Below are positions 1 to 46,382 of a stretch of DNA of 46,382 nucleotides, piece by piece. The stretch's first letter is position 1; each line of letters opens with the position of its first letter. The notes under the pieces were generated by a model. That model worked only from the letters and a program-made list of their open reading frames with translations, made no database searches and was not told where the DNA came from. The position numbers were made by a program, and so were the translations under genes. The DNA comes from an uncultured Solirubrobacterales bacterium (GTDB lineage Bacteria; Actinomycetota; Thermoleophilia; Solirubrobacterales; Solirubrobacteraceae): positions 1 through 46,382 of the forward strand of contig CALJKH010000099.1 of the NCBI GenBank assembly GCA_937973575.1, in the 5' to 3' direction.

Positions 1-774
1 GTCTGTGATCTTGGCACCAGCTGGCGGCTGGATTGCGAATACAGATGGGTCAACTGGGCCGAAGGAAACGTCGGTCGCGTGAAGGTAAAGCACTGGGTCT
101 GTTTGACCCTTGGCGAGAATTGCGATCGCGAGCGGGGCACCGTTCGCTGAGCCCCATGACACGCGCACTCCTGCGAGAAGGCCACTTGTGTCAACCGGAG
201 TGATCGTGACTGTGTAGGCAGGCTGACCACCAACATTGTCAGGAACAGGGTCAGAGACCTTTACCTCACCGGCGACCGACTTGATTGCAGTCTCGATTGA
301 CTTGACTGTAAGCGGCATGCGCTTCTCGGCCTTGGTTTCAGCTGGGTCTGACTTCCCGTTCCAAGTCGCGCGGTAGACGGTTGACCCGTCGCCCATCGTG
401 ACCCAAGCTTGTTTGCCGTCAGCTACGAGCTGGACGTCGCCGCCGCCAGCGCTGGACTGAAGCTCGACGCGGACCTTGCCGTCGGCTGATGCCCAAAGGC
501 GGCCGGTTCCACTCCCGAGAAGAGGGCTTGCGCCTTCACCCATGTCAACTGAATCAAGAAGTCGGTTACTAAATGAGATCCGGGCTGTGACACCGTCGAA
601 GGTTGTCGGCGCTGTCGAATCAACAAGTGCCTGGGCGAGGGGCTTCGCCGCGGGGCGCGATGAGTCCCGACCTGCACCAGTCGCGATCACAGGACCAGCG
701 ACCAGAAGCGATACGGCAGCAACTGCGCTGATTGTCAGAGCTCGGGGCGAGGCTGTTCTAAGGAAGCGGATCAT
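1..774 (-). CDS. Secreted LolA/RseB-like (DUF2092-type) protein, C-terminus cut by window edge (family call tentative)
   Basis: Minus-strand frame is open from ATG 772-774 to base 1, with no in-frame stop when checked codon by codon. It is missing from the ORF track because it runs off the edge. Translation MIRFLRTASPRALTISAVAAVSLLVAGPVIATGAG... gives a signal/anchor, then a beta-rich domain (GRLWASADGKVRVELQSSAGGGDVQLVADGKQAWV) reminiscent of lipoprotein-carrier folds. Confidence 0.7.
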   Translation of the reverse strand, partial: MIRFLRTASPRALTISAVAAVSLLVAGPVIATGAGRDSSRPAAKPLAQALVDSTAPTTFDGVTARISFSNRLLDSVDMGEGASPLLGSGTGRLWASADGKVRVELQSSAGGGDVQLVADGKQAWVTMGDGSTVYRATWNGKSDPAETKAEKRMPLTVKSIETAIKSVAGEVKVSDPVPDNVGGQPAYTVTITPVDTSGLLAGVRVSWGSANGAPLAIAILAKGQTDPVLYLHATDVSFGPVDPSVFAIQPPAGAKITD

Positions 775-843
775 GAGCTACACGGTAGCGGGTTAGGGCT
801 GCAGTTATGAACGAATCTGCGGGTTACCCGCGCCAGCTTTGAA

Positions 844-1668
844 CTAGTTGATCGGTACGTAGCCGTTCGCAACGATGCGTTGCGCTGATGGCGCCGAAGA
901 TGCCCAGTTAATGAAGCTGGCGACGACTCCAGTCGGCGTATTACGCGTTACGAACCAGAAATTTCTTACTGCCGGGTACTGGCCCGACTTGGCATTGCGC
1001 AGGGTGCACGTGTAGCCCATGTAAGGAACTGCGTAGACACCTGATGTGAAGCCGTACGAGACATAGCCAATCGCCTTGGGGTTGGCCTTCACAGCTGCGA
1101 GGATGAGACCGTTACTGGCCTTAGCTGCCGCACTGCTTGAGATGTGATGCCCCGTGCCAAGGAACAGCTTTTCGAACATGTCCTGGGTGCCGGATGCAAC
1201 CGTTCTGGTCAGAAGGTTGATGACTCCTGTGGTCCTCGCACCTGGGACCTGACTCCAGTTGTACATCTGGCCGGAGAAGATTCCGTCGGCAGTCGTCTGC
1301 GTCATCCCAGTGAGTGGGTTTGACTTGTTGGTGATCAGGCAGATCGCGTCACGCGCGAACTTGTTCCAGGACAGACCATGAGGGTCTGCGCCCTTCTCGT
1401 CGCGGGAAACCATGCCGATTGAAACTCGCCCATAGGCAGCATCGGCTACGCCGACGTCAGAGCCGCCCTCGTACTTGACAAAGGTCGCTACCGGGCCCTT
1501 CTCCTTAAGGAATTGCTTGATCAGCGAGCCAACCAGCGGCGAAGCGGAAGTAGAACCGCTGAGAGTGATTGTTGTCTTTGCGGATGCTGGGGCGGCTGAG
1601 CTAAGCGCGAGGCTCGCGATAAGAGAGGTGAGGAGAAGAGTCTTTTTCATGGGCAGAGTGTAGTTCAT
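844..1668 (-). CDS. pstS: PstS-family phosphate-binding protein (secreted, periplasmic-binding-protein fold)
   Basis: 274-aa ORF with signal peptide MKKTLLLTSLIASLALSSAAPASA. PstS-like motifs TITLSGSTSASPL and YEGGSDVGVADAAYGRVSIGMVSRD. The start could also be ATG 1650. No pstCAB genes are adjacent. Confidence 0.85.
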   Translation of the reverse strand: MNYTLPMKKTLLLTSLIASLALSSAAPASAKTTITLSGSTSASPLVGSLIKQFLKEKGPVATFVKYEGGSDVGVADAAYGRVSIGMVSRDEKGADPHGLSWNKFARDAICLITNKSNPLTGMTQTTADGIFSGQMYNWSQVPGARTTGVINLLTRTVASGTQDMFEKLFLGTGHHISSSAAAKASNGLILAAVKANPKAIGYVSYGFTSGVYAVPYMGYTCTLRNAKSGQYPAVRNFWFVTRNTPTGVVASFINWASSAPSAQRIVANGYVPIN

Positions 1669-1723
1669 GGTTGGCAGGTTACGGAAGGAAGGTTAAGCGG
1701 TTAGTAAAGGCGGTGCGGCAGTT

Positions 1724-1767
1724 CAAAAAAAGAAGAGCGCCCGGGGCCAACTGCTCCCCGGACGCTC
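1724..1767 (-). terminator. Intrinsic terminator after the propeller-phosphoesterase gene
   Basis: Arms 1735-1746 (gagcgcccgggg) and 1756-1767 (ccccggacgctc) pair at 11 of 12 positions around a 9-nt loop. On the minus strand the hairpin is followed by TTCTTTTTTTG. Confidence 0.7.
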
Positions 1768-1792
1768 GTCCATTCCTAATTCTCAGTAGCGA

Positions 1793-4663
1793 CTAGTCGT
1801 CGTGGCCAGATGCCCTGCGGGCAACTTCGGCGACAGGTGACACGTTTGTGCGCTGGTCACCCTTTGGTGTCGTCGCTGAGAGGTAGCGCGATACGCTGCG
1901 CCCGGCCTTGAAGGCCTGAACGGCACCAGCGGTACGGGCTGCCTCAACAGGTGACGCGTTCGGGCCTGCTCCTGGGAACGCACGGCTGTTGCCGAAGACG
2001 CTCTTCCAGATCACGTAGTCGAACAGTGACTGTGGTACTTGATCGAGCTGGTTGAACGGAAGGGCAGAAGCGATGCCTCCAACCTTGCGCAGGGTGTAGG
2101 AAGTAGCCGTTGTCGAGAGCTTGTACTTCGGCGCAATGGCCTTGTAGGTAGCTGTCTGCGGCGTGTCCGTTGTGCGGATGAATGCGTCGTACATCGGAGT
2201 TGCAAGGCCATCGGCCAGTGTGAGTGGCTGAAGTCCGAGCAGCATCATCGCGCTTCGGAGAGCTGAGTCCTGGTCGTAACGGGTGTGGACAACAGCCTTC
2301 TTCGTCCACGGTGAGATCACGAACGCTGGCATACGGTGCGCGTCAACGTGGTCTGCGCCGTCCTGCGAGTCATCTTCTACGACGAAGATTGCTGACTGGT
2401 TCCAGATCTTCGACTTGCTGATTGTTTCAACGATCTGGCCAAGGCCATAGTCGTTGTCAGCAACAAGTGCTGTCGGAGTTGGGTAGCCAGGCTTCACACC
2501 ATTGGTGTGGTCGTTTGGCAGGGTCAGGTAGGTCAGCTTTGGAACTGTGTTTGAAGCAAGCTGTGCTTGGAACTTGTTGTTCCAGTAATCGAAACGGCTG
2601 TGGTAGAGCGTCTTACCGAAGACAGTCTTCTTCAGGTTCTTCGCTGAAGAGTCCTGGGTGCAGTAGCTCTGCGAGGTCAGGAAGGTGCCCTTTCCTCCAG
2701 CAACCGCCTTGTCGCTGCTTGGCGGTGCTGCGCAACCGAATACCTGTGGGTAGTCACCGTCGTACATAGCCTTTGAGGCTGCATAGGTTGAGCGACCATC
2801 GTCGTTGCCGGCTACTGATGCGCCAGCCTCGTTCTCGCCGTAGTTGACAGCGCTTACGCCTTGGCGTGCAGCCTGGTCAAACAGTGAAACCTTCGGTGTG
2901 AACGAGATTGGGTAGATGAAGTCGAACAAGCGGCTACGTGCTGAGTAGTTGGCGTGGAGTTCGCGCTGTGAGAAGTCAACGGCTTGACCCATCGCGGTGA
3001 TGATGTGGCCGTCTACTGAGACCTCACTGTTTGCGTAGAAGTGGTCGAGCAGTGGGAAGCGCTTCACCAGTGCGTGAGCGTTCGGTGTGACTCCGCCGGT
3101 TACTCCCTTGACGCCGTTGTCGTCGAAGAGCTCAAGCTTCGGCTCGCCGTCGCCACCTGGGTGGGTGCCGAAGATCTGGTCGTAGGTGCGGTTCTCGCGA
3201 ACGACGTAGAACACGTACTTGATCGGGCCGTTTGCCTTCAGAGCCGTGTTTGGCGGAGCCGAGGCGTAGTTCTCAGGGGTTACCTGAGCGTTGGCCTGAG
3301 TCGTGAATGCCGCAAGCTCGCCAGTGGTTGGCTCGTTGAGCACGCCAACACGGCCGAGGAGTGCGTCCGGCACGTAGAGGCCGTAACCGAAGTACTCGCT
3401 TCCCCAGTACTTGTGGTTGGGAGTACCGGTGCCTGGGTTAGCCGCACGTGAGTTAGGGCCGGCGCCAAGTCCCTTGGCTGCGGTCCAAATCAGCTTGCCG
3501 CCAGTGACAGCAACCTGCACTGGGTAGGCAGCGGTTGGGATGCGACCGGCCAGCGTTGGGGTTGAGCCCGAGATGTCAAGAACCGCAACTGCGTCCTCGC
3601 CTGAGTCGGCAACGTAGACGCGGTTGCCAGCAACAGTCAGCGCGACTGGCTGAACGCCCCATGCTGGGCTGCGGCTGAGGTCGGTGTAAGTAACAGCGTG
3701 GCTTGACAGGTTGACCTTGGCTACAAGGTCACGGTTGGCAACAGCTACATAGGCAGTGCTGCCGTCTGATGTGAGGGCGATGCCTTCAGGGTGGGAGAAC
3801 TTGTCGCCCTGCCCGTCACCTGAACCGCCGCCACCAACGCCAACGCTCCAAGAAATCGTCTTCGAGGAGAGGTCAACTGCGATAAGCGTTCCTGCCTGCT
3901 CGTCAGTTGCGTAAGCAGTGGTGCCGTCAGGTGAGATCACAACGTCATGCACCTTGCTGCTGATGCCGAGGGCAACTTCAGATGCTGCGCCACTTGAGAG
4001 CGTGATGATTGCAAGCTTGCTCTGGGGCAGAGTGCCGCCGGTGCAGGTCGTGCCGTCAAATGCGCCGTTGCATGTACGAGTCTGAATCTGGGCGACTACA
4101 AGCTTTGATCCGTCAGGGGTAACTGCAAGGCGGCTTGGCCATGCCTTGTCGCCACCTGGCTGGTGAGGAAGGCTGATCAGGTCGCCTTCAGTTGCAGTTC
4201 CGTTGGAAGCGATCGTGTAGGTGTGGACAACATCGCCGCCTGGACCCTTGAGGGTGCCGGAGGTCGGATCTGGTGAGCTGCCCTGCGGCTCGCCGGAGAC
4301 ATATGCCTTGGTGCCATCAGGCGAGAAGGCGACTCCGCCGTAAGCGCCTGGGAGCGGAAGAGTCTGGGCAACTGCGCCAGTTGCAACGTTGACCACTGTC
4401 ACGTCGTTGCGGCCGTGGCCAGAGGAAACAGTCCAGAGGAACTTGCCGTCGGGCGAAAGAGCTGACCCCGATGGGAAGTTGCCGACCGTCGTCAGACGGC
4501 CTGCTGGAGTGAGGTGCCTACCGTTACCGGTGACATTAAGAGATGGACCAACTCGGCCTCCGGTTTTGGTGCCAACGTCAGCGCCAGATGCAACGCCAGT
4601 TATGAGGGCGCCGCCAAGAAGGGCAGAGAGAGTGAGGGTTGCGATACGACGTGTTGTGATCAT
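1793..4663 (-). CDS. Secreted beta-propeller (YncE/lactonase-like) fused to phospholipase C/acid-phosphatase-type phosphoesterase domain
   Basis: 968-aa track ORF; probable start ATG 4663 (MITTRRIATLTLSALLGGALITGVASG signal). The N-terminal half has repeated SPDG/TPDG propeller blades. The C-terminal half has the phosphoesterase-family signature KYVFYVVRENRTYDQIFG and ...PNDHTNG....EDDSQDGADHVDAHR. Confidence 0.9.
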   Translation of the reverse strand: MITTRRIATLTLSALLGGALITGVASGADVGTKTGGRVGPSLNVTGNGRHLTPAGRLTTVGNFPSGSALSPDGKFLWTVSSGHGRNDVTVVNVATGAVAQTLPLPGAYGGVAFSPDGTKAYVSGEPQGSSPDPTSGTLKGPGGDVVHTYTIASNGTATEGDLISLPHQPGGDKAWPSRLAVTPDGSKLVVAQIQTRTCNGAFDGTTCTGGTLPQSKLAIITLSSGAASEVALGISSKVHDVVISPDGTTAYATDEQAGTLIAVDLSSKTISWSVGVGGGGSGDGQGDKFSHPEGIALTSDGSTAYVAVANRDLVAKVNLSSHAVTYTDLSRSPAWGVQPVALTVAGNRVYVADSGEDAVAVLDISGSTPTLAGRIPTAAYPVQVAVTGGKLIWTAAKGLGAGPNSRAANPGTGTPNHKYWGSEYFGYGLYVPDALLGRVGVLNEPTTGELAAFTTQANAQVTPENYASAPPNTALKANGPIKYVFYVVRENRTYDQIFGTHPGGDGEPKLELFDDNGVKGVTGGVTPNAHALVKRFPLLDHFYANSEVSVDGHIITAMGQAVDFSQRELHANYSARSRLFDFIYPISFTPKVSLFDQAARQGVSAVNYGENEAGASVAGNDDGRSTYAASKAMYDGDYPQVFGCAAPPSSDKAVAGGKGTFLTSQSYCTQDSSAKNLKKTVFGKTLYHSRFDYWNNKFQAQLASNTVPKLTYLTLPNDHTNGVKPGYPTPTALVADNDYGLGQIVETISKSKIWNQSAIFVVEDDSQDGADHVDAHRMPAFVISPWTKKAVVHTRYDQDSALRSAMMLLGLQPLTLADGLATPMYDAFIRTTDTPQTATYKAIAPKYKLSTTATSYTLRKVGGIASALPFNQLDQVPQSLFDYVIWKSVFGNSRAFPGAGPNASPVEAARTAGAVQAFKAGRSVSRYLSATTPKGDQRTNVSPVAEVARRASGHDD

Positions 4664-4713
4664 TCCCGCAGAGTAGGCGACCCGGCACCGTCGCGTCAAG
4701 CGGGTAGCCCTGT

Positions 4714-4730
4714 GTTCACAGGGGCTTCAC
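4714..4730. promoter_or_regulatory. Candidate PHO-box-like direct repeat (GTTCAC-N5-CTTCAC, 11-nt spacing)
   Basis: GTTCAC at 4714-4719 and CTTCAC at 4725-4730, 51-67 nt upstream of ATG 4663. Overlaps the palindrome CCCTGTG-TT-CACAGGG (4708-4723). Resembles the actinobacterial PhoP repeat unit GTTCACC. Confidence 0.3.
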
Positions 4731-4746
4731 ATCCGCAGGGCGTGGA

Positions 4747-6801
4747 TCAGCGAAGGATTCCCGTGTGGCCGATTGAGTATCGACCCGGCTGTGGCCAAAC
4801 TGACATTCCATGGGGGCCACTTCCGACAGGGATCTTGGCGATCAACTTCCCATTGGCGGTGCTGATCGCGTAAACCTCACCGTTGTAGCGGCCTGACAGC
4901 CAGAGCACCTTGCCGTCAGCTGAAAGGCCACCCATGTCCGGGCTACCACCGCCGGGAATTCGCCACTTAGCTATGGGCTTACGAGTAGCGAAGGAGATGA
5001 CGGTCACGGATCCCTCACCCCGGTTACTTACAAACAGTCGCTTCGCATCACGGCTGGGATAGAGGCCGTGGGTGCCCATTCCAGTCGGCACAAAACCAAT
5101 CTTCTTCATCCGGTGCGCGTCAACCAGCCAGACACCGTTGCTCATCATGTCTGCGACGTAGAAGACCTTGCCGTCGGGGCTGATCTTCACATCCTGTGGC
5201 TTGGCGCCTGCCTTTAAGTCAATGCTGCCGATCGTCTTCTCAACTTTTAGATCAAGCACGATCATCCGTCCATCGAATTCGCAGGAGACGAGGGCAAGCT
5301 TGCCGTTTCCCGTGAAGTCCATGTGGTCCACTCCGTGACAGTCGGGCACAGAAAGCGACTTCTTCATTACGAACGAGTGCGGGTCGCGGAAGTCGAGTCG
5401 ACGAAGAGCTTCGGCCACGACAATCGCGCGTGTCCCATCGGCCGTGAAGTAGAGGTTGTACGGGTCGTCAACTGGAATCTCTTTGCCCAGCTCGCCAGTC
5501 TTCGGGTTAATCGGCGTCAACGAGTTCCCGTAGTCGTTAGTTACGTAGAGAGTCTTCAAGTCCCATGAAGGAGTCACATGCTGGGGAAGCCGCCCAATGT
5601 TGTGGTGGGCAATCACCTTGAAGGTCTTCTGGTCGATCACATCAAGAGTGTTCGACTCGGAGTTGGGTACATATACGAGTGCCCGAGCTCCTTTCGTCGC
5701 ACTGCTCATCTGGCCTGGGGCTTCCGCCGCGTAGATGTTGTTGGCAACCAGCAGTGGTGGGATGGTGCCCGGCTTGAGCGCACCACCAACTGTTGGCTGC
5801 GCCACCGCGGCGATCACCTCGGTGCGCCAGCCAAGCTTGAGGATCGCTTGGTGAACCGTTCCCTTCGCGTCCTTGCCGCCAATTGCGAGGATGTGGTCAC
5901 CAATCGTGCTGGCTCCCATGTCAGAGATACCCGATGGAAGGTGGCCAACCGTTCGCACCGTGCGCGCGGCTGGGTCAACCTCAACGACGCTAGAGAGCTG
6001 CGTGCCGGGGTCGCCGCTGCGCCCGCCGATCACATAGAGCTTCCCGCCGAGCGCCGCTGACGCGGCATGCGAGTTGGGAGTGGGAAGGTGGGCGATCACC
6101 GTGACCTTGCCCGTGGCCGGGTCAAAGGAATCGACGTTGCTGGTTGAGGTGGTGCCGTTGGTCCCGCCGGCAACGATCACTTTGCCGTTGACAGCAGCGA
6201 CCGATGTGTAACGAAGTGCCTCAGGAAGATGCCCGACAACCTTGACCGGCTGACCTGGGGTGAACGCTGCGACTGTAGGAAGCGGGTTGGTGCCGTCGTA
6301 ACCGCCGACGATGTAGGCCGTGTTGCCAATTGTTGCTGCTGAAACGTCCGACTCGCCAGTTGGCAGAGTGCCAGCGGAAGTTGTGGTGCCGTCGGCGTGG
6401 AGCTCAAGGATTTGGTTGCGCGAGGACCCGGCGTCCCCACCACCGAAGATGTAGGCAACCCCATTGATGGTCGCCGCTGCTGCGTCGTGGAATGCGCTGG
6501 GCAAAGTCCCGAGCCGTGAACCGGTGGCCTCGGTCGCTGCGGTGATTGAGGAGAGCGATTGGTCGGCTTGGTCTAGCCCTCCAGCTGCGATCAGCTTTGA
6601 GCCGAGAGTCGTGGTTGCCGGCCACTGAACTGGACTCTTCAACAGGCCGGTCTGTTGGATGTAAAAGACGGTGCGGGTCGCAGATGCAGCAGGCTTCTTG
6701 ATTGTTGTCGGCGACGGCTTCTTCGACGAGCCACCGCAGCCACTGATCGCTGCAGCAGCAATGAATCCGGCCGCAACGAACTTTCGGGGGCTTGCGAGCA
6801 T
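4747..6801 (-). CDS. Lipoprotein with N-terminal Kelch-repeat propeller and C-terminal YVTN-type beta-propeller
   Basis: 684 aa with lipobox AAISGCGG. Kelch-like blades include GVAYIFGGGD, NTAYIVGGYDG, GKVIVAGGTNG, GKLYVIGGRSG and HILAIGGKD. YVTN-like repeats include LYVTNDYGNSLTPINPKTG, VFYVADMMSNGVWLVD and LFVSNRGEGSVTVI. Confidence 0.85.
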   Translation of the reverse strand: MLASPRKFVAAGFIAAAAISGCGGSSKKPSPTTIKKPAASATRTVFYIQQTGLLKSPVQWPATTTLGSKLIAAGGLDQADQSLSSITAATEATGSRLGTLPSAFHDAAAATINGVAYIFGGGDAGSSRNQILELHADGTTTSAGTLPTGESDVSAATIGNTAYIVGGYDGTNPLPTVAAFTPGQPVKVVGHLPEALRYTSVAAVNGKVIVAGGTNGTTSTSNVDSFDPATGKVTVIAHLPTPNSHAASAALGGKLYVIGGRSGDPGTQLSSVVEVDPAARTVRTVGHLPSGISDMGASTIGDHILAIGGKDAKGTVHQAILKLGWRTEVIAAVAQPTVGGALKPGTIPPLLVANNIYAAEAPGQMSSATKGARALVYVPNSESNTLDVIDQKTFKVIAHHNIGRLPQHVTPSWDLKTLYVTNDYGNSLTPINPKTGELGKEIPVDDPYNLYFTADGTRAIVVAEALRRLDFRDPHSFVMKKSLSVPDCHGVDHMDFTGNGKLALVSCEFDGRMIVLDLKVEKTIGSIDLKAGAKPQDVKISPDGKVFYVADMMSNGVWLVDAHRMKKIGFVPTGMGTHGLYPSRDAKRLFVSNRGEGSVTVISFATRKPIAKWRIPGGGSPDMGGLSADGKVLWLSGRYNGEVYAISTANGKLIAKIPVGSGPHGMSVWPQPGRYSIGHTGILR

Positions 6802-6850
6802 GGACGGAACCTACATTCCGTACCTAAGGAATTGGTAAGAGGAGCCGGAG

Positions 6851-8305
6851 CTAACGCCGGTGCATGTAATCCATGCCGGCGATCAGAGTTGCTGCACTCA
6901 GCTGGCTCGCTGGGATGGGGGTGGCGCGGTAGGTGAGGCCGTGGTCTGTGAAGTGAAGTGAGAAGACCTGCTTCTGGTTCGCGTCGTAGGCCCGCACGTA
7001 AGCAATCGCTCCGTAGTCAACAAGCCAAGACCCGTCCGCGCCTCTGCGCGCACTGCCGCAGCAGATTGACTTGCCAATGGTTGGGTCAGCAAGGCTCTCA
7101 ACGAGAGTCGCAGTGTGGGCTGCCCTGTCAATCCGCCAGCGGGCGACGCGGGCGCCCCGGGTTGTGCCCCAGCCGTTGTCCATTACAGAGATCGTGCCGT
7201 CCGGCAAGACGCGCGCATCGTGTTGGCCACCGACATGGCGGTCGTTTGCCGCGTCGCCGAGCACGGTCAGGCTCTGCGGCGTGGTGGTTCCGCCTAGCTT
7301 CCAGTCGATCTGGCCGGTTGCCTTGATGATTCGGTAGACGGCGCTTGTGTTGCGGAACGAGGCGATGATTCCACCCTGCCCGTCGTCCTCAATCGAGTTG
7401 AGATGGGCGATATCCATCACCGGGGTGCTCGACGACCCGACGCTCGTGAGTGGGATGAACACCTGCGGCAGGATTGAGTCTGTGATCGCGAAGTGGTCGG
7501 CGGACTTCCACGACCAAAGCGACTTGCCCGTGGCAGAGACCTCTTCAATGATCGAATCGAGTGAGGAGCCGTCAGCTGAGCCGTTGATTGAGCTCAGGTC
7601 AATGTGGTACCTCTGGGATGTGGCGCCGAGGTAGAAAGTGCCGCGGCTTGTTGGGATCGCTTCATGCGCGTCGGGCTGGCCAAGGGTTGGCCGAGCACGC
7701 TTCTCGACCTTGCCCTTGGGCGTGTAGATGGTCAGTGGGCCGTCAGCCAAGCCAGCTGCGATCCGACCACCCTTCATCCCCATCACGTTGAAGAGGTTGT
7801 CTGGTGCGCGGACCCACCAGATCGGCACGCCGTTGCGGTCGGCAACGATTGCGTAAGGCTGGACTTGGGTTTTAAAGACGACCGGTGCAATGTTCGAGAA
7901 GGCGAAGAGTGGGAAAGCAGCTGGGATCCGCCCGGTTGCTTCGAACTTCGGGAAGTCCTCTGGAATGCAACGGACTGAGGCTGTCGTCGTCTTGCCCGAA
8001 TGCTTGACGCTGATCTTGAACCGCTGGCCCGGAGTGAGCGTCACGGACTTGGTCTGGCGGCCGGAGACCGCTTGGCGTCCGTCAACCCCAACCGTCCAAC
8101 CTGATGGGGCAGCCGCGCTCACGCTCAATGGGGTTGCGCAGTGGACTGTGTAGTTCTCAACCGAGGTAGAGAAGGCGGGCGTAAGCCCAGAGTCAACAGT
8201 TATCGTCGGGCCAGTGGCAGCGCTAGCTGGTGCAGTTGCCACGCAGGCCGCAACGCACCCAGCGCCAATCGCATTTAGAAGCTTCGTCCTCCCCGACATC
8301 TTCAC
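6851..8305 (-). CDS. Arylsulfotransferase (ASST)-family secreted protein
   Basis: 484 aa with signal ...GCVAACVATAPASA. ASST-like stretch DIAHLNSIEDDGQGGIIASFRNTSAVYRIIKATGQIDWKLGG and HDARVLPDGTISVMDNG. The track start is GTG 8305; ATG 8299 is also possible. Confidence 0.8.
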   Translation of the reverse strand: MKMSGRTKLLNAIGAGCVAACVATAPASAATGPTITVDSGLTPAFSTSVENYTVHCATPLSVSAAAPSGWTVGVDGRQAVSGRQTKSVTLTPGQRFKISVKHSGKTTTASVRCIPEDFPKFEATGRIPAAFPLFAFSNIAPVVFKTQVQPYAIVADRNGVPIWWVRAPDNLFNVMGMKGGRIAAGLADGPLTIYTPKGKVEKRARPTLGQPDAHEAIPTSRGTFYLGATSQRYHIDLSSINGSADGSSLDSIIEEVSATGKSLWSWKSADHFAITDSILPQVFIPLTSVGSSSTPVMDIAHLNSIEDDGQGGIIASFRNTSAVYRIIKATGQIDWKLGGTTTPQSLTVLGDAANDRHVGGQHDARVLPDGTISVMDNGWGTTRGARVARWRIDRAAHTATLVESLADPTIGKSICCGSARRGADGSWLVDYGAIAYVRAYDANQKQVFSLHFTDHGLTYRATPIPASQLSAATLIAGMDYMHRR

Positions 8306-8360
8306 GCGAAGGAGGCTACCCGTATTACGGGTGACGGTCTACCGGTAAGCGCGAAGACTC

Positions 8361-9875
8361 TTAGTTCTCGATTGGGACTGTGACTTGCTGGGCACGAACC
8401 TTTGATCCCAGTGCGTAACCGACCACTGTGATCAAGAAGACAATCGCAAGGGTTCCCAAGGTCAACGCCTCGTAGGTGCCTTGGCTGGTTCCCCATGTTT
8501 CTGTGAAGTCGTACTTCACATTGAGGAGGCTCTCGAGGGTTCCAGGGAAGACTCCAACCCAGCTGCCTAGGGCTACCCAGAAGGTTGTCATTACTACCGC
8601 TGCGATCATCAAGCCATTGCCTGACCTGCCAACTCGGTACGGGCGCTCGACATGGCCATGGCTATAACGGAGCTTCAGTACCGCGGGGAAAATCCAGAGG
8701 TACGACATCAGCGTTGTTGAGATCGCAATCGTCAGCACGATGTAGAACTTCGAATCCTCACCGTTGTTGAACAGTGAGACCGCGGCGATCATGAATGCGG
8801 ATGAGAGCAGGCCGGAAAGGACATTCACCCGGACAGGCGTGCCCAAGCGGGCATTGAAGCGGCCAAAGTACGGAGCAAATGCTCCGTCGTAAGCAGCTAC
8901 CGCAAGGATGCGGTCGCCACCGATCATCCACACAGCACCTGAGGTAACGAGGGTGATGATGAATCCGATCGTGGCGAACTTCAGGAGGACGCTTGCCGCT
9001 CCGCCGTAAACGCTGAAGGTTGCCTTCACAGCGTCAAGGAAGCCACTGATTCCTGTGACCTTGTCAAGCGGAAGTGCAAGCAGGATGCAGAAGATCGGGA
9101 TGGCGTAAAGCAGTACGCCGGTGCTGCCACTTCGAATGAGCGACATCGGCACATCCTTTTGAGGGTCCTGCATCTCTTCAGCGGCGCCGTTCTGAAGCTC
9201 GAAGCCAACGTAGTTAAAGAGGAGCAGGGGGACAAGTGCGAGGAACACAGTCATCGTCGGCTTCATGTCGCCAAAGCCAAACATGTGGAAGCCGTGCTTG
9301 AAGCCGTAAATCACAGCGGTCACGGAGAAGAGGCCAAGAACAAGCACGCGCATGATCGCGCCAAGGTTGGGGATCCACTTACCGCGCTTCAGGGAGATGA
9401 TCGCAACACCGATTGAGATCCAGATGAAGATCAGCTTGAACGCGTAGTCCCAACCTGATCCTGGGGTGATGCTGGAGATGTTGTCGCTCCAAGCAGTCGT
9501 GGCGATGAAGGCCAGCGACCCACCGACCCAGAATGGGTTTGTTGCCCAGTAGAGGACAGCTGCGATCGCGCCCTGGAAGCGACCAAAGGCGAGCTTGACC
9601 CACTCGTAAGGGCCACCTTCCTCGGTGAACGCACTGCCAACTTCAGAGAGCAGAACCCCGTAAGGGAGGACGAACAGCGCGGCGAGAACAATCAACCACA
9701 GGAAGCCCTGCGGCCCGAAAGAGGCGACAAGGCCAAGGGTGTCCAAGCCGACGAAGGCGCAGATGGTGAACAGGGTCATGTCCAACCTGCGAAGGGACTT
9801 GACCAGCTTGCCCTTCTCCTCAACAGCGAGCGCTGTTGTCTGCTCTACGAGCTGCGGGTCAGTTCCTGTGCTCAC
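8361..9875 (-). CDS. APC-superfamily amino acid/polyamine permease
   Basis: 504 aa, about 12 hydrophobic helices, typical APC N-terminus (LRRLDMTLFTICAFVGLDTLG). GTG start preceded by GGAGG. Confidence 0.9.
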   Translation of the reverse strand: MSTGTDPQLVEQTTALAVEEKGKLVKSLRRLDMTLFTICAFVGLDTLGLVASFGPQGFLWLIVLAALFVLPYGVLLSEVGSAFTEEGGPYEWVKLAFGRFQGAIAAVLYWATNPFWVGGSLAFIATTAWSDNISSITPGSGWDYAFKLIFIWISIGVAIISLKRGKWIPNLGAIMRVLVLGLFSVTAVIYGFKHGFHMFGFGDMKPTMTVFLALVPLLLFNYVGFELQNGAAEEMQDPQKDVPMSLIRSGSTGVLLYAIPIFCILLALPLDKVTGISGFLDAVKATFSVYGGAASVLLKFATIGFIITLVTSGAVWMIGGDRILAVAAYDGAFAPYFGRFNARLGTPVRVNVLSGLLSSAFMIAAVSLFNNGEDSKFYIVLTIAISTTLMSYLWIFPAVLKLRYSHGHVERPYRVGRSGNGLMIAAVVMTTFWVALGSWVGVFPGTLESLLNVKYDFTETWGTSQGTYEALTLGTLAIVFLITVVGYALGSKVRAQQVTVPIEN

Positions 9876-9961
9876 TTAGGTGCCTCCTTGTTGGTTTTCT
9901 GCCCACAACCACTGGACTACTCGAATTTTCCGGGGTCAATCGGCGGCAGGGCGCCTCAGAG

Positions 9962-12900
9962 TCAAATGACGATAAAGGCGAAGACGCCCACAACGCCGGT
10001 TCCTGCGAACCGCGTGGCCCAGTTGTGGGAATCCTGCCCGCTACGGATTAGTGCCTCGCCAATCTTGATGAATAGAGGAATCACCAGCGAGAGCATGAAC
10101 GCCCACCGAAGTAGCTCCTTGGGGTCATGGAAGTCGCTGTGAATCAGGCTCACGATCAGCTTTGAGCCGCCCACAATCAAAACGATCTTGACTAGGTCCC
10201 TCGGGAGGAAGGGGTAGAGCCGACTCAAGTCAGGGAACCGTTCCTTTAGGAGAGGCATGGACTCAGCTGCTGCGTAGAGTCCTGTCGCCACATAGAGCTG
10301 CCAACACGAGCCGAGAAACTCGTGAACGATGAATGCGAACGCAGCCGAACGAAGAACAACTGACGGCCAAGAGAATGTCTTCTCTTGATGCGGAAGTCTG
10401 TCGGGGCAGGACTGCGACATTCGCTTCGGATACCACTGCGATGCAGCTGATTCCATGCCGACGCGCAGGCAGATAACGCCAGCCGCTACAAGCCGAATCA
10501 GCATGATGTTCTCCTCAATCCATGGCATTTCCTTGCCCGACAGGTTGGGGATCAGCTCCGCGAGCGTGCCTGCCAGCCAGAACGCGACGAGCGGGGCAAT
10601 CAGAAAGTCTCCAAGCCTCACCCATGTGAGGTGGGTCTTGTCAGTGCTGCCGTCCTCAAGGTTGCGGCGGTACGTCCGAATTTTCCCGACGATGATCGGC
10701 ACCGATATCCAGAGCACCGAAATGGAAACGACAAAGCGGACGTCCGCCGCTGAGGCGATCCCCTGACCCCAAGCCATCAGGCTGATGATGAATGTGAAGA
10801 GCGCGGCCGAGCCCCAAGAAGCATCAATAATCCCGATGGCAAGAATTGCGAGTAGCCATGGAAGGGCCGGTGCTGTCGTTTCGCCATGAGTCGACGCAGC
10901 AGCGTAGATGCCCGTGGCAAGTGATGCGAGCAGCCCGAGGACCCAGGTTGATCCAAACATTGCCCGGAGATGGGCGCCGTCTACAGCGATGCCCGCCAGA
11001 AGTGGGGATCTGCGAGCTAGCGCGAGCGGCGCCGCCACGCCGGCAGCATCAAGGGCGGCATGGCCCGGGGTCCTCCATGTTGATGAGAAGTCCCCTCGCG
11101 AAGCTCTCTCGTGGCCCGATGCTGAGGCCCGGTACTCGATCTTGCTCTCCTTGTGGCCTTCCTTAACATCGCCTTGGTGTCCGCTGGCCGATGAACCGCC
11201 GCCTGCGCCGCCCGCGCCGCCAGCTCCGGCTGCTCCGGCCGCTCCCGCTGCTGCGCCTGAGGCTGCGACCAGTGCAAGGCCTGCCGCAGCTGCGCCAACG
11301 GTCTTGACTGGGCCACTTAGTGGATCAGTGGCTGTTGCCTTGTCCTTCTGAGCAGCTGCTGTAACTGGTCCGGCAACCCCTGGCCCTGTCGGCGTCGTGA
11401 AGGTTGCGCCCGTATCCGGGGGCGCCACAGTGCCAGGGAGAGCGAAGGTGAGCCTCGACGAGCTTGAGTTATCACCCGAGTTGGTGTCAACTTCGTCTGA
11501 CCCGGTTACTGCTGCATCGACATTGCTTCGACCGGGGTTGTCGCTGCTGACCCGGACGTCAAGTCCAACCGTTCCACCGCTGGGGATGTTTGGAATTGTC
11601 CAAGTGTCACTGCCGGAGTCAAACGAGCCGCTGCCTGTATCTCCTCCCGTGACATGAGAGTTAGCGTCAGGGCTCACTTGCACTGTCACGTTGGTGGCAG
11701 CATCAGGACCGTGGTTTGCGAGGTCGAGGTGGACGGTTGCGTTTGCCCCAGTGTCAACCTGTCCTCCCGGTCCGTTGGAGCTGAGGGACAGTTCTGCCTG
11801 CGGCACGTGAACAGTTGCAAGTGCGAGGTTGTTGCTGGTTGAAGGGTCAAAGCGGCGCCCCTTCAGCAGGGTGACCTGAGGTTGAAGGGAGCCAACCGAT
11901 GAGACTTTGGCTTGCACTGTGAGGTGTGTTGCCTCGCCAACTTTCAGGCCGGGGGCGGACCATGTGCCGGTGGTCTGATTCCAAGTTCCAGCTTCAGGTT
12001 GGGCTGACAGGAGGCTGATCCCTTTCGGCATCGTCACCTGAACGTTGGCCGCAGCCGTTGGGTCAGGCCCAAGATTCTTCAGGGTTTCCTCAAGCGTCAC
12101 GGTGTCGCCCAAGTGCTTCGGCGGTGTCAGTAGATCCTCAGCCAGCGACATGTCGCTACTCAGCCCGTGGATTGAACTGGCGGTTGCATCGCCGACCGAG
12201 TTGGGGTCAATGCGAACAACCGATGCAAGCGAGGCAGAAATCGTTGAGTCCCCTGGCGCAGTTACGACGCCACTTACCTTCAGCGTGGCGCTGGTGCCAT
12301 CTCGAAGCGATGGGAGTGCCCAAGTATTTGATCCGTCGGTCCAAGTTCCCTTCGTCGGGGTGCCGCTCGTGACGCTGAGGGCTGGCGGAACCACAACTGC
12401 GATTGAGGCTCCCTGAGCCTCATCTGGACCACGGTTGAGGACTGTGACCTTGGCCCAGTATTGGTCCCCGACCTCTGCTGAAGGGGAGCTAAACGATTCA
12501 TATACCGACATGTCAGCCGTCGGCTTGACGCTGACCGGCGCTGTTGTCCGATTGTTGAGAGGAGAAAGGTCAGCTCCCTCAGTCGGGTCAACGCGAACGC
12601 TTAGGGCAGAGTTACCTGACTGGTAACCGGTTACTGGAACAGTGAAGGTGGCTGTGGCCCCTGCGGCAAGCGGGCCGATGTTGAGTACTCCATCGCCTGA
12701 GTTGAAACCTGACGGGAAGACCCCATCAGGCGAGAAGATCAGACTCGACGGAAGAGTGATCGTTACTTTTGAGGCGCTGGCATCGGCGAGGCCAACGTTC
12801 GAAACGGTGATCTGAAGTTTGGCTGTCCCACCAATTGCTAGCTGGGACTGGTCGATGTTTGCGCTTAAGGCAAGGTCAATGTTGGGCGCCAGCATTGAGT

Positions 12901-13363
12901 TGCTGTTTGGGCGCAGGGGCCGCTGAATGCGACGGTTTGAGGGTGCTTCAGTTGGATCGTTAACCGGCTGCGAATCGGAAGGTGGTGAAGTCTCGCCATC
13001 TCCGTTGTCTGGACCTTGGTCTTTTGGATTCCGGGGGTGATGTGGTGGTTTCGGCTGCTGAGTTGTCTCGGTGGGGTTTGTTGTTGGAACCTCGGGTTCC
13101 GGAGTGGTTGTAGTGGGCGGGATGTCCGGGTTTGAAGTGTCGCCCCCTGAGGCTGGGTCTTCAGGCTGCGGCTCGGCGGGAGCCGCAGGATCGGTGGCAT
13201 TCGAGTTCGAAGTGTCGGGGCTGTCAGTTCCAGGAAGGACTTGGTAGCGGCTCACGCTTGCGACTGCTTGCGAGCAGAGAGCAACTAGGGCGAGTGCGAG
13301 CAGGAGTAACCCTGCTGCGCGTCGCAGCCTTAGCTTCGGTGATTTTGATTCGGCCTTCTTCAC
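9962..13363 (-). CDS. Large surface protein: signal peptide, Pro/Thr-rich spacer, four DUF11/CARDB-like repeats, then C-terminal ~10-helix membrane domain of unknown family
   Basis: 1133 aa. Repeat signatures are [63 protein letters not shown] and [18 protein letters not shown]. Residues ~688-1133 are hydrophobic helices separated by short charged loops. The GTG start overlaps the stop of the upstream gene (GTGA). Confidence 0.85.
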
Positions 13364-16263
13364 TTCACCCTGAGTAGGACGCTGTACGACTTGCCGGTAC
13401 CGAGCTTGATCGTCAGCTTGTAAGTACCACGGGTTAGCTTTCGACCAAGCGCAGCGGCGGCTGGAATTCCGCGGCGAAGTTTAACTTTGCCACCCGCCAC
13501 AAGACGCTTGCCCTTGTGAACGGCAAAGGCCGCCCGAGATGCCGTTGTGGCGCCTTCAGTCGTCCATGCGTAAGAAGGGAAGTAGAGGCTGCACTTTGCC
13601 TTTGCGGACGAGGTGTTCTTACACACGATCATGGTCCCGGTCCCCGGGGCTCCGGCTGGTCCCTGTGCTCCCGTCTCTCCCCGGGGTCCCCTGGGTCCCG
13701 CTGGCCCAGTTGCGCCAGTTGAGCCCTTCGCTCCGGTGTCGCCCTTGTCGCCGGTGTCGCCCTTGGCGCCCTTTGCTCCAGTCGCACCTGTTTCACCCTT
13801 GGCGCCAGTTGAGCCCTTTGCGCCGGTGTCGCCCTTGTCGCCGGTGTCGCCCTTGGCGCCCTTTGCTCCAGTTGCACCTGTTTCACCCTTGGCGCCTGTG
13901 TCGCCCTTTGCGCCCGTCGCCCCCTTTGCGCCGACGAGGTTGGTGCCTGTGGTCGGCCATTTGCCTGCGGCTTTTGGCCCGTACATCACACCTGTGTCTG
14001 AGCGGAAGTACCAGTCGCCATCTACGCCGCCTGTTGGCGCTGTAGTGCCAGTCAGGATTTGAGCCCCATCTGCGCCTGTTTCGCCTGTTGCTCCCGTCGC
14101 ACCGGTCGCGCCAGTCGCGCCGGTGGCTCCGGTGTCGCCCTTAGCTCCAACGAGACTTGTGCCAGTGTTGGGCCAGGCTCCAGCTGCCTTCGGGCCGTAC
14201 ATGACTCCTGTGTCTGAACGGAAGTACAAGTCACCGTCAGATCCTCCGGTTGGGGCAGTCGTGCCAGTGAGGATTCTGGTGCCTGGGTCACCCTTAGCTC
14301 CGGCCGCACCGGTAGCACCTGTGTCGCCCTTGGCTCCGGTCGCTCCCGTTGCACCGGTGTCGCCCTTGGCTCCGGCGACTCCTGTTGCTCCCTTGGCGCC
14401 AACCAGGGTTGTGCCTGTCGTTGGCCACACTCCCGCTGCCTTCGGGCCGTACATGACGCCCGTGTCTGAGCGGAAGTACCAGTCGCCGTCAACTCCGCCT
14501 GTTGGCGCCGTCGTACCGGAGAGAATCTTTGCTCCCTGGTCGCCCTTGGCTCCGGTTGCGCCGGTTGAGCCCGTTGCTCCCTTTGCGCCGACGAGGTTGG
14601 TGCCTGTCGTTGGCCATTTGCCGGCGGCCTTGGGGCCGTACATGACGCCCGTGTCTGTGCGGAAGTACCAGTCGCCGTCAACTCCGCCTGTTGGTGCTGT
14701 GGTGCCGGAGAGGATTACTGAGCCGTCAGCTCCTGCAGCGCCAGTGTCGCCCTTGGCGCCTGTTGCGCCTGTTGCTCCCGTCGCCCCCTTTGCACCGACA
14801 AGGCTTGTCCCGGCTGTTGGCCAGATCCCACTGGCCTTTGGGCCATACATGACGCCTGTGTCTGAGCGGAAGTACCAGTCGCCGTCAACGCCGCCTGTTG
14901 GCGCTGTGGTGCCAGTGATGATTCGAGTTCCCACCTCACCCTTGGCTCCGGTATCGCCCTTGGCTCCCGTTGCGCCTGTTGCGCCAGTCGCCCCGGTGTC
15001 GCCCTTTGGGCCTGTCGGGGCAATCATGCCAATCGCGCTTAGAGCAACGTTGATGCTTCCAGCAAGAGTGTTGACTGGTACTGCGACAGTTGCCGCGCGA
15101 GCACCGAGAACCGAGGGAGTCATCCGCACCTCAATCCCGCAGCTTTGCCCTGGAAGGAGTGTTTGCCCGTTGCAGCTGTCAGTAACGATTGAGAAGTCGG
15201 CTGCTGCTGCGCCAGAGAGCGTCGCTGCCCCAGGCTGAAGGCTCTCTGCGAGGAACGCAGGTGAGGTGTTCCTCACGGTGACGGTCAGAGTCGCGCTTCT
15301 GCGACTGATCGTTACATCTCCAAAGTCGACCGGGTTAGCGGCCGCCGAGACCATGGTGGATGAGAGAGCGCTTGGCACCGTCCGTTGCCCATATGAGTTA
15401 CTTCCCCAGCAGACAACGAGTCCTGTCGTGCGAACGCCACAGCTGTGGGCAATACCTGCGGTGACCGAGACAAACTGACCGCTTGGAGCTGTTGCCTGAC
15501 CAAATGTGTTGGTGCCCCAACATGTGATCGTCCCGTCGATACCGAGGGCACACCCATGCCCGTCACCAACAGCGAGTTGGCTGAACTTTCCCTTTGGCAC
15601 ACCCGAAGAAATCGTTGACGAACCCGTTCCCCAGCAAACGATTGACCCAATCGATCGGGCGGCGCACCCAACGCCATCTCCGAGCGACAAGGCTGTGAAC
15701 GCGCCTGCCGGTGGTGAGCTCTGGTTCCGAGCGTTGTCGCCCCAGCAGGACAAGGTCCTGTCGGCCGCGATCGCACACGCGTTGTCGAATCCAGCCGAAA
15801 CATGCTCAAATTGCCCTGCTGGCGGCGATGACTGTTTAACAGTGTTGTCGCCAAAGCAGGAGAGTGTCCCGTCGTCGCCGACACCACATGTGTTCGTCGA
15901 CCCAGCCGCAAGTTCCACATAGTTCGTGGATGCCGGAGGAGTTGTCCTGCCAGCGGTGTTGTCACCCCAGCAGGATGCAACGCCTGCGGAGTTCAGGCCG
16001 CAAGCATGCGCGTACCCAAGGGTCACAGAGCTGAAGGCCGTTGACGGAGGAGCAGTCTGTGTCCTGTCGTTGCGTCCCCAACAAGCAACCTTCTGGTTTG
16101 TGTCGGCTGCGCAGGTGAAGTAACCCCCGGCAGATACCGACGGCAGTGACGACGCGTTTGCTGAAGGTGAGATCACCATCAGGGCAACCGCAGTCAGCAG
16201 AAACGCAAGCGCAGCCTTTCGGTTGAGTTGGACGGGGGGTAGTCCGGCAGTGCAGGTGTGCAT
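13360..16263 (-). CDS. Secreted RCC1-like beta-propeller / Ig-like / collagen-like triple-helix repeat protein
   Basis: 984-aa track ORF (GTG 16314); I prefer ATG 16263 (GAAGGA upstream; signal ...[21 protein letters not shown]). Seven blades carry the C-W/F-G motif (VACWGRN, ASCWGDN, LSCFGDN, LSCWGDN, IVCWGTG, ITCWGTN, VVCWGSN). Residues 434-893 are G-X-Y triplets ([13 protein letters not shown]...) with five inserted modules. Confidence 0.85.
13636..15015 (-). repeat. Coding repeat region: collagen G-X-Y triplet tracts interrupted by five copies of a 44-aa module (about 132 nt each)
   Basis: The module I/L[10 protein letters not shown]/[21 protein letters not shown]-x-G-x-W-P starts at residues 463, 532, 596, 679 and 752 of the track ORF. 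Spacing between copies is unequal because the number of G-X-Y triplets differs. Confidence 0.9.
13714..13893 (-). repeat. Near-identical tandem duplication of a 90-nt unit (30 aa [30 protein letters not shown] x2)
   Basis: 13714-13803 and 13804-13893 differ at only a few bases (cccttcgctcc vs ccctttgcgcc; agtcgc vs agttgc). Confidence 0.9.
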
Positions 16264-16329
16264 TGCACCAATTCCTTCGTCTGTGTGGGTGGGTGTGAAA
16301 CCCCCATAGTCCACCAGAGAGCGAAGGCC

Positions 16330-16378
16330 GAAATATTGCGAAACGGTTAACGCACCCTAGGCTAGGGCGCGTTAACCG
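16330..16378 (-). terminator. Strong hairpin terminator after the copper-protein gene
   Basis: Perfect 10-bp arms CGGTTAACGC (16344-16353) and GCGTTAACCG (16369-16378), with further inner pairing. On the minus strand the hairpin is followed by TTTCGCAATATTTC. Confidence 0.65.
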
Positions 16379-16397
16379 CTCAGTTTTCGACCGGCGA

Positions 16398-18089
16398 CTA
16401 CTTAACTACGCGGAATGCGCCACGCATGAATGGATGCACGCGACAGAAGTACGTGTAAGTGCCCGGGGCGAGGTCGGTAGGCGTTGTCCAGGTTCGGCGT
16501 TGCGCTGCTGCCGTTCCAGGAAGTGTCCATCCGAATCCAAGCTGGCCTGAGTCAAAGATTCTCGGACCATTAGCGAGTGGATAGGAAAGGCCCGTTTCCT
16601 TGTTACATGGCGACTGGCAGTTGGTGATCGAGTGGTAGATGTCAGCAAGGACTGCCTTCGGGCCAGCATCAAGGTTCCGGAAGGTCAGGGATTGACCTTG
16701 CTTAACCACAGGTGGGCGGGCCTTGGTGCCTGAGGAGCTCAGGTCGCCGTATTGGTAGACGAAGTTCTTGATGTAGACGGTGTTGGCTGCCGGAGTTGCT
16801 CCGTTGGGCAGCTTCCGCGCATCGTTGAGCGTCGTCACCTTGCCGCCGTAGAAGTGGTTCTCCGGGTAGGAGGTATGAGTCACATGGCCCTTGTCCCACG
16901 GAATAGCTGTGGTGAACGGGTCAACTCCCTCAGCGTTGGGATCAACAGTTCCGTTGGTCCGGTTGATCTCAGACCAGACAACATCGATACCCATCGACTC
17001 ATACCAAGACGCCTTGGTCGTGTCATAGGTGGCTGAAATGACAAGTTTGTCCTTCGGCTTGATGTGGATCTTCCAGTCGGCTGGCGTCGCCTGCATTGCG
17101 AGATCCCATGACACTGGGCCAGACGGGTCGTAGTAGACAGCGTTCGAACGGAAGAGTCGAGCCGAGTTGGTGTAGTCACCTGGCTGCGGGCTCGTTGGAG
17201 TTGGGTCTGTGAGGCTCGAGTCGCGGATCACCTGAATGTCGGTGCGCAGTCCACCAGGGTGGACATGGCCGGCAGTGGCCAGGAGCGTGAGGTCGAGGTT
17301 CTCATTCCACTTATTTGGCTCGTAGTTGAGACCGGCATATGGATTGGTGAACTGGTCCGGATAGGTGATGGTGCCGTTGCTGCCAGTGTTCTGGAAGGCG
17401 TTAAACACTGGGTAGCCGCTGCCGCGCTGAACATCAAGCCAAAGTGGCCATGCTGGCTTGAGCGTCCGACCGAGTGTTGAGTCCATTGCTACCCAGTCAA
17501 GGTCGTAGACGATCTTGCCCTTGATTGTTGCTGGGGTGAGGTTGTGGATCATGTCGTTGATGATCCAGTTCTGATCCGAGTAGACGGGGTAGCCATAACC
17601 GGCTGGGAGCTGGCTGATTGTCTTCTCCTCACCAGCGCCGAACGGAAGGTTGAACCCGCTCGCAGGCGCACGGTTCTGAGGGTCCATCCACACCATGTGG
17701 TGCAGGTGGATGATGTCCGTGCGTGGTACGCGGTCGTTGGCAGGGTTGTTGTCGTTGTCCTGCAAAACAAGGTTTGGCGCCATGCGGACGAGGTAGAAGT
17801 TGCCGGGTGGCTTGGGGATCGGTCCACCGTTAACGGTGGTTGTGAGCTTGTTGACGTTGGCGCCAGGAAGGATCGTGATCGGAATCTCGTAGCGCGTGCG
17901 CGTGTAGCCAGCAGCTGGGGGAGCCATCGTTGGCTGAGCGGTCGACATTGAGGAGGAGGAGGCGAGCATTGCCCTCTGGAAAGCGGCGCTCTTCCCGTCA
18001 ACTGACGACGACGCTGCTGGCGCTGCTGCGAGCAGAACTACTCCAGCGATTGACAGTGAACGGCCGACGGCCTTGGTGCTACGCCTCAT
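16398..18089 (-). CDS. Secreted copper protein: N-terminal domain with PHM/DBH-like His/Met motifs plus C-terminal amicyanin-like cupredoxin domain
   Basis: Track ORF is 637 aa. The likely start is ATG 18089 (AGGAGA upstream; signal MRRSTKAVGRSLSIAGVVLLAAAPAASS). C-terminal type-1 Cu motif YHSIT ... YFCRVHPFMRGAFRVV. The N-terminal domain carries HLHHM, IHN, HVH and ESM motifs. Confidence 0.85.
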   Translation of the reverse strand: MRRSTKAVGRSLSIAGVVLLAAAPAASSSVDGKSAAFQRAMLASSSSMSTAQPTMAPPAAGYTRTRYEIPITILPGANVNKLTTTVNGGPIPKPPGNFYLVRMAPNLVLQDNDNNPANDRVPRTDIIHLHHMVWMDPQNRAPASGFNLPFGAGEEKTISQLPAGYGYPVYSDQNWIINDMIHNLTPATIKGKIVYDLDWVAMDSTLGRTLKPAWPLWLDVQRGSGYPVFNAFQNTGSNGTITYPDQFTNPYAGLNYEPNKWNENLDLTLLATAGHVHPGGLRTDIQVIRDSSLTDPTPTSPQPGDYTNSARLFRSNAVYYDPSGPVSWDLAMQATPADWKIHIKPKDKLVISATYDTTKASWYESMGIDVVWSEINRTNGTVDPNAEGVDPFTTAIPWDKGHVTHTSYPENHFYGGKVTTLNDARKLPNGATPAANTVYIKNFVYQYGDLSSSGTKARPPVVKQGQSLTFRNLDAGPKAVLADIYHSITNCQSPCNKETGLSYPLANGPRIFDSGQLGFGWTLPGTAAAQRRTWTTPTDLAPGTYTYFCRVHPFMRGAFRVVK

Positions 18090-18107
18090 GAATTCTCCTA
18101 TTCCCCG

Positions 18108-18124
18108 GGTGTCACCGTGACACC
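18108..18124. promoter_or_regulatory. 17-bp palindrome GGTGTCAC-C-GTGACACC, candidate operator
   Basis: Lies 19 nt upstream of ATG 18089, in the divergent region shared with the DUF427 gene. The core 13-mer GTCACCGTGACAC recurs at 38791-38803. Confidence 0.3.
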
Positions 18125-18242
18125 ACAGCTGGAACCGTACACCAATCCGTACCCCGCTACAAAGGCTTAAGTGACGGCCTTCATGTCGCCGAGTCTCACT
18201 CGTGTGTACCGTCGGTGTTAAGGCAAACAAGGAGGCTGGCAA

Positions 18243-18524
18243 ATGAAAGCGATTTGGAATGGCAAAGTGGTCGCAGAGAGCGACGACACAGTTGTAGTTG
18301 AGGGAAATCACTACTTCCCACGCGAGTCGGTTGATGGCTCCTGCTTGGTTGAGAGCGACTACACAACAGTTTGCGGCTGGAAGGGCACAGCCAACTACTT
18401 CTCACTCAACGTTGATGGCGAGCTGAATAAGGACGCTGCTTGGTACTACGCAGAGCCAAAGGATGCGGCTGCCGAGATAGCCGGTCATGTCGCTTTCTGG
18501 AAGGGCGTTACCGTCGAGGCGTAG
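18243..18524 (+). CDS. DUF427 domain-containing protein
   Basis: 93 aa, MKAIWNGKVVAESDDTVVVEGNHYFP...CGWKGTANYFSL...AAWYYAEP is the typical DUF427 pattern. AAGGAGG Shine-Dalgarno upstream. Confidence 0.85.
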   Translation: MKAIWNGKVVAESDDTVVVEGNHYFPRESVDGSCLVESDYTTVCGWKGTANYFSLNVDGELNKDAAWYYAEPKDAAAEIAGHVAFWKGVTVEA

Positions 18525-18538
18525 CCAAATCGATACCT

Positions 18539-18564
18539 CACAATGCCGGTTGCCCGGCATTGTG
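18539..18564 (+). terminator. Hairpin downstream of the DUF427 gene (terminator candidate without U-tract)
   Basis: Perfect 11-bp stem CACAATGCCGG / CCGGCATTGTG with loop TTGC, 15 nt after the stop codon. Confidence 0.5.
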
Positions 18565-18616
18565 GAGGCATCACCCAAAAACCGAAGACCATCACTTCAA
18601 TTGAGAAGGCCCTGAC

Positions 18617-19645
18617 ATGAAGGTCGCGATCCTGACCGGTGGCGGCGATTGCCCTGGACTTAACGCTGTAATCCGTGCAGTGGTTCGTGTTGCGCTCGCT
18701 GCCGACCACGAGGTGATCGGTTACCGGCGCGGCTGGGCAGGTGTGCTTGATGGCGACCATGTAAGTCTTGGCCGGCGCGACATCGCCGGTGTTTTGCCGC
18801 GCGGCGGCACGATGCTGCTGTCCTCACGAACAAATCCTTTTGCCGATGGTGCCGATGGCGTCGCCGCTGTCCGGTCCCGGCTTGAGGCCGATGGAGTTGA
18901 CGCCTTAGTTGCGATTGGCGGCGAGGACACCTTGGGAGTCGCTGCGAAGCTCGCTGCCGGCGGCGTGCCGGTAGTCGGTGTCCCGAAGACGATTGATAAC
19001 GACCTGCCCGGTACCGACCGTACCTTCGGCTTTGACACTGCAGTGCAGATCGCGACGGACGCCATTGACCGCCTCCATACAACTGCCGAGTCGCACGACA
19101 GGATCATCATCGTCGAGGTCATGGGTCGCCATGCTGGCTGGATCGCAGCTGCAGCCGGACTGGCGGGCGGAGCTGACCTGATCCTGATTCCAGAGAGGCA
19201 GTTCGAGATCGAAGCGGTCTGTGCTCACCTGAAGCGGCGGCATGCGACCGGTAGGTCATTCTCGATTGTTGTCACATCGGAGGGAGCAACGCCTGTCGGT
19301 GGAGGCCTCGTTACGAGCGGGGCTGCGACCGACTCGTTTGGCCATGCCCGCCTCGGCGGAGTCGGAGTTTGGCTTGAGCAGCAGATCGCTGAGCGGACCG
19401 GGTTCGACGCTCGCGCTGTGATCCTCGGTCACCTACAGCGGGGCGGGACTCCAACTGCGACAGATCGCATCCTCGCTACCCGGCTTGGTCTTGCTGCAGG
19501 CCGTAGCGTGATGGCAGGTGAGTTTGGCCTGATGGCGGCGCTCAGGGGAACTGAGATTGAGATGGTCCCACTAGCTGTCGCACTTCAGCCGCCGCGCACA
19601 GTCGACCCAGAGTTCTACGCCGACGCAGAAGTCTTCTTCGCCTGA
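18617..19645 (+). CDS. pfkA: 6-phosphofructokinase (actinobacterial ATP/PPi-dependent group; phosphoryl donor not resolvable by eye)
   Basis: 342 aa with MKVAILTGGGDCPGLNAVIRAVV, IGGEDTLGVA, PKTIDNDL and MGRHAGWIA motifs. Confidence 0.92.
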   Translation: MKVAILTGGGDCPGLNAVIRAVVRVALAADHEVIGYRRGWAGVLDGDHVSLGRRDIAGVLPRGGTMLLSSRTNPFADGADGVAAVRSRLEADGVDALVAIGGEDTLGVAAKLAAGGVPVVGVPKTIDNDLPGTDRTFGFDTAVQIATDAIDRLHTTAESHDRIIIVEVMGRHAGWIAAAAGLAGGADLILIPERQFEIEAVCAHLKRRHATGRSFSIVVTSEGATPVGGGLVTSGAATDSFGHARLGGVGVWLEQQIAERTGFDARAVILGHLQRGGTPTATDRILATRLGLAAGRSVMAGEFGLMAALRGTEIEMVPLAVALQPPRTVDPEFYADAEVFFA

Positions 19646-19663
19646 GGTACTCGAATGCTCCTG

Positions 19664-19703
19664 ACGCAAAAAAAGGGGCCCCGCCTAGGCGAAGCCCCCT
19701 TTA
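19664..19703. terminator. Bidirectional terminator between convergent genes
   Basis: A-run, GGGGC...CGCCTAGGCG...GCCCC hairpin, then CTTT. On the minus strand the hairpin is followed by T8. Confidence 0.7.
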
Positions 19704-19722
19704 CGACTAAACCCTCACTTGA

Positions 19723-20733
19723 TCAGCAAGCGTTGTTGTAAGAGGTGGTGTTTGAGGTTGGGTTGGGATCCGTGCTCTCGCCCTTGAAGCGCGAGTAGAT
19801 CTCAGTGGTAGTAACAGTCATCTTGTGGGCAACGCATGACTTTGGCCCAGCCTTGAGGTAGTTCGGAGCTGTGATGTTCAGGTTCAGGTCGGAGAGAACG
19901 AAGCCGCCAGTTACCTCTCCCAAGCCGGAGCCGGCACCGTTAAGAGCTGGAATGACGGCTGAGAGTCGATTTCCACAACCGCTGACTGTTGCGCCGAAGG
20001 CAATCGGGGCAACGCCGTTGTCGTTGGCGAGGATCAGGTTGCAGCCGTTCAACCCCTTCTTGTTCGTCAGGTCGTTGAAGCTTCCGTTGGTCGGGCCGCT
20101 TGCAAACAGCTTGCCCTTGTAGTCACCGTTGCTCACCTTGTTGTTGCAGGGAGCGCCCTTCTTGGGAGCGCCGGCGTCTCCGTAGCACCACCATTGCGCC
20201 TTGAGGACTCCGCCCTGGTAGGCAGTCAGCTTCGTGAGGATGTATCCGATCGGCATGCAGTCGGGTCCAGCGGAAGGGTTCACTTCCCATTCGCGTGAGT
20301 ATTGGGTCGCGTCGCCGGCGGAGCAGGGAGAAGGTGCGCCAGTGATCTGCTCGCGGACGATAGACGCGCCGGTGTTGAGGATGGCCCAGCCACTACCTAC
20401 AACTGAAGCGCTGCACTTGGAGGCAAGCTCCACGACGCTCGCGTATTCGCTCAGGTTGCAAGTGGGCTTTGCGGTCTTGTTGACGGTGACTCCAGTTGGG
20501 AACACGATCCCCACCTTGCCGACTGGGTTGGGCTTCTTTGTTTCGCGTGTAGACGCAGCGTCGCGTGAGGCGAGGTAGGCCTGAACCTTGAAGTAACTGC
20601 TGTTCTTCAGGACTGATCCCGTGGCGGGGGTCATCTTGATGTCGTTGCGCTGAACGATTGCTGCGGATGCAGAACTGGCGAGAACCAGCGCGCCGATCGT
20701 GACAGTCAGTGCAGTTGTGGTTTTGCTCCTCAT
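19723..20733 (-). CDS. Secreted cysteine-rich hypothetical protein
   Basis: 336 aa with signal peptide ...GALVLASSASAA. Ten Cys by my count, including the last residue. No family recognised. Confidence 0.75.
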   Translation of the reverse strand: MRSKTTTALTVTIGALVLASSASAAIVQRNDIKMTPATGSVLKNSSYFKVQAYLASRDAASTRETKKPNPVGKVGIVFPTGVTVNKTAKPTCNLSEYASVVELASKCSASVVGSGWAILNTGASIVREQITGAPSPCSAGDATQYSREWEVNPSAGPDCMPIGYILTKLTAYQGGVLKAQWWCYGDAGAPKKGAPCNNKVSNGDYKGKLFASGPTNGSFNDLTNKKGLNGCNLILANDNGVAPIAFGATVSGCGNRLSAVIPALNGAGSGLGEVTGGFVLSDLNLNITAPNYLKAGPKSCVAHKMTVTTTEIYSRFKGESTDPNPTSNTTSYNNAC

Positions 20734-20836
20734 GGGGTCTCCTCCCGCTTTGTCATTTCGTGATTGCTACAACAGCTGTAGTGACACAGGTCACATAGTT
20801 GCACAAACACGATTCCTAATCAACAGTTGCGGTTAC

Positions 20837-21628
20837 TCACTTGCCGAACTGCGAGTACAACTCTGGCAGGATCTCCGCCAGGTTGCTGAACTCCTCTACG
20901 CAATGGACAGAGAGGCTTTCGCCAACCCCCTTCGGCGTCGCAAGCTTCCGGAAGGTAGGTCGGTTGACCACCTTGCCGACGAAGTCACCGAGGCCGCCCG
21001 GTAGATCAGGGCGCATGATCGCGCCACCCCAGAAATGGCTGCGCAGCACTGTGCCGCCATTCCCGTCATTAAGCCAAACATGTGACATGACGGTGTGGCG
21101 AACATGCAGCTTCATGTCGCCCGCCTTGCCGCAGATGATCGTCGCAACATTCGGGTCGTCCAAGGCATTACTTGAGAAGCCCACTTCAACCGGTGGAACA
21201 AACTCGATCCGCGCCTTGATCAACTCCTCGCCGAGAGTCTCAACCGGGTAGTGGGTGGCGCCCCAGTGAGCTTTAGCGGCACTGTTTGAGGACTCGAGAA
21301 TGGAGTTGTCAATGTGTGCCTGGGGGTGCCAGACCTTGTAGCGAATTGCAGCGCGTGGGTGCCAGTCAAACCACCAGTCGACCATTTCGCCCGTCACCTT
21401 TGGCATTGGTGTCAGCGCCTGCACCTTGATGGTCGAGTCGGGCATTACGCACCAGCCGCTTTCGACCTTCAGTGGCTCCGGGTCAAGCTGCCGGTCGATC
21501 TCGTCAAGGGGAAGTGCGTCGGCCGGATCCATCGGCCCGTTTGAAACTGCGGCGAGCGCCTCAGAGTTGGCTGGTGCCAATGGCCGCTTCAGATACTCCT
21601 CAAGGATTGTCTGCTCACTCGCGCTCAT
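20837..21628 (-). CDS. DAPG-hydrolase-like (PhlG-family) protein, tentative
   Basis: Track ORF 20837-21643. ATG 21628 gives an ATGA overlap with the stop of the FAD oxidase gene. The motif MVDWWFDWHPRAAIRYKVWHPQAHI resembles the DAPG hydrolase family as I remember it; unverified. Confidence 0.7.
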   Translation of the reverse strand: MSASEQTILEEYLKRPLAPANSEALAAVSNGPMDPADALPLDEIDRQLDPEPLKVESGWCVMPDSTIKVQALTPMPKVTGEMVDWWFDWHPRAAIRYKVWHPQAHIDNSILESSNSAAKAHWGATHYPVETLGEELIKARIEFVPPVEVGFSSNALDDPNVATIICGKAGDMKLHVRHTVMSHVWLNDGNGGTVLRSHFWGGAIMRPDLPGGLGDFVGKVVNRPTFRKLATPKGVGESLSVHCVEEFSNLAEILPELYSQFGK

Positions 21629-22968
21629 GGGCGATCCCACCATGTGTGGAAGAGGCTGTCGGGGTCGTACTTCGCCTTGTACTCGTCGTAGCGGGCGTAG
21701 TTCTCGTCCGTCATGAATCGAGACGGCCGCTGGGAAAGGTTCTCGTCAGCGAGTTGTGTGCCGGTCGAAAGGTGCTCCATCGCGCGCATCCGTTCAGCCG
21801 CCCACTTGCTGTGAGTCTCGTCGAGCGCAGGATCCGACCAGGCCGCGTAGGCGGAGAGGAAGATCTCGTCCTCGTTGCTAAAGGCCATGTCCGGCCGCTT
21901 TGGAGCATCCGGGTGGTTCGGGCCCCAGTTCATCCATTGCAGGTGAGAAAAGTTCTGCGTGTCAGAAGGGTCCTCGGGGAGTGTCCTCACGATCTCGCTG
22001 ATTCCCGGGATCAGCTCTGCGGCGCTGGCATGCGTCCACATGTTGTCCGGGCACCACCTGTGGTTGTCGGGGTACTGGAAGTGGACTGCGCCGAAGAAGT
22101 CCTCCATCTGCACTGGGACATACGGCATGGCCACGGTGGCCTTGTCAAGCACAGGTGAGGTCTCCAGGATTTTCGCTACCTCACGGGCCTCCTCTTCGGA
22201 GTCGGCGAAGGTTGCGCCGGCAACCGGGATCTCCTTGCCGCCGTCGAAACCGAAGTGAGGCAGGAGGATGAACTCCATCTGGATCGGGACCTGAGGGCCG
22301 ATCTCACCTGCCCATGTGAACAGCTCTTCAAGGACATCAGCCGGGTATATGTAAGCGCAGTTGACGATCGCCTTCGGCCGGTCGTAGATCTTCAGGTGGA
22401 AGCGGGTGACAACACCGAAGAAGCCTGGGCCGGAGCCACGGGCGGCCCAGTAGAGGTCCGGATGGTTGTCCTCGTCAGCCCGGACAAGCTCACCATCAGC
22501 AGTCACGACATCAACGGCTGTGACGCTCATGCAGGCGGGGCCGTAGACGCGGCTGTTCCAGCCGAATCCGCCTTGTAGGAGGAATCCGCCAATGCCCACG
22601 CCGACGCAGTGCCCAACGGGGAAGAACAGGTCGAGCGCCATGAGTTCCTTCAGGAGGACAGTGCCTTGGCAGCCGGGTTCGACGATCGCTGTCTTTTCCT
22701 CCCGGTTGATCTCAACTATTGAGTCCATGCGGGAGACGTCGATCAGGGTCGCTCCCTGTCGGATGTGGTTGCCTGACCAGCTGTGGCCGCCAGAGCGGAT
22801 CGAGACTTTACGCCCGGCAGATCGTGCGTCGTTGACCGCCTTGATCACATCGTCGGCGGTTTCCGCGAGGACAATTACGTCTGGGTTCTCATTGGGGAGG
22901 CGTCGGTTCCAGACAGCATCGCGGCGGGCGTCTTCGTAGCCGTGGTCTGAGGGGGTGAGGATGCTCAT
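21625..22968 (-). CDS. FAD-binding oxidoreductase (PCMH/BBE-like FAD_binding_4 family)
   Basis: Track ORF runs to 23037. The likely start is ATG 22968 (GAAGGAGA upstream), giving MSILTPSDHGYEDARR.... Motifs RSGGHSWSGN and GGFGWNSRVYGP. Confidence 0.9.
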   Translation of the reverse strand: MSILTPSDHGYEDARRDAVWNRRLPNENPDVIVLAETADDVIKAVNDARSAGRKVSIRSGGHSWSGNHIRQGATLIDVSRMDSIVEINREEKTAIVEPGCQGTVLLKELMALDLFFPVGHCVGVGIGGFLLQGGFGWNSRVYGPACMSVTAVDVVTADGELVRADEDNHPDLYWAARGSGPGFFGVVTRFHLKIYDRPKAIVNCAYIYPADVLEELFTWAGEIGPQVPIQMEFILLPHFGFDGGKEIPVAGATFADSEEEAREVAKILETSPVLDKATVAMPYVPVQMEDFFGAVHFQYPDNHRWCPDNMWTHASAAELIPGISEIVRTLPEDPSDTQNFSHLQWMNWGPNHPDAPKRPDMAFSNEDEIFLSAYAAWSDPALDETHSKWAAERMRAMEHLSTGTQLADENLSQRPSRFMTDENYARYDEYKAKYDPDSLFHTWWDRP

Positions 22969-23070
22969 CTGGTCATGTCTCCTTCTTCTGAGGCGATGCG
23001 GCGGGCCGGGGGCACCACAGACTACTTGCGTAGTCACGAGCTCGCAAGCCGGCGGCTCTACTCGGAGGAG

Positions 23071-23676
23071 CTAGAGAGCTTTGAGACTCTTGAGGAAGGC
23101 GGCTGCAAGCGCCTTTAGCTCTTGATGACTCAGGGCTGACCCGGGGTGGAAGACCTGAGCGGCGGTCAGACCATCCACGAAGGACGCCAAGCCCTGCGCG
23201 ATGTATGCGTCAGTTGGAAGATTGAGGCCTCTCAGAATCTCCTCCGCAATGCTGATGAACTTTGTGCGGACCTGAGCGATCAGCGGCTGGAAAGGCTCTT
23301 GGCGAAGACCTTCGAGGTAGATCTCGTAGCGGGCTGTTATCAAGTACCGGCTGTCGGCTGCGGAGATCGACTCGATCACGTTTGCGATTAGAACAGCGGC
23401 GTCGTCGATGCTGTCAATCGAGTCTTGGACCCCGAGGCTGTCGATAATCGCCAGCTCTCGTTCGACATGGGCGTTGAGGATCGCGGACATCAGGTCGGCG
23501 CGGTTACGGAAGAGGTTGCTCGTGGATCCCTCAGGCAGCCCAGCCTCACTGTCGACTGCCCGGTGGGTGAGTCCTCGGGACCCGTACTTGGCGAGGACGG
23601 TGATGGCCGCGTCAGTGACAATTCTGCTGCGCGGAGAAGCCTCGGCCTTGGGTGTCAATGACTGAGTCGAACTCAT
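23071..23676 (-). CDS. TetR-family transcriptional regulator
   Basis: HTH region RIVTDAAITVLAKYGSRGLTHRAVDSEAGLPEGSTSNLFRNRADL. Start ATG 23676 chosen; the track ORF extends to 23811. Confidence 0.85.
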   Translation of the reverse strand: MSSTQSLTPKAEASPRSRIVTDAAITVLAKYGSRGLTHRAVDSEAGLPEGSTSNLFRNRADLMSAILNAHVERELAIIDSLGVQDSIDSIDDAAVLIANVIESISAADSRYLITARYEIYLEGLRQEPFQPLIAQVRTKFISIAEEILRGLNLPTDAYIAQGLASFVDGLTAAQVFHPGSALSHQELKALAAAFLKSLKAL

Positions 23677-23857
23677 TCCGAAGCATCGTACATATGAGGC
23701 AACCTCCCCACGATCGAGATTGCTCCCAGGGTCGGGGCTGATGGCGCTGAGCTTGGCCCTCCCGACGCGCGGACCTGTAACCTCGCCCACCGAAACGATC
23801 AGGGCGAACACCTAACTCAGTTCCTGAAGTCTCGCTCTCCAACCTAAAGGACCAGCC

Positions 23858-24502
23858 ATGCCCGACAATCAGCCCGTCTACTTCCTTGGCCACTTCACGA
23901 TTAATGACCGTGACGAGTACGGCAAATACGAGAAGGGATTCTTCCCGCTGTTTGGCGGAACAGAGGGCACCTTCATGGCGCTGGATGATGACGCCACGGT
24001 CCTTGAGGGAAGCCGTCCAAAGGGGCGCACTGTGCTTCTTAACTTCCCGACTCAGGAGTCGGTCCTGGACTACTGGGACTCGGACGACTACGAGGCAATC
24101 GCCAAGCATCGGCGCGCCGGGACGACAACTCAAGCCATCTGTCTGATTTCTGGAGCAGAGGGATCAACCCCGCCCGAGCCATGCACTGACGGCAAGGCCG
24201 TTCGGTTCATTGCCCACTTCACAATCGACGACCCTGAGGCATATCGGGTCTACGAGAAGGGCTTCTTCCCGATCCTTAAGGAGCACGGTGGTCGCTTCGT
24301 GGCATACGACGATTCCCCACACATGCTTGAAGGTGAGCGCGCTGAAGGTCGCACCGTCCTGATCGAGTTCGACTCCGAAGAAGCCCTCAAGGGCTGGTGG
24401 GACTCAGCTGAGTACCGTGAGCTCGCCGCGCACCGTCACGCCAGCACGACGACCCACTGCGTCTACTACCTGCAGATGATGCGGGTCGTTATCGAGGACT
24501 GA
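23858..24502 (+). CDS. Tandem (2x) DUF1330 domain protein
   Basis: 214 aa. Residues ~7-100 and ~115-210 are clear paralogous halves (YFLGHFTINDRDEYGKYEKGFFPLF / RFIAHFTIDDPEAYRVYEKGFFPIL; RTVLLNFPTQESVLDYWDSDDYEAIAKHR / RTVLIEFDSEEALKGWWDSAEYRELAAHR). Confidence 0.85.
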   Translation: MPDNQPVYFLGHFTINDRDEYGKYEKGFFPLFGGTEGTFMALDDDATVLEGSRPKGRTVLLNFPTQESVLDYWDSDDYEAIAKHRRAGTTTQAICLISGAEGSTPPEPCTDGKAVRFIAHFTIDDPEAYRVYEKGFFPILKEHGGRFVAYDDSPHMLEGERAEGRTVLIEFDSEEALKGWWDSAEYRELAAHRHASTTTHCVYYLQMMRVVIED

Positions 24503-24514
24503 TCGAAACTAGCG

Positions 24515-25687
24515 CTAGCCCGCGAGGCTCGGCTCCTGCTCCGGGCCCCAGACTTCGCAATTGTCCCGGCGTAGAACGCTGCGCCGGGCTCTAAGCGCAA
24601 GGAGGTTGTCCAGGCCGCATTGGCTGAACAGTGCTTCCATCTCTGCGCGCTCGGACTCTGACCGTTCGGCAACTGCAGCCTGCAGTCGTTGAATTAGGAA
24701 CAGTCGATATGGGAGCACGCTCGTCGTCATCTCCTCGCCGCGCCAATCGAAGGTCACATTGCCAATGGTGCGCCTTGATGGTTTGCCTCCAACGATCGAC
24801 CCTTCTTGAATATCCGGGTCGTTGGCAAGGTGCTCGTCCATGAAGGCAACCTGGGCTTCAAGCTCGGGCATCATCTCCGCACCGATGTAGGTCAGGAGTG
24901 CGACCAAAGTCTCAGGGATCTCGTCCTCTGGAAAGAACTGCTCCGGGTAGTCGAGGTACTCGCCCGTGTCAGTAACCGGCGAGCTGATGCGTTCTGTCCA
25001 TCGGTAGACCGGCCAAGCAGTCTCCTGCATAAGTGCCGCTGGGTATGGGTCACGCGCCAAGTGCGCCCAAAGGGGACCAGCGAATGCGAAGTCGCCATTG
25101 CTGGGGAGTCCGCCGAGCAGGTACGGAGCTGTCCGCAGGTGCGCTGAGAAGAGGGAGAGGAATTGTGCGTACGACTCCTCAATCTGGGTGACTAGGTGCG
25201 GGTTCACTCCCAATGCCAGCGTCGCCTTGCGCATCAGTCCGCTCGCAAAATCGAAGAACTCAGCCTTCGCCTTATCGTCGCCGGCTGCCGCAATGAACCC
25301 CGGCAGGTCCTCTTTCAGAAATCCGAGGTTTGTGTCGTCGAAGTTCCAGCGGTAGTGCATCGCGGGCCGCATCAGGCCCTCTCCGCCGAACAGCTCCAGG
25401 ACATGACCAACGGCCCGCTGCTTAGCGGTTGCCGGGTAGATCGAGTGCTCACGAGGCTCGGCTGCTTCAAGGAAGTCGATGATCTCGATTGAGTCTTGGA
25501 TCAGCGTGCCGTCCGGAGTCTCGAGCACCGGAATGATCATGCGCCCGATCGCTGGGATCACTTCCTGCTGGTACTTGGAGTGGCCGTTCGCCCTTTCAAT
25601 GTGGTCAATGTTGCGCTTGCGCATGTACGACCGAGCTTTGGCCGAATAGAGCGATGCCGGCATTGAATAGAGGACGTACTTGCTCAT
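24515..25687 (-). CDS. Glutathione S-transferase-like protein (thioredoxin-like N-terminal domain plus long C-terminal domain)
   Basis: 390 aa. The N-terminus KYVLYSMPASLYSAKARSYMRKRNIDHIE...IPVLETPDGTLIQDSIEIIDFLE matches the GST N-domain pattern. 4-nt overlap with the IclR gene stop. Confidence 0.75.
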   Translation of the reverse strand: MSKYVLYSMPASLYSAKARSYMRKRNIDHIERANGHSKYQQEVIPAIGRMIIPVLETPDGTLIQDSIEIIDFLEAAEPREHSIYPATAKQRAVGHVLELFGGEGLMRPAMHYRWNFDDTNLGFLKEDLPGFIAAAGDDKAKAEFFDFASGLMRKATLALGVNPHLVTQIEESYAQFLSLFSAHLRTAPYLLGGLPSNGDFAFAGPLWAHLARDPYPAALMQETAWPVYRWTERISSPVTDTGEYLDYPEQFFPEDEIPETLVALLTYIGAEMMPELEAQVAFMDEHLANDPDIQEGSIVGGKPSRRTIGNVTFDWRGEEMTTSVLPYRLFLIQRLQAAVAERSESERAEMEALFSQCGLDNLLALRARRSVLRRDNCEVWGPEQEPSLAG

Positions 25688-26475
25688 AGGGCTGTGACTC
25701 CTGACGGTTCGATTAACAAATCTCGCAACTTGGTTAAGGCTTGTTTGAGTTCCGGCTCGCGCCCTTTGAAGCGCTGCGTGGGGATTGGTACTGAGATCGC
25801 AGCTACTTCACCGTCGGGTTCAATCCATGCGAAGCCAGCAGCGCAGATCCCGTCAGTGAGTTCTTCCCGGTCGAAGGCGATCCCAGTCCGCTTGACCTCC
25901 ACGAGTTCCTCCATCAGCGCTGTCTTGCTCGTCTCGGTTGCCGGAGTAAAAGCTTTAAGGCGGGCGGGCAGGAGCTCGGCTGCTCGCTTGGCGCCGACAA
26001 GAGCCAGGGTGGCCTTCCCATTTGCAGTGCAGTGGAGCGGGAACCGGGCGTTGACCTCGGATGCCGCACTGAGCCGCTGCGGCCCTTCAACCTGATCAAC
26101 GAATCTCATCTCAGTGCCGTCAAGTACCGCGAGGTCGACTGTCTCACCGAGGCGCCCAGCCAGATCCTCAATCAGTGGACGAACCCGGTCCCTCAGAGGA
26201 GGGCGGCTACCAAGAGCCAGCTCGGCAAGAGTCGGGCCGAGCCGCAAGCCGCCTGCGGGAGAGGCGCTCTCGACAAATCCCTCACGAGCCAGCGCGGTGG
26301 TGATCCGGTGGACGGTTGACCGGGGAAGTCCTACCGCTGCGGATATTTCGGCGAGGCTGCGGCCGTTGGGATGGCTCTGAAGCGCGCGGAGGATTGCGCC
26401 TGCTCTGGCGATCACTTGGATGCCGCTGTCTCCGGCGGTTTCGGTGGCGGGTTTGGTGGCGGCAGAAATTGTCAT
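25684..26475 (-). CDS. IclR-family transcriptional regulator
   Basis: Start ATG 26475 chosen (MTISAATKP...). HTH IQVIARAGAILRALQSHPNGRSLAEISAAVGLPRSTVHRITTALAREGFV, followed by the IclR effector domain. Confidence 0.9.
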   Translation of the reverse strand: MTISAATKPATETAGDSGIQVIARAGAILRALQSHPNGRSLAEISAAVGLPRSTVHRITTALAREGFVESASPAGGLRLGPTLAELALGSRPPLRDRVRPLIEDLAGRLGETVDLAVLDGTEMRFVDQVEGPQRLSAASEVNARFPLHCTANGKATLALVGAKRAAELLPARLKAFTPATETSKTALMEELVEVKRTGIAFDREELTDGICAAGFAWIEPDGEVAAISVPIPTQRFKGREPELKQALTKLRDLLIEPSGVTAL

Positions 26476-26513
26476 GCGGTTCACTCCAATTGTAGTACAG
26501 TCAATCCGCTGGT

Positions 26514-26529
26514 CGGGACAGCTGTCCCG
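26514..26529. promoter_or_regulatory. Perfect 16-bp palindrome CGGGACAGCTGTCCCG, candidate IclR operator
   Basis: Centred in the 72-87-nt divergent region between the IclR gene and the cyclase operon. Flanked by TGTAGTACA (26491-26499) and GGTACAACA (26536-26544), the latter being the reverse complement of TGTTGTACC. Confidence 0.45.
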
Positions 26530-26562
26530 CATTACGGTACAACACCTATGGGAGGGAACAAA

Positions 26563-27393
26563 GTGTCTGCCACTGATCCAATGGCCCCGTCGTCTGTCGA
26601 CCCGCGCACCGGGCTCGAGTTTTATGACCTGTCGCACGAGTGGGGTCACGATGCTCCGCTTTGGCCCTACTTCCCCGATGTCAAGATCGAACGCTTCCAC
26701 TACCACGCCAAGTCAGGCGTCCTGTCGCAGCAGATCACGACCTTCATGCACTGCACGACTCACACCGACGCACCTGCGCATGTGATCGAGGGTGCCCCGT
26801 TCATTGACGAGGTTCCGCTTGCCTCCTACTTCGGGACTGGCGTTGTCGTTTCCATCCCGAAGGAGAAGTGGGAAGTCATCACGCCGGAAGATCTTGAGGC
26901 AGCTTCGCCCCAGATCCGCGAGGGCGACATCGTGATCATCAACACCGGCTGGCACCGTTATTGGGGCGACAGCCGCAAGTACTTCGTTGAATCACCTGGC
27001 ACCTACAAGGAAGCCGGCGAGTGGATGAAGGAAAAGAAGATCAAGGGCTTCGGCATTGACTGCCAAGCGCTTGACCACCCTCTGGCGACAGCCATCGGTC
27101 CGCAGCCAAACGGGCCGCTGATTGACGGCGTCCTTGAGGACTACAAGGCCCATACCGGCCGCGAAGCAGCAGACGACTTCCCTGAGTGGGAACCATGCCA
27201 CCGTGAGATTCTCGGCAATGGCATCGTCGGGTTCGAGAACGTGGGCGGCCAAATCGACGCCGTCACGGGCAAGCGCGTGACCTTTGCAGCGTTCCCATGG
27301 CGCTGGACCAAGGGCGACGGTTGCATCGTGCGATTGGTTGCGATTGTTGACCCATCAGGCGAATTCCGCATTGGTGACGGGAGCGCTGACTAA
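26563..27393 (+). CDS. Cyclase-family (kynurenine-formamidase-like) metal-dependent hydrolase
   Basis: Motif MHCTTHTDAPAH (HxGTHxDxPxH type). GTG 26563 is preceded by GGAGGG at 6-nt spacing. ATG 26548 and ATG 26581 are in-frame alternatives; the track ORF starts at 26371. Confidence 0.88.
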   Translation: MSATDPMAPSSVDPRTGLEFYDLSHEWGHDAPLWPYFPDVKIERFHYHAKSGVLSQQITTFMHCTTHTDAPAHVIEGAPFIDEVPLASYFGTGVVVSIPKEKWEVITPEDLEAASPQIREGDIVIINTGWHRYWGDSRKYFVESPGTYKEAGEWMKEKKIKGFGIDCQALDHPLATAIGPQPNGPLIDGVLEDYKAHTGREAADDFPEWEPCHREILGNGIVGFENVGGQIDAVTGKRVTFAAFPWRWTKGDGCIVRLVAIVDPSGEFRIGDGSAD

Positions 27394-27743
27394 TGGAGGT
27401 CACCCGCATTGGGGACGCCAAGCCGTATGAGGCACCCAAGCATTTCGACATGGCTGGCCTGCGACTCCAAGGCTTTGACGCATCCGGTTCAGAGAACTTC
27501 TGGGTTGGCCTCTCGCACTTCCTGCCCGGCGGCGGAGCTGAACATGACGCGACGCCAATCGAGAAGGTCTATGTGGTCGTCGAGGGCGAAGTCACAGTCG
27601 TTACCGACGAGGGCGAGACCACTCTCGGCAAGTACGACTCGTGCCGCCTTGCCCCAGGTGAAGCACGCTCAATCATCAACAAGACCAATAGCCCAGCCTC
27701 AATGCTGGTCGCCATGCCGTACCCACCGGCACCAGCGTCATGA
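27393..27743 (+). CDS. Cupin-domain protein
   Basis: 116 aa with GGGAEHDATPIEKVYVVVEGEVTVV. The start overlaps the preceding stop by 1 nt (TAATG). Confidence 0.75.
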   Translation: MEVTRIGDAKPYEAPKHFDMAGLRLQGFDASGSENFWVGLSHFLPGGGAEHDATPIEKVYVVVEGEVTVVTDEGETTLGKYDSCRLAPGEARSIINKTNSPASMLVAMPYPPAPAS

Positions 27744-28519
27744 GCGGCCTCTTTGATCTCGACGGGCGCTCGGCTCTGATCACAGGTGCAACCGGTGCGC
27801 TTGGTTCAGTCGCCGCTCGCTCCCTCGCTGCCCGCGGCGCCTCCCTGACCCTGGCCGCAGGAAGTACCGATCAGCTTGAGGAACTGGGCGAAGATCTCCG
27901 TGCTGCAGGTGCCGAGGTTGAGCTCGTCGCCCGCCGTCCGGACACGGAGGCGGATACTGACGCAATGGTCGCGGCTGCAGTCGCAGCCCACGGCCGACTC
28001 GACATCCTGCTGACAGCCGCAGGTCTAAACAAAGTCGCGATGATCGGTGAGATGCCAGTTGAAGACTGGGAGACCGTGATGGACGCAAACGTTCGCGGTA
28101 GTTGGCTCGCGTGTCGCTCGGCGGGTAGGCAGATGATTGAACAGGGGCAGGGGGGACGCGTCGTTCTGATCTCCTCAACCCGAGGCAAGCTCGGTCACCC
28201 CGCTGGCTACGCCGCCTACTGCCCCTCCAAGTCAGCGATTGACGGACTCACGCGGTCGCTTGCATGCGAGTGGGGCGGCCACGGGATCACCGTTAACGCG
28301 ATCGGCCCGACCGTCTTCCGTTCGACTCTGACCTCTTGGATGTACGACGAGGAAGGTCCCGGCCGTGACGTGCGTGAGGCGATGCTTTCTCGAATCCCAC
28401 TTGGTCGTCTCGGCGAGCCGGACGACTTTGTTGGACCTCTTGTATTCCTCACCTCTGAGGCGTCCGGCTTTGTAACTGGGCAGATCCTCTATGTAGACGG
28501 CGGATATACCGCTGGGTGA
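27740..28519 (+). CDS. SDR-family oxidoreductase
   Basis: 259 aa with TGATGALGS (TGxxxGxG) and the YAAYCPSK (YxxxK) catalytic motif. ATGA overlap with the cupin gene. Confidence 0.92.
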   Translation: MSGLFDLDGRSALITGATGALGSVAARSLAARGASLTLAAGSTDQLEELGEDLRAAGAEVELVARRPDTEADTDAMVAAAVAAHGRLDILLTAAGLNKVAMIGEMPVEDWETVMDANVRGSWLACRSAGRQMIEQGQGGRVVLISSTRGKLGHPAGYAAYCPSKSAIDGLTRSLACEWGGHGITVNAIGPTVFRSTLTSWMYDEEGPGRDVREAMLSRIPLGRLGEPDDFVGPLVFLTSEASGFVTGQILYVDGGYTAG

Positions 28520-28523
28520 TCGG

Positions 28524-29465
28524 ATGACCTCGGGCGCGGACGGGGGCAGGGCAACAGTCATCGGTGCTGGCCTGATGGGGCACGGCATCGCGCAGGTCCT
28601 CGCTGTCGGCGGGTTGGAAGTCACAGTTCACGATCCGTTCCAGGAGGCCCTGAACAGCGTCCCGGCAAGAGTCACAGCCAACCTCGAGAAACTTGGCCTG
28701 CCAACAGATGCTGCCCAGCGCATCAGGCTCGATTCGGATTTGGAAGCAAGCGTCGCTGAGGCTGACTGGGTATTTGAGGCAGCGCCCGAACGCCTCGACT
28801 TGAAGCAGGAGATATTCGAACGCATTGACTCCGCGGCCCCAGCTGAGGCTGTTCTTGCCACCAACACCTCGGTGATGCTGGTCGGCGAGGTTGCTGCCAA
28901 GGTCCAACGACCGGAGCGAGTCGTTGGCACGCACTGGTGGAACCCTCCGTTCCTTGTTCCTCTCGTTGAGGTTGTCGAGGCGGATCACACCGACCCCTCG
29001 GTCGTGAACCGCACGATTGAGTTGCTCGAGGCGCTTGGAAAGGCACCGGTGCATGTCAAGCGCGACGTCGCGGGGTTTGTTGGCAACCGTCTTCAACACG
29101 CTCTCTGGCGCGAAGCCTTCAACCTGATCGACTCGGGCGTCTGCGACGCAGCAACGGTTGACACTGTTGTGACACAGGGGTTCGGGATCAGGCTGCCGGT
29201 CCTCGGGCCGGTCGCAAACGCCGACCTTGTCGGCCTCGACCTGACGCTCGCAATCCACGACTACGTCCTGCCAAAGCTTGGGCAGCCATCCGACCCGTCT
29301 GAGGGTCTTGCCGAGCGGGTCGAAAACGGCGACCTTGGCATGAGCACTGGCAAGGGATTCCTCGAGTGGGAGGAAGGCCAGGCCGACGCCGTTCGCGCCC
29401 AGCTCTTCGACTATCTCGTTAAGGCAACTTCAACTTCAAAAACGAATGGGGAACACGACGCATGA
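28524..29465 (+). CDS. 3-hydroxyacyl-CoA dehydrogenase-family NAD-dependent dehydrogenase
   Basis: 313 aa with Rossmann motif VIGAGLMGHGIAQVLA, plus HWWNPPFLVPLVEVV and GFVGNRLQHAL typical of the HADH family. Confidence 0.9.
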   Translation: MTSGADGGRATVIGAGLMGHGIAQVLAVGGLEVTVHDPFQEALNSVPARVTANLEKLGLPTDAAQRIRLDSDLEASVAEADWVFEAAPERLDLKQEIFERIDSAAPAEAVLATNTSVMLVGEVAAKVQRPERVVGTHWWNPPFLVPLVEVVEADHTDPSVVNRTIELLEALGKAPVHVKRDVAGFVGNRLQHALWREAFNLIDSGVCDAATVDTVVTQGFGIRLPVLGPVANADLVGLDLTLAIHDYVLPKLGQPSDPSEGLAERVENGDLGMSTGKGFLEWEEGQADAVRAQLFDYLVKATSTSKTNGEHDA

Positions 29466-30274
29466 GCGACTCAGTCGTACTGACCGCAGCTCTGACCGGG
29501 CCGATCGCAACAAAGGCAGACAACCCTCACCTGCCCACGTCCCCAGAGGAGATCGCAGCGGCAGCAGCAGAGTCACACGCTGCTGGGGCGTCAGTCATGC
29601 ATGTCCATGTCCGTGACGAGCAGGGTCTGCCAACTGCCGATCTTGAAGTGGCGCGGCGGGTCGTCGGGCTGATCGAAGACGCCTGCCCGGCGATGATTCA
29701 GCTGTCAACCGGCGTCGGCCTAAGCGTGCCGTTTGAAGAGCGCATGCAGATCGTTGAGGCCAAGCCTCGGATGGCGACCCTCAATGTCTGCTCAATGAGC
29801 TTCGGTGGTGGCGAGTTCCTCAACCCGCCTGAGGGAGTGCGCCGCCTTGCAGCCCGGATGCTCGAACTCGGGGTCAAGCCAGAGATCGAGATTTACGACA
29901 GCGGGCACCTTGACGCCGCACTAGCCCTGATGGCAGAGGGCCTGCTTGAGCCACCGCTTCAGTTCTCAATCGTGCTCGGCGTGGCTGGCGGCATGGCAGC
30001 AACCCCGCTCAACCTTGCTCAACTGGTGGATCGTCTGCCAGAAGGCAGCATCTGGCAGGTGATCGGCATCGGTCGTGGCAACCTGCCGATGACTGCCATC
30101 GGCCTCGCGATGGGCGGCAATGCTCGCACCGGCATGGAGGACACCCTGATGTTGCGTCGCGGTGTGCCAGCAACCAACAACGGTGAACTGGTCGAGCGCC
30201 TCGCAGGTATCGCGACTTCTCTGGAGCGAACCCCTGCGACAGTCGATGAGGCAAAGGTGCTGCTCGGCCTTTAG
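29462..30274 (+). CDS. Beta-keto acid cleavage enzyme (BKACE/DUF849, 3-keto-5-aminohexanoate cleavage enzyme family)
   Basis: 270 aa with VVLTAALTGPIATKADNPHLPTSPEEIA and the Zn-site-like MHVHVRD. 4-nt overlap with the preceding gene. Confidence 0.9.
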   Translation: MSDSVVLTAALTGPIATKADNPHLPTSPEEIAAAAAESHAAGASVMHVHVRDEQGLPTADLEVARRVVGLIEDACPAMIQLSTGVGLSVPFEERMQIVEAKPRMATLNVCSMSFGGGEFLNPPEGVRRLAARMLELGVKPEIEIYDSGHLDAALALMAEGLLEPPLQFSIVLGVAGGMAATPLNLAQLVDRLPEGSIWQVIGIGRGNLPMTAIGLAMGGNARTGMEDTLMLRRGVPATNNGELVERLAGIATSLERTPATVDEAKVLLGL

Positions 30275-30363
30275 CTGTGACTCGCGCTCTGGCGCTCTTG
30301 AAGAAATCAGCGTCCGAGGCAACGGCCTGCGTCGCATAGAATCAGCGCTCGAAAGCCTGAGAG

Positions 30364-32103
30364 ATGTCTGCCACCACCACCGAAAAAGAAGTCGCTCGGC
30401 CCGGCTCTCGTTTCGCGAGCTGGAACATCAGCCCGCTTGAGTGGGTCGTGCTAGCGGCCGCGTGGGCTTCCTCAATGCTCATTCTGGGTGCAATCGGCTG
30501 GCGGGTTGCCGTCGATGGACTCACATGGTCAGGGTCGATTGGTGGGCTCGCAGAGGACACCATGCAATACCTCACGTGGACCCGTGACGCGTCTCTGCAC
30601 ATCCTTGTGGGCAATGACTACACGCTCGCTGACGCGTCGCGCAATTACCTCCACCCGGGCTTTGTCGGGTCGGGACTCTTGCACCGCTTGGGACTCTCAA
30701 TCCCTCTGTCCTACGCGGTCTGGGTCCCAGTCGCAGCAGGCGCGGTTTGCTGGGGAGCATTTGGCTTCGTAAGCGAGAACATCGCCAAGTCGAAGGAACG
30801 GGTCGTGGCTCTGACATTGGCCCTGTTCTACGCGGTCCCTGCCTCGTTGATAGCTGGGCTGCTTCCCGCCAACGACGGTCTGATCTTCAAGCTGTTCATA
30901 GCTAGGGAGCCGCAGACCCTGACCCCACTGTGGGGATACCCATATTCCGCATTGGCGGTCGGGTTGACTGCGCTTTCGCTAGTCGCCTACATCCGCGGGC
31001 GCAAGTCGGGCAAGACCTTCTCGCCGGCGCTCATCGCAGGTGTGGTTTTCACCGGGTGGCTGCAACCTTGGCAGGGAGCAACGGTTATCGCGACTGTTGT
31101 GGCGTGCGAGCTGCTTCTTCGCACTCGCCGATTCTCAGGCCTTGCCCCTGGCGTTCCAAAGGCATGGCTCCTCGGGGCCTCTGCCTCGCTCGCCGGTGTG
31201 GTTCCACTCGTCTACTACGCACTCCTTGGCCGGTTCGACTCAACATTCATTGAGAGTGAGAGAAATCTGGCGATGCTCGCTCCGGCAGAGCACTGGTGGT
31301 TGATACTCATCGCTGTCGTCCCGCTCCTGCTTCCAGCGTTGCTTGTGGTGAGAATGCGAGTGCCAAGTGTTGCTGGGCTGACTGCCCGGATCTGGCCAGC
31401 AATGGCAATCGCTCAAGCACTTGTCCTCGGAGGGTTCAGCATCGCTAGCTCACCCAGCCACGCTCTGCGTGGGGTGGCCATTCCCCTTTCCGTGCTCGCT
31501 GTCACGGGTGTATCGCACCTTCTGCGCGGTGACCACCACTGGCCGCGGGTTGCTGTGGCAGTAGCTGGCATCGTCATGTTCGCTCTGGTCGGGACGGTGA
31601 GTACTGAGCGAGCCGAACTTAATGCTGTCTCGGGCTCAGGACTTGGTTCCAAGGTGGCCAACTATTTCGTAAGCCGCGACCAGCTGGCTGCCTACACTTG
31701 GCTTGCGAACTCACCGATCAAGGGCGGAGTGTTCGGTGACAGAACGGGAATGGGGGCGACGATCCCGTGGCGGACCGGACGCAATGTTTGGGCAGGTCAC
31801 CTGAGCTGGAGTCCAAAATCACCTGGCCGCTTCAACGCGACGGAAGTTGTCCTATCCGGAGCTCCGTGCTGCCGTACTGAATTACTCAAGATGCCAGCCG
31901 GTCGCTTCGTGCAGGCGACTGGCGCAAGGTTCCTGATGACCTCTTGCGCGACCAATGTGCTCCTGGTTCTTAAACAGCTTGACGGAGCCGTTGAATCTGT
32001 CCACAGATTCGGGTGCGTAGCCGTGATCCAGATACGTGCCACTGGGGCGACAACCGACAAGGCGGCAGTTGAAACGATCTACGGAGCGGGGAAGGTCGGC
32101 TAG
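30364..32103 (+). CDS. Polytopic membrane protein with C-terminal soluble domain (possible GT-C-fold glycosyltransferase, unverified)
   Basis: 579 aa, more than 10 hydrophobic helices, acidic first-loop motif GGLAEDTMQYLTW. No family recognised with certainty. Confidence 0.8.
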   Translation: MSATTTEKEVARPGSRFASWNISPLEWVVLAAAWASSMLILGAIGWRVAVDGLTWSGSIGGLAEDTMQYLTWTRDASLHILVGNDYTLADASRNYLHPGFVGSGLLHRLGLSIPLSYAVWVPVAAGAVCWGAFGFVSENIAKSKERVVALTLALFYAVPASLIAGLLPANDGLIFKLFIAREPQTLTPLWGYPYSALAVGLTALSLVAYIRGRKSGKTFSPALIAGVVFTGWLQPWQGATVIATVVACELLLRTRRFSGLAPGVPKAWLLGASASLAGVVPLVYYALLGRFDSTFIESERNLAMLAPAEHWWLILIAVVPLLLPALLVVRMRVPSVAGLTARIWPAMAIAQALVLGGFSIASSPSHALRGVAIPLSVLAVTGVSHLLRGDHHWPRVAVAVAGIVMFALVGTVSTERAELNAVSGSGLGSKVANYFVSRDQLAAYTWLANSPIKGGVFGDRTGMGATIPWRTGRNVWAGHLSWSPKSPGRFNATEVVLSGAPCCRTELLKMPAGRFVQATGARFLMTSCATNVLLVLKQLDGAVESVHRFGCVAVIQIRATGATTDKAAVETIYGAGKVG

Positions 32104-32164
32104 CTAGCCGCTCTAAGCAGGCATTGGCAGTCGGAGCCAATTAACCCGCGACTGGAAAAACCAG

Positions 32165-32237
32165 AGCCGACGAGCGGATTCGAACCGCTGACCCCTTCAT
32201 TACGAGTGAAGTGCTCTACCAACTGAGCTACGTCGGC
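32165..32237 (-). tRNA. tRNA-Thr (anticodon CGT), CCA not encoded
   Basis: The reverse complement folds as a perfect cloverleaf: GCCGACG TA GCTC AGTTGGTA GAGC A CTTCA CTCGTAA TGAAG GGGTC AGCGG TTCGAAT CCGCT CGTCGGC T. Confidence 0.97.
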
Positions 32238-32243
32238 AAACGC

Positions 32244-32267
32244 CGGCTACCTGGCGAGAGGTAGCCG
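32244..32267 (-). terminator. Hairpin between the deacetylase gene and the tRNA (attenuator/processing or terminator)
   Basis: 8-bp stem CGGCTACC / GGTAGCCG with an 8-nt loop. It ends 6 nt upstream of the tRNA 5' end and has no clear U-tract. Confidence 0.35.
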
Positions 32268-32321
32268 ACTTCTGGATCGTACCTTGCCGCGTGGCTCAGG
32301 CGCGCGCCTTGCAGCCCGGGG

Positions 32322-33188
32322 TCAGCTTGGTTTGCTGGAGTTGACCTTCTGAAGGAGCGATTGTGCTGTGTCGCTTCCGTTGACTCGCACACGCGGAAGC
32401 TCGTAAGGATTGCCGCTGGGCTTTGCCCAGCCGGGGATTTCAGTCGTGGCGCCTAGGTAGCCGGCGGCCTTGACCTCCTGCTCAACCGCAGAGCTGTACT
32501 TACCCGCTGGGTAACAGAAGAACCACGGGCGCACGCCGAACTTTTTGGCGATCGCCTCACGCGAGCCGACAAGCTCAGCTTGCATCGCGGAGGGCGAGAG
32601 GGTTGTCATGTCTGGGTGGTCGAGGGTGTGGGAGTCGATCTCCCAGCCGTTGTTGATCAGGCCCTTGATCGCGCGCACGGGTATGCCCTTGTCGCCAATG
32701 TTCTTGACCTCAAGGTTCAGGACTCCAGGCCAGCCAGCTGCCTTCAACGCAGGGGCGGCGTGAGTCCAGTGGCTTAGGTAACCGTCGTCGAATGACACGA
32801 CGATCGGCTTCTGCGGAAGTTCGCTCGTCCCGTGCCAAGCGCTCCACAGCTGGTTCAGGGTGATGCCTTGGTAGCCAGCTGCTTTCAAGGCTTGAATTTC
32901 AGCAGCGAAGGTCTCCTTCGCAACCCAAAGATCCGGGTAAGCGGCACCAGCCTTCGCAGCGCTAACGACGTGGTACATCAGGATCGGAACTGGGGTTGTC
33001 TTAGCCGTGGTGTTTGGCATCAGCGGCTTCGCCCATGTCGATGGCCCTAGTTGGGGGGCGGAGGCAGCCCTCTGTTTGCTCGAGGAGGAAGTTGATTTCC
33101 CGTTGCTGCCGCAAGCGGGCAGAGTGAGGGCGACGAGTAGAGCGGAAGCTGTGAGCGCGATTCGACGAGGGGTCATGTTTGTGATCAC
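32322..33188 (-). CDS. Polysaccharide deacetylase (NodB-homology) lipoprotein
   Basis: 288 aa with lipobox LTLPACGS and the NodB motif IVVSFDDGYLSHWTH...EIDSHTLDHPD. Confidence 0.88.
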   Translation of the reverse strand: MITNMTPRRIALTASALLVALTLPACGSNGKSTSSSSKQRAASAPQLGPSTWAKPLMPNTTAKTTPVPILMYHVVSAAKAGAAYPDLWVAKETFAAEIQALKAAGYQGITLNQLWSAWHGTSELPQKPIVVSFDDGYLSHWTHAAPALKAAGWPGVLNLEVKNIGDKGIPVRAIKGLINNGWEIDSHTLDHPDMTTLSPSAMQAELVGSREAIAKKFGVRPWFFCYPAGKYSSAVEQEVKAAGYLGATTEIPGWAKPSGNPYELPRVRVNGSDTAQSLLQKVNSSKPS

Positions 33189-33315
33189 CAGCCGAGTGTA
33201 TGTATGGCCGCCGCCGGGTCGAGATCGGCCCGTAGGTAAGTGTAAGCAAGGTCACACTTCATTCACTTACTAATGATTAGTATTGCCTCAACCAATCAAA
33301 CAGAAGGAGTAGTAC

Positions 33316-33855
33316 ATGTCAGACATCACAGGAACTTGGAATGCGGAATCGAGCCACTCGCGAGTTGGCTTCTCCGTAAAGCACCTCGGCATCTCAACGG
33401 TTCACGGCGAGTTTGGGGACTTTGAAGGCTCACTCACAGTCGGTGAAGATGGCCTCGCCGGAGCAAAGCTCGTCGGCACCGTCAAGGTTGCTTCCGTTGA
33501 CACCAAGGAAGAGGCTCGTGACGAGCACCTCCGCAGCGCGGACTTCTTTGACGCTGAGAACAACCCAAACATCACCTTCGAGTCAACCTCAATCGCACCT
33601 GACGGTGATGACGAGTTCAAGGTCAAGGGAAACCTGACGATCAACGGCGTTACCAATGAAGTTGAACTTGACGCCGAGCTTGAAGGCTTCGAGATCGACC
33701 CATGGGACAACCAGCGCGTTGGTCTTGAGATCAAGGGCGCAATCTCACGTGGTGACTTCGGCATGAAGTTCAACCAGGCTCTTGGCAGCGGCAACGTGCT
33801 CGTTGGCGACAAGGTCAAGCTCAACCTTGATATCTCGGCCGTCAAGCAGGCCTAA
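33316..33855 (+). CDS. YceI-family protein
   Basis: 179 aa with SHSRVGFSVKHLGISTVHGEFGDFEG and ...LTINGVTNEVELD, typical of YceI. AAGGAG Shine-Dalgarno. Confidence 0.9.
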   Translation: MSDITGTWNAESSHSRVGFSVKHLGISTVHGEFGDFEGSLTVGEDGLAGAKLVGTVKVASVDTKEEARDEHLRSADFFDAENNPNITFESTSIAPDGDDEFKVKGNLTINGVTNEVELDAELEGFEIDPWDNQRVGLEIKGAISRGDFGMKFNQALGSGNVLVGDKVKLNLDISAVKQA

Positions 33856-33868
33856 GTAGGCAGGTCAC

Positions 33869-33898
33869 CCTCGGCGAGGCCGAGGCGATTGACTTTTT
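33869..33898 (+). terminator. Weak terminator candidate after yceI-like gene
   Basis: CCTCGGC-GAG-GCCGAGG stem (33869-33885), with a T5 run at 33894-33898. Confidence 0.35.
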
Positions 33899-33962
33899 GG
33901 AGGTCCGGGAGCTAACGCCCGGGCCTCTTCTATTGCGCGGAACGCTGTGTAAGGATGCGGAT

Positions 33963-34886
33963 GTGGAAGCCGCCAACGCAAACCTCGCTGTTGACCTGAC
34001 AGGCCTGTCAAAGGTCTACGGCACGCGCAGAGTCGTTGACTCGCTCGACTTGAATATTCGCCGCGGCAGCATCTGCGGCCTTGTCGGCCCTAACGGTGCT
34101 GGCAAGACCACAGCTATCCGCATGGTGCTTGGCTTGATTGGCCGAGACGAGGGTGACGGCCTTGTCCTTGGACATCAGCTCGACGATCGCATTGGCTACC
34201 TGCCAAAGGTTGGCGCGCTGATTGAGGGGCCGGCCTTCACTCCGTCTCTCTCTGCTCGAAAGAACCTCCTTGTCCTCACGAGGCTCATTGGCCTAGAGGA
34301 CACCAGGGCCGACGAAGTGCTTCAGCAGGTTGGTCTAGGTGACCGGATGACCGACAAGGCGAAGACTTACTCGCTAGGCATGCGCCAGCGTCTCGGGATC
34401 GCAGCCGCACTCCTTACATCGCCAGAGCTACTGGTCCTAGATGAGCCAACCAATGGCCTTGACCCTGCTGGCATTCGTGAGATCCGCGATCTGCTCCGAG
34501 CCCTTGCCGATTCCGGTGTGGCCGTTCTTGTTTCTAGCCACCTGCTCGGCGAGCTCCAAGCAATCTGCGATGACATTGTTGTGATTGACAACGGCAAGGT
34601 TGGTTACTCAGGCAGCGTGCAAGGAATCATTGCCGGCCAAAGCTCCCAGGTAGTCGCTCGGCCAGCCGATCCAGGCCAGCTCCAAGCTCTCCAATCATTG
34701 GCCCAGAGGTTTGGTACTGCCACCGTTTACGACAACGGCACTGTTGGCTTTGATGGCGAGCAGGATCAAGCTGCGGAGCTCAACAAGGCAGCATTTGAGG
34801 CCGGGATTCTCCTCAGTGGGCTAGGGATTGTTCGGCCGACCCTTGAGCAGGCGTTCTTTGCGATGACAGAGGGTGACGACCAATGA
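33963..34886 (+). CDS. ABC transporter ATP-binding protein (ABC-2/exporter type)
   Basis: Walker A GPNGAGKTT, signature YSLGMRQRL, Walker B LLVLDEPTNGLD. The track start is TTG 33897; GTG 33963 has AAGGA 7 nt upstream. Confidence 0.92.
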   Translation: MEAANANLAVDLTGLSKVYGTRRVVDSLDLNIRRGSICGLVGPNGAGKTTAIRMVLGLIGRDEGDGLVLGHQLDDRIGYLPKVGALIEGPAFTPSLSARKNLLVLTRLIGLEDTRADEVLQQVGLGDRMTDKAKTYSLGMRQRLGIAAALLTSPELLVLDEPTNGLDPAGIREIRDLLRALADSGVAVLVSSHLLGELQAICDDIVVIDNGKVGYSGSVQGIIAGQSSQVVARPADPGQLQALQSLAQRFGTATVYDNGTVGFDGEQDQAAELNKAAFEAGILLSGLGIVRPTLEQAFFAMTEGDDQ

Positions 34887-35674
34887 TTGGAGTCATCCGA
34901 AGTGAGTGGGTCAAGCTTCGCCGTCCCGCCTACCTCTGGGTGCCGTTCGGACTGACTATCGCTTTCACTTTGCTCTTCACGATCGTCCCAATCCTCAGCG
35001 CTGTAAGGGTTCCTGATCCAAAGAGCCGGCGTGAGCCGATCCTCGTTTCGGACCTCACCGATTCTCACGGGGCGGTTCTGTCTGTCAATGCCGTCTACGG
35101 GCTGATCGCAATGATCGCGCTAGTCATCTTTGCCGCAGCAGTCGCCACCGAATACAGCAATGGGACCATCAGAAATCTGCTTATCCGAGAGCCGCGGCGG
35201 GTGCGGCTGATGCTGTTCCGGTGGCTTGGACTAATTAGTTGGGCGGCGCTGCTGGTGTTCGTCTTTGTTGTCGTGGGCGTTGTCTCAGGGCTGGTGACCA
35301 TGGGTACGCAGGGTTACTCAACGAGCGAGTGGTTTGGCAGCTCTGGGTTGCAACACATTGGTTCAACCTTCATCTACCTCTGGCTCGCGCTGTCCCTCTT
35401 CGCAACCTTTGGGTCGATCCTCGCGCTGCTACTGAAGTCGTCTGTCGCATCAATTGGAATTGGCATCGCATGGTTCCTGATCGTCGAGAACCTTCTCGGC
35501 GCGCTTGTCTCAGGGACCAATGATTGGCTCCCAGGAAACATCATCACCTCAGTTGCTCACGGTGGGGACGATGCCCACGGGTTCTGGGATGGGCTAGCTC
35601 TTATCGCTGGCTACATCGCTGTACTTGGCGGAGCATCGCTCGCTCTATTTAGCCGTAATGACGTCAGCTCTTAG
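34883..35674 (+). CDS. ABC-2-type transporter permease
   Basis: 263 aa, 6 hydrophobic segments, ATGA overlap with the ATPase gene. Confidence 0.8.
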   Translation: MIGVIRSEWVKLRRPAYLWVPFGLTIAFTLLFTIVPILSAVRVPDPKSRREPILVSDLTDSHGAVLSVNAVYGLIAMIALVIFAAAVATEYSNGTIRNLLIREPRRVRLMLFRWLGLISWAALLVFVFVVVGVVSGLVTMGTQGYSTSEWFGSSGLQHIGSTFIYLWLALSLFATFGSILALLLKSSVASIGIGIAWFLIVENLLGALVSGTNDWLPGNIITSVAHGGDDAHGFWDGLALIAGYIAVLGGASLALFSRNDVSS

Positions 35675-35880
35675 ATAGCGCGGGCCCAAGGCGATGAGGC
35701 CTCGGGAGATCTGCGCCAAGCGATCCGGCGCAACTCGGCAGCGACCCGTTCTGTCTCACGGTCAACGACACCGGCGAGTAGATCGTGGATCAGTTCATCA
35801 CGGTTGAGGTGCCGCTCAGCAGCCAGTCGATCCAAGCGAGCGCAGAGGTAAGTGGGCATTTCTACAAGGACTTTTGTCAC
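35671..35880 (-). CDS. Small ribbon-helix-helix (CopG/antitoxin-like) protein, orphan
   Basis: 69 aa, GTG start. KVLVEMPTYLCARLDRLAAERHLNRDELIHDLL fits the RHH strand-helix-helix pattern. No partner toxin ORF is present, and the 3' end overlaps the convergent permease stop by 4 nt. Confidence 0.4.
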   Translation of the reverse strand: MTKVLVEMPTYLCARLDRLAAERHLNRDELIHDLLAGVVDRETERVAAELRRIAWRRSPEASSPWARAI

Positions 35881-35956
35881 CGTTTCTTCACCACTTCGAT
35901 CATGCCCTGCGGCTGGGCTACCGCAACCGCACAGTTCCGCAGGTGTTGATGTGGGT

Positions 35957-38074
35957 ATGCCGAACGGCCGACGACCAAGCAGGTCCGACTATCCTCGGGC
36001 TGTGAAGCGCGATCCCTCCCGCACAAAGTCGCGCAGATTTGCATTGGCTGCCGTCCTGGCATTGCTGCCAGCCTTGGCATTCACAGCCTTCGCTAGCGCT
36101 GGTGGATCATCAGGCACGGACCTCCCTGTGGGGCTTGAGGCTCGCACTGTGGCAAGTGGACTGAATGCCCCGGTTGCGGCAAGTTGGGCACCTGACGGTC
36201 GAGTGTTCATCGCTGAGAAGAGCGGAACAGTCAAAGTCGTGCTGCCTGGCGAGGCACCTACGGCTCGAGCTCTGTATGACCTTTCAGACCATGTTGCCAC
36301 CTACATAGACAGGGGGCTGCTTGGGATTGCTGTCGATAGCGACTTTGCCCACAACGGATACGTCTGGCTGCTCTACACCTACGACTCTGACTCGTCAGAC
36401 ACTGCCGGCCCAAAGACAGCGCGGCTGTCGCGGATCAAGGTCGGCGCTGGCGCGACTCTCATTGGAGAGGAATTACCAGTGCTGGGTGTTCAAGGAACAA
36501 GCGCCTGCCCCTCGCCAGCTGCGGCACTTGACTGCATGCCGTCTGATGGCATGTCCCACAGCATCGGCACCGTCAGGTCAGACCCTGACGGCAGCCTCTG
36601 GGTTGGCATTGGAGACGGAGTGACGCCCGGTTCGTTGTCGCCGACAATCATGCGCGCTCTTAACCCCAATGTGATGAGCGGCGCGATCATGCATGTTGAC
36701 CGCAACGGGCACGGCCTCAAAGTTCATCCGTTCTGCCCAAAGACGAAGACCCTTACGGCCTCCTGCACCAAGGTCTTCGCCAAGGGCTTCCGCAATCCAT
36801 TTCGTTTCACGCTTCTCGGCAAGGGCAAGGTTGCTGTTGGCGATGTTGGCTTCAATGCGACCGAGGAGCTTGATGTAGCCACTGCAGGCAAGTCTTTTGG
36901 CTGGCCGTGTAGGGAAGGCGCTCACCCTCAGTCGGTCTACGCGAACACTTCGGCCTGCAAGAAGGTCAAGCGATCCACCCAGACGGATCCTGTGTACGAA
37001 TATCCGCATGAGGGCGCAAGCGCCGCGATTATGACCGGCCCTGTCTTGGGGAATGAGTGGCCTGAGGGCCAGCGCGGCAAGCTTGTCGTTGCTGATTACG
37101 CCCGCGGCACAGCGGGACTTTTTGACCTTGCTGACCCCGCAGCGAATCTCGCTCCGTTAGCAACTGGGCTGATGGCAGTTGTCGATATGGAGCCAGTGCC
37201 AGGCGGCGGTATTGGAATGGTTGAGTCTGGATTCATGTTTAGCGGGGTTGTCCCCGGCCGCGTCTGGGTTCTTGAGCCCGCTGGCGCAAGTCAGCGGCCG
37301 TGGCTTAAGCCTGTGGCGACGGTCAGCGGGCAGACGGTGAACTTCGATGCGCGCGCCCTTGATGCTGATTCCACCAATCTGACCTACGAGTGGGATTTCG
37401 GTGATGACACCACGGGCACTGGCGCGACTCCCTCGCATGCCTACTCAGAACCAGGGCTCTACCGAGCAAAGGTCACAGTCTCAGACGGCACCGAGTCCGG
37501 GTCGGACATAGTGCCAGTTGCAGCTGGCCTGCCAGCTCCTTCGGTTGGGATCAGCTCGCCATCTGATGGCACAACTGTTGCTGGTGGGCAGGTGATTAAT
37601 CTGCGCGGCTCTGCGACCCTTGGCGGCCAAGCGCTGCCGTCAACCGCCCTGTCTTGGACCTTGGTGCTCCACCATGGAGGCCACGACCATTTCCTCACTA
37701 GCTTCAACGGGCCGCTGGGCAGTGTTGAAATTCCTCAGGACCACAACATTGACTCATCCTTTGACCTAGTGCTGAAGGCGAAGACTGCCCAAGGTCAGTC
37801 GGCGTATGTACGGCGGTCGCTCCACTACAAATCGCAGAGTCTTAACTTGTCAACATCAGTGGGCGTCAAGGTCGGCTGGGCTGGTGATTCGGTCAGCGGG
37901 TCCGCGGAGACCGCAGTTGGCCTGAAGTCAGGACTTACGGTGCCTGCATCGGTGACTGTCGCCGGCAAGCGGTGGAAGTTCTCTGCCTGGTCGGATGGCT
38001 CGCATAGTGCGACGCGCACCTTCACGATGCCCGACCGCGCTGTGACTTTGCGTGCGAATTACATCCGCCGCTAG
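35957..38074 (+). CDS. Secreted PQQ-dependent sugar (glucose/sorbosone) dehydrogenase-like propeller with PKD domain and C-terminal beta domains
   Basis: GLNAPVAASWAPDGRVFIAEKSGTVKVV and GFRNPFRF are GSDH-type motifs. The PKD domain is YEWDFGDDTTGTGATPSHAYSEPGLYRAKVTVSDG. Start ATG 35957 chosen; the track ORF starts at 35852. Confidence 0.88.
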   Translation: MPNGRRPSRSDYPRAVKRDPSRTKSRRFALAAVLALLPALAFTAFASAGGSSGTDLPVGLEARTVASGLNAPVAASWAPDGRVFIAEKSGTVKVVLPGEAPTARALYDLSDHVATYIDRGLLGIAVDSDFAHNGYVWLLYTYDSDSSDTAGPKTARLSRIKVGAGATLIGEELPVLGVQGTSACPSPAAALDCMPSDGMSHSIGTVRSDPDGSLWVGIGDGVTPGSLSPTIMRALNPNVMSGAIMHVDRNGHGLKVHPFCPKTKTLTASCTKVFAKGFRNPFRFTLLGKGKVAVGDVGFNATEELDVATAGKSFGWPCREGAHPQSVYANTSACKKVKRSTQTDPVYEYPHEGASAAIMTGPVLGNEWPEGQRGKLVVADYARGTAGLFDLADPAANLAPLATGLMAVVDMEPVPGGGIGMVESGFMFSGVVPGRVWVLEPAGASQRPWLKPVATVSGQTVNFDARALDADSTNLTYEWDFGDDTTGTGATPSHAYSEPGLYRAKVTVSDGTESGSDIVPVAAGLPAPSVGISSPSDGTTVAGGQVINLRGSATLGGQALPSTALSWTLVLHHGGHDHFLTSFNGPLGSVEIPQDHNIDSSFDLVLKAKTAQGQSAYVRRSLHYKSQSLNLSTSVGVKVGWAGDSVSGSAETAVGLKSGLTVPASVTVAGKRWKFSAWSDGSHSATRTFTMPDRAVTLRANYIRR

Positions 38075-38488
38075 TTAGGCGGCGATCGCCTCTAGAGCCT
38101 GCTGTGGTGTGACGGCCCAGCCAGGTTCGACTAGGTCTTTCATGTCAAGGCTCACAAGCTTCATGTTGCGAGTCAGTGATGCGATGACATAGGCACCGTC
38201 GTAAGCGCTTAAGGGGTGCTGTTCGCACAAGTCCTCAAGTGCGGTCAATTCTGTCTCGGAAAGCGACATCACCCGGCCGGAAGTAATCGCGGATATCTCA
38301 CGTCCGACTGGAAGACGCGCGGTCCCGGCTTTACGACGGGAGCGAACATTGATCACCTCGAGAAGAGTTAGATCAAGAGCTGCAGGCATGGCATCGGGGT
38401 GCGTGAGAAGAGCTTCAGCGGCTTCGGTGCTTGAGTTGGAGTCATCGTCCGAGGCGAGCCAAACACTCGCGTCAATCAAATGAATCAA
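38075..38488 (-). CDS. vapC: PIN-domain toxin (VapC family)
   Basis: 137 aa starting MIHLIDASVW, with acidic residues at PIN positions (D6, E in LLEV, D in AYDGAYV, D in SLDMKD). 4-nt overlap with the upstream antitoxin gene. Confidence 0.85.
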   Translation of the reverse strand: MIHLIDASVWLASDDDSNSSTEAAEALLTHPDAMPAALDLTLLEVINVRSRRKAGTARLPVGREISAITSGRVMSLSETELTALEDLCEQHPLSAYDGAYVIASLTRNMKLVSLDMKDLVEPGWAVTPQQALEAIAA

Positions 38489-38718
38489 TGCTTAGGCCTG
38501 CCTTCCTTAACGGCTCGCACTGAGTCACCCTCGTAGGTACCTCGATGAGAATCGATAAGGGCCTTGATCTCTAGAGGTGAGAGCTTCCGAGGTGCGCCTA
38601 TGCGCTCGCGCATTACGTCCTGAAGTAGTCCGCTGCGAGTCTTGCCTAGCGAATCAGCAAGTGAGTCAAACTCAGTCAGGAGGTCAACTGGGACCGAGAT
38701 CAGAACCTTCTTGAACAT
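38485..38718 (-). CDS. vapB: RHH-type antitoxin (VapB-like)
   Basis: MFKKVLISVPVDLLTEFDSLADSLGKTRSGLLQDVM fits an RHH fold. ATG 38718 lies 8 nt downstream of a TATACT -10-like hexamer, so the transcript may be leaderless. The track ORF extends to 38787. Confidence 0.75.
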   Translation of the reverse strand: MFKKVLISVPVDLLTEFDSLADSLGKTRSGLLQDVMRERIGAPRKLSPLEIKALIDSHRGTYEGDSVRAVKEGRPKH

Positions 38719-38860
38719 ACGTCTAAGTATATACCGAGTATTGCTTACGGCGGGCTGATTACCTAACTGACGGGTCGCGGTTGCCATGTAGTCACCGTGA
38801 CACAGCTAGACCGCCACATGGGCGGTCTGCACAAAGTTGGAACAGAGCTGTTTCGGTTTG

Positions 38861-40363
38861 TTAGCCGACGGCAGGCGGCCCAGTGGGAGGGGTAAGGATC
38901 CCGTCCTCCGCTGCCAACTCTTCTGCGGTAGCCCTCATCTTCGCGAGGCTCGGAACAAAGAGTGCTGCGATTGCGCCGATTGCTAAGACTGCTGCACCCA
39001 AAGGTAGAGCAGCCACAACTCCATCGCTGTAGGCCTGGGGGCTGGCATATGACCCGTGCGACGCGAAGAGAACTCCGAGCATGCTTACTCCCATAACGCC
39101 ACCGACCTCGCGGATCGCATTCGTGGCACCTGAGGCTTGGCCGCTCTCGCTCTGGCGGACGCTCGCCAGGACCGCATTCGCTGCAGGCGCAAAGACCAGC
39201 GCCATACCGGCACCACAGATGATGAAGGCCGGCAGGAGATCCACATATGGAACGGTAGGTGTCGAGATTTGCGACATCCAATAGATCGCGATCGCCTGTA
39301 GGGCTAGACCCACTGCAAGAAATGGACGCGCCCCGAACTTGTCGCTGAAGATGCCAGCCAGCGGAGCAACCAGAATCGGCATGCCAGTGAACGGCAGGGT
39401 CCTGATCCCCGATTCAAGCGGGCTATACCCCTGCCCAGTTTGGAAGAACTGTGAGAGGTAGAAGATTGAGCCGAAGACACCAAAGAACATCGCGAAGGAG
39501 ACGACGTTCGTGGCGCTAAAGCCGCGCGACTTAAAGAACCGCATTGGCAGCATTGGGTCTGGTGCTCGCATCTCCCACAGCACAAACCCGATCAAGAGCA
39601 GCACGCCGCCAATCAGGGGAATCAGGATCCCAGGGGTTCCCCAACCGTCGGCTTCGCCGCGAACAATTGCGTAGGTCGCACCGAGCAGGCCCAGTCCAGC
39701 AAGCAAGATTCCTGGAAGGTCCAGCGACCTCTTCTCGCCCCGGCTTTCACGCAGCATCAGAGCTGCAAGGCTGATCACGATGATTCCAATTGGGATGTTG
39801 ATCCCGAAGATCCACTTCCATGAGCCGGCGCCAGCAATTACTGCTCCGCCGACGACTGGGCCTGAGGCGACTCCCAAGCCGCTGACGCCCGACCAGATGC
39901 CTAGCGCCAAGCCGCGCTTGTCACCGGGGAACGCCTCTGCCAGAAGGGTGAGTGTGAGGGGCGTAACGATCGCAGCGCCAAAGCCCTGAGTTGCCCTAGC
40001 GAGGACAAGGAAGTTGATGTCTGGGGAGAGTGCGGCAGCCAAGCTCGAGACGGTGAAGAGGCTGAGGCCGATGATGAACATCCGCTTTCGTCCAAATCGG
40101 TCGCCGAGCGCGGCCGCTGGCATCAGCAGAACTGCGTAAGCGAGCGTGTAAGCGTTAACGGTCCACTCAAGAGACTCGAGTCCGCCGCCCAAGTCCTCGC
40201 GAATGCTCGGTAGGGCAACACCAACAACGAGGTTGTCGAGGGTAACCATGAATAGCGCGACCGAAACAAGGGCCAGCGTCCAGCCAGGGTGAACTCCGGT
40301 CCGGGCGTGCAGTTCCTCCTCTGCGTGGGCGACTTCTTCAGGGGAGGGATTGGGGGCGGTCAT
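38861..40363 (-). CDS. MFS transporter, DHA2 (14-TMS EmrB/QacA-like) drug efflux family
   Basis: 500 aa with LVSVALFMVTLDNLVVGVALPSI and GDRFGRKRMF motifs. ATGA overlap with the TetR gene. Confidence 0.92.
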   Translation of the reverse strand: MTAPNPSPEEVAHAEEELHARTGVHPGWTLALVSVALFMVTLDNLVVGVALPSIREDLGGGLESLEWTVNAYTLAYAVLLMPAAALGDRFGRKRMFIIGLSLFTVSSLAAALSPDINFLVLARATQGFGAAIVTPLTLTLLAEAFPGDKRGLALGIWSGVSGLGVASGPVVGGAVIAGAGSWKWIFGINIPIGIIVISLAALMLRESRGEKRSLDLPGILLAGLGLLGATYAIVRGEADGWGTPGILIPLIGGVLLLIGFVLWEMRAPDPMLPMRFFKSRGFSATNVVSFAMFFGVFGSIFYLSQFFQTGQGYSPLESGIRTLPFTGMPILVAPLAGIFSDKFGARPFLAVGLALQAIAIYWMSQISTPTVPYVDLLPAFIICGAGMALVFAPAANAVLASVRQSESGQASGATNAIREVGGVMGVSMLGVLFASHGSYASPQAYSDGVVAALPLGAAVLAIGAIAALFVPSLAKMRATAEELAAEDGILTPPTGPPAVG

Positions 40364-40917
40364 CCTGCGTACTCCTTTGGTTTGTGTCCGAGGGCTTCAG
40401 CCCAAGGCTCGTTGACATCGTTAAAGCCAACGGCAGCTGCCACGTTGAGCAGCATGCCTTCGGCGAAGTAGGGGCGAATTTCTTCTGGTGAGGCTCCGGT
40501 AAGGCGCTCGGCTGTCTCGTAGAGGGTGGCCCAGCCTTCAAGCATTGCTTTGCGGATCTTCGGTTCGCGCGCCGCTGCGGCATTGGCGTGTAGTTGGGCC
40601 AGCAGCACGGTTGGGTCGTCGGCGAGAAGTTCGCCGTAGGCACGACCCATCGCGTCCATCGCAGTCTCACCCGGCTGCGGATTCGCTGCACCGTGTTCGA
40701 AGGCTTCGCGAGTCTTGCTGATGCAATAGGCGACTGTCGCCGCAAAGAGATCCTGCTTTGTGGGGAAGAGGCGGAAGAGGTAGGCCTGGCTGATCCCAGC
40801 CTCATCGGCGATGGCGAGGGTGGGGGTTCCGTAATAGCCGCGCTCGGCGAAATGCCGGTAGGCAACTTCAATGATGACCTTGCGGCGCTGTTCAGCTGTG
40901 GATCTCTGCTTCGGCAT
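40360..40917 (-). CDS. TetR-family transcriptional regulator
   Basis: MPKQRSTAEQRRKVIIEVAYRHFAERGYYGTPTLAIADEAGISQAYLFRLFPTKQDLF. GTG 40935 is an alternative start. Confidence 0.9.
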   Translation of the reverse strand: MPKQRSTAEQRRKVIIEVAYRHFAERGYYGTPTLAIADEAGISQAYLFRLFPTKQDLFAATVAYCISKTREAFEHGAANPQPGETAMDAMGRAYGELLADDPTVLLAQLHANAAAAREPKIRKAMLEGWATLYETAERLTGASPEEIRPYFAEGMLLNVAAAVGFNDVNEPWAEALGHKPKEYAG

Positions 40918-40919
40918 AA

Positions 40920-40935
40920 GTGAGTGACCACTCAC
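40920..40935. promoter_or_regulatory. Inverted repeat GTGAGTG-AC-CACTCAC, candidate TetR operator
   Basis: Perfect 7-bp arms immediately upstream of ATG 40917 (or inside the first codons if GTG 40935 is used). Confidence 0.4.
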
Positions 40936-40960
40936 AAACTAGCAAGAAACGCTCAAAGAA

Positions 40961-40996
40961 GCGCGCAAAGAAAAGGGGCGGCCGAACGGCCGCCCC
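40961..40996 (-). terminator. Intrinsic terminator after phoD
   Basis: 9-bp GC stem GGGGCGGCC / GGCCGCCCC (40975-40996). On the minus strand it is followed by TTTTCTTTG. Confidence 0.8.
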
Positions 40997-41034
40997 TCTA
41001 GAGAACTTGATCTGCTGGGCCTAAGCCCAAAGGA

Positions 41035-42657
41035 TCAGCTGATCGTCGTTGAGTTAGCGTTGACCTTGTAGGTCTTAGTCGCTGCGAGAGCAGTGGACTT
41101 CCTCTTCGTCGTCTGCAGTTTCTTGAATGTGGCCGAGAACTGCGTCGGCGACGCGCTCGCCAGAACGTAGCCGTGGTGGAGTTGGTCAAACTCCTTCATG
41201 CCCGGGTTGCGCGCAAGGTAGTCCGCTTCCTTGACTCCATCGGGGAGGGTTACGTTGCTACTCGACCCGTAGCCCGGCGTGCCAAGCAGTGCTGCGATCT
41301 CAGCATTTGAGAGCTGGGTTACAGAACCGGCCGCGAACTCAGTTGCCACCGGGACGTCGCTCGTATCGCGAACCTGACCGGCCATAAACGTGTGGTAGTC
41401 ACCTGTGGTGAAGACGACGTTCTTGATCCCACCGTTCTTGATAGCGCCCAGCAGGTGGTTGCGCTCGGTTGGGTAGGCGGTCCAGTCGTCGGCGGATTCG
41501 ATCTTGTTAGTGGCGTCCTTCAGGCTCATCGCGACTACTTCGTTCGCGATCACCTTCCACTTAGCTGTCGATGAGGCCAGACCGCCTTCCAAGAATGAGA
41601 GCTGTTCGTTGCCTAGGAAGGCTCTGGGGTCGTTGAGGTCGGTACAGGTGGCTGGGTCGATATCAGTACCCGCGGCATGGAAGCCACACGGTTGAGCGTC
41701 CCGGTACTGCCGCTCATCAATTACCCAGAGGTCAAGGTTCTTGCCGAATTGGGCCTTGTGGTAGAGCTTGTATCCGCCGGCATCCTGCGGGAAGGTCGGC
41801 ATGTTGTCGAACCATGCCTTGTAAGCGTTGATCTTCCGCTCGTCAGACCAGCCGGTGAAAAGCGGCGGATTGCTGCGCTTAGCGTCGCCACCGTTTGCTG
41901 TGGCTGAGCCTGCGTAGTCGTTCATGACCTCGTGGTCATCCCAGGTTGAGATCATCGCGTGGCTAGCAGCCATTGCCTGCAGGTCGGTGTCCTTGCGGTA
42001 GCCCTGATAGCGGTTGCAATATTCGTCATAGGTGACTGGGCCGCTCAGAGCTGTGCGCCCGAAGAAGCCGCCGTTACGGACCATGCCCTTGCTTGCGTCG
42101 TAGAACGCTGACTCGTAAATGAAGTCACCAAGGTTGATCACGAAGTCCACGTCGTCCTTCGCCAGGAGTGCGTGAGCGTTGAAGTACCCAGCCGTGTAGT
42201 CCTGGCAAGTGAAGTAGGCGAACTTGACTGTCTGGGTTGAGTCAGCTGGGAGAGCTGTGCGGAAGCGGCCAACCGTGCTGTTCTTCGACTTGGTTGCGAA
42301 GCGGTAGTAGTACTGAGTGTGAGCCTTGAGGCCCTCAATACGGGTCTTTATAACGAACTGCTTAGTTGGGTCAGCTGGCACCAGAGAGCTCTTAACAACC
42401 TTCTTGAACTTGCTGTCGGTCGCGATCTCAAGAAGGACCGAGCCTGCTCCGGAGACTCCAAATAGACGCGTCCAGAGAGTGATACCCGTCGGGGTTGGGT
42501 CCCCAGATGCGATGCCGTCTGGGAATGTGCCGCCTGAGTACGTCGGAGTCAGCCTTCCGTGCAGTTTGAACGCGAGCGCGTCCGGGACCATTACGGCGAT
42601 GCCGGTTACGCCAGCTGCTGCGCTTACAAAGCCACGACGCGAAATCTGAGCGGCCAT
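41035..42657 (-). CDS. phoD: Tat-secreted PhoD-family alkaline phosphatase/phosphodiesterase
   Basis: 540 aa with twin-arginine signal MAAQISRRGFVSAAAGVTGIAVM. PhoD-like motifs GIASGDPTPTGITLWTR, FVINLGDFIYE and WDDHEVMNDY. AGGAGGAAGA Shine-Dalgarno. Confidence 0.92.
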   Translation of the reverse strand: MAAQISRRGFVSAAAGVTGIAVMVPDALAFKLHGRLTPTYSGGTFPDGIASGDPTPTGITLWTRLFGVSGAGSVLLEIATDSKFKKVVKSSLVPADPTKQFVIKTRIEGLKAHTQYYYRFATKSKNSTVGRFRTALPADSTQTVKFAYFTCQDYTAGYFNAHALLAKDDVDFVINLGDFIYESAFYDASKGMVRNGGFFGRTALSGPVTYDEYCNRYQGYRKDTDLQAMAASHAMISTWDDHEVMNDYAGSATANGGDAKRSNPPLFTGWSDERKINAYKAWFDNMPTFPQDAGGYKLYHKAQFGKNLDLWVIDERQYRDAQPCGFHAAGTDIDPATCTDLNDPRAFLGNEQLSFLEGGLASSTAKWKVIANEVVAMSLKDATNKIESADDWTAYPTERNHLLGAIKNGGIKNVVFTTGDYHTFMAGQVRDTSDVPVATEFAAGSVTQLSNAEIAALLGTPGYGSSSNVTLPDGVKEADYLARNPGMKEFDQLHHGYVLASASPTQFSATFKKLQTTKRKSTALAATKTYKVNANSTTIS

Positions 42658-42694
42658 TCTTCCTCCTGAATTTTCGGACCTTCCCTAGCGGGGG

Positions 42695-42716
42695 AACTGG
42701 TGAAAGTCCGGTTAAG
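42695..42716 (-). promoter_or_regulatory. Candidate PHO box: two 11-nt direct repeat units CTTAACCGGAC TTTCACCAGTT
   Basis: On the phoD sense strand, 38-59 nt upstream of the ATG. The cores CTTAACC and TTTCACC resemble the actinobacterial PhoP repeat GTTCACC. Confidence 0.35.
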
Positions 42717-42773
42717 TTTCTCTCCTAGCTTCCACGCTAGTGGAGAAGCTGAAGTTACGCAAGGACGAGCCGC

Positions 42774-42807
42774 GTAAACAAAACGCGCCGGACTCAATGC
42801 CGGCGCG
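42774..42807 (-). terminator. Intrinsic terminator after the cupredoxin gene
   Basis: 8-bp stem CGCGCCGG / CCGGCGCG (42784-42807) with an 8-nt loop. On the minus strand it is followed by TTTTGTTTAC. Confidence 0.7.
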
Positions 42808-42838
42808 CAGAGAAGCTAATTTCGAAGCCCAGAGGCGA

Positions 42839-43393
42839 TCAGCCTTGAACGTAAATCCTGACCACCATGTTGGGGTGAAGGTTGCAGTAGAGGGAATAAA
42901 GCGCCTTCTTCTTGGACGGTGCAGTTGGCACCCAACCTGCTGCTGGGTACTTAATGTCGGCTGCAGTGTCGTTCTGCTGAGTGCGGGAGTTGGTGAACTT
43001 CACAGCGGTGCTGGCTGTTGTAACCGTGCAGGCTGATGTCTTGCAGATTCCTGTCTTCCACGGTGCTGCACCCGTCTTCTTGGACCAGATGTTGTGGTAG
43101 CCAGGGTTGTCTGAGTCATGACCCCAGATAAAGAAGAACTTGGTTGATCCGCTCTTAACCGTGATGTCGCGGTAGGTGGCGAAGTTGTAGCCGGCATCAC
43201 CAGGTGCCTTCTGAGTTTCCCACCAGAACCAACCATCGTTGGAGTCGCCCTGAAGGTAGATGTTCTTGACAACCGGTGCGGCTGTGGCTTTACCCGTGCG
43301 GGCTGTAGCAATACCGAGTCCGGGTGCTGCGGCAAGTACTCCGCATGAGGTGAGGGCTGAGACGGCGAGGAGAAGCTTCTTGGAAGTGGTCAT
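42839..43393 (-). CDS. Secreted amicyanin-like cupredoxin (type-1 blue copper protein)
   Basis: Signal MTTSKKLLLAVSALTSCGVLAAAPGLGIATA (start ATG 43393 chosen; the track ORF extends to 43471). Ligand pattern GYHNIW ... LYCNLHPNMVVRIYV (C-x2-H-x2-M). Confidence 0.7.
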   Translation of the reverse strand: MTTSKKLLLAVSALTSCGVLAAAPGLGIATARTGKATAAPVVKNIYLQGDSNDGWFWWETQKAPGDAGYNFATYRDITVKSGSTKFFFIWGHDSDNPGYHNIWSKKTGAAPWKTGICKTSACTVTTASTAVKFTNSRTQQNDTAADIKYPAAGWVPTAPSKKKALYSLYCNLHPNMVVRIYVQG

Positions 43394-43512
43394 GTGAGCC
43401 AATTTACACCAGCTAAGGGGGTCGAGCGCAAGTTGCTTTAGAGAAATTTTCATATATGCCATTTGCGCCACATGCGCGACATTTGACGCCGTGTCGGGTT
43501 ACTGTTGACGAA

Positions 43513-44673
43513 ATGTCCAACGGGGGAGACAAAAAGCCGTCCGGGTTTGACCGGCGTGACTTCTTGAGCATTGGCGGCCTCGGCGCTGCTGGCCTCTTCT
43601 GCACCCTCACAGCAAAGGACGTTCCCAACCTTTCCCGTCGGGATGTGGCGGCAATTGACTCAGCAGCTGCATCGCTGAAGAAGCCAAAGGGTGCAGTTGC
43701 CCACGCTGCACGCCTTAAGGCTGGCACCAAGGGCGCTGCCGCACCTGACCCGATTGACGCGTACGAGTTCGGTACACCAGAACCTCAAGAAGGCGGCAAC
43801 ATCGCCGAGTACTGGATTCAGGCAACAACAGTTCTGTGGGATGTGATCCCAACCCGCTTCGATTCATGGATGGGCATGAAGCAGAGGCGTGTTCGCTTTA
43901 AGGCCCTCTGCTACCAAGAGATGGAGTCCGGCTTCTCCGGTCCTAAGCAATACGAGGACGGCTCATTCGCTCAGCCGACAATGCCAGGCCCAACGATTGA
44001 GGCCAATGTTGGCGACACGATTCAAGTTCACTTCCGCAACAACGACTTCGACACTCTTCAGCCGGTGACGATGCACCCGCACGGGGTCCGTTACACGCCC
44101 GACTACGACGGCACCTACCTGAGTGACTTCACTCGCGCCGGTGGGTTCATCGCACCAGGTGAGGAGTTCACCTACACATGGGAATGCCTGCCAAGCAGCG
44201 TCGGCGTGTGGCCCTACCACGACCACGGCCCCAACCATGTTCTCAATACCACCCGTGGTCTATTCGGCACGATCATTATTCGCGACCCAGGCGCACCTAA
44301 GCCCGACCGCGATTACTTCCTTCATTTGCACAGCCTGCCTTCGTCAATCACGCGGTCGCCTTCGATGCTGCACTGCATCAACGGGCGCTCGTTCGCGGGT
44401 AATACCCCGACGATGCGCGCTGTCGAAGGCGAAGAGGTCGCAATGCATGTAATTGACATGAATAACGACTGGCACACCTTCCACCTGCACGGACACCGTT
44501 GGGCTGATGGATCCGGAAAGTTCATCGACAGCCCGACAGTTGGGCCGTCAGAAGTGATTACTGCACGCTTCCGGGAAGACAATCCCGGTCGCTGGCTTTA
44601 TCATTGTCACGTCGCTTCACACATGGCTGCCGGGATGACCGGCTGGTACATGGTTGAGCGAGCAGCAACATAA
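43513..44673 (+). CDS. Tat-secreted two-domain multicopper oxidase (small-laccase/SLAC-like)
   Basis: Signal FDRRDFLSIGGLGAAGLF. The four Cu motifs are MHPHG, WPYHDHG, HTFHLHGHRW and LYHCHVASHMAAGM. ATG 43456 is an alternative start. Confidence 0.9.
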   Translation: MSNGGDKKPSGFDRRDFLSIGGLGAAGLFCTLTAKDVPNLSRRDVAAIDSAAASLKKPKGAVAHAARLKAGTKGAAAPDPIDAYEFGTPEPQEGGNIAEYWIQATTVLWDVIPTRFDSWMGMKQRRVRFKALCYQEMESGFSGPKQYEDGSFAQPTMPGPTIEANVGDTIQVHFRNNDFDTLQPVTMHPHGVRYTPDYDGTYLSDFTRAGGFIAPGEEFTYTWECLPSSVGVWPYHDHGPNHVLNTTRGLFGTIIIRDPGAPKPDRDYFLHLHSLPSSITRSPSMLHCINGRSFAGNTPTMRAVEGEEVAMHVIDMNNDWHTFHLHGHRWADGSGKFIDSPTVGPSEVITARFREDNPGRWLYHCHVASHMAAGMTGWYMVERAAT

Positions 44674-44705
44674 AAGGGAAACAAGGAGAGAGGAACAGTT
44701 ACAAG

Positions 44706-46382
44706 ATGACCCGCAATCGCCGCATTCATATGGCGCTCGCATGTGTAGCAGCAGCTGCATTTGCTTCAGCGCCGGCAGCATCGGCATATGCACCACCGGC
44801 TAGCCCCGGCAAGGTTGCAAAGCCAACTGGCAAGAAAAAGACTCTTACCGTTTCGAAGTCATGTGCTTCAGCAGCGCTTAACAAGACATGCTTCTCAACG
44901 ATTCAGGCTGCAGTTACAGCCACTAAGCAGACAACTCACAAGTACGAGTACACCGTCTCGATTGGCGCTGGCAAGTACAACGAGTTTGTCTACGCAGAAG
45001 GCCACGCATTTGACGGCCTCACCATTCAAGGTGCCACGACTGACCGCACCAAGGTTGTTGTTGACCTCAGGGGTCTGTCTGACACTGCGATTGCCAGTGG
45101 TCCGTTTGCGGGCCTTGTTCCTGACGCCAACGCGATCACCATCAATGGTGTCAGCGGTATTTCCGTCAAGAACCTGACTGTTCAGCACTACAAGGACAAC
45201 GGCGTTTGGATCGTTAACGCTGGCGTTCCTGCCGACTACGTGAACCTGCTTGACGGCGCGCCAATCACGCAGCCATCGGCTCAGCTCACCAAGAACGAGC
45301 TTTTCGGCGGCAAGACCTACACGATCGACAACGTCACAGCTCGCTACGGCGGCGTGTACGGCATCTTCGCCCGTACATCAATTGGTGGCACGATCAACAA
45401 CACCGAGTCCTACTACAACAATGACTCCGGCTACTACATCGGCGAGACTCCGCCGCAGCAGAAGCCAGTCCGCACCACGATTTCAGGTGCAGTGTCATGG
45501 GGTAATGAGCTCGGTTTCTCAGGTACACACGCCCGTTACGTGACGATCAGCAAGGGTCGTTGGTTCAACAACGGCATGGGCATCGTCCCGAACATCACGA
45601 TGGGTGAGCACTGGCCACCACCGTCGTTCAACATCATCACTGACAACGACATCTACGGCAACAACTTCGACTACTACGGTGCTCCAGCTACCTGCACCGA
45701 AGCCGATGTAACTGGCTCACTTCACGGCTGCAAGCACGCTGGCGATCTGGCCAAGGCCAGCGACGGCACCCACCTGATCTTCCCAGGTCAGGCACCGTTC
45801 CACCTCAACGGTGGAGCTCTCGGTGGCGGCGCTGACTACCCACCAGGAATCGGCATCCTCGCGTTTGCGTCTCAGGATTCAGAGATCAGCAAGAACCGCA
45901 TCTGGGGCAACAAGCTCCTCGGCGTTGGCTTCCTGAACCCAACGATCCTGATCAACGGAACCCGCAACTGGAAGGCGATCTGCGGCACATCAGGATCACC
46001 AATCAGCTCACCTGATTGCAACAGCCTGAAGAACTCAACGATCATTAAGCGCAACAAGGTCACTGGCAACAGCTTCGGCTCAGTCATTAACGCCAGCGGC
46101 ACCAAGATCGGTGTTAACCGCAACGGTCGTGACCTGCTCTACACCAACGACGGACAGGGCAACTGCTTCGGCGGTTCTGGCGCACTTGCCAACACGTTCG
46201 AAGGTGGCAACGGCGTCCTTTGGGGAGTCCCAACCGACGCAAGCAAGTCAGCCTGGCAGACGTGTGACAAGGGCACCTACAGCGCCACCAAGACTGGTCC
46301 GCTGCAGATGGCTTACTACTACGCGCTTACCTTCGCTGACGGTACGCCGACCTCCGGTACCACTGGGCTTGGCGCCTACGAC
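44706..46382 (+). CDS. Secreted right-handed parallel beta-helix (pectin-lyase-fold/NosD-like) protein, C-terminus cut by window edge
   Basis: Open frame from ATG 44706 to the window end (559 codons in my translation; absent from the track because it is unterminated). Signal MTRNRRIHMALACVAAAAFASAPAASA. Beta-helix-type repeats include ITINGVSGISVKNLTV, NTESYYNNDSGYYIG, NIITDNDIYGNN, SEISKNRIWGN and STIIKRNKVTGN. Confidence 0.75.
   Translation, partial: MTRNRRIHMALACVAAAAFASAPAASAYAPPASPGKVAKPTGKKKTLTVSKSCASAALNKTCFSTIQAAVTATKQTTHKYEYTVSIGAGKYNEFVYAEGHAFDGLTIQGATTDRTKVVVDLRGLSDTAIASGPFAGLVPDANAITINGVSGISVKNLTVQHYKDNGVWIVNAGVPADYVNLLDGAPITQPSAQLTKNELFGGKTYTIDNVTARYGGVYGIFARTSIGGTINNTESYYNNDSGYYIGETPPQQKPVRTTISGAVSWGNELGFSGTHARYVTISKGRWFNNGMGIVPNITMGEHWPPPSFNIITDNDIYGNNFDYYGAPATCTEADVTGSLHGCKHAGDLAKASDGTHLIFPGQAPFHLNGGALGGGADYPPGIGILAFASQDSEISKNRIWGNKLLGVGFLNPTILINGTRNWKAICGTSGSPISSPDCNSLKNSTIIKRNKVTGNSFGSVINASGTKIGVNRNGRDLLYTNDGQGNCFGGSGALANTFEGGNGVLWGVPTDASKSAWQTCDKGTYSATKTGPLQMAYYYALTFADGTPTSGTTGLGAYD

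Follow-up and report, generated by a model that had tools for sequence, protein, structure and literature searches.

A co-directional RCC1-collagen and CLIPPER-stalk gene pair with an uncatalogued C-terminal membrane module in a Solirubrobacterales bacterium

Fibrillar adhesins with CLIPPER (DUF11) stalks combine a signal peptide, tandem CLIPPER Ig-like repeats and a C-terminal anchor as found in Gram-positive adhesins (Protein Sci 2025, PMC12617251; BMC Genomics 2021, PMC8286594). Surface-displayed collagen-like proteins such as Scl1/Scl2 (Streptococcus), Lcl (Legionella) and BclA (Bacillus) join a globular domain to a triple-helical stalk of G-X-Y repeats, among them Thr-rich triplets. In collagen-like tail fibres of phages (e.g. 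PHROG 6320, 3904 and 28263), short beta-rich modules punctuate the collagen repeats. In the exosortase/PEP-CTERM, archaeosortase/PGF-CTERM and rhombosortase/GlyGly-CTERM systems the ectodomain ends in a short motif and a hydrophobic helix, and a polytopic membrane protein takes part.

Here we describe a locus that shares traits with each of these systems: two adjacent genes on the minus strand of a 46,382-nt contig from an uncultured Solirubrobacterales bacterium, the whole of which we refer to as the window. In the literature we found no description of an RCC1-collagen/CLIPPER-bundle pair or of its anchor; the first-pass annotation knew of no system with such a composition, and none of those we compared matched it. 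We consider it an even chance that the two genes form one lineage-restricted surface module, inherited together and resting on a widespread, undescribed membrane-rooting domain.

The locus and its collagen-like first gene

The features of the junction and of the first gene are as follows (all on the minus strand):

16342–16380 (-), strong hairpin with an 18–19 bp stem, 3' of the preceding gene (16398–18311); ends approximate
13360–16314 (-), gene 1 open reading frame, 984 aa counted from GTG
16150–16266 (-), gene 1 signal peptide (MHTC...ISPSANA/SS), from the sequence and its hydrophobic segment
15340–16149 (-), RCC1-type beta-propeller of seven blades (aa 56–325; RCC1_2 Pfam match, seven C[WF]G blades)
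15019–15339 (-), Ig-like domain of the ASH/HYDIN ('choice-of-anchor D') type (aa 326–432; Pfam sub-threshold)
13636–15018 (-), collagen-like region (aa 433–893; Pfam Collagen; PHROG tail-fibre families span the interrupted part)
13363–13635 (-), very basic two-Cys C-terminal tail (aa 894–984; pI 10.96)
13360–13363 (-), GTGA overlap of the gene 1 stop and gene 2 start, kept in the related contig L042
9962–13363 (-), gene 2 open reading frame, 1133 aa; the L042 ortholog aligns gap-free from the same GTG start

The junction reads ...AGG GTG AAG TGA AGA AGG..., with the GTG of gene 2 (13363–13361) overlapping the TGA of gene 1 (13362–13360), which confirms the two overlapping minus-strand reading frames of the first-pass annotation. 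Four further gene pairs in the window have 4-nt overlaps, so the arrangement indicates only probable co-translation. The strong hairpin reported ahead of the pair was also borne out: the folding energy of the 86-nt stretch is -41.9 kcal/mol (z = -6.55), a value that none of 200 shuffles equalled. It is terminator-like, though its U-tract is weak. The window holds no second copy of either gene. Gene 1 also has an alternative start, an ATG at 16266 with a GAAGGA Shine-Dalgarno sequence, giving 968 aa; this is likely the true start judging from the sequence, and the gene call in a 94%-identical contig (L037) coincides with the equivalent ATG to within a few bases, as estimated from alignment offsets.

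As had been claimed from the letters alone, gene 1 carries a signal peptide, seven RCC1-like blades and collagen: besides the C[WF]G motifs, RCC1_2 (PF13540) scores 128.4 bits against a gathering cut-off of 22, and Collagen (PF01391) 109.4 bits against 27.2. The Ig-like domain stood up in part; it can be placed, and is 37% identical to its counterpart in a distant relative (L043, see below), while its Pfam matches, ASH at 17.8 bits and HYDIN-like at 17.1 bits, are both sub-threshold. NCBI names a gene 1 homolog, P0046, 'choice-of-anchor D'. Between aa 435 and 893 the collagen region comprises 83 G-X-Y triplets in six runs, broken by five near-identical modules of ~42 aa (sequence not shown). 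By arithmetic, ~83 triplets correspond to roughly 70 nm, to which the five beta-rich interruptions add. The 91-residue tail has 19 Lys and Arg against a single Asp or Glu, and its identity to the counterpart is 98% for L042 and 32% for L043; tails of similar composition end three other homologs (P0045, P0046 and P0077).

Gene 1 scores well below the NCBIfam cut-offs for the described collagen-like proteins: 101 bits against 400 for NF038330 (Scl1/SclA), 91 against 325 for NF038329 (Scl2/SclB) and 96 against 500 for NF046116 (Lcl). It differs from Scl, Lcl and BclA in lacking LPXTG, in its head of RCC1 propeller plus Ig domain, in the five modules that interrupt its collagen and in the basic two-Cys tail at its end. 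PHROG tail-fibre families hit the collagen region, its interrupted stretch included, so in principle gene 1 might be what remains of a phage tail fibre, with the pair belonging to a degraded prophage. We find this hardly credible and rejected it: the 46-kb window contains no phage genes and gene 2 has no PHROG match. Furthermore, in contrast to phage tail fibres, gene 1 is a chromosomal, RCC1-headed protein with a signal peptide for Sec secretion, and the homologs sit in ordinary chromosomal contexts.

A CLIPPER stalk on an uncatalogued membrane module

Gene 2 divides into an ectodomain and a C-terminal membrane module (all on the minus strand):

12884–13363 (-), signal peptide (aa 1–36) and acidic Pro/Thr/Glu-rich spacer (aa 37–160, pI 4.3)
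11429–12877 (-), four CLIPPER (DUF11) Ig-like stalk repeats (aa 163–645; Pfam and repeat alignment)
11225–11326 (-), juxtamembrane DPxxxP motif (D680–P685) and Ala/Gly-rich transmembrane helix TM0 (about aa 686–712)
10964–11224 (-), Gly/Ser and charged linker followed by the segment GDxSxTW...D...ARxSPL...DGxxLRA (aa 713–800)
9965–10963 (-), ten-helix membrane bundle (aa 801–1133; AlphaFold, family-wide invariant residues)

The signal peptide, spacer and four DUF11 repeats proposed earlier for the ectodomain all hold: DUF11 (PF01345) matches in four tandem stretches at 205.7 bits against a cut-off of 24.6, and a CARDB match overlaps the first of them. A profile of the four repeats searched against the PDB did not reach a solved CLIPPER structure, and the first-strand Lys of the CLIPPER isopeptide triad (Lys-Asp-Asn) is not evident by eye in the repeat alignment. 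As compared to the described CLIPPER adhesins, the stalk carries no adhesive head (Pfam recognises none in gene 2) and the putative head resides on a separate, collagen-like polypeptide. An exact look-up of the gene 2 sequence returned no record. Single-chain RCC1-CLIPPER proteins do exist (P0060 and P0082), which makes a propeller on a CLIPPER stalk an established design; they end in PxNTG, a hydrophobic segment and a basic tail, an ending that we read as sortase-type. The anchor of gene 2, on the other hand, is not LPXTG, SLH or OmpA-like, but a ~450-aa module of TM0, linker and ten helices.

The C-terminal module of gene 2 (~380 aa) is conserved and uncatalogued, matching no catalogued family or solved structure. 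AlphaFold models show the Ala/Gly-rich helix (here at about aa 683–708), the Gly/Ser and charged linker and ten further long helices, in agreement with the membrane segments counted in the first-pass annotation. The membrane domain was modelled by AF2 from 42 sequences with a pLDDT of 91.3 and a pTM of 0.88, and a Foldseek search of the PDB with this model found no fold match (best E = 1.0, TM ≤ 0.20, where a match was taken as E ≤ 1e-3 or TM ≥ 0.5); the same was true of an earlier model built from 11 sequences (pLDDT 71). Neither Pfam-A nor NCBIfam gave a relevant match at E ≤ 1 for aa 750–1133 of gene 2 or for five homologs, and a PDB sequence search with the membrane domain gave none.

The module defines a large family. 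It comprises 551 clusters at a cut-off of E ≤ 1e-30, and 803 representatives are reached when this is relaxed to E ≤ 1e-3; a word-index search had yielded 11 homologs. Gene 2 has the family's hallmarks: the C-terminal position, the Ala/Gly-rich TM0, the GDxSxxW...LRA segment and all of the invariant residues listed below. All 30 recovered genome loci are from Actinomycetota. In nearly all members the domain lies at or a few residues short of the C-terminus (a median of 2 residues follow it among 155 members, more than 40 in only 10), and the regions ahead of it span 0 to about 5500 aa among the members examined. Among 34 members the ectodomains include fn3 (14), DUF285, C-type lectin, Ig-like, FG-GAP, TSP3 and DUF11, and PA14, Big_3_5 and RCC1+fn3 occur elsewhere in the family. 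The genes for the membrane domain showed no neighbour conserved throughout, and metagenome scans with gene 2 and with its closest homologs returned no further close relatives. Gene callers mis-start such genes (as in L042 and L043) or label them 'hypothetical'. One carrier of the family, Aeromicrobium panaciterrae JCM 16926 (L026), is in culture.

In the linker segment, 35 or more of 37 sequences share each of G757, D758, W763, D772, P787, D795 and R800, and in the bundle D847, G851, R896, R899, D919, R967, E971, R981 and P1054 are invariant across the family. The DPxxxP motif is present in the family consensus and in individual examples; TM0 and this motif were judged across the family from the alignment consensus. 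The linker loop is rich in Lys and Arg, and most of the invariant bundle residues lie in or beside K/R-rich loops that are probably cytoplasmic, which suggests that the bundle probably does more than passive anchoring. By their K/R distribution, loops 896–918, 973–998, 1039–1053 and 1106–1117 are predicted to face inwards.

How much more it does is a separate matter. The bundle could be an active machine, either a cis sorting or processing enzyme that cuts at (Y/F)DPxxxP to release or transfer the ectodomain or an ion- or force-coupled device, with gene 1 as its co-substrate or passenger. Motif, hydrophobic helix and linker ahead of a polytopic domain do resemble a tripartite sorting signal that carries its own enzyme, D847, D919, R967 and E971 are invariant and lie within or at the ends of helices, and a conserved 380-aa bundle exceeds what anchoring needs. 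However, the polytopic domain of gene 2 is fused in cis and has no homology to exosortase-, archaeosortase- or rhombosortase-type systems by Pfam, NCBIfam and PDB searches, and no fold or sequence similarity links it to exosortase, rhomboid, CPBP or any transporter. Nor does the family have an invariant Cys, Ser or His; most invariant residues are on the probable cytoplasmic face while the motif lies outside, and hhalign detected no internal duplication of the kind typical of transporters. Taken with this evidence, an active machine of this type appears quite improbable.

Conservation of the pair and a proposed mode of action

A two-component fibre and anchor module, as put forward in the first-pass annotation, would be undermined if the pair were missing from relatives, but the pair is conserved there. 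A search with the gene 1 tail gave a single match, the near-identical P0279, which led to contig L042 (86% nucleotide identity), where the gene 1 3' end, the GTGA junction and a gap-free gene 2 are kept. Identity to L042 is 98% in the tail, 95–99% in TM0 and the bundle, 82–89% in the stalk and 77% in the spacer. The architecture recurs in L043, the closest DUF11-bearing relative with readable context (about 40% amino-acid identity). There the gene 1 counterpart consists of a signal peptide, a seven-bladed RCC1 propeller (41% identity), the Ig domain, 49 G-X-Y triplets and a basic tail of pI 12; the gene 2 counterpart (42% identity), a signal peptide, six DUF11 repeats, TM0 and the bundle, starts 6 nt after the RCC1-collagen stop. 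The upstream gene in L043 is purT, unlike the neighbour in the window, and the contig ends just after the second gene. In P0003, a third relative with DUF11, the upstream sequence is truncated. The pair is thus adjacent and co-directional in the window, L042 and L043, which together represent only two independent lineages, and we take it to be a conserved, lineage-restricted module. Most of the family lacks this company: the membrane domain lies next to RCC1/collagen genes in L042 and L043, and at more than 30 other loci of the family neither RCC1 nor collagen genes adjoin it.

Both gene products have the look of secreted envelope proteins. Neither has a C-terminal LPXTG, a lipobox or SLH, as already noted in the first-pass annotation, and Pfam detected no SLH, LysM, GW or choline-binding domain above cut-off in either (Choline_bind_1 reaches 21.4 bits within the gene 1 collagen modules, with no significant stretch). 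The earlier claim that the membrane domain is the only visible anchoring device does not hold, however, since it overlooked the conserved pI 11 tail of gene 1; this tail could bind anionic wall polymers unaided and is a second anchor candidate.

That tail also bears on whether the two proteins work together at all. They could be independent surface proteins that share an operon, gene 2 being a self-sufficient stalk and gene 1 wall-bound by its own tail, with adjacency reflecting co-regulation or shared ancestry. P0045, P0046 and P0077 have the RCC1-Ig-collagen-basic tail architecture and no membrane-domain neighbour, so the basic tail does not need gene 2; tails of pI 11–12 occur in unpaired homologs too, family members with other ectodomains stand alone among housekeeping genes, and 4-nt overlaps are frequent in the window. 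Yet the pair persists at about 40% identity despite a different upstream gene, both components have diverged alike (41% and 42%), and the gene 2 stalk is without any head domain. On balance we regard independence as possible but doubtful.

Under the co-inherited module that we favour, gene 2 would be exported via its signal peptide, its acidic four-CLIPPER stalk staying outside while the Ala/Gly-rich helix would stop transfer. The conserved C-terminal module (cytoplasmic Gly/Ser linker, GDxSxTW...LRA segment and ten-helix bundle) would then keep the gene 2 product embedded in the cytoplasmic membrane; hundreds of other actinobacterial proteins, whose adhesin-type ectodomains are unrelated, are rooted by this module too, which points to a general sortase-independent base. 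Gene 1 would be a secreted collagen-like fibre, presumably trimeric, with the N-terminal seven-bladed RCC1 propeller and Ig domain as distal head and the conserved basic tail as the cell-proximal end. The two would probably be produced together and the fibre retained at the envelope by its tail, which may bind either the acidic gene 2 stalk or neighbouring anionic wall polymers. The domain composition, the size and spread of the family, its want of known homologs and the retention of the pair in two divergent lineages are observed; we infer the topology, the trimerisation, the choice of proximal end, any contact of the two proteins and the role of the bundle.

The proposal of joint working draws on a gene 2 stalk that lacks a head and a gene 1 that lacks a recognised anchor. 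By pure inference, gene 2 might anchor gene 1, with the fibre docking on the stalk. While the charges are opposite in both lineages (tail pI 11–12, stalk pI 4.4–4.5), acidic ectodomains are common and their complementarity is weak evidence. The acidic N-terminal spacer of gene 2, considered as a docking site, lost ground, since it is absent in L043. Taken as a whole, the earlier interpretation is partly supported. A further-reaching version strikes us as unlikely. In it the TM0-linker-10-helix module, with a membrane fold of a new kind, is an unrecognised sortase-independent display system in Actinomycetota and serves as an active base instead of a passive anchor, being either coupled to a partner in the cytoplasm or itself a cis-processing enzyme; in the DUF11 subfamily it would join a dedicated collagen fibre with an RCC1 head to build a heteromeric appendage.

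Implications for surface display in Actinomycetota

A survey of fibrillar adhesins found nearly half of them to lack a recognisable anchor and suggested that novel anchor domains are still to be found (PMC8286594). The locus exposes one candidate: a large, conserved, uncatalogued module at the end of hundreds of adhesin-like proteins from actinobacteria, some as long as about 6000 aa. These bacteria may thus have a novel means of retaining very large proteins at their surface. A family model for the bundle would at once improve annotation, and, since the family includes the cultured A. panaciterrae, the membrane module itself is open to experiment. Finally, the RCC1-headed collagen pairing offers a tractable two-gene system for sortase-free display of long fibres in Gram-positive cells.

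Architecture and surroundings of the gene pair

Two overlapping reading frames on the minus strand make up the pair:

13360..16314, minus strand, gene 1, ORF of 984 aa
9962..13363, minus strand, gene 2, ORF of 1133 aa

At the junction, AGG GTG AAG TGA AGA AGG, the GTG of gene 2 overlaps the TGA of gene 1 as GTGA, in agreement with the stop/start overlap claimed in the first-pass annotation. Because four further gene pairs in the window (24515/25684, 28524/29462, 33897/34883 and 38861/40360) also overlap by 4 nt, the GTGA argues for co-translation of gene 1 and gene 2, and for nothing beyond that. The strong hairpin that had been placed ahead of the pair is present as well, with a stem of 18–19 bp and an 86-nt stretch of −41.9 kcal/mol (z = −6.55). 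On the other side of the pair, 86 nt separate gene 2 from an amino-acid permease gene, and a search of this gap gave no terminator-like site. The true start of gene 1 is most likely the ATG at 16266, which has GAAGGA ahead of it and which, as estimated from alignment offsets, coincides, exactly or to within a few bases, with the start called in contig L037 (94% identical).

Gene 1 encodes a propeller of seven C-[WF]-G blades (RCC1_2, 128 bits), an Ig-like domain with ASH/HYDIN-type matches, all sub-threshold in Pfam, a collagen region (Collagen, 109 bits) of 83 G-X-Y triplets in six runs with five near-identical modules of ~42 aa in between, and a strongly basic C-terminal 91 aa (pI 10.96, 19 K+R versus 1 D+E). 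NCBIfam collagen-adhesin models scored far under their cut-offs. The five modules (window 13636–15018, gene 1 aa 468–800) give a weak Choline_bind_1-like match and align with phage tail-fibre PHROGs. While the match of PHROG tail-fibre families along the interrupted collagen region could point to a prophage origin of the pair, the window genes are all ordinary chromosomal ones (PFK, permease, arylsulfotransferase, Kelch and YNCE propellers, dehydrogenases, regulators, ABC/MFS transporters), and we consider such an origin highly improbable.

In the gene 2 protein, a signal peptide leads into an acidic Pro/Thr spacer (pI 4.3) and four DUF11 repeats (205.7 bits; a CARDB match overlaps repeat 1). 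Behind these lie a DPxxxP motif, an Ala/Gly-rich transmembrane helix (TM0), a charged, Gly/Ser-containing linker and the helical bundle. Under its new name CLIPPER, DUF11 has been described as forming the stalks of fibrillar adhesins (PMC12617251). As the first-pass annotation had stated, neither protein contains an LPXTG signal, a lipobox or an SLH domain. Each ectodomain, taken singly, is an unremarkable member of a known family.

The gene before the pair (16398–18311, minus strand) encodes a secreted protein of 564–637 aa that found no match in a Pfam search and is kept in L037 at 94% nucleotide identity; its C-terminus, ...YTYFCRVHPFMRGAFRVVK, resembles an amicyanin-type type-1 copper site (C-x2-H-x2-M), a likeness that would suggest a candidate C-terminal cupredoxin domain. 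Downstream of the pair (1793–8305, minus strand) lies a series of apparently secreted proteins, many of them exported beta-propellers:

1793-4699, minus strand, phosphoesterase + lactonase-like propeller
4747-6801, minus strand, Kelch + YNCE propellers
6851-8305, minus strand, ASST-type arylsulfotransferase

The membrane domain of gene 2

The membrane domain of gene 2 defines a family that is large and undescribed. For gene 2 aa 700–1133, a word-index search returned 11 homologs, and profile searching against 1.84 billion representatives gave 803 at E≤1e-3 and 551 at E≤1e-30. All 30 loci found by a pattern scan of GTDB genomes are from Actinomycetota: Aeromicrobium (including the cultured A. 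panaciterrae), Marmoricola, Solirubrobacterales, Acidimicrobiia, Microthrix and Microbacteriaceae. Behind the domain, the 155 members examined have a median of 2 residues (>40 in 10 of them), and the length ahead of it varies from 0 to about 5500 aa. Judging by domain matches, the ectodomains are adhesin-like and mutually unrelated: among 34 members, fn3 occurs in 14, alongside DUF285, C-type lectin, Ig-like, FG-GAP, TSP3 and DUF11, with PA14, Big_3_5 and RCC1+fn3 added at the genome loci.

Pfam and NCBIfam gave nothing for the domain of the window and five homologs even at E≤1, and a PDB sequence search gave no match. An AlphaFold model from a 42-sequence alignment (pLDDT 91.3, pTM 0.88) shows ten long helices preceded by two short ones; its best Foldseek hit against the PDB had E = 1.0 and TM 0.20, an earlier, weaker model likewise found no fold match there, and no internal duplication was detected. 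The family-invariant residues are G757, D758, W763, D772, P787, D795, R800, D847, G851, R896, R899, D919, R967, E971, R981 and P1054. Judged by where K and R residues cluster, the pre-bundle segment and loops 896–918, 973–998, 1039–1053 and 1106–1117 are probably cytoplasmic, which would place most invariant residues on the cytoplasmic face; the same pattern would require either a hairpin at the kinked 834–864 segment (break at D847) or membrane-crossing 768–795 helices.

An Acidimicrobiales MAG protein of >1473 aa (locus L027, 1–4422) has FG-GAP, fn3 and a full RCC1 propeller fused straight onto the bundle. Locus L023 holds two paralogs 1.7 kb apart (4683–7013 and 8732–11149), and at L006 (4959–7055) a 698-aa ectodomain paralog, apparently lacking the bundle, stops 3 nt ahead of the bundle-bearing gene. 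In two MAGs (L001, 7586–11206; L005, 9116–11137), an ectodomain ORF (signal peptide and Ig-like repeats) passes out-of-frame into Arg/Pro-rich sequence immediately ahead of an ORF for the bundle alone; genuinely split genes seem a poorer explanation for this than frameshifts introduced when the Pro/Ala/Gly-rich linker was assembled. A conserved ORF of ~110 aa (MxVTWxEVxxxAxxLPxVExxTSYGTPALKVAGK...) lies 40–250 nt from the membrane-domain gene at L011, L014, L023, L026 and L033, upstream at three of these five loci and downstream at two.

Conservation of the pair in relatives

Several findings speak against the pair being a unit. None of the 155 family representatives examined has a gene 1-like RCC1 domain, and a gene 2-like DUF11 region occurs in P0166 and P0003 only. 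At >30 membrane-domain loci with other ectodomains we found no RCC1 or collagen neighbour, and no universally conserved neighbour. The first-pass annotation had named beforehand an absence of the pair from relatives as the refuting result; the pair was found in two, L042 and L043. L042 (86% nucleotide identity), reached through P0279, a match to the gene 1 tail, retains the gene 1 3' end, the same GTGA junction and gene 2 gap-free. Conservation along it is uneven: 98% identity in the tail, 95–99% in TM0 and bundle, 82–89% in the stalk and 77% in the spacer.

The weightier evidence for a unit comes from L043, where a gene 1-like ORF of 706 aa stops 6 nt ahead of the P0166 gene. Its product starts with a signal peptide and continues with seven RCC1 blades and an Ig domain, 41% and 37% identical to those of gene 1; 49 uninterrupted triplets and a basic tail (32% identity, pI 12) follow. 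The P0166 product, 42% identical to that of gene 2, carries six DUF11 repeats between its signal peptide and TM0, with the bundle behind TM0. The two genes have diverged to a similar degree. L043 stops right after the second gene, and on the upstream side, the only flank compared, it carries purT, unlike the window. An acidic stalk (pI 4.4–4.5) and a basic tail (pI 11–12) are common to both lineages. An RCC1-collagen gene is present upstream of every DUF11-plus-bundle gene with a readable upstream region; in P0003, the third DUF11-bearing relative, that context is cut off. P0045, P0046 and P0077, on the other side of the argument, are unpaired RCC1-Ig-collagen proteins with basic two-Cys tails like that of gene 1.

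Repeats and GTG/TTG starts misguide gene callers at these loci: public calls for the gene 2 orthologs (L042 2071, L043 3573) begin at an internal codon and lose the signal peptide, and of the gene 1-like ORF in L043 they recognise no more than a collagen fragment of 355 aa. Since the L043 collagen is uninterrupted and the G-X-Y runs of L042 differ in number and spacing, the stalk length of gene 1-type collagen evolves quickly.

We give about even chances to the two genes being inherited together as a module that belongs to one subfamily of a far larger membrane-rooted surface-protein family. Gene 2 would then supply a headless stalk and base, and gene 1 a long, propeller-headed collagen fibre whose basic tail would lie at the envelope; we infer contact between the two proteins. 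Slight support comes from the stalk and tail charges, the L027 fusion and two single chains, P0060 and P0082 (signal peptide, RCC1 propeller, CLIPPER_2/CLIPPER), which end in PPNTGEG (PxNTG), a hydrophobic segment and RRRRAG. We read this ending as a sortase-type anchor, and these proteins would be the conventional design, with propeller head and CLIPPER stalk in one polypeptide. The main competing explanation, two independent envelope proteins merely co-expressed, is in our view rather unlikely; that the bundle is an active device and not an anchor, which is compatible with either the module or independent proteins, is more doubtful still.

The anchor module and the pairing found no counterpart in Pfam, NCBIfam, the PDB or the literature searched, in keeping with the first-pass annotation, which knew of no described system of this composition. 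As a way of displaying surface proteins the locus is a new variant, of interest chiefly for its membrane module.
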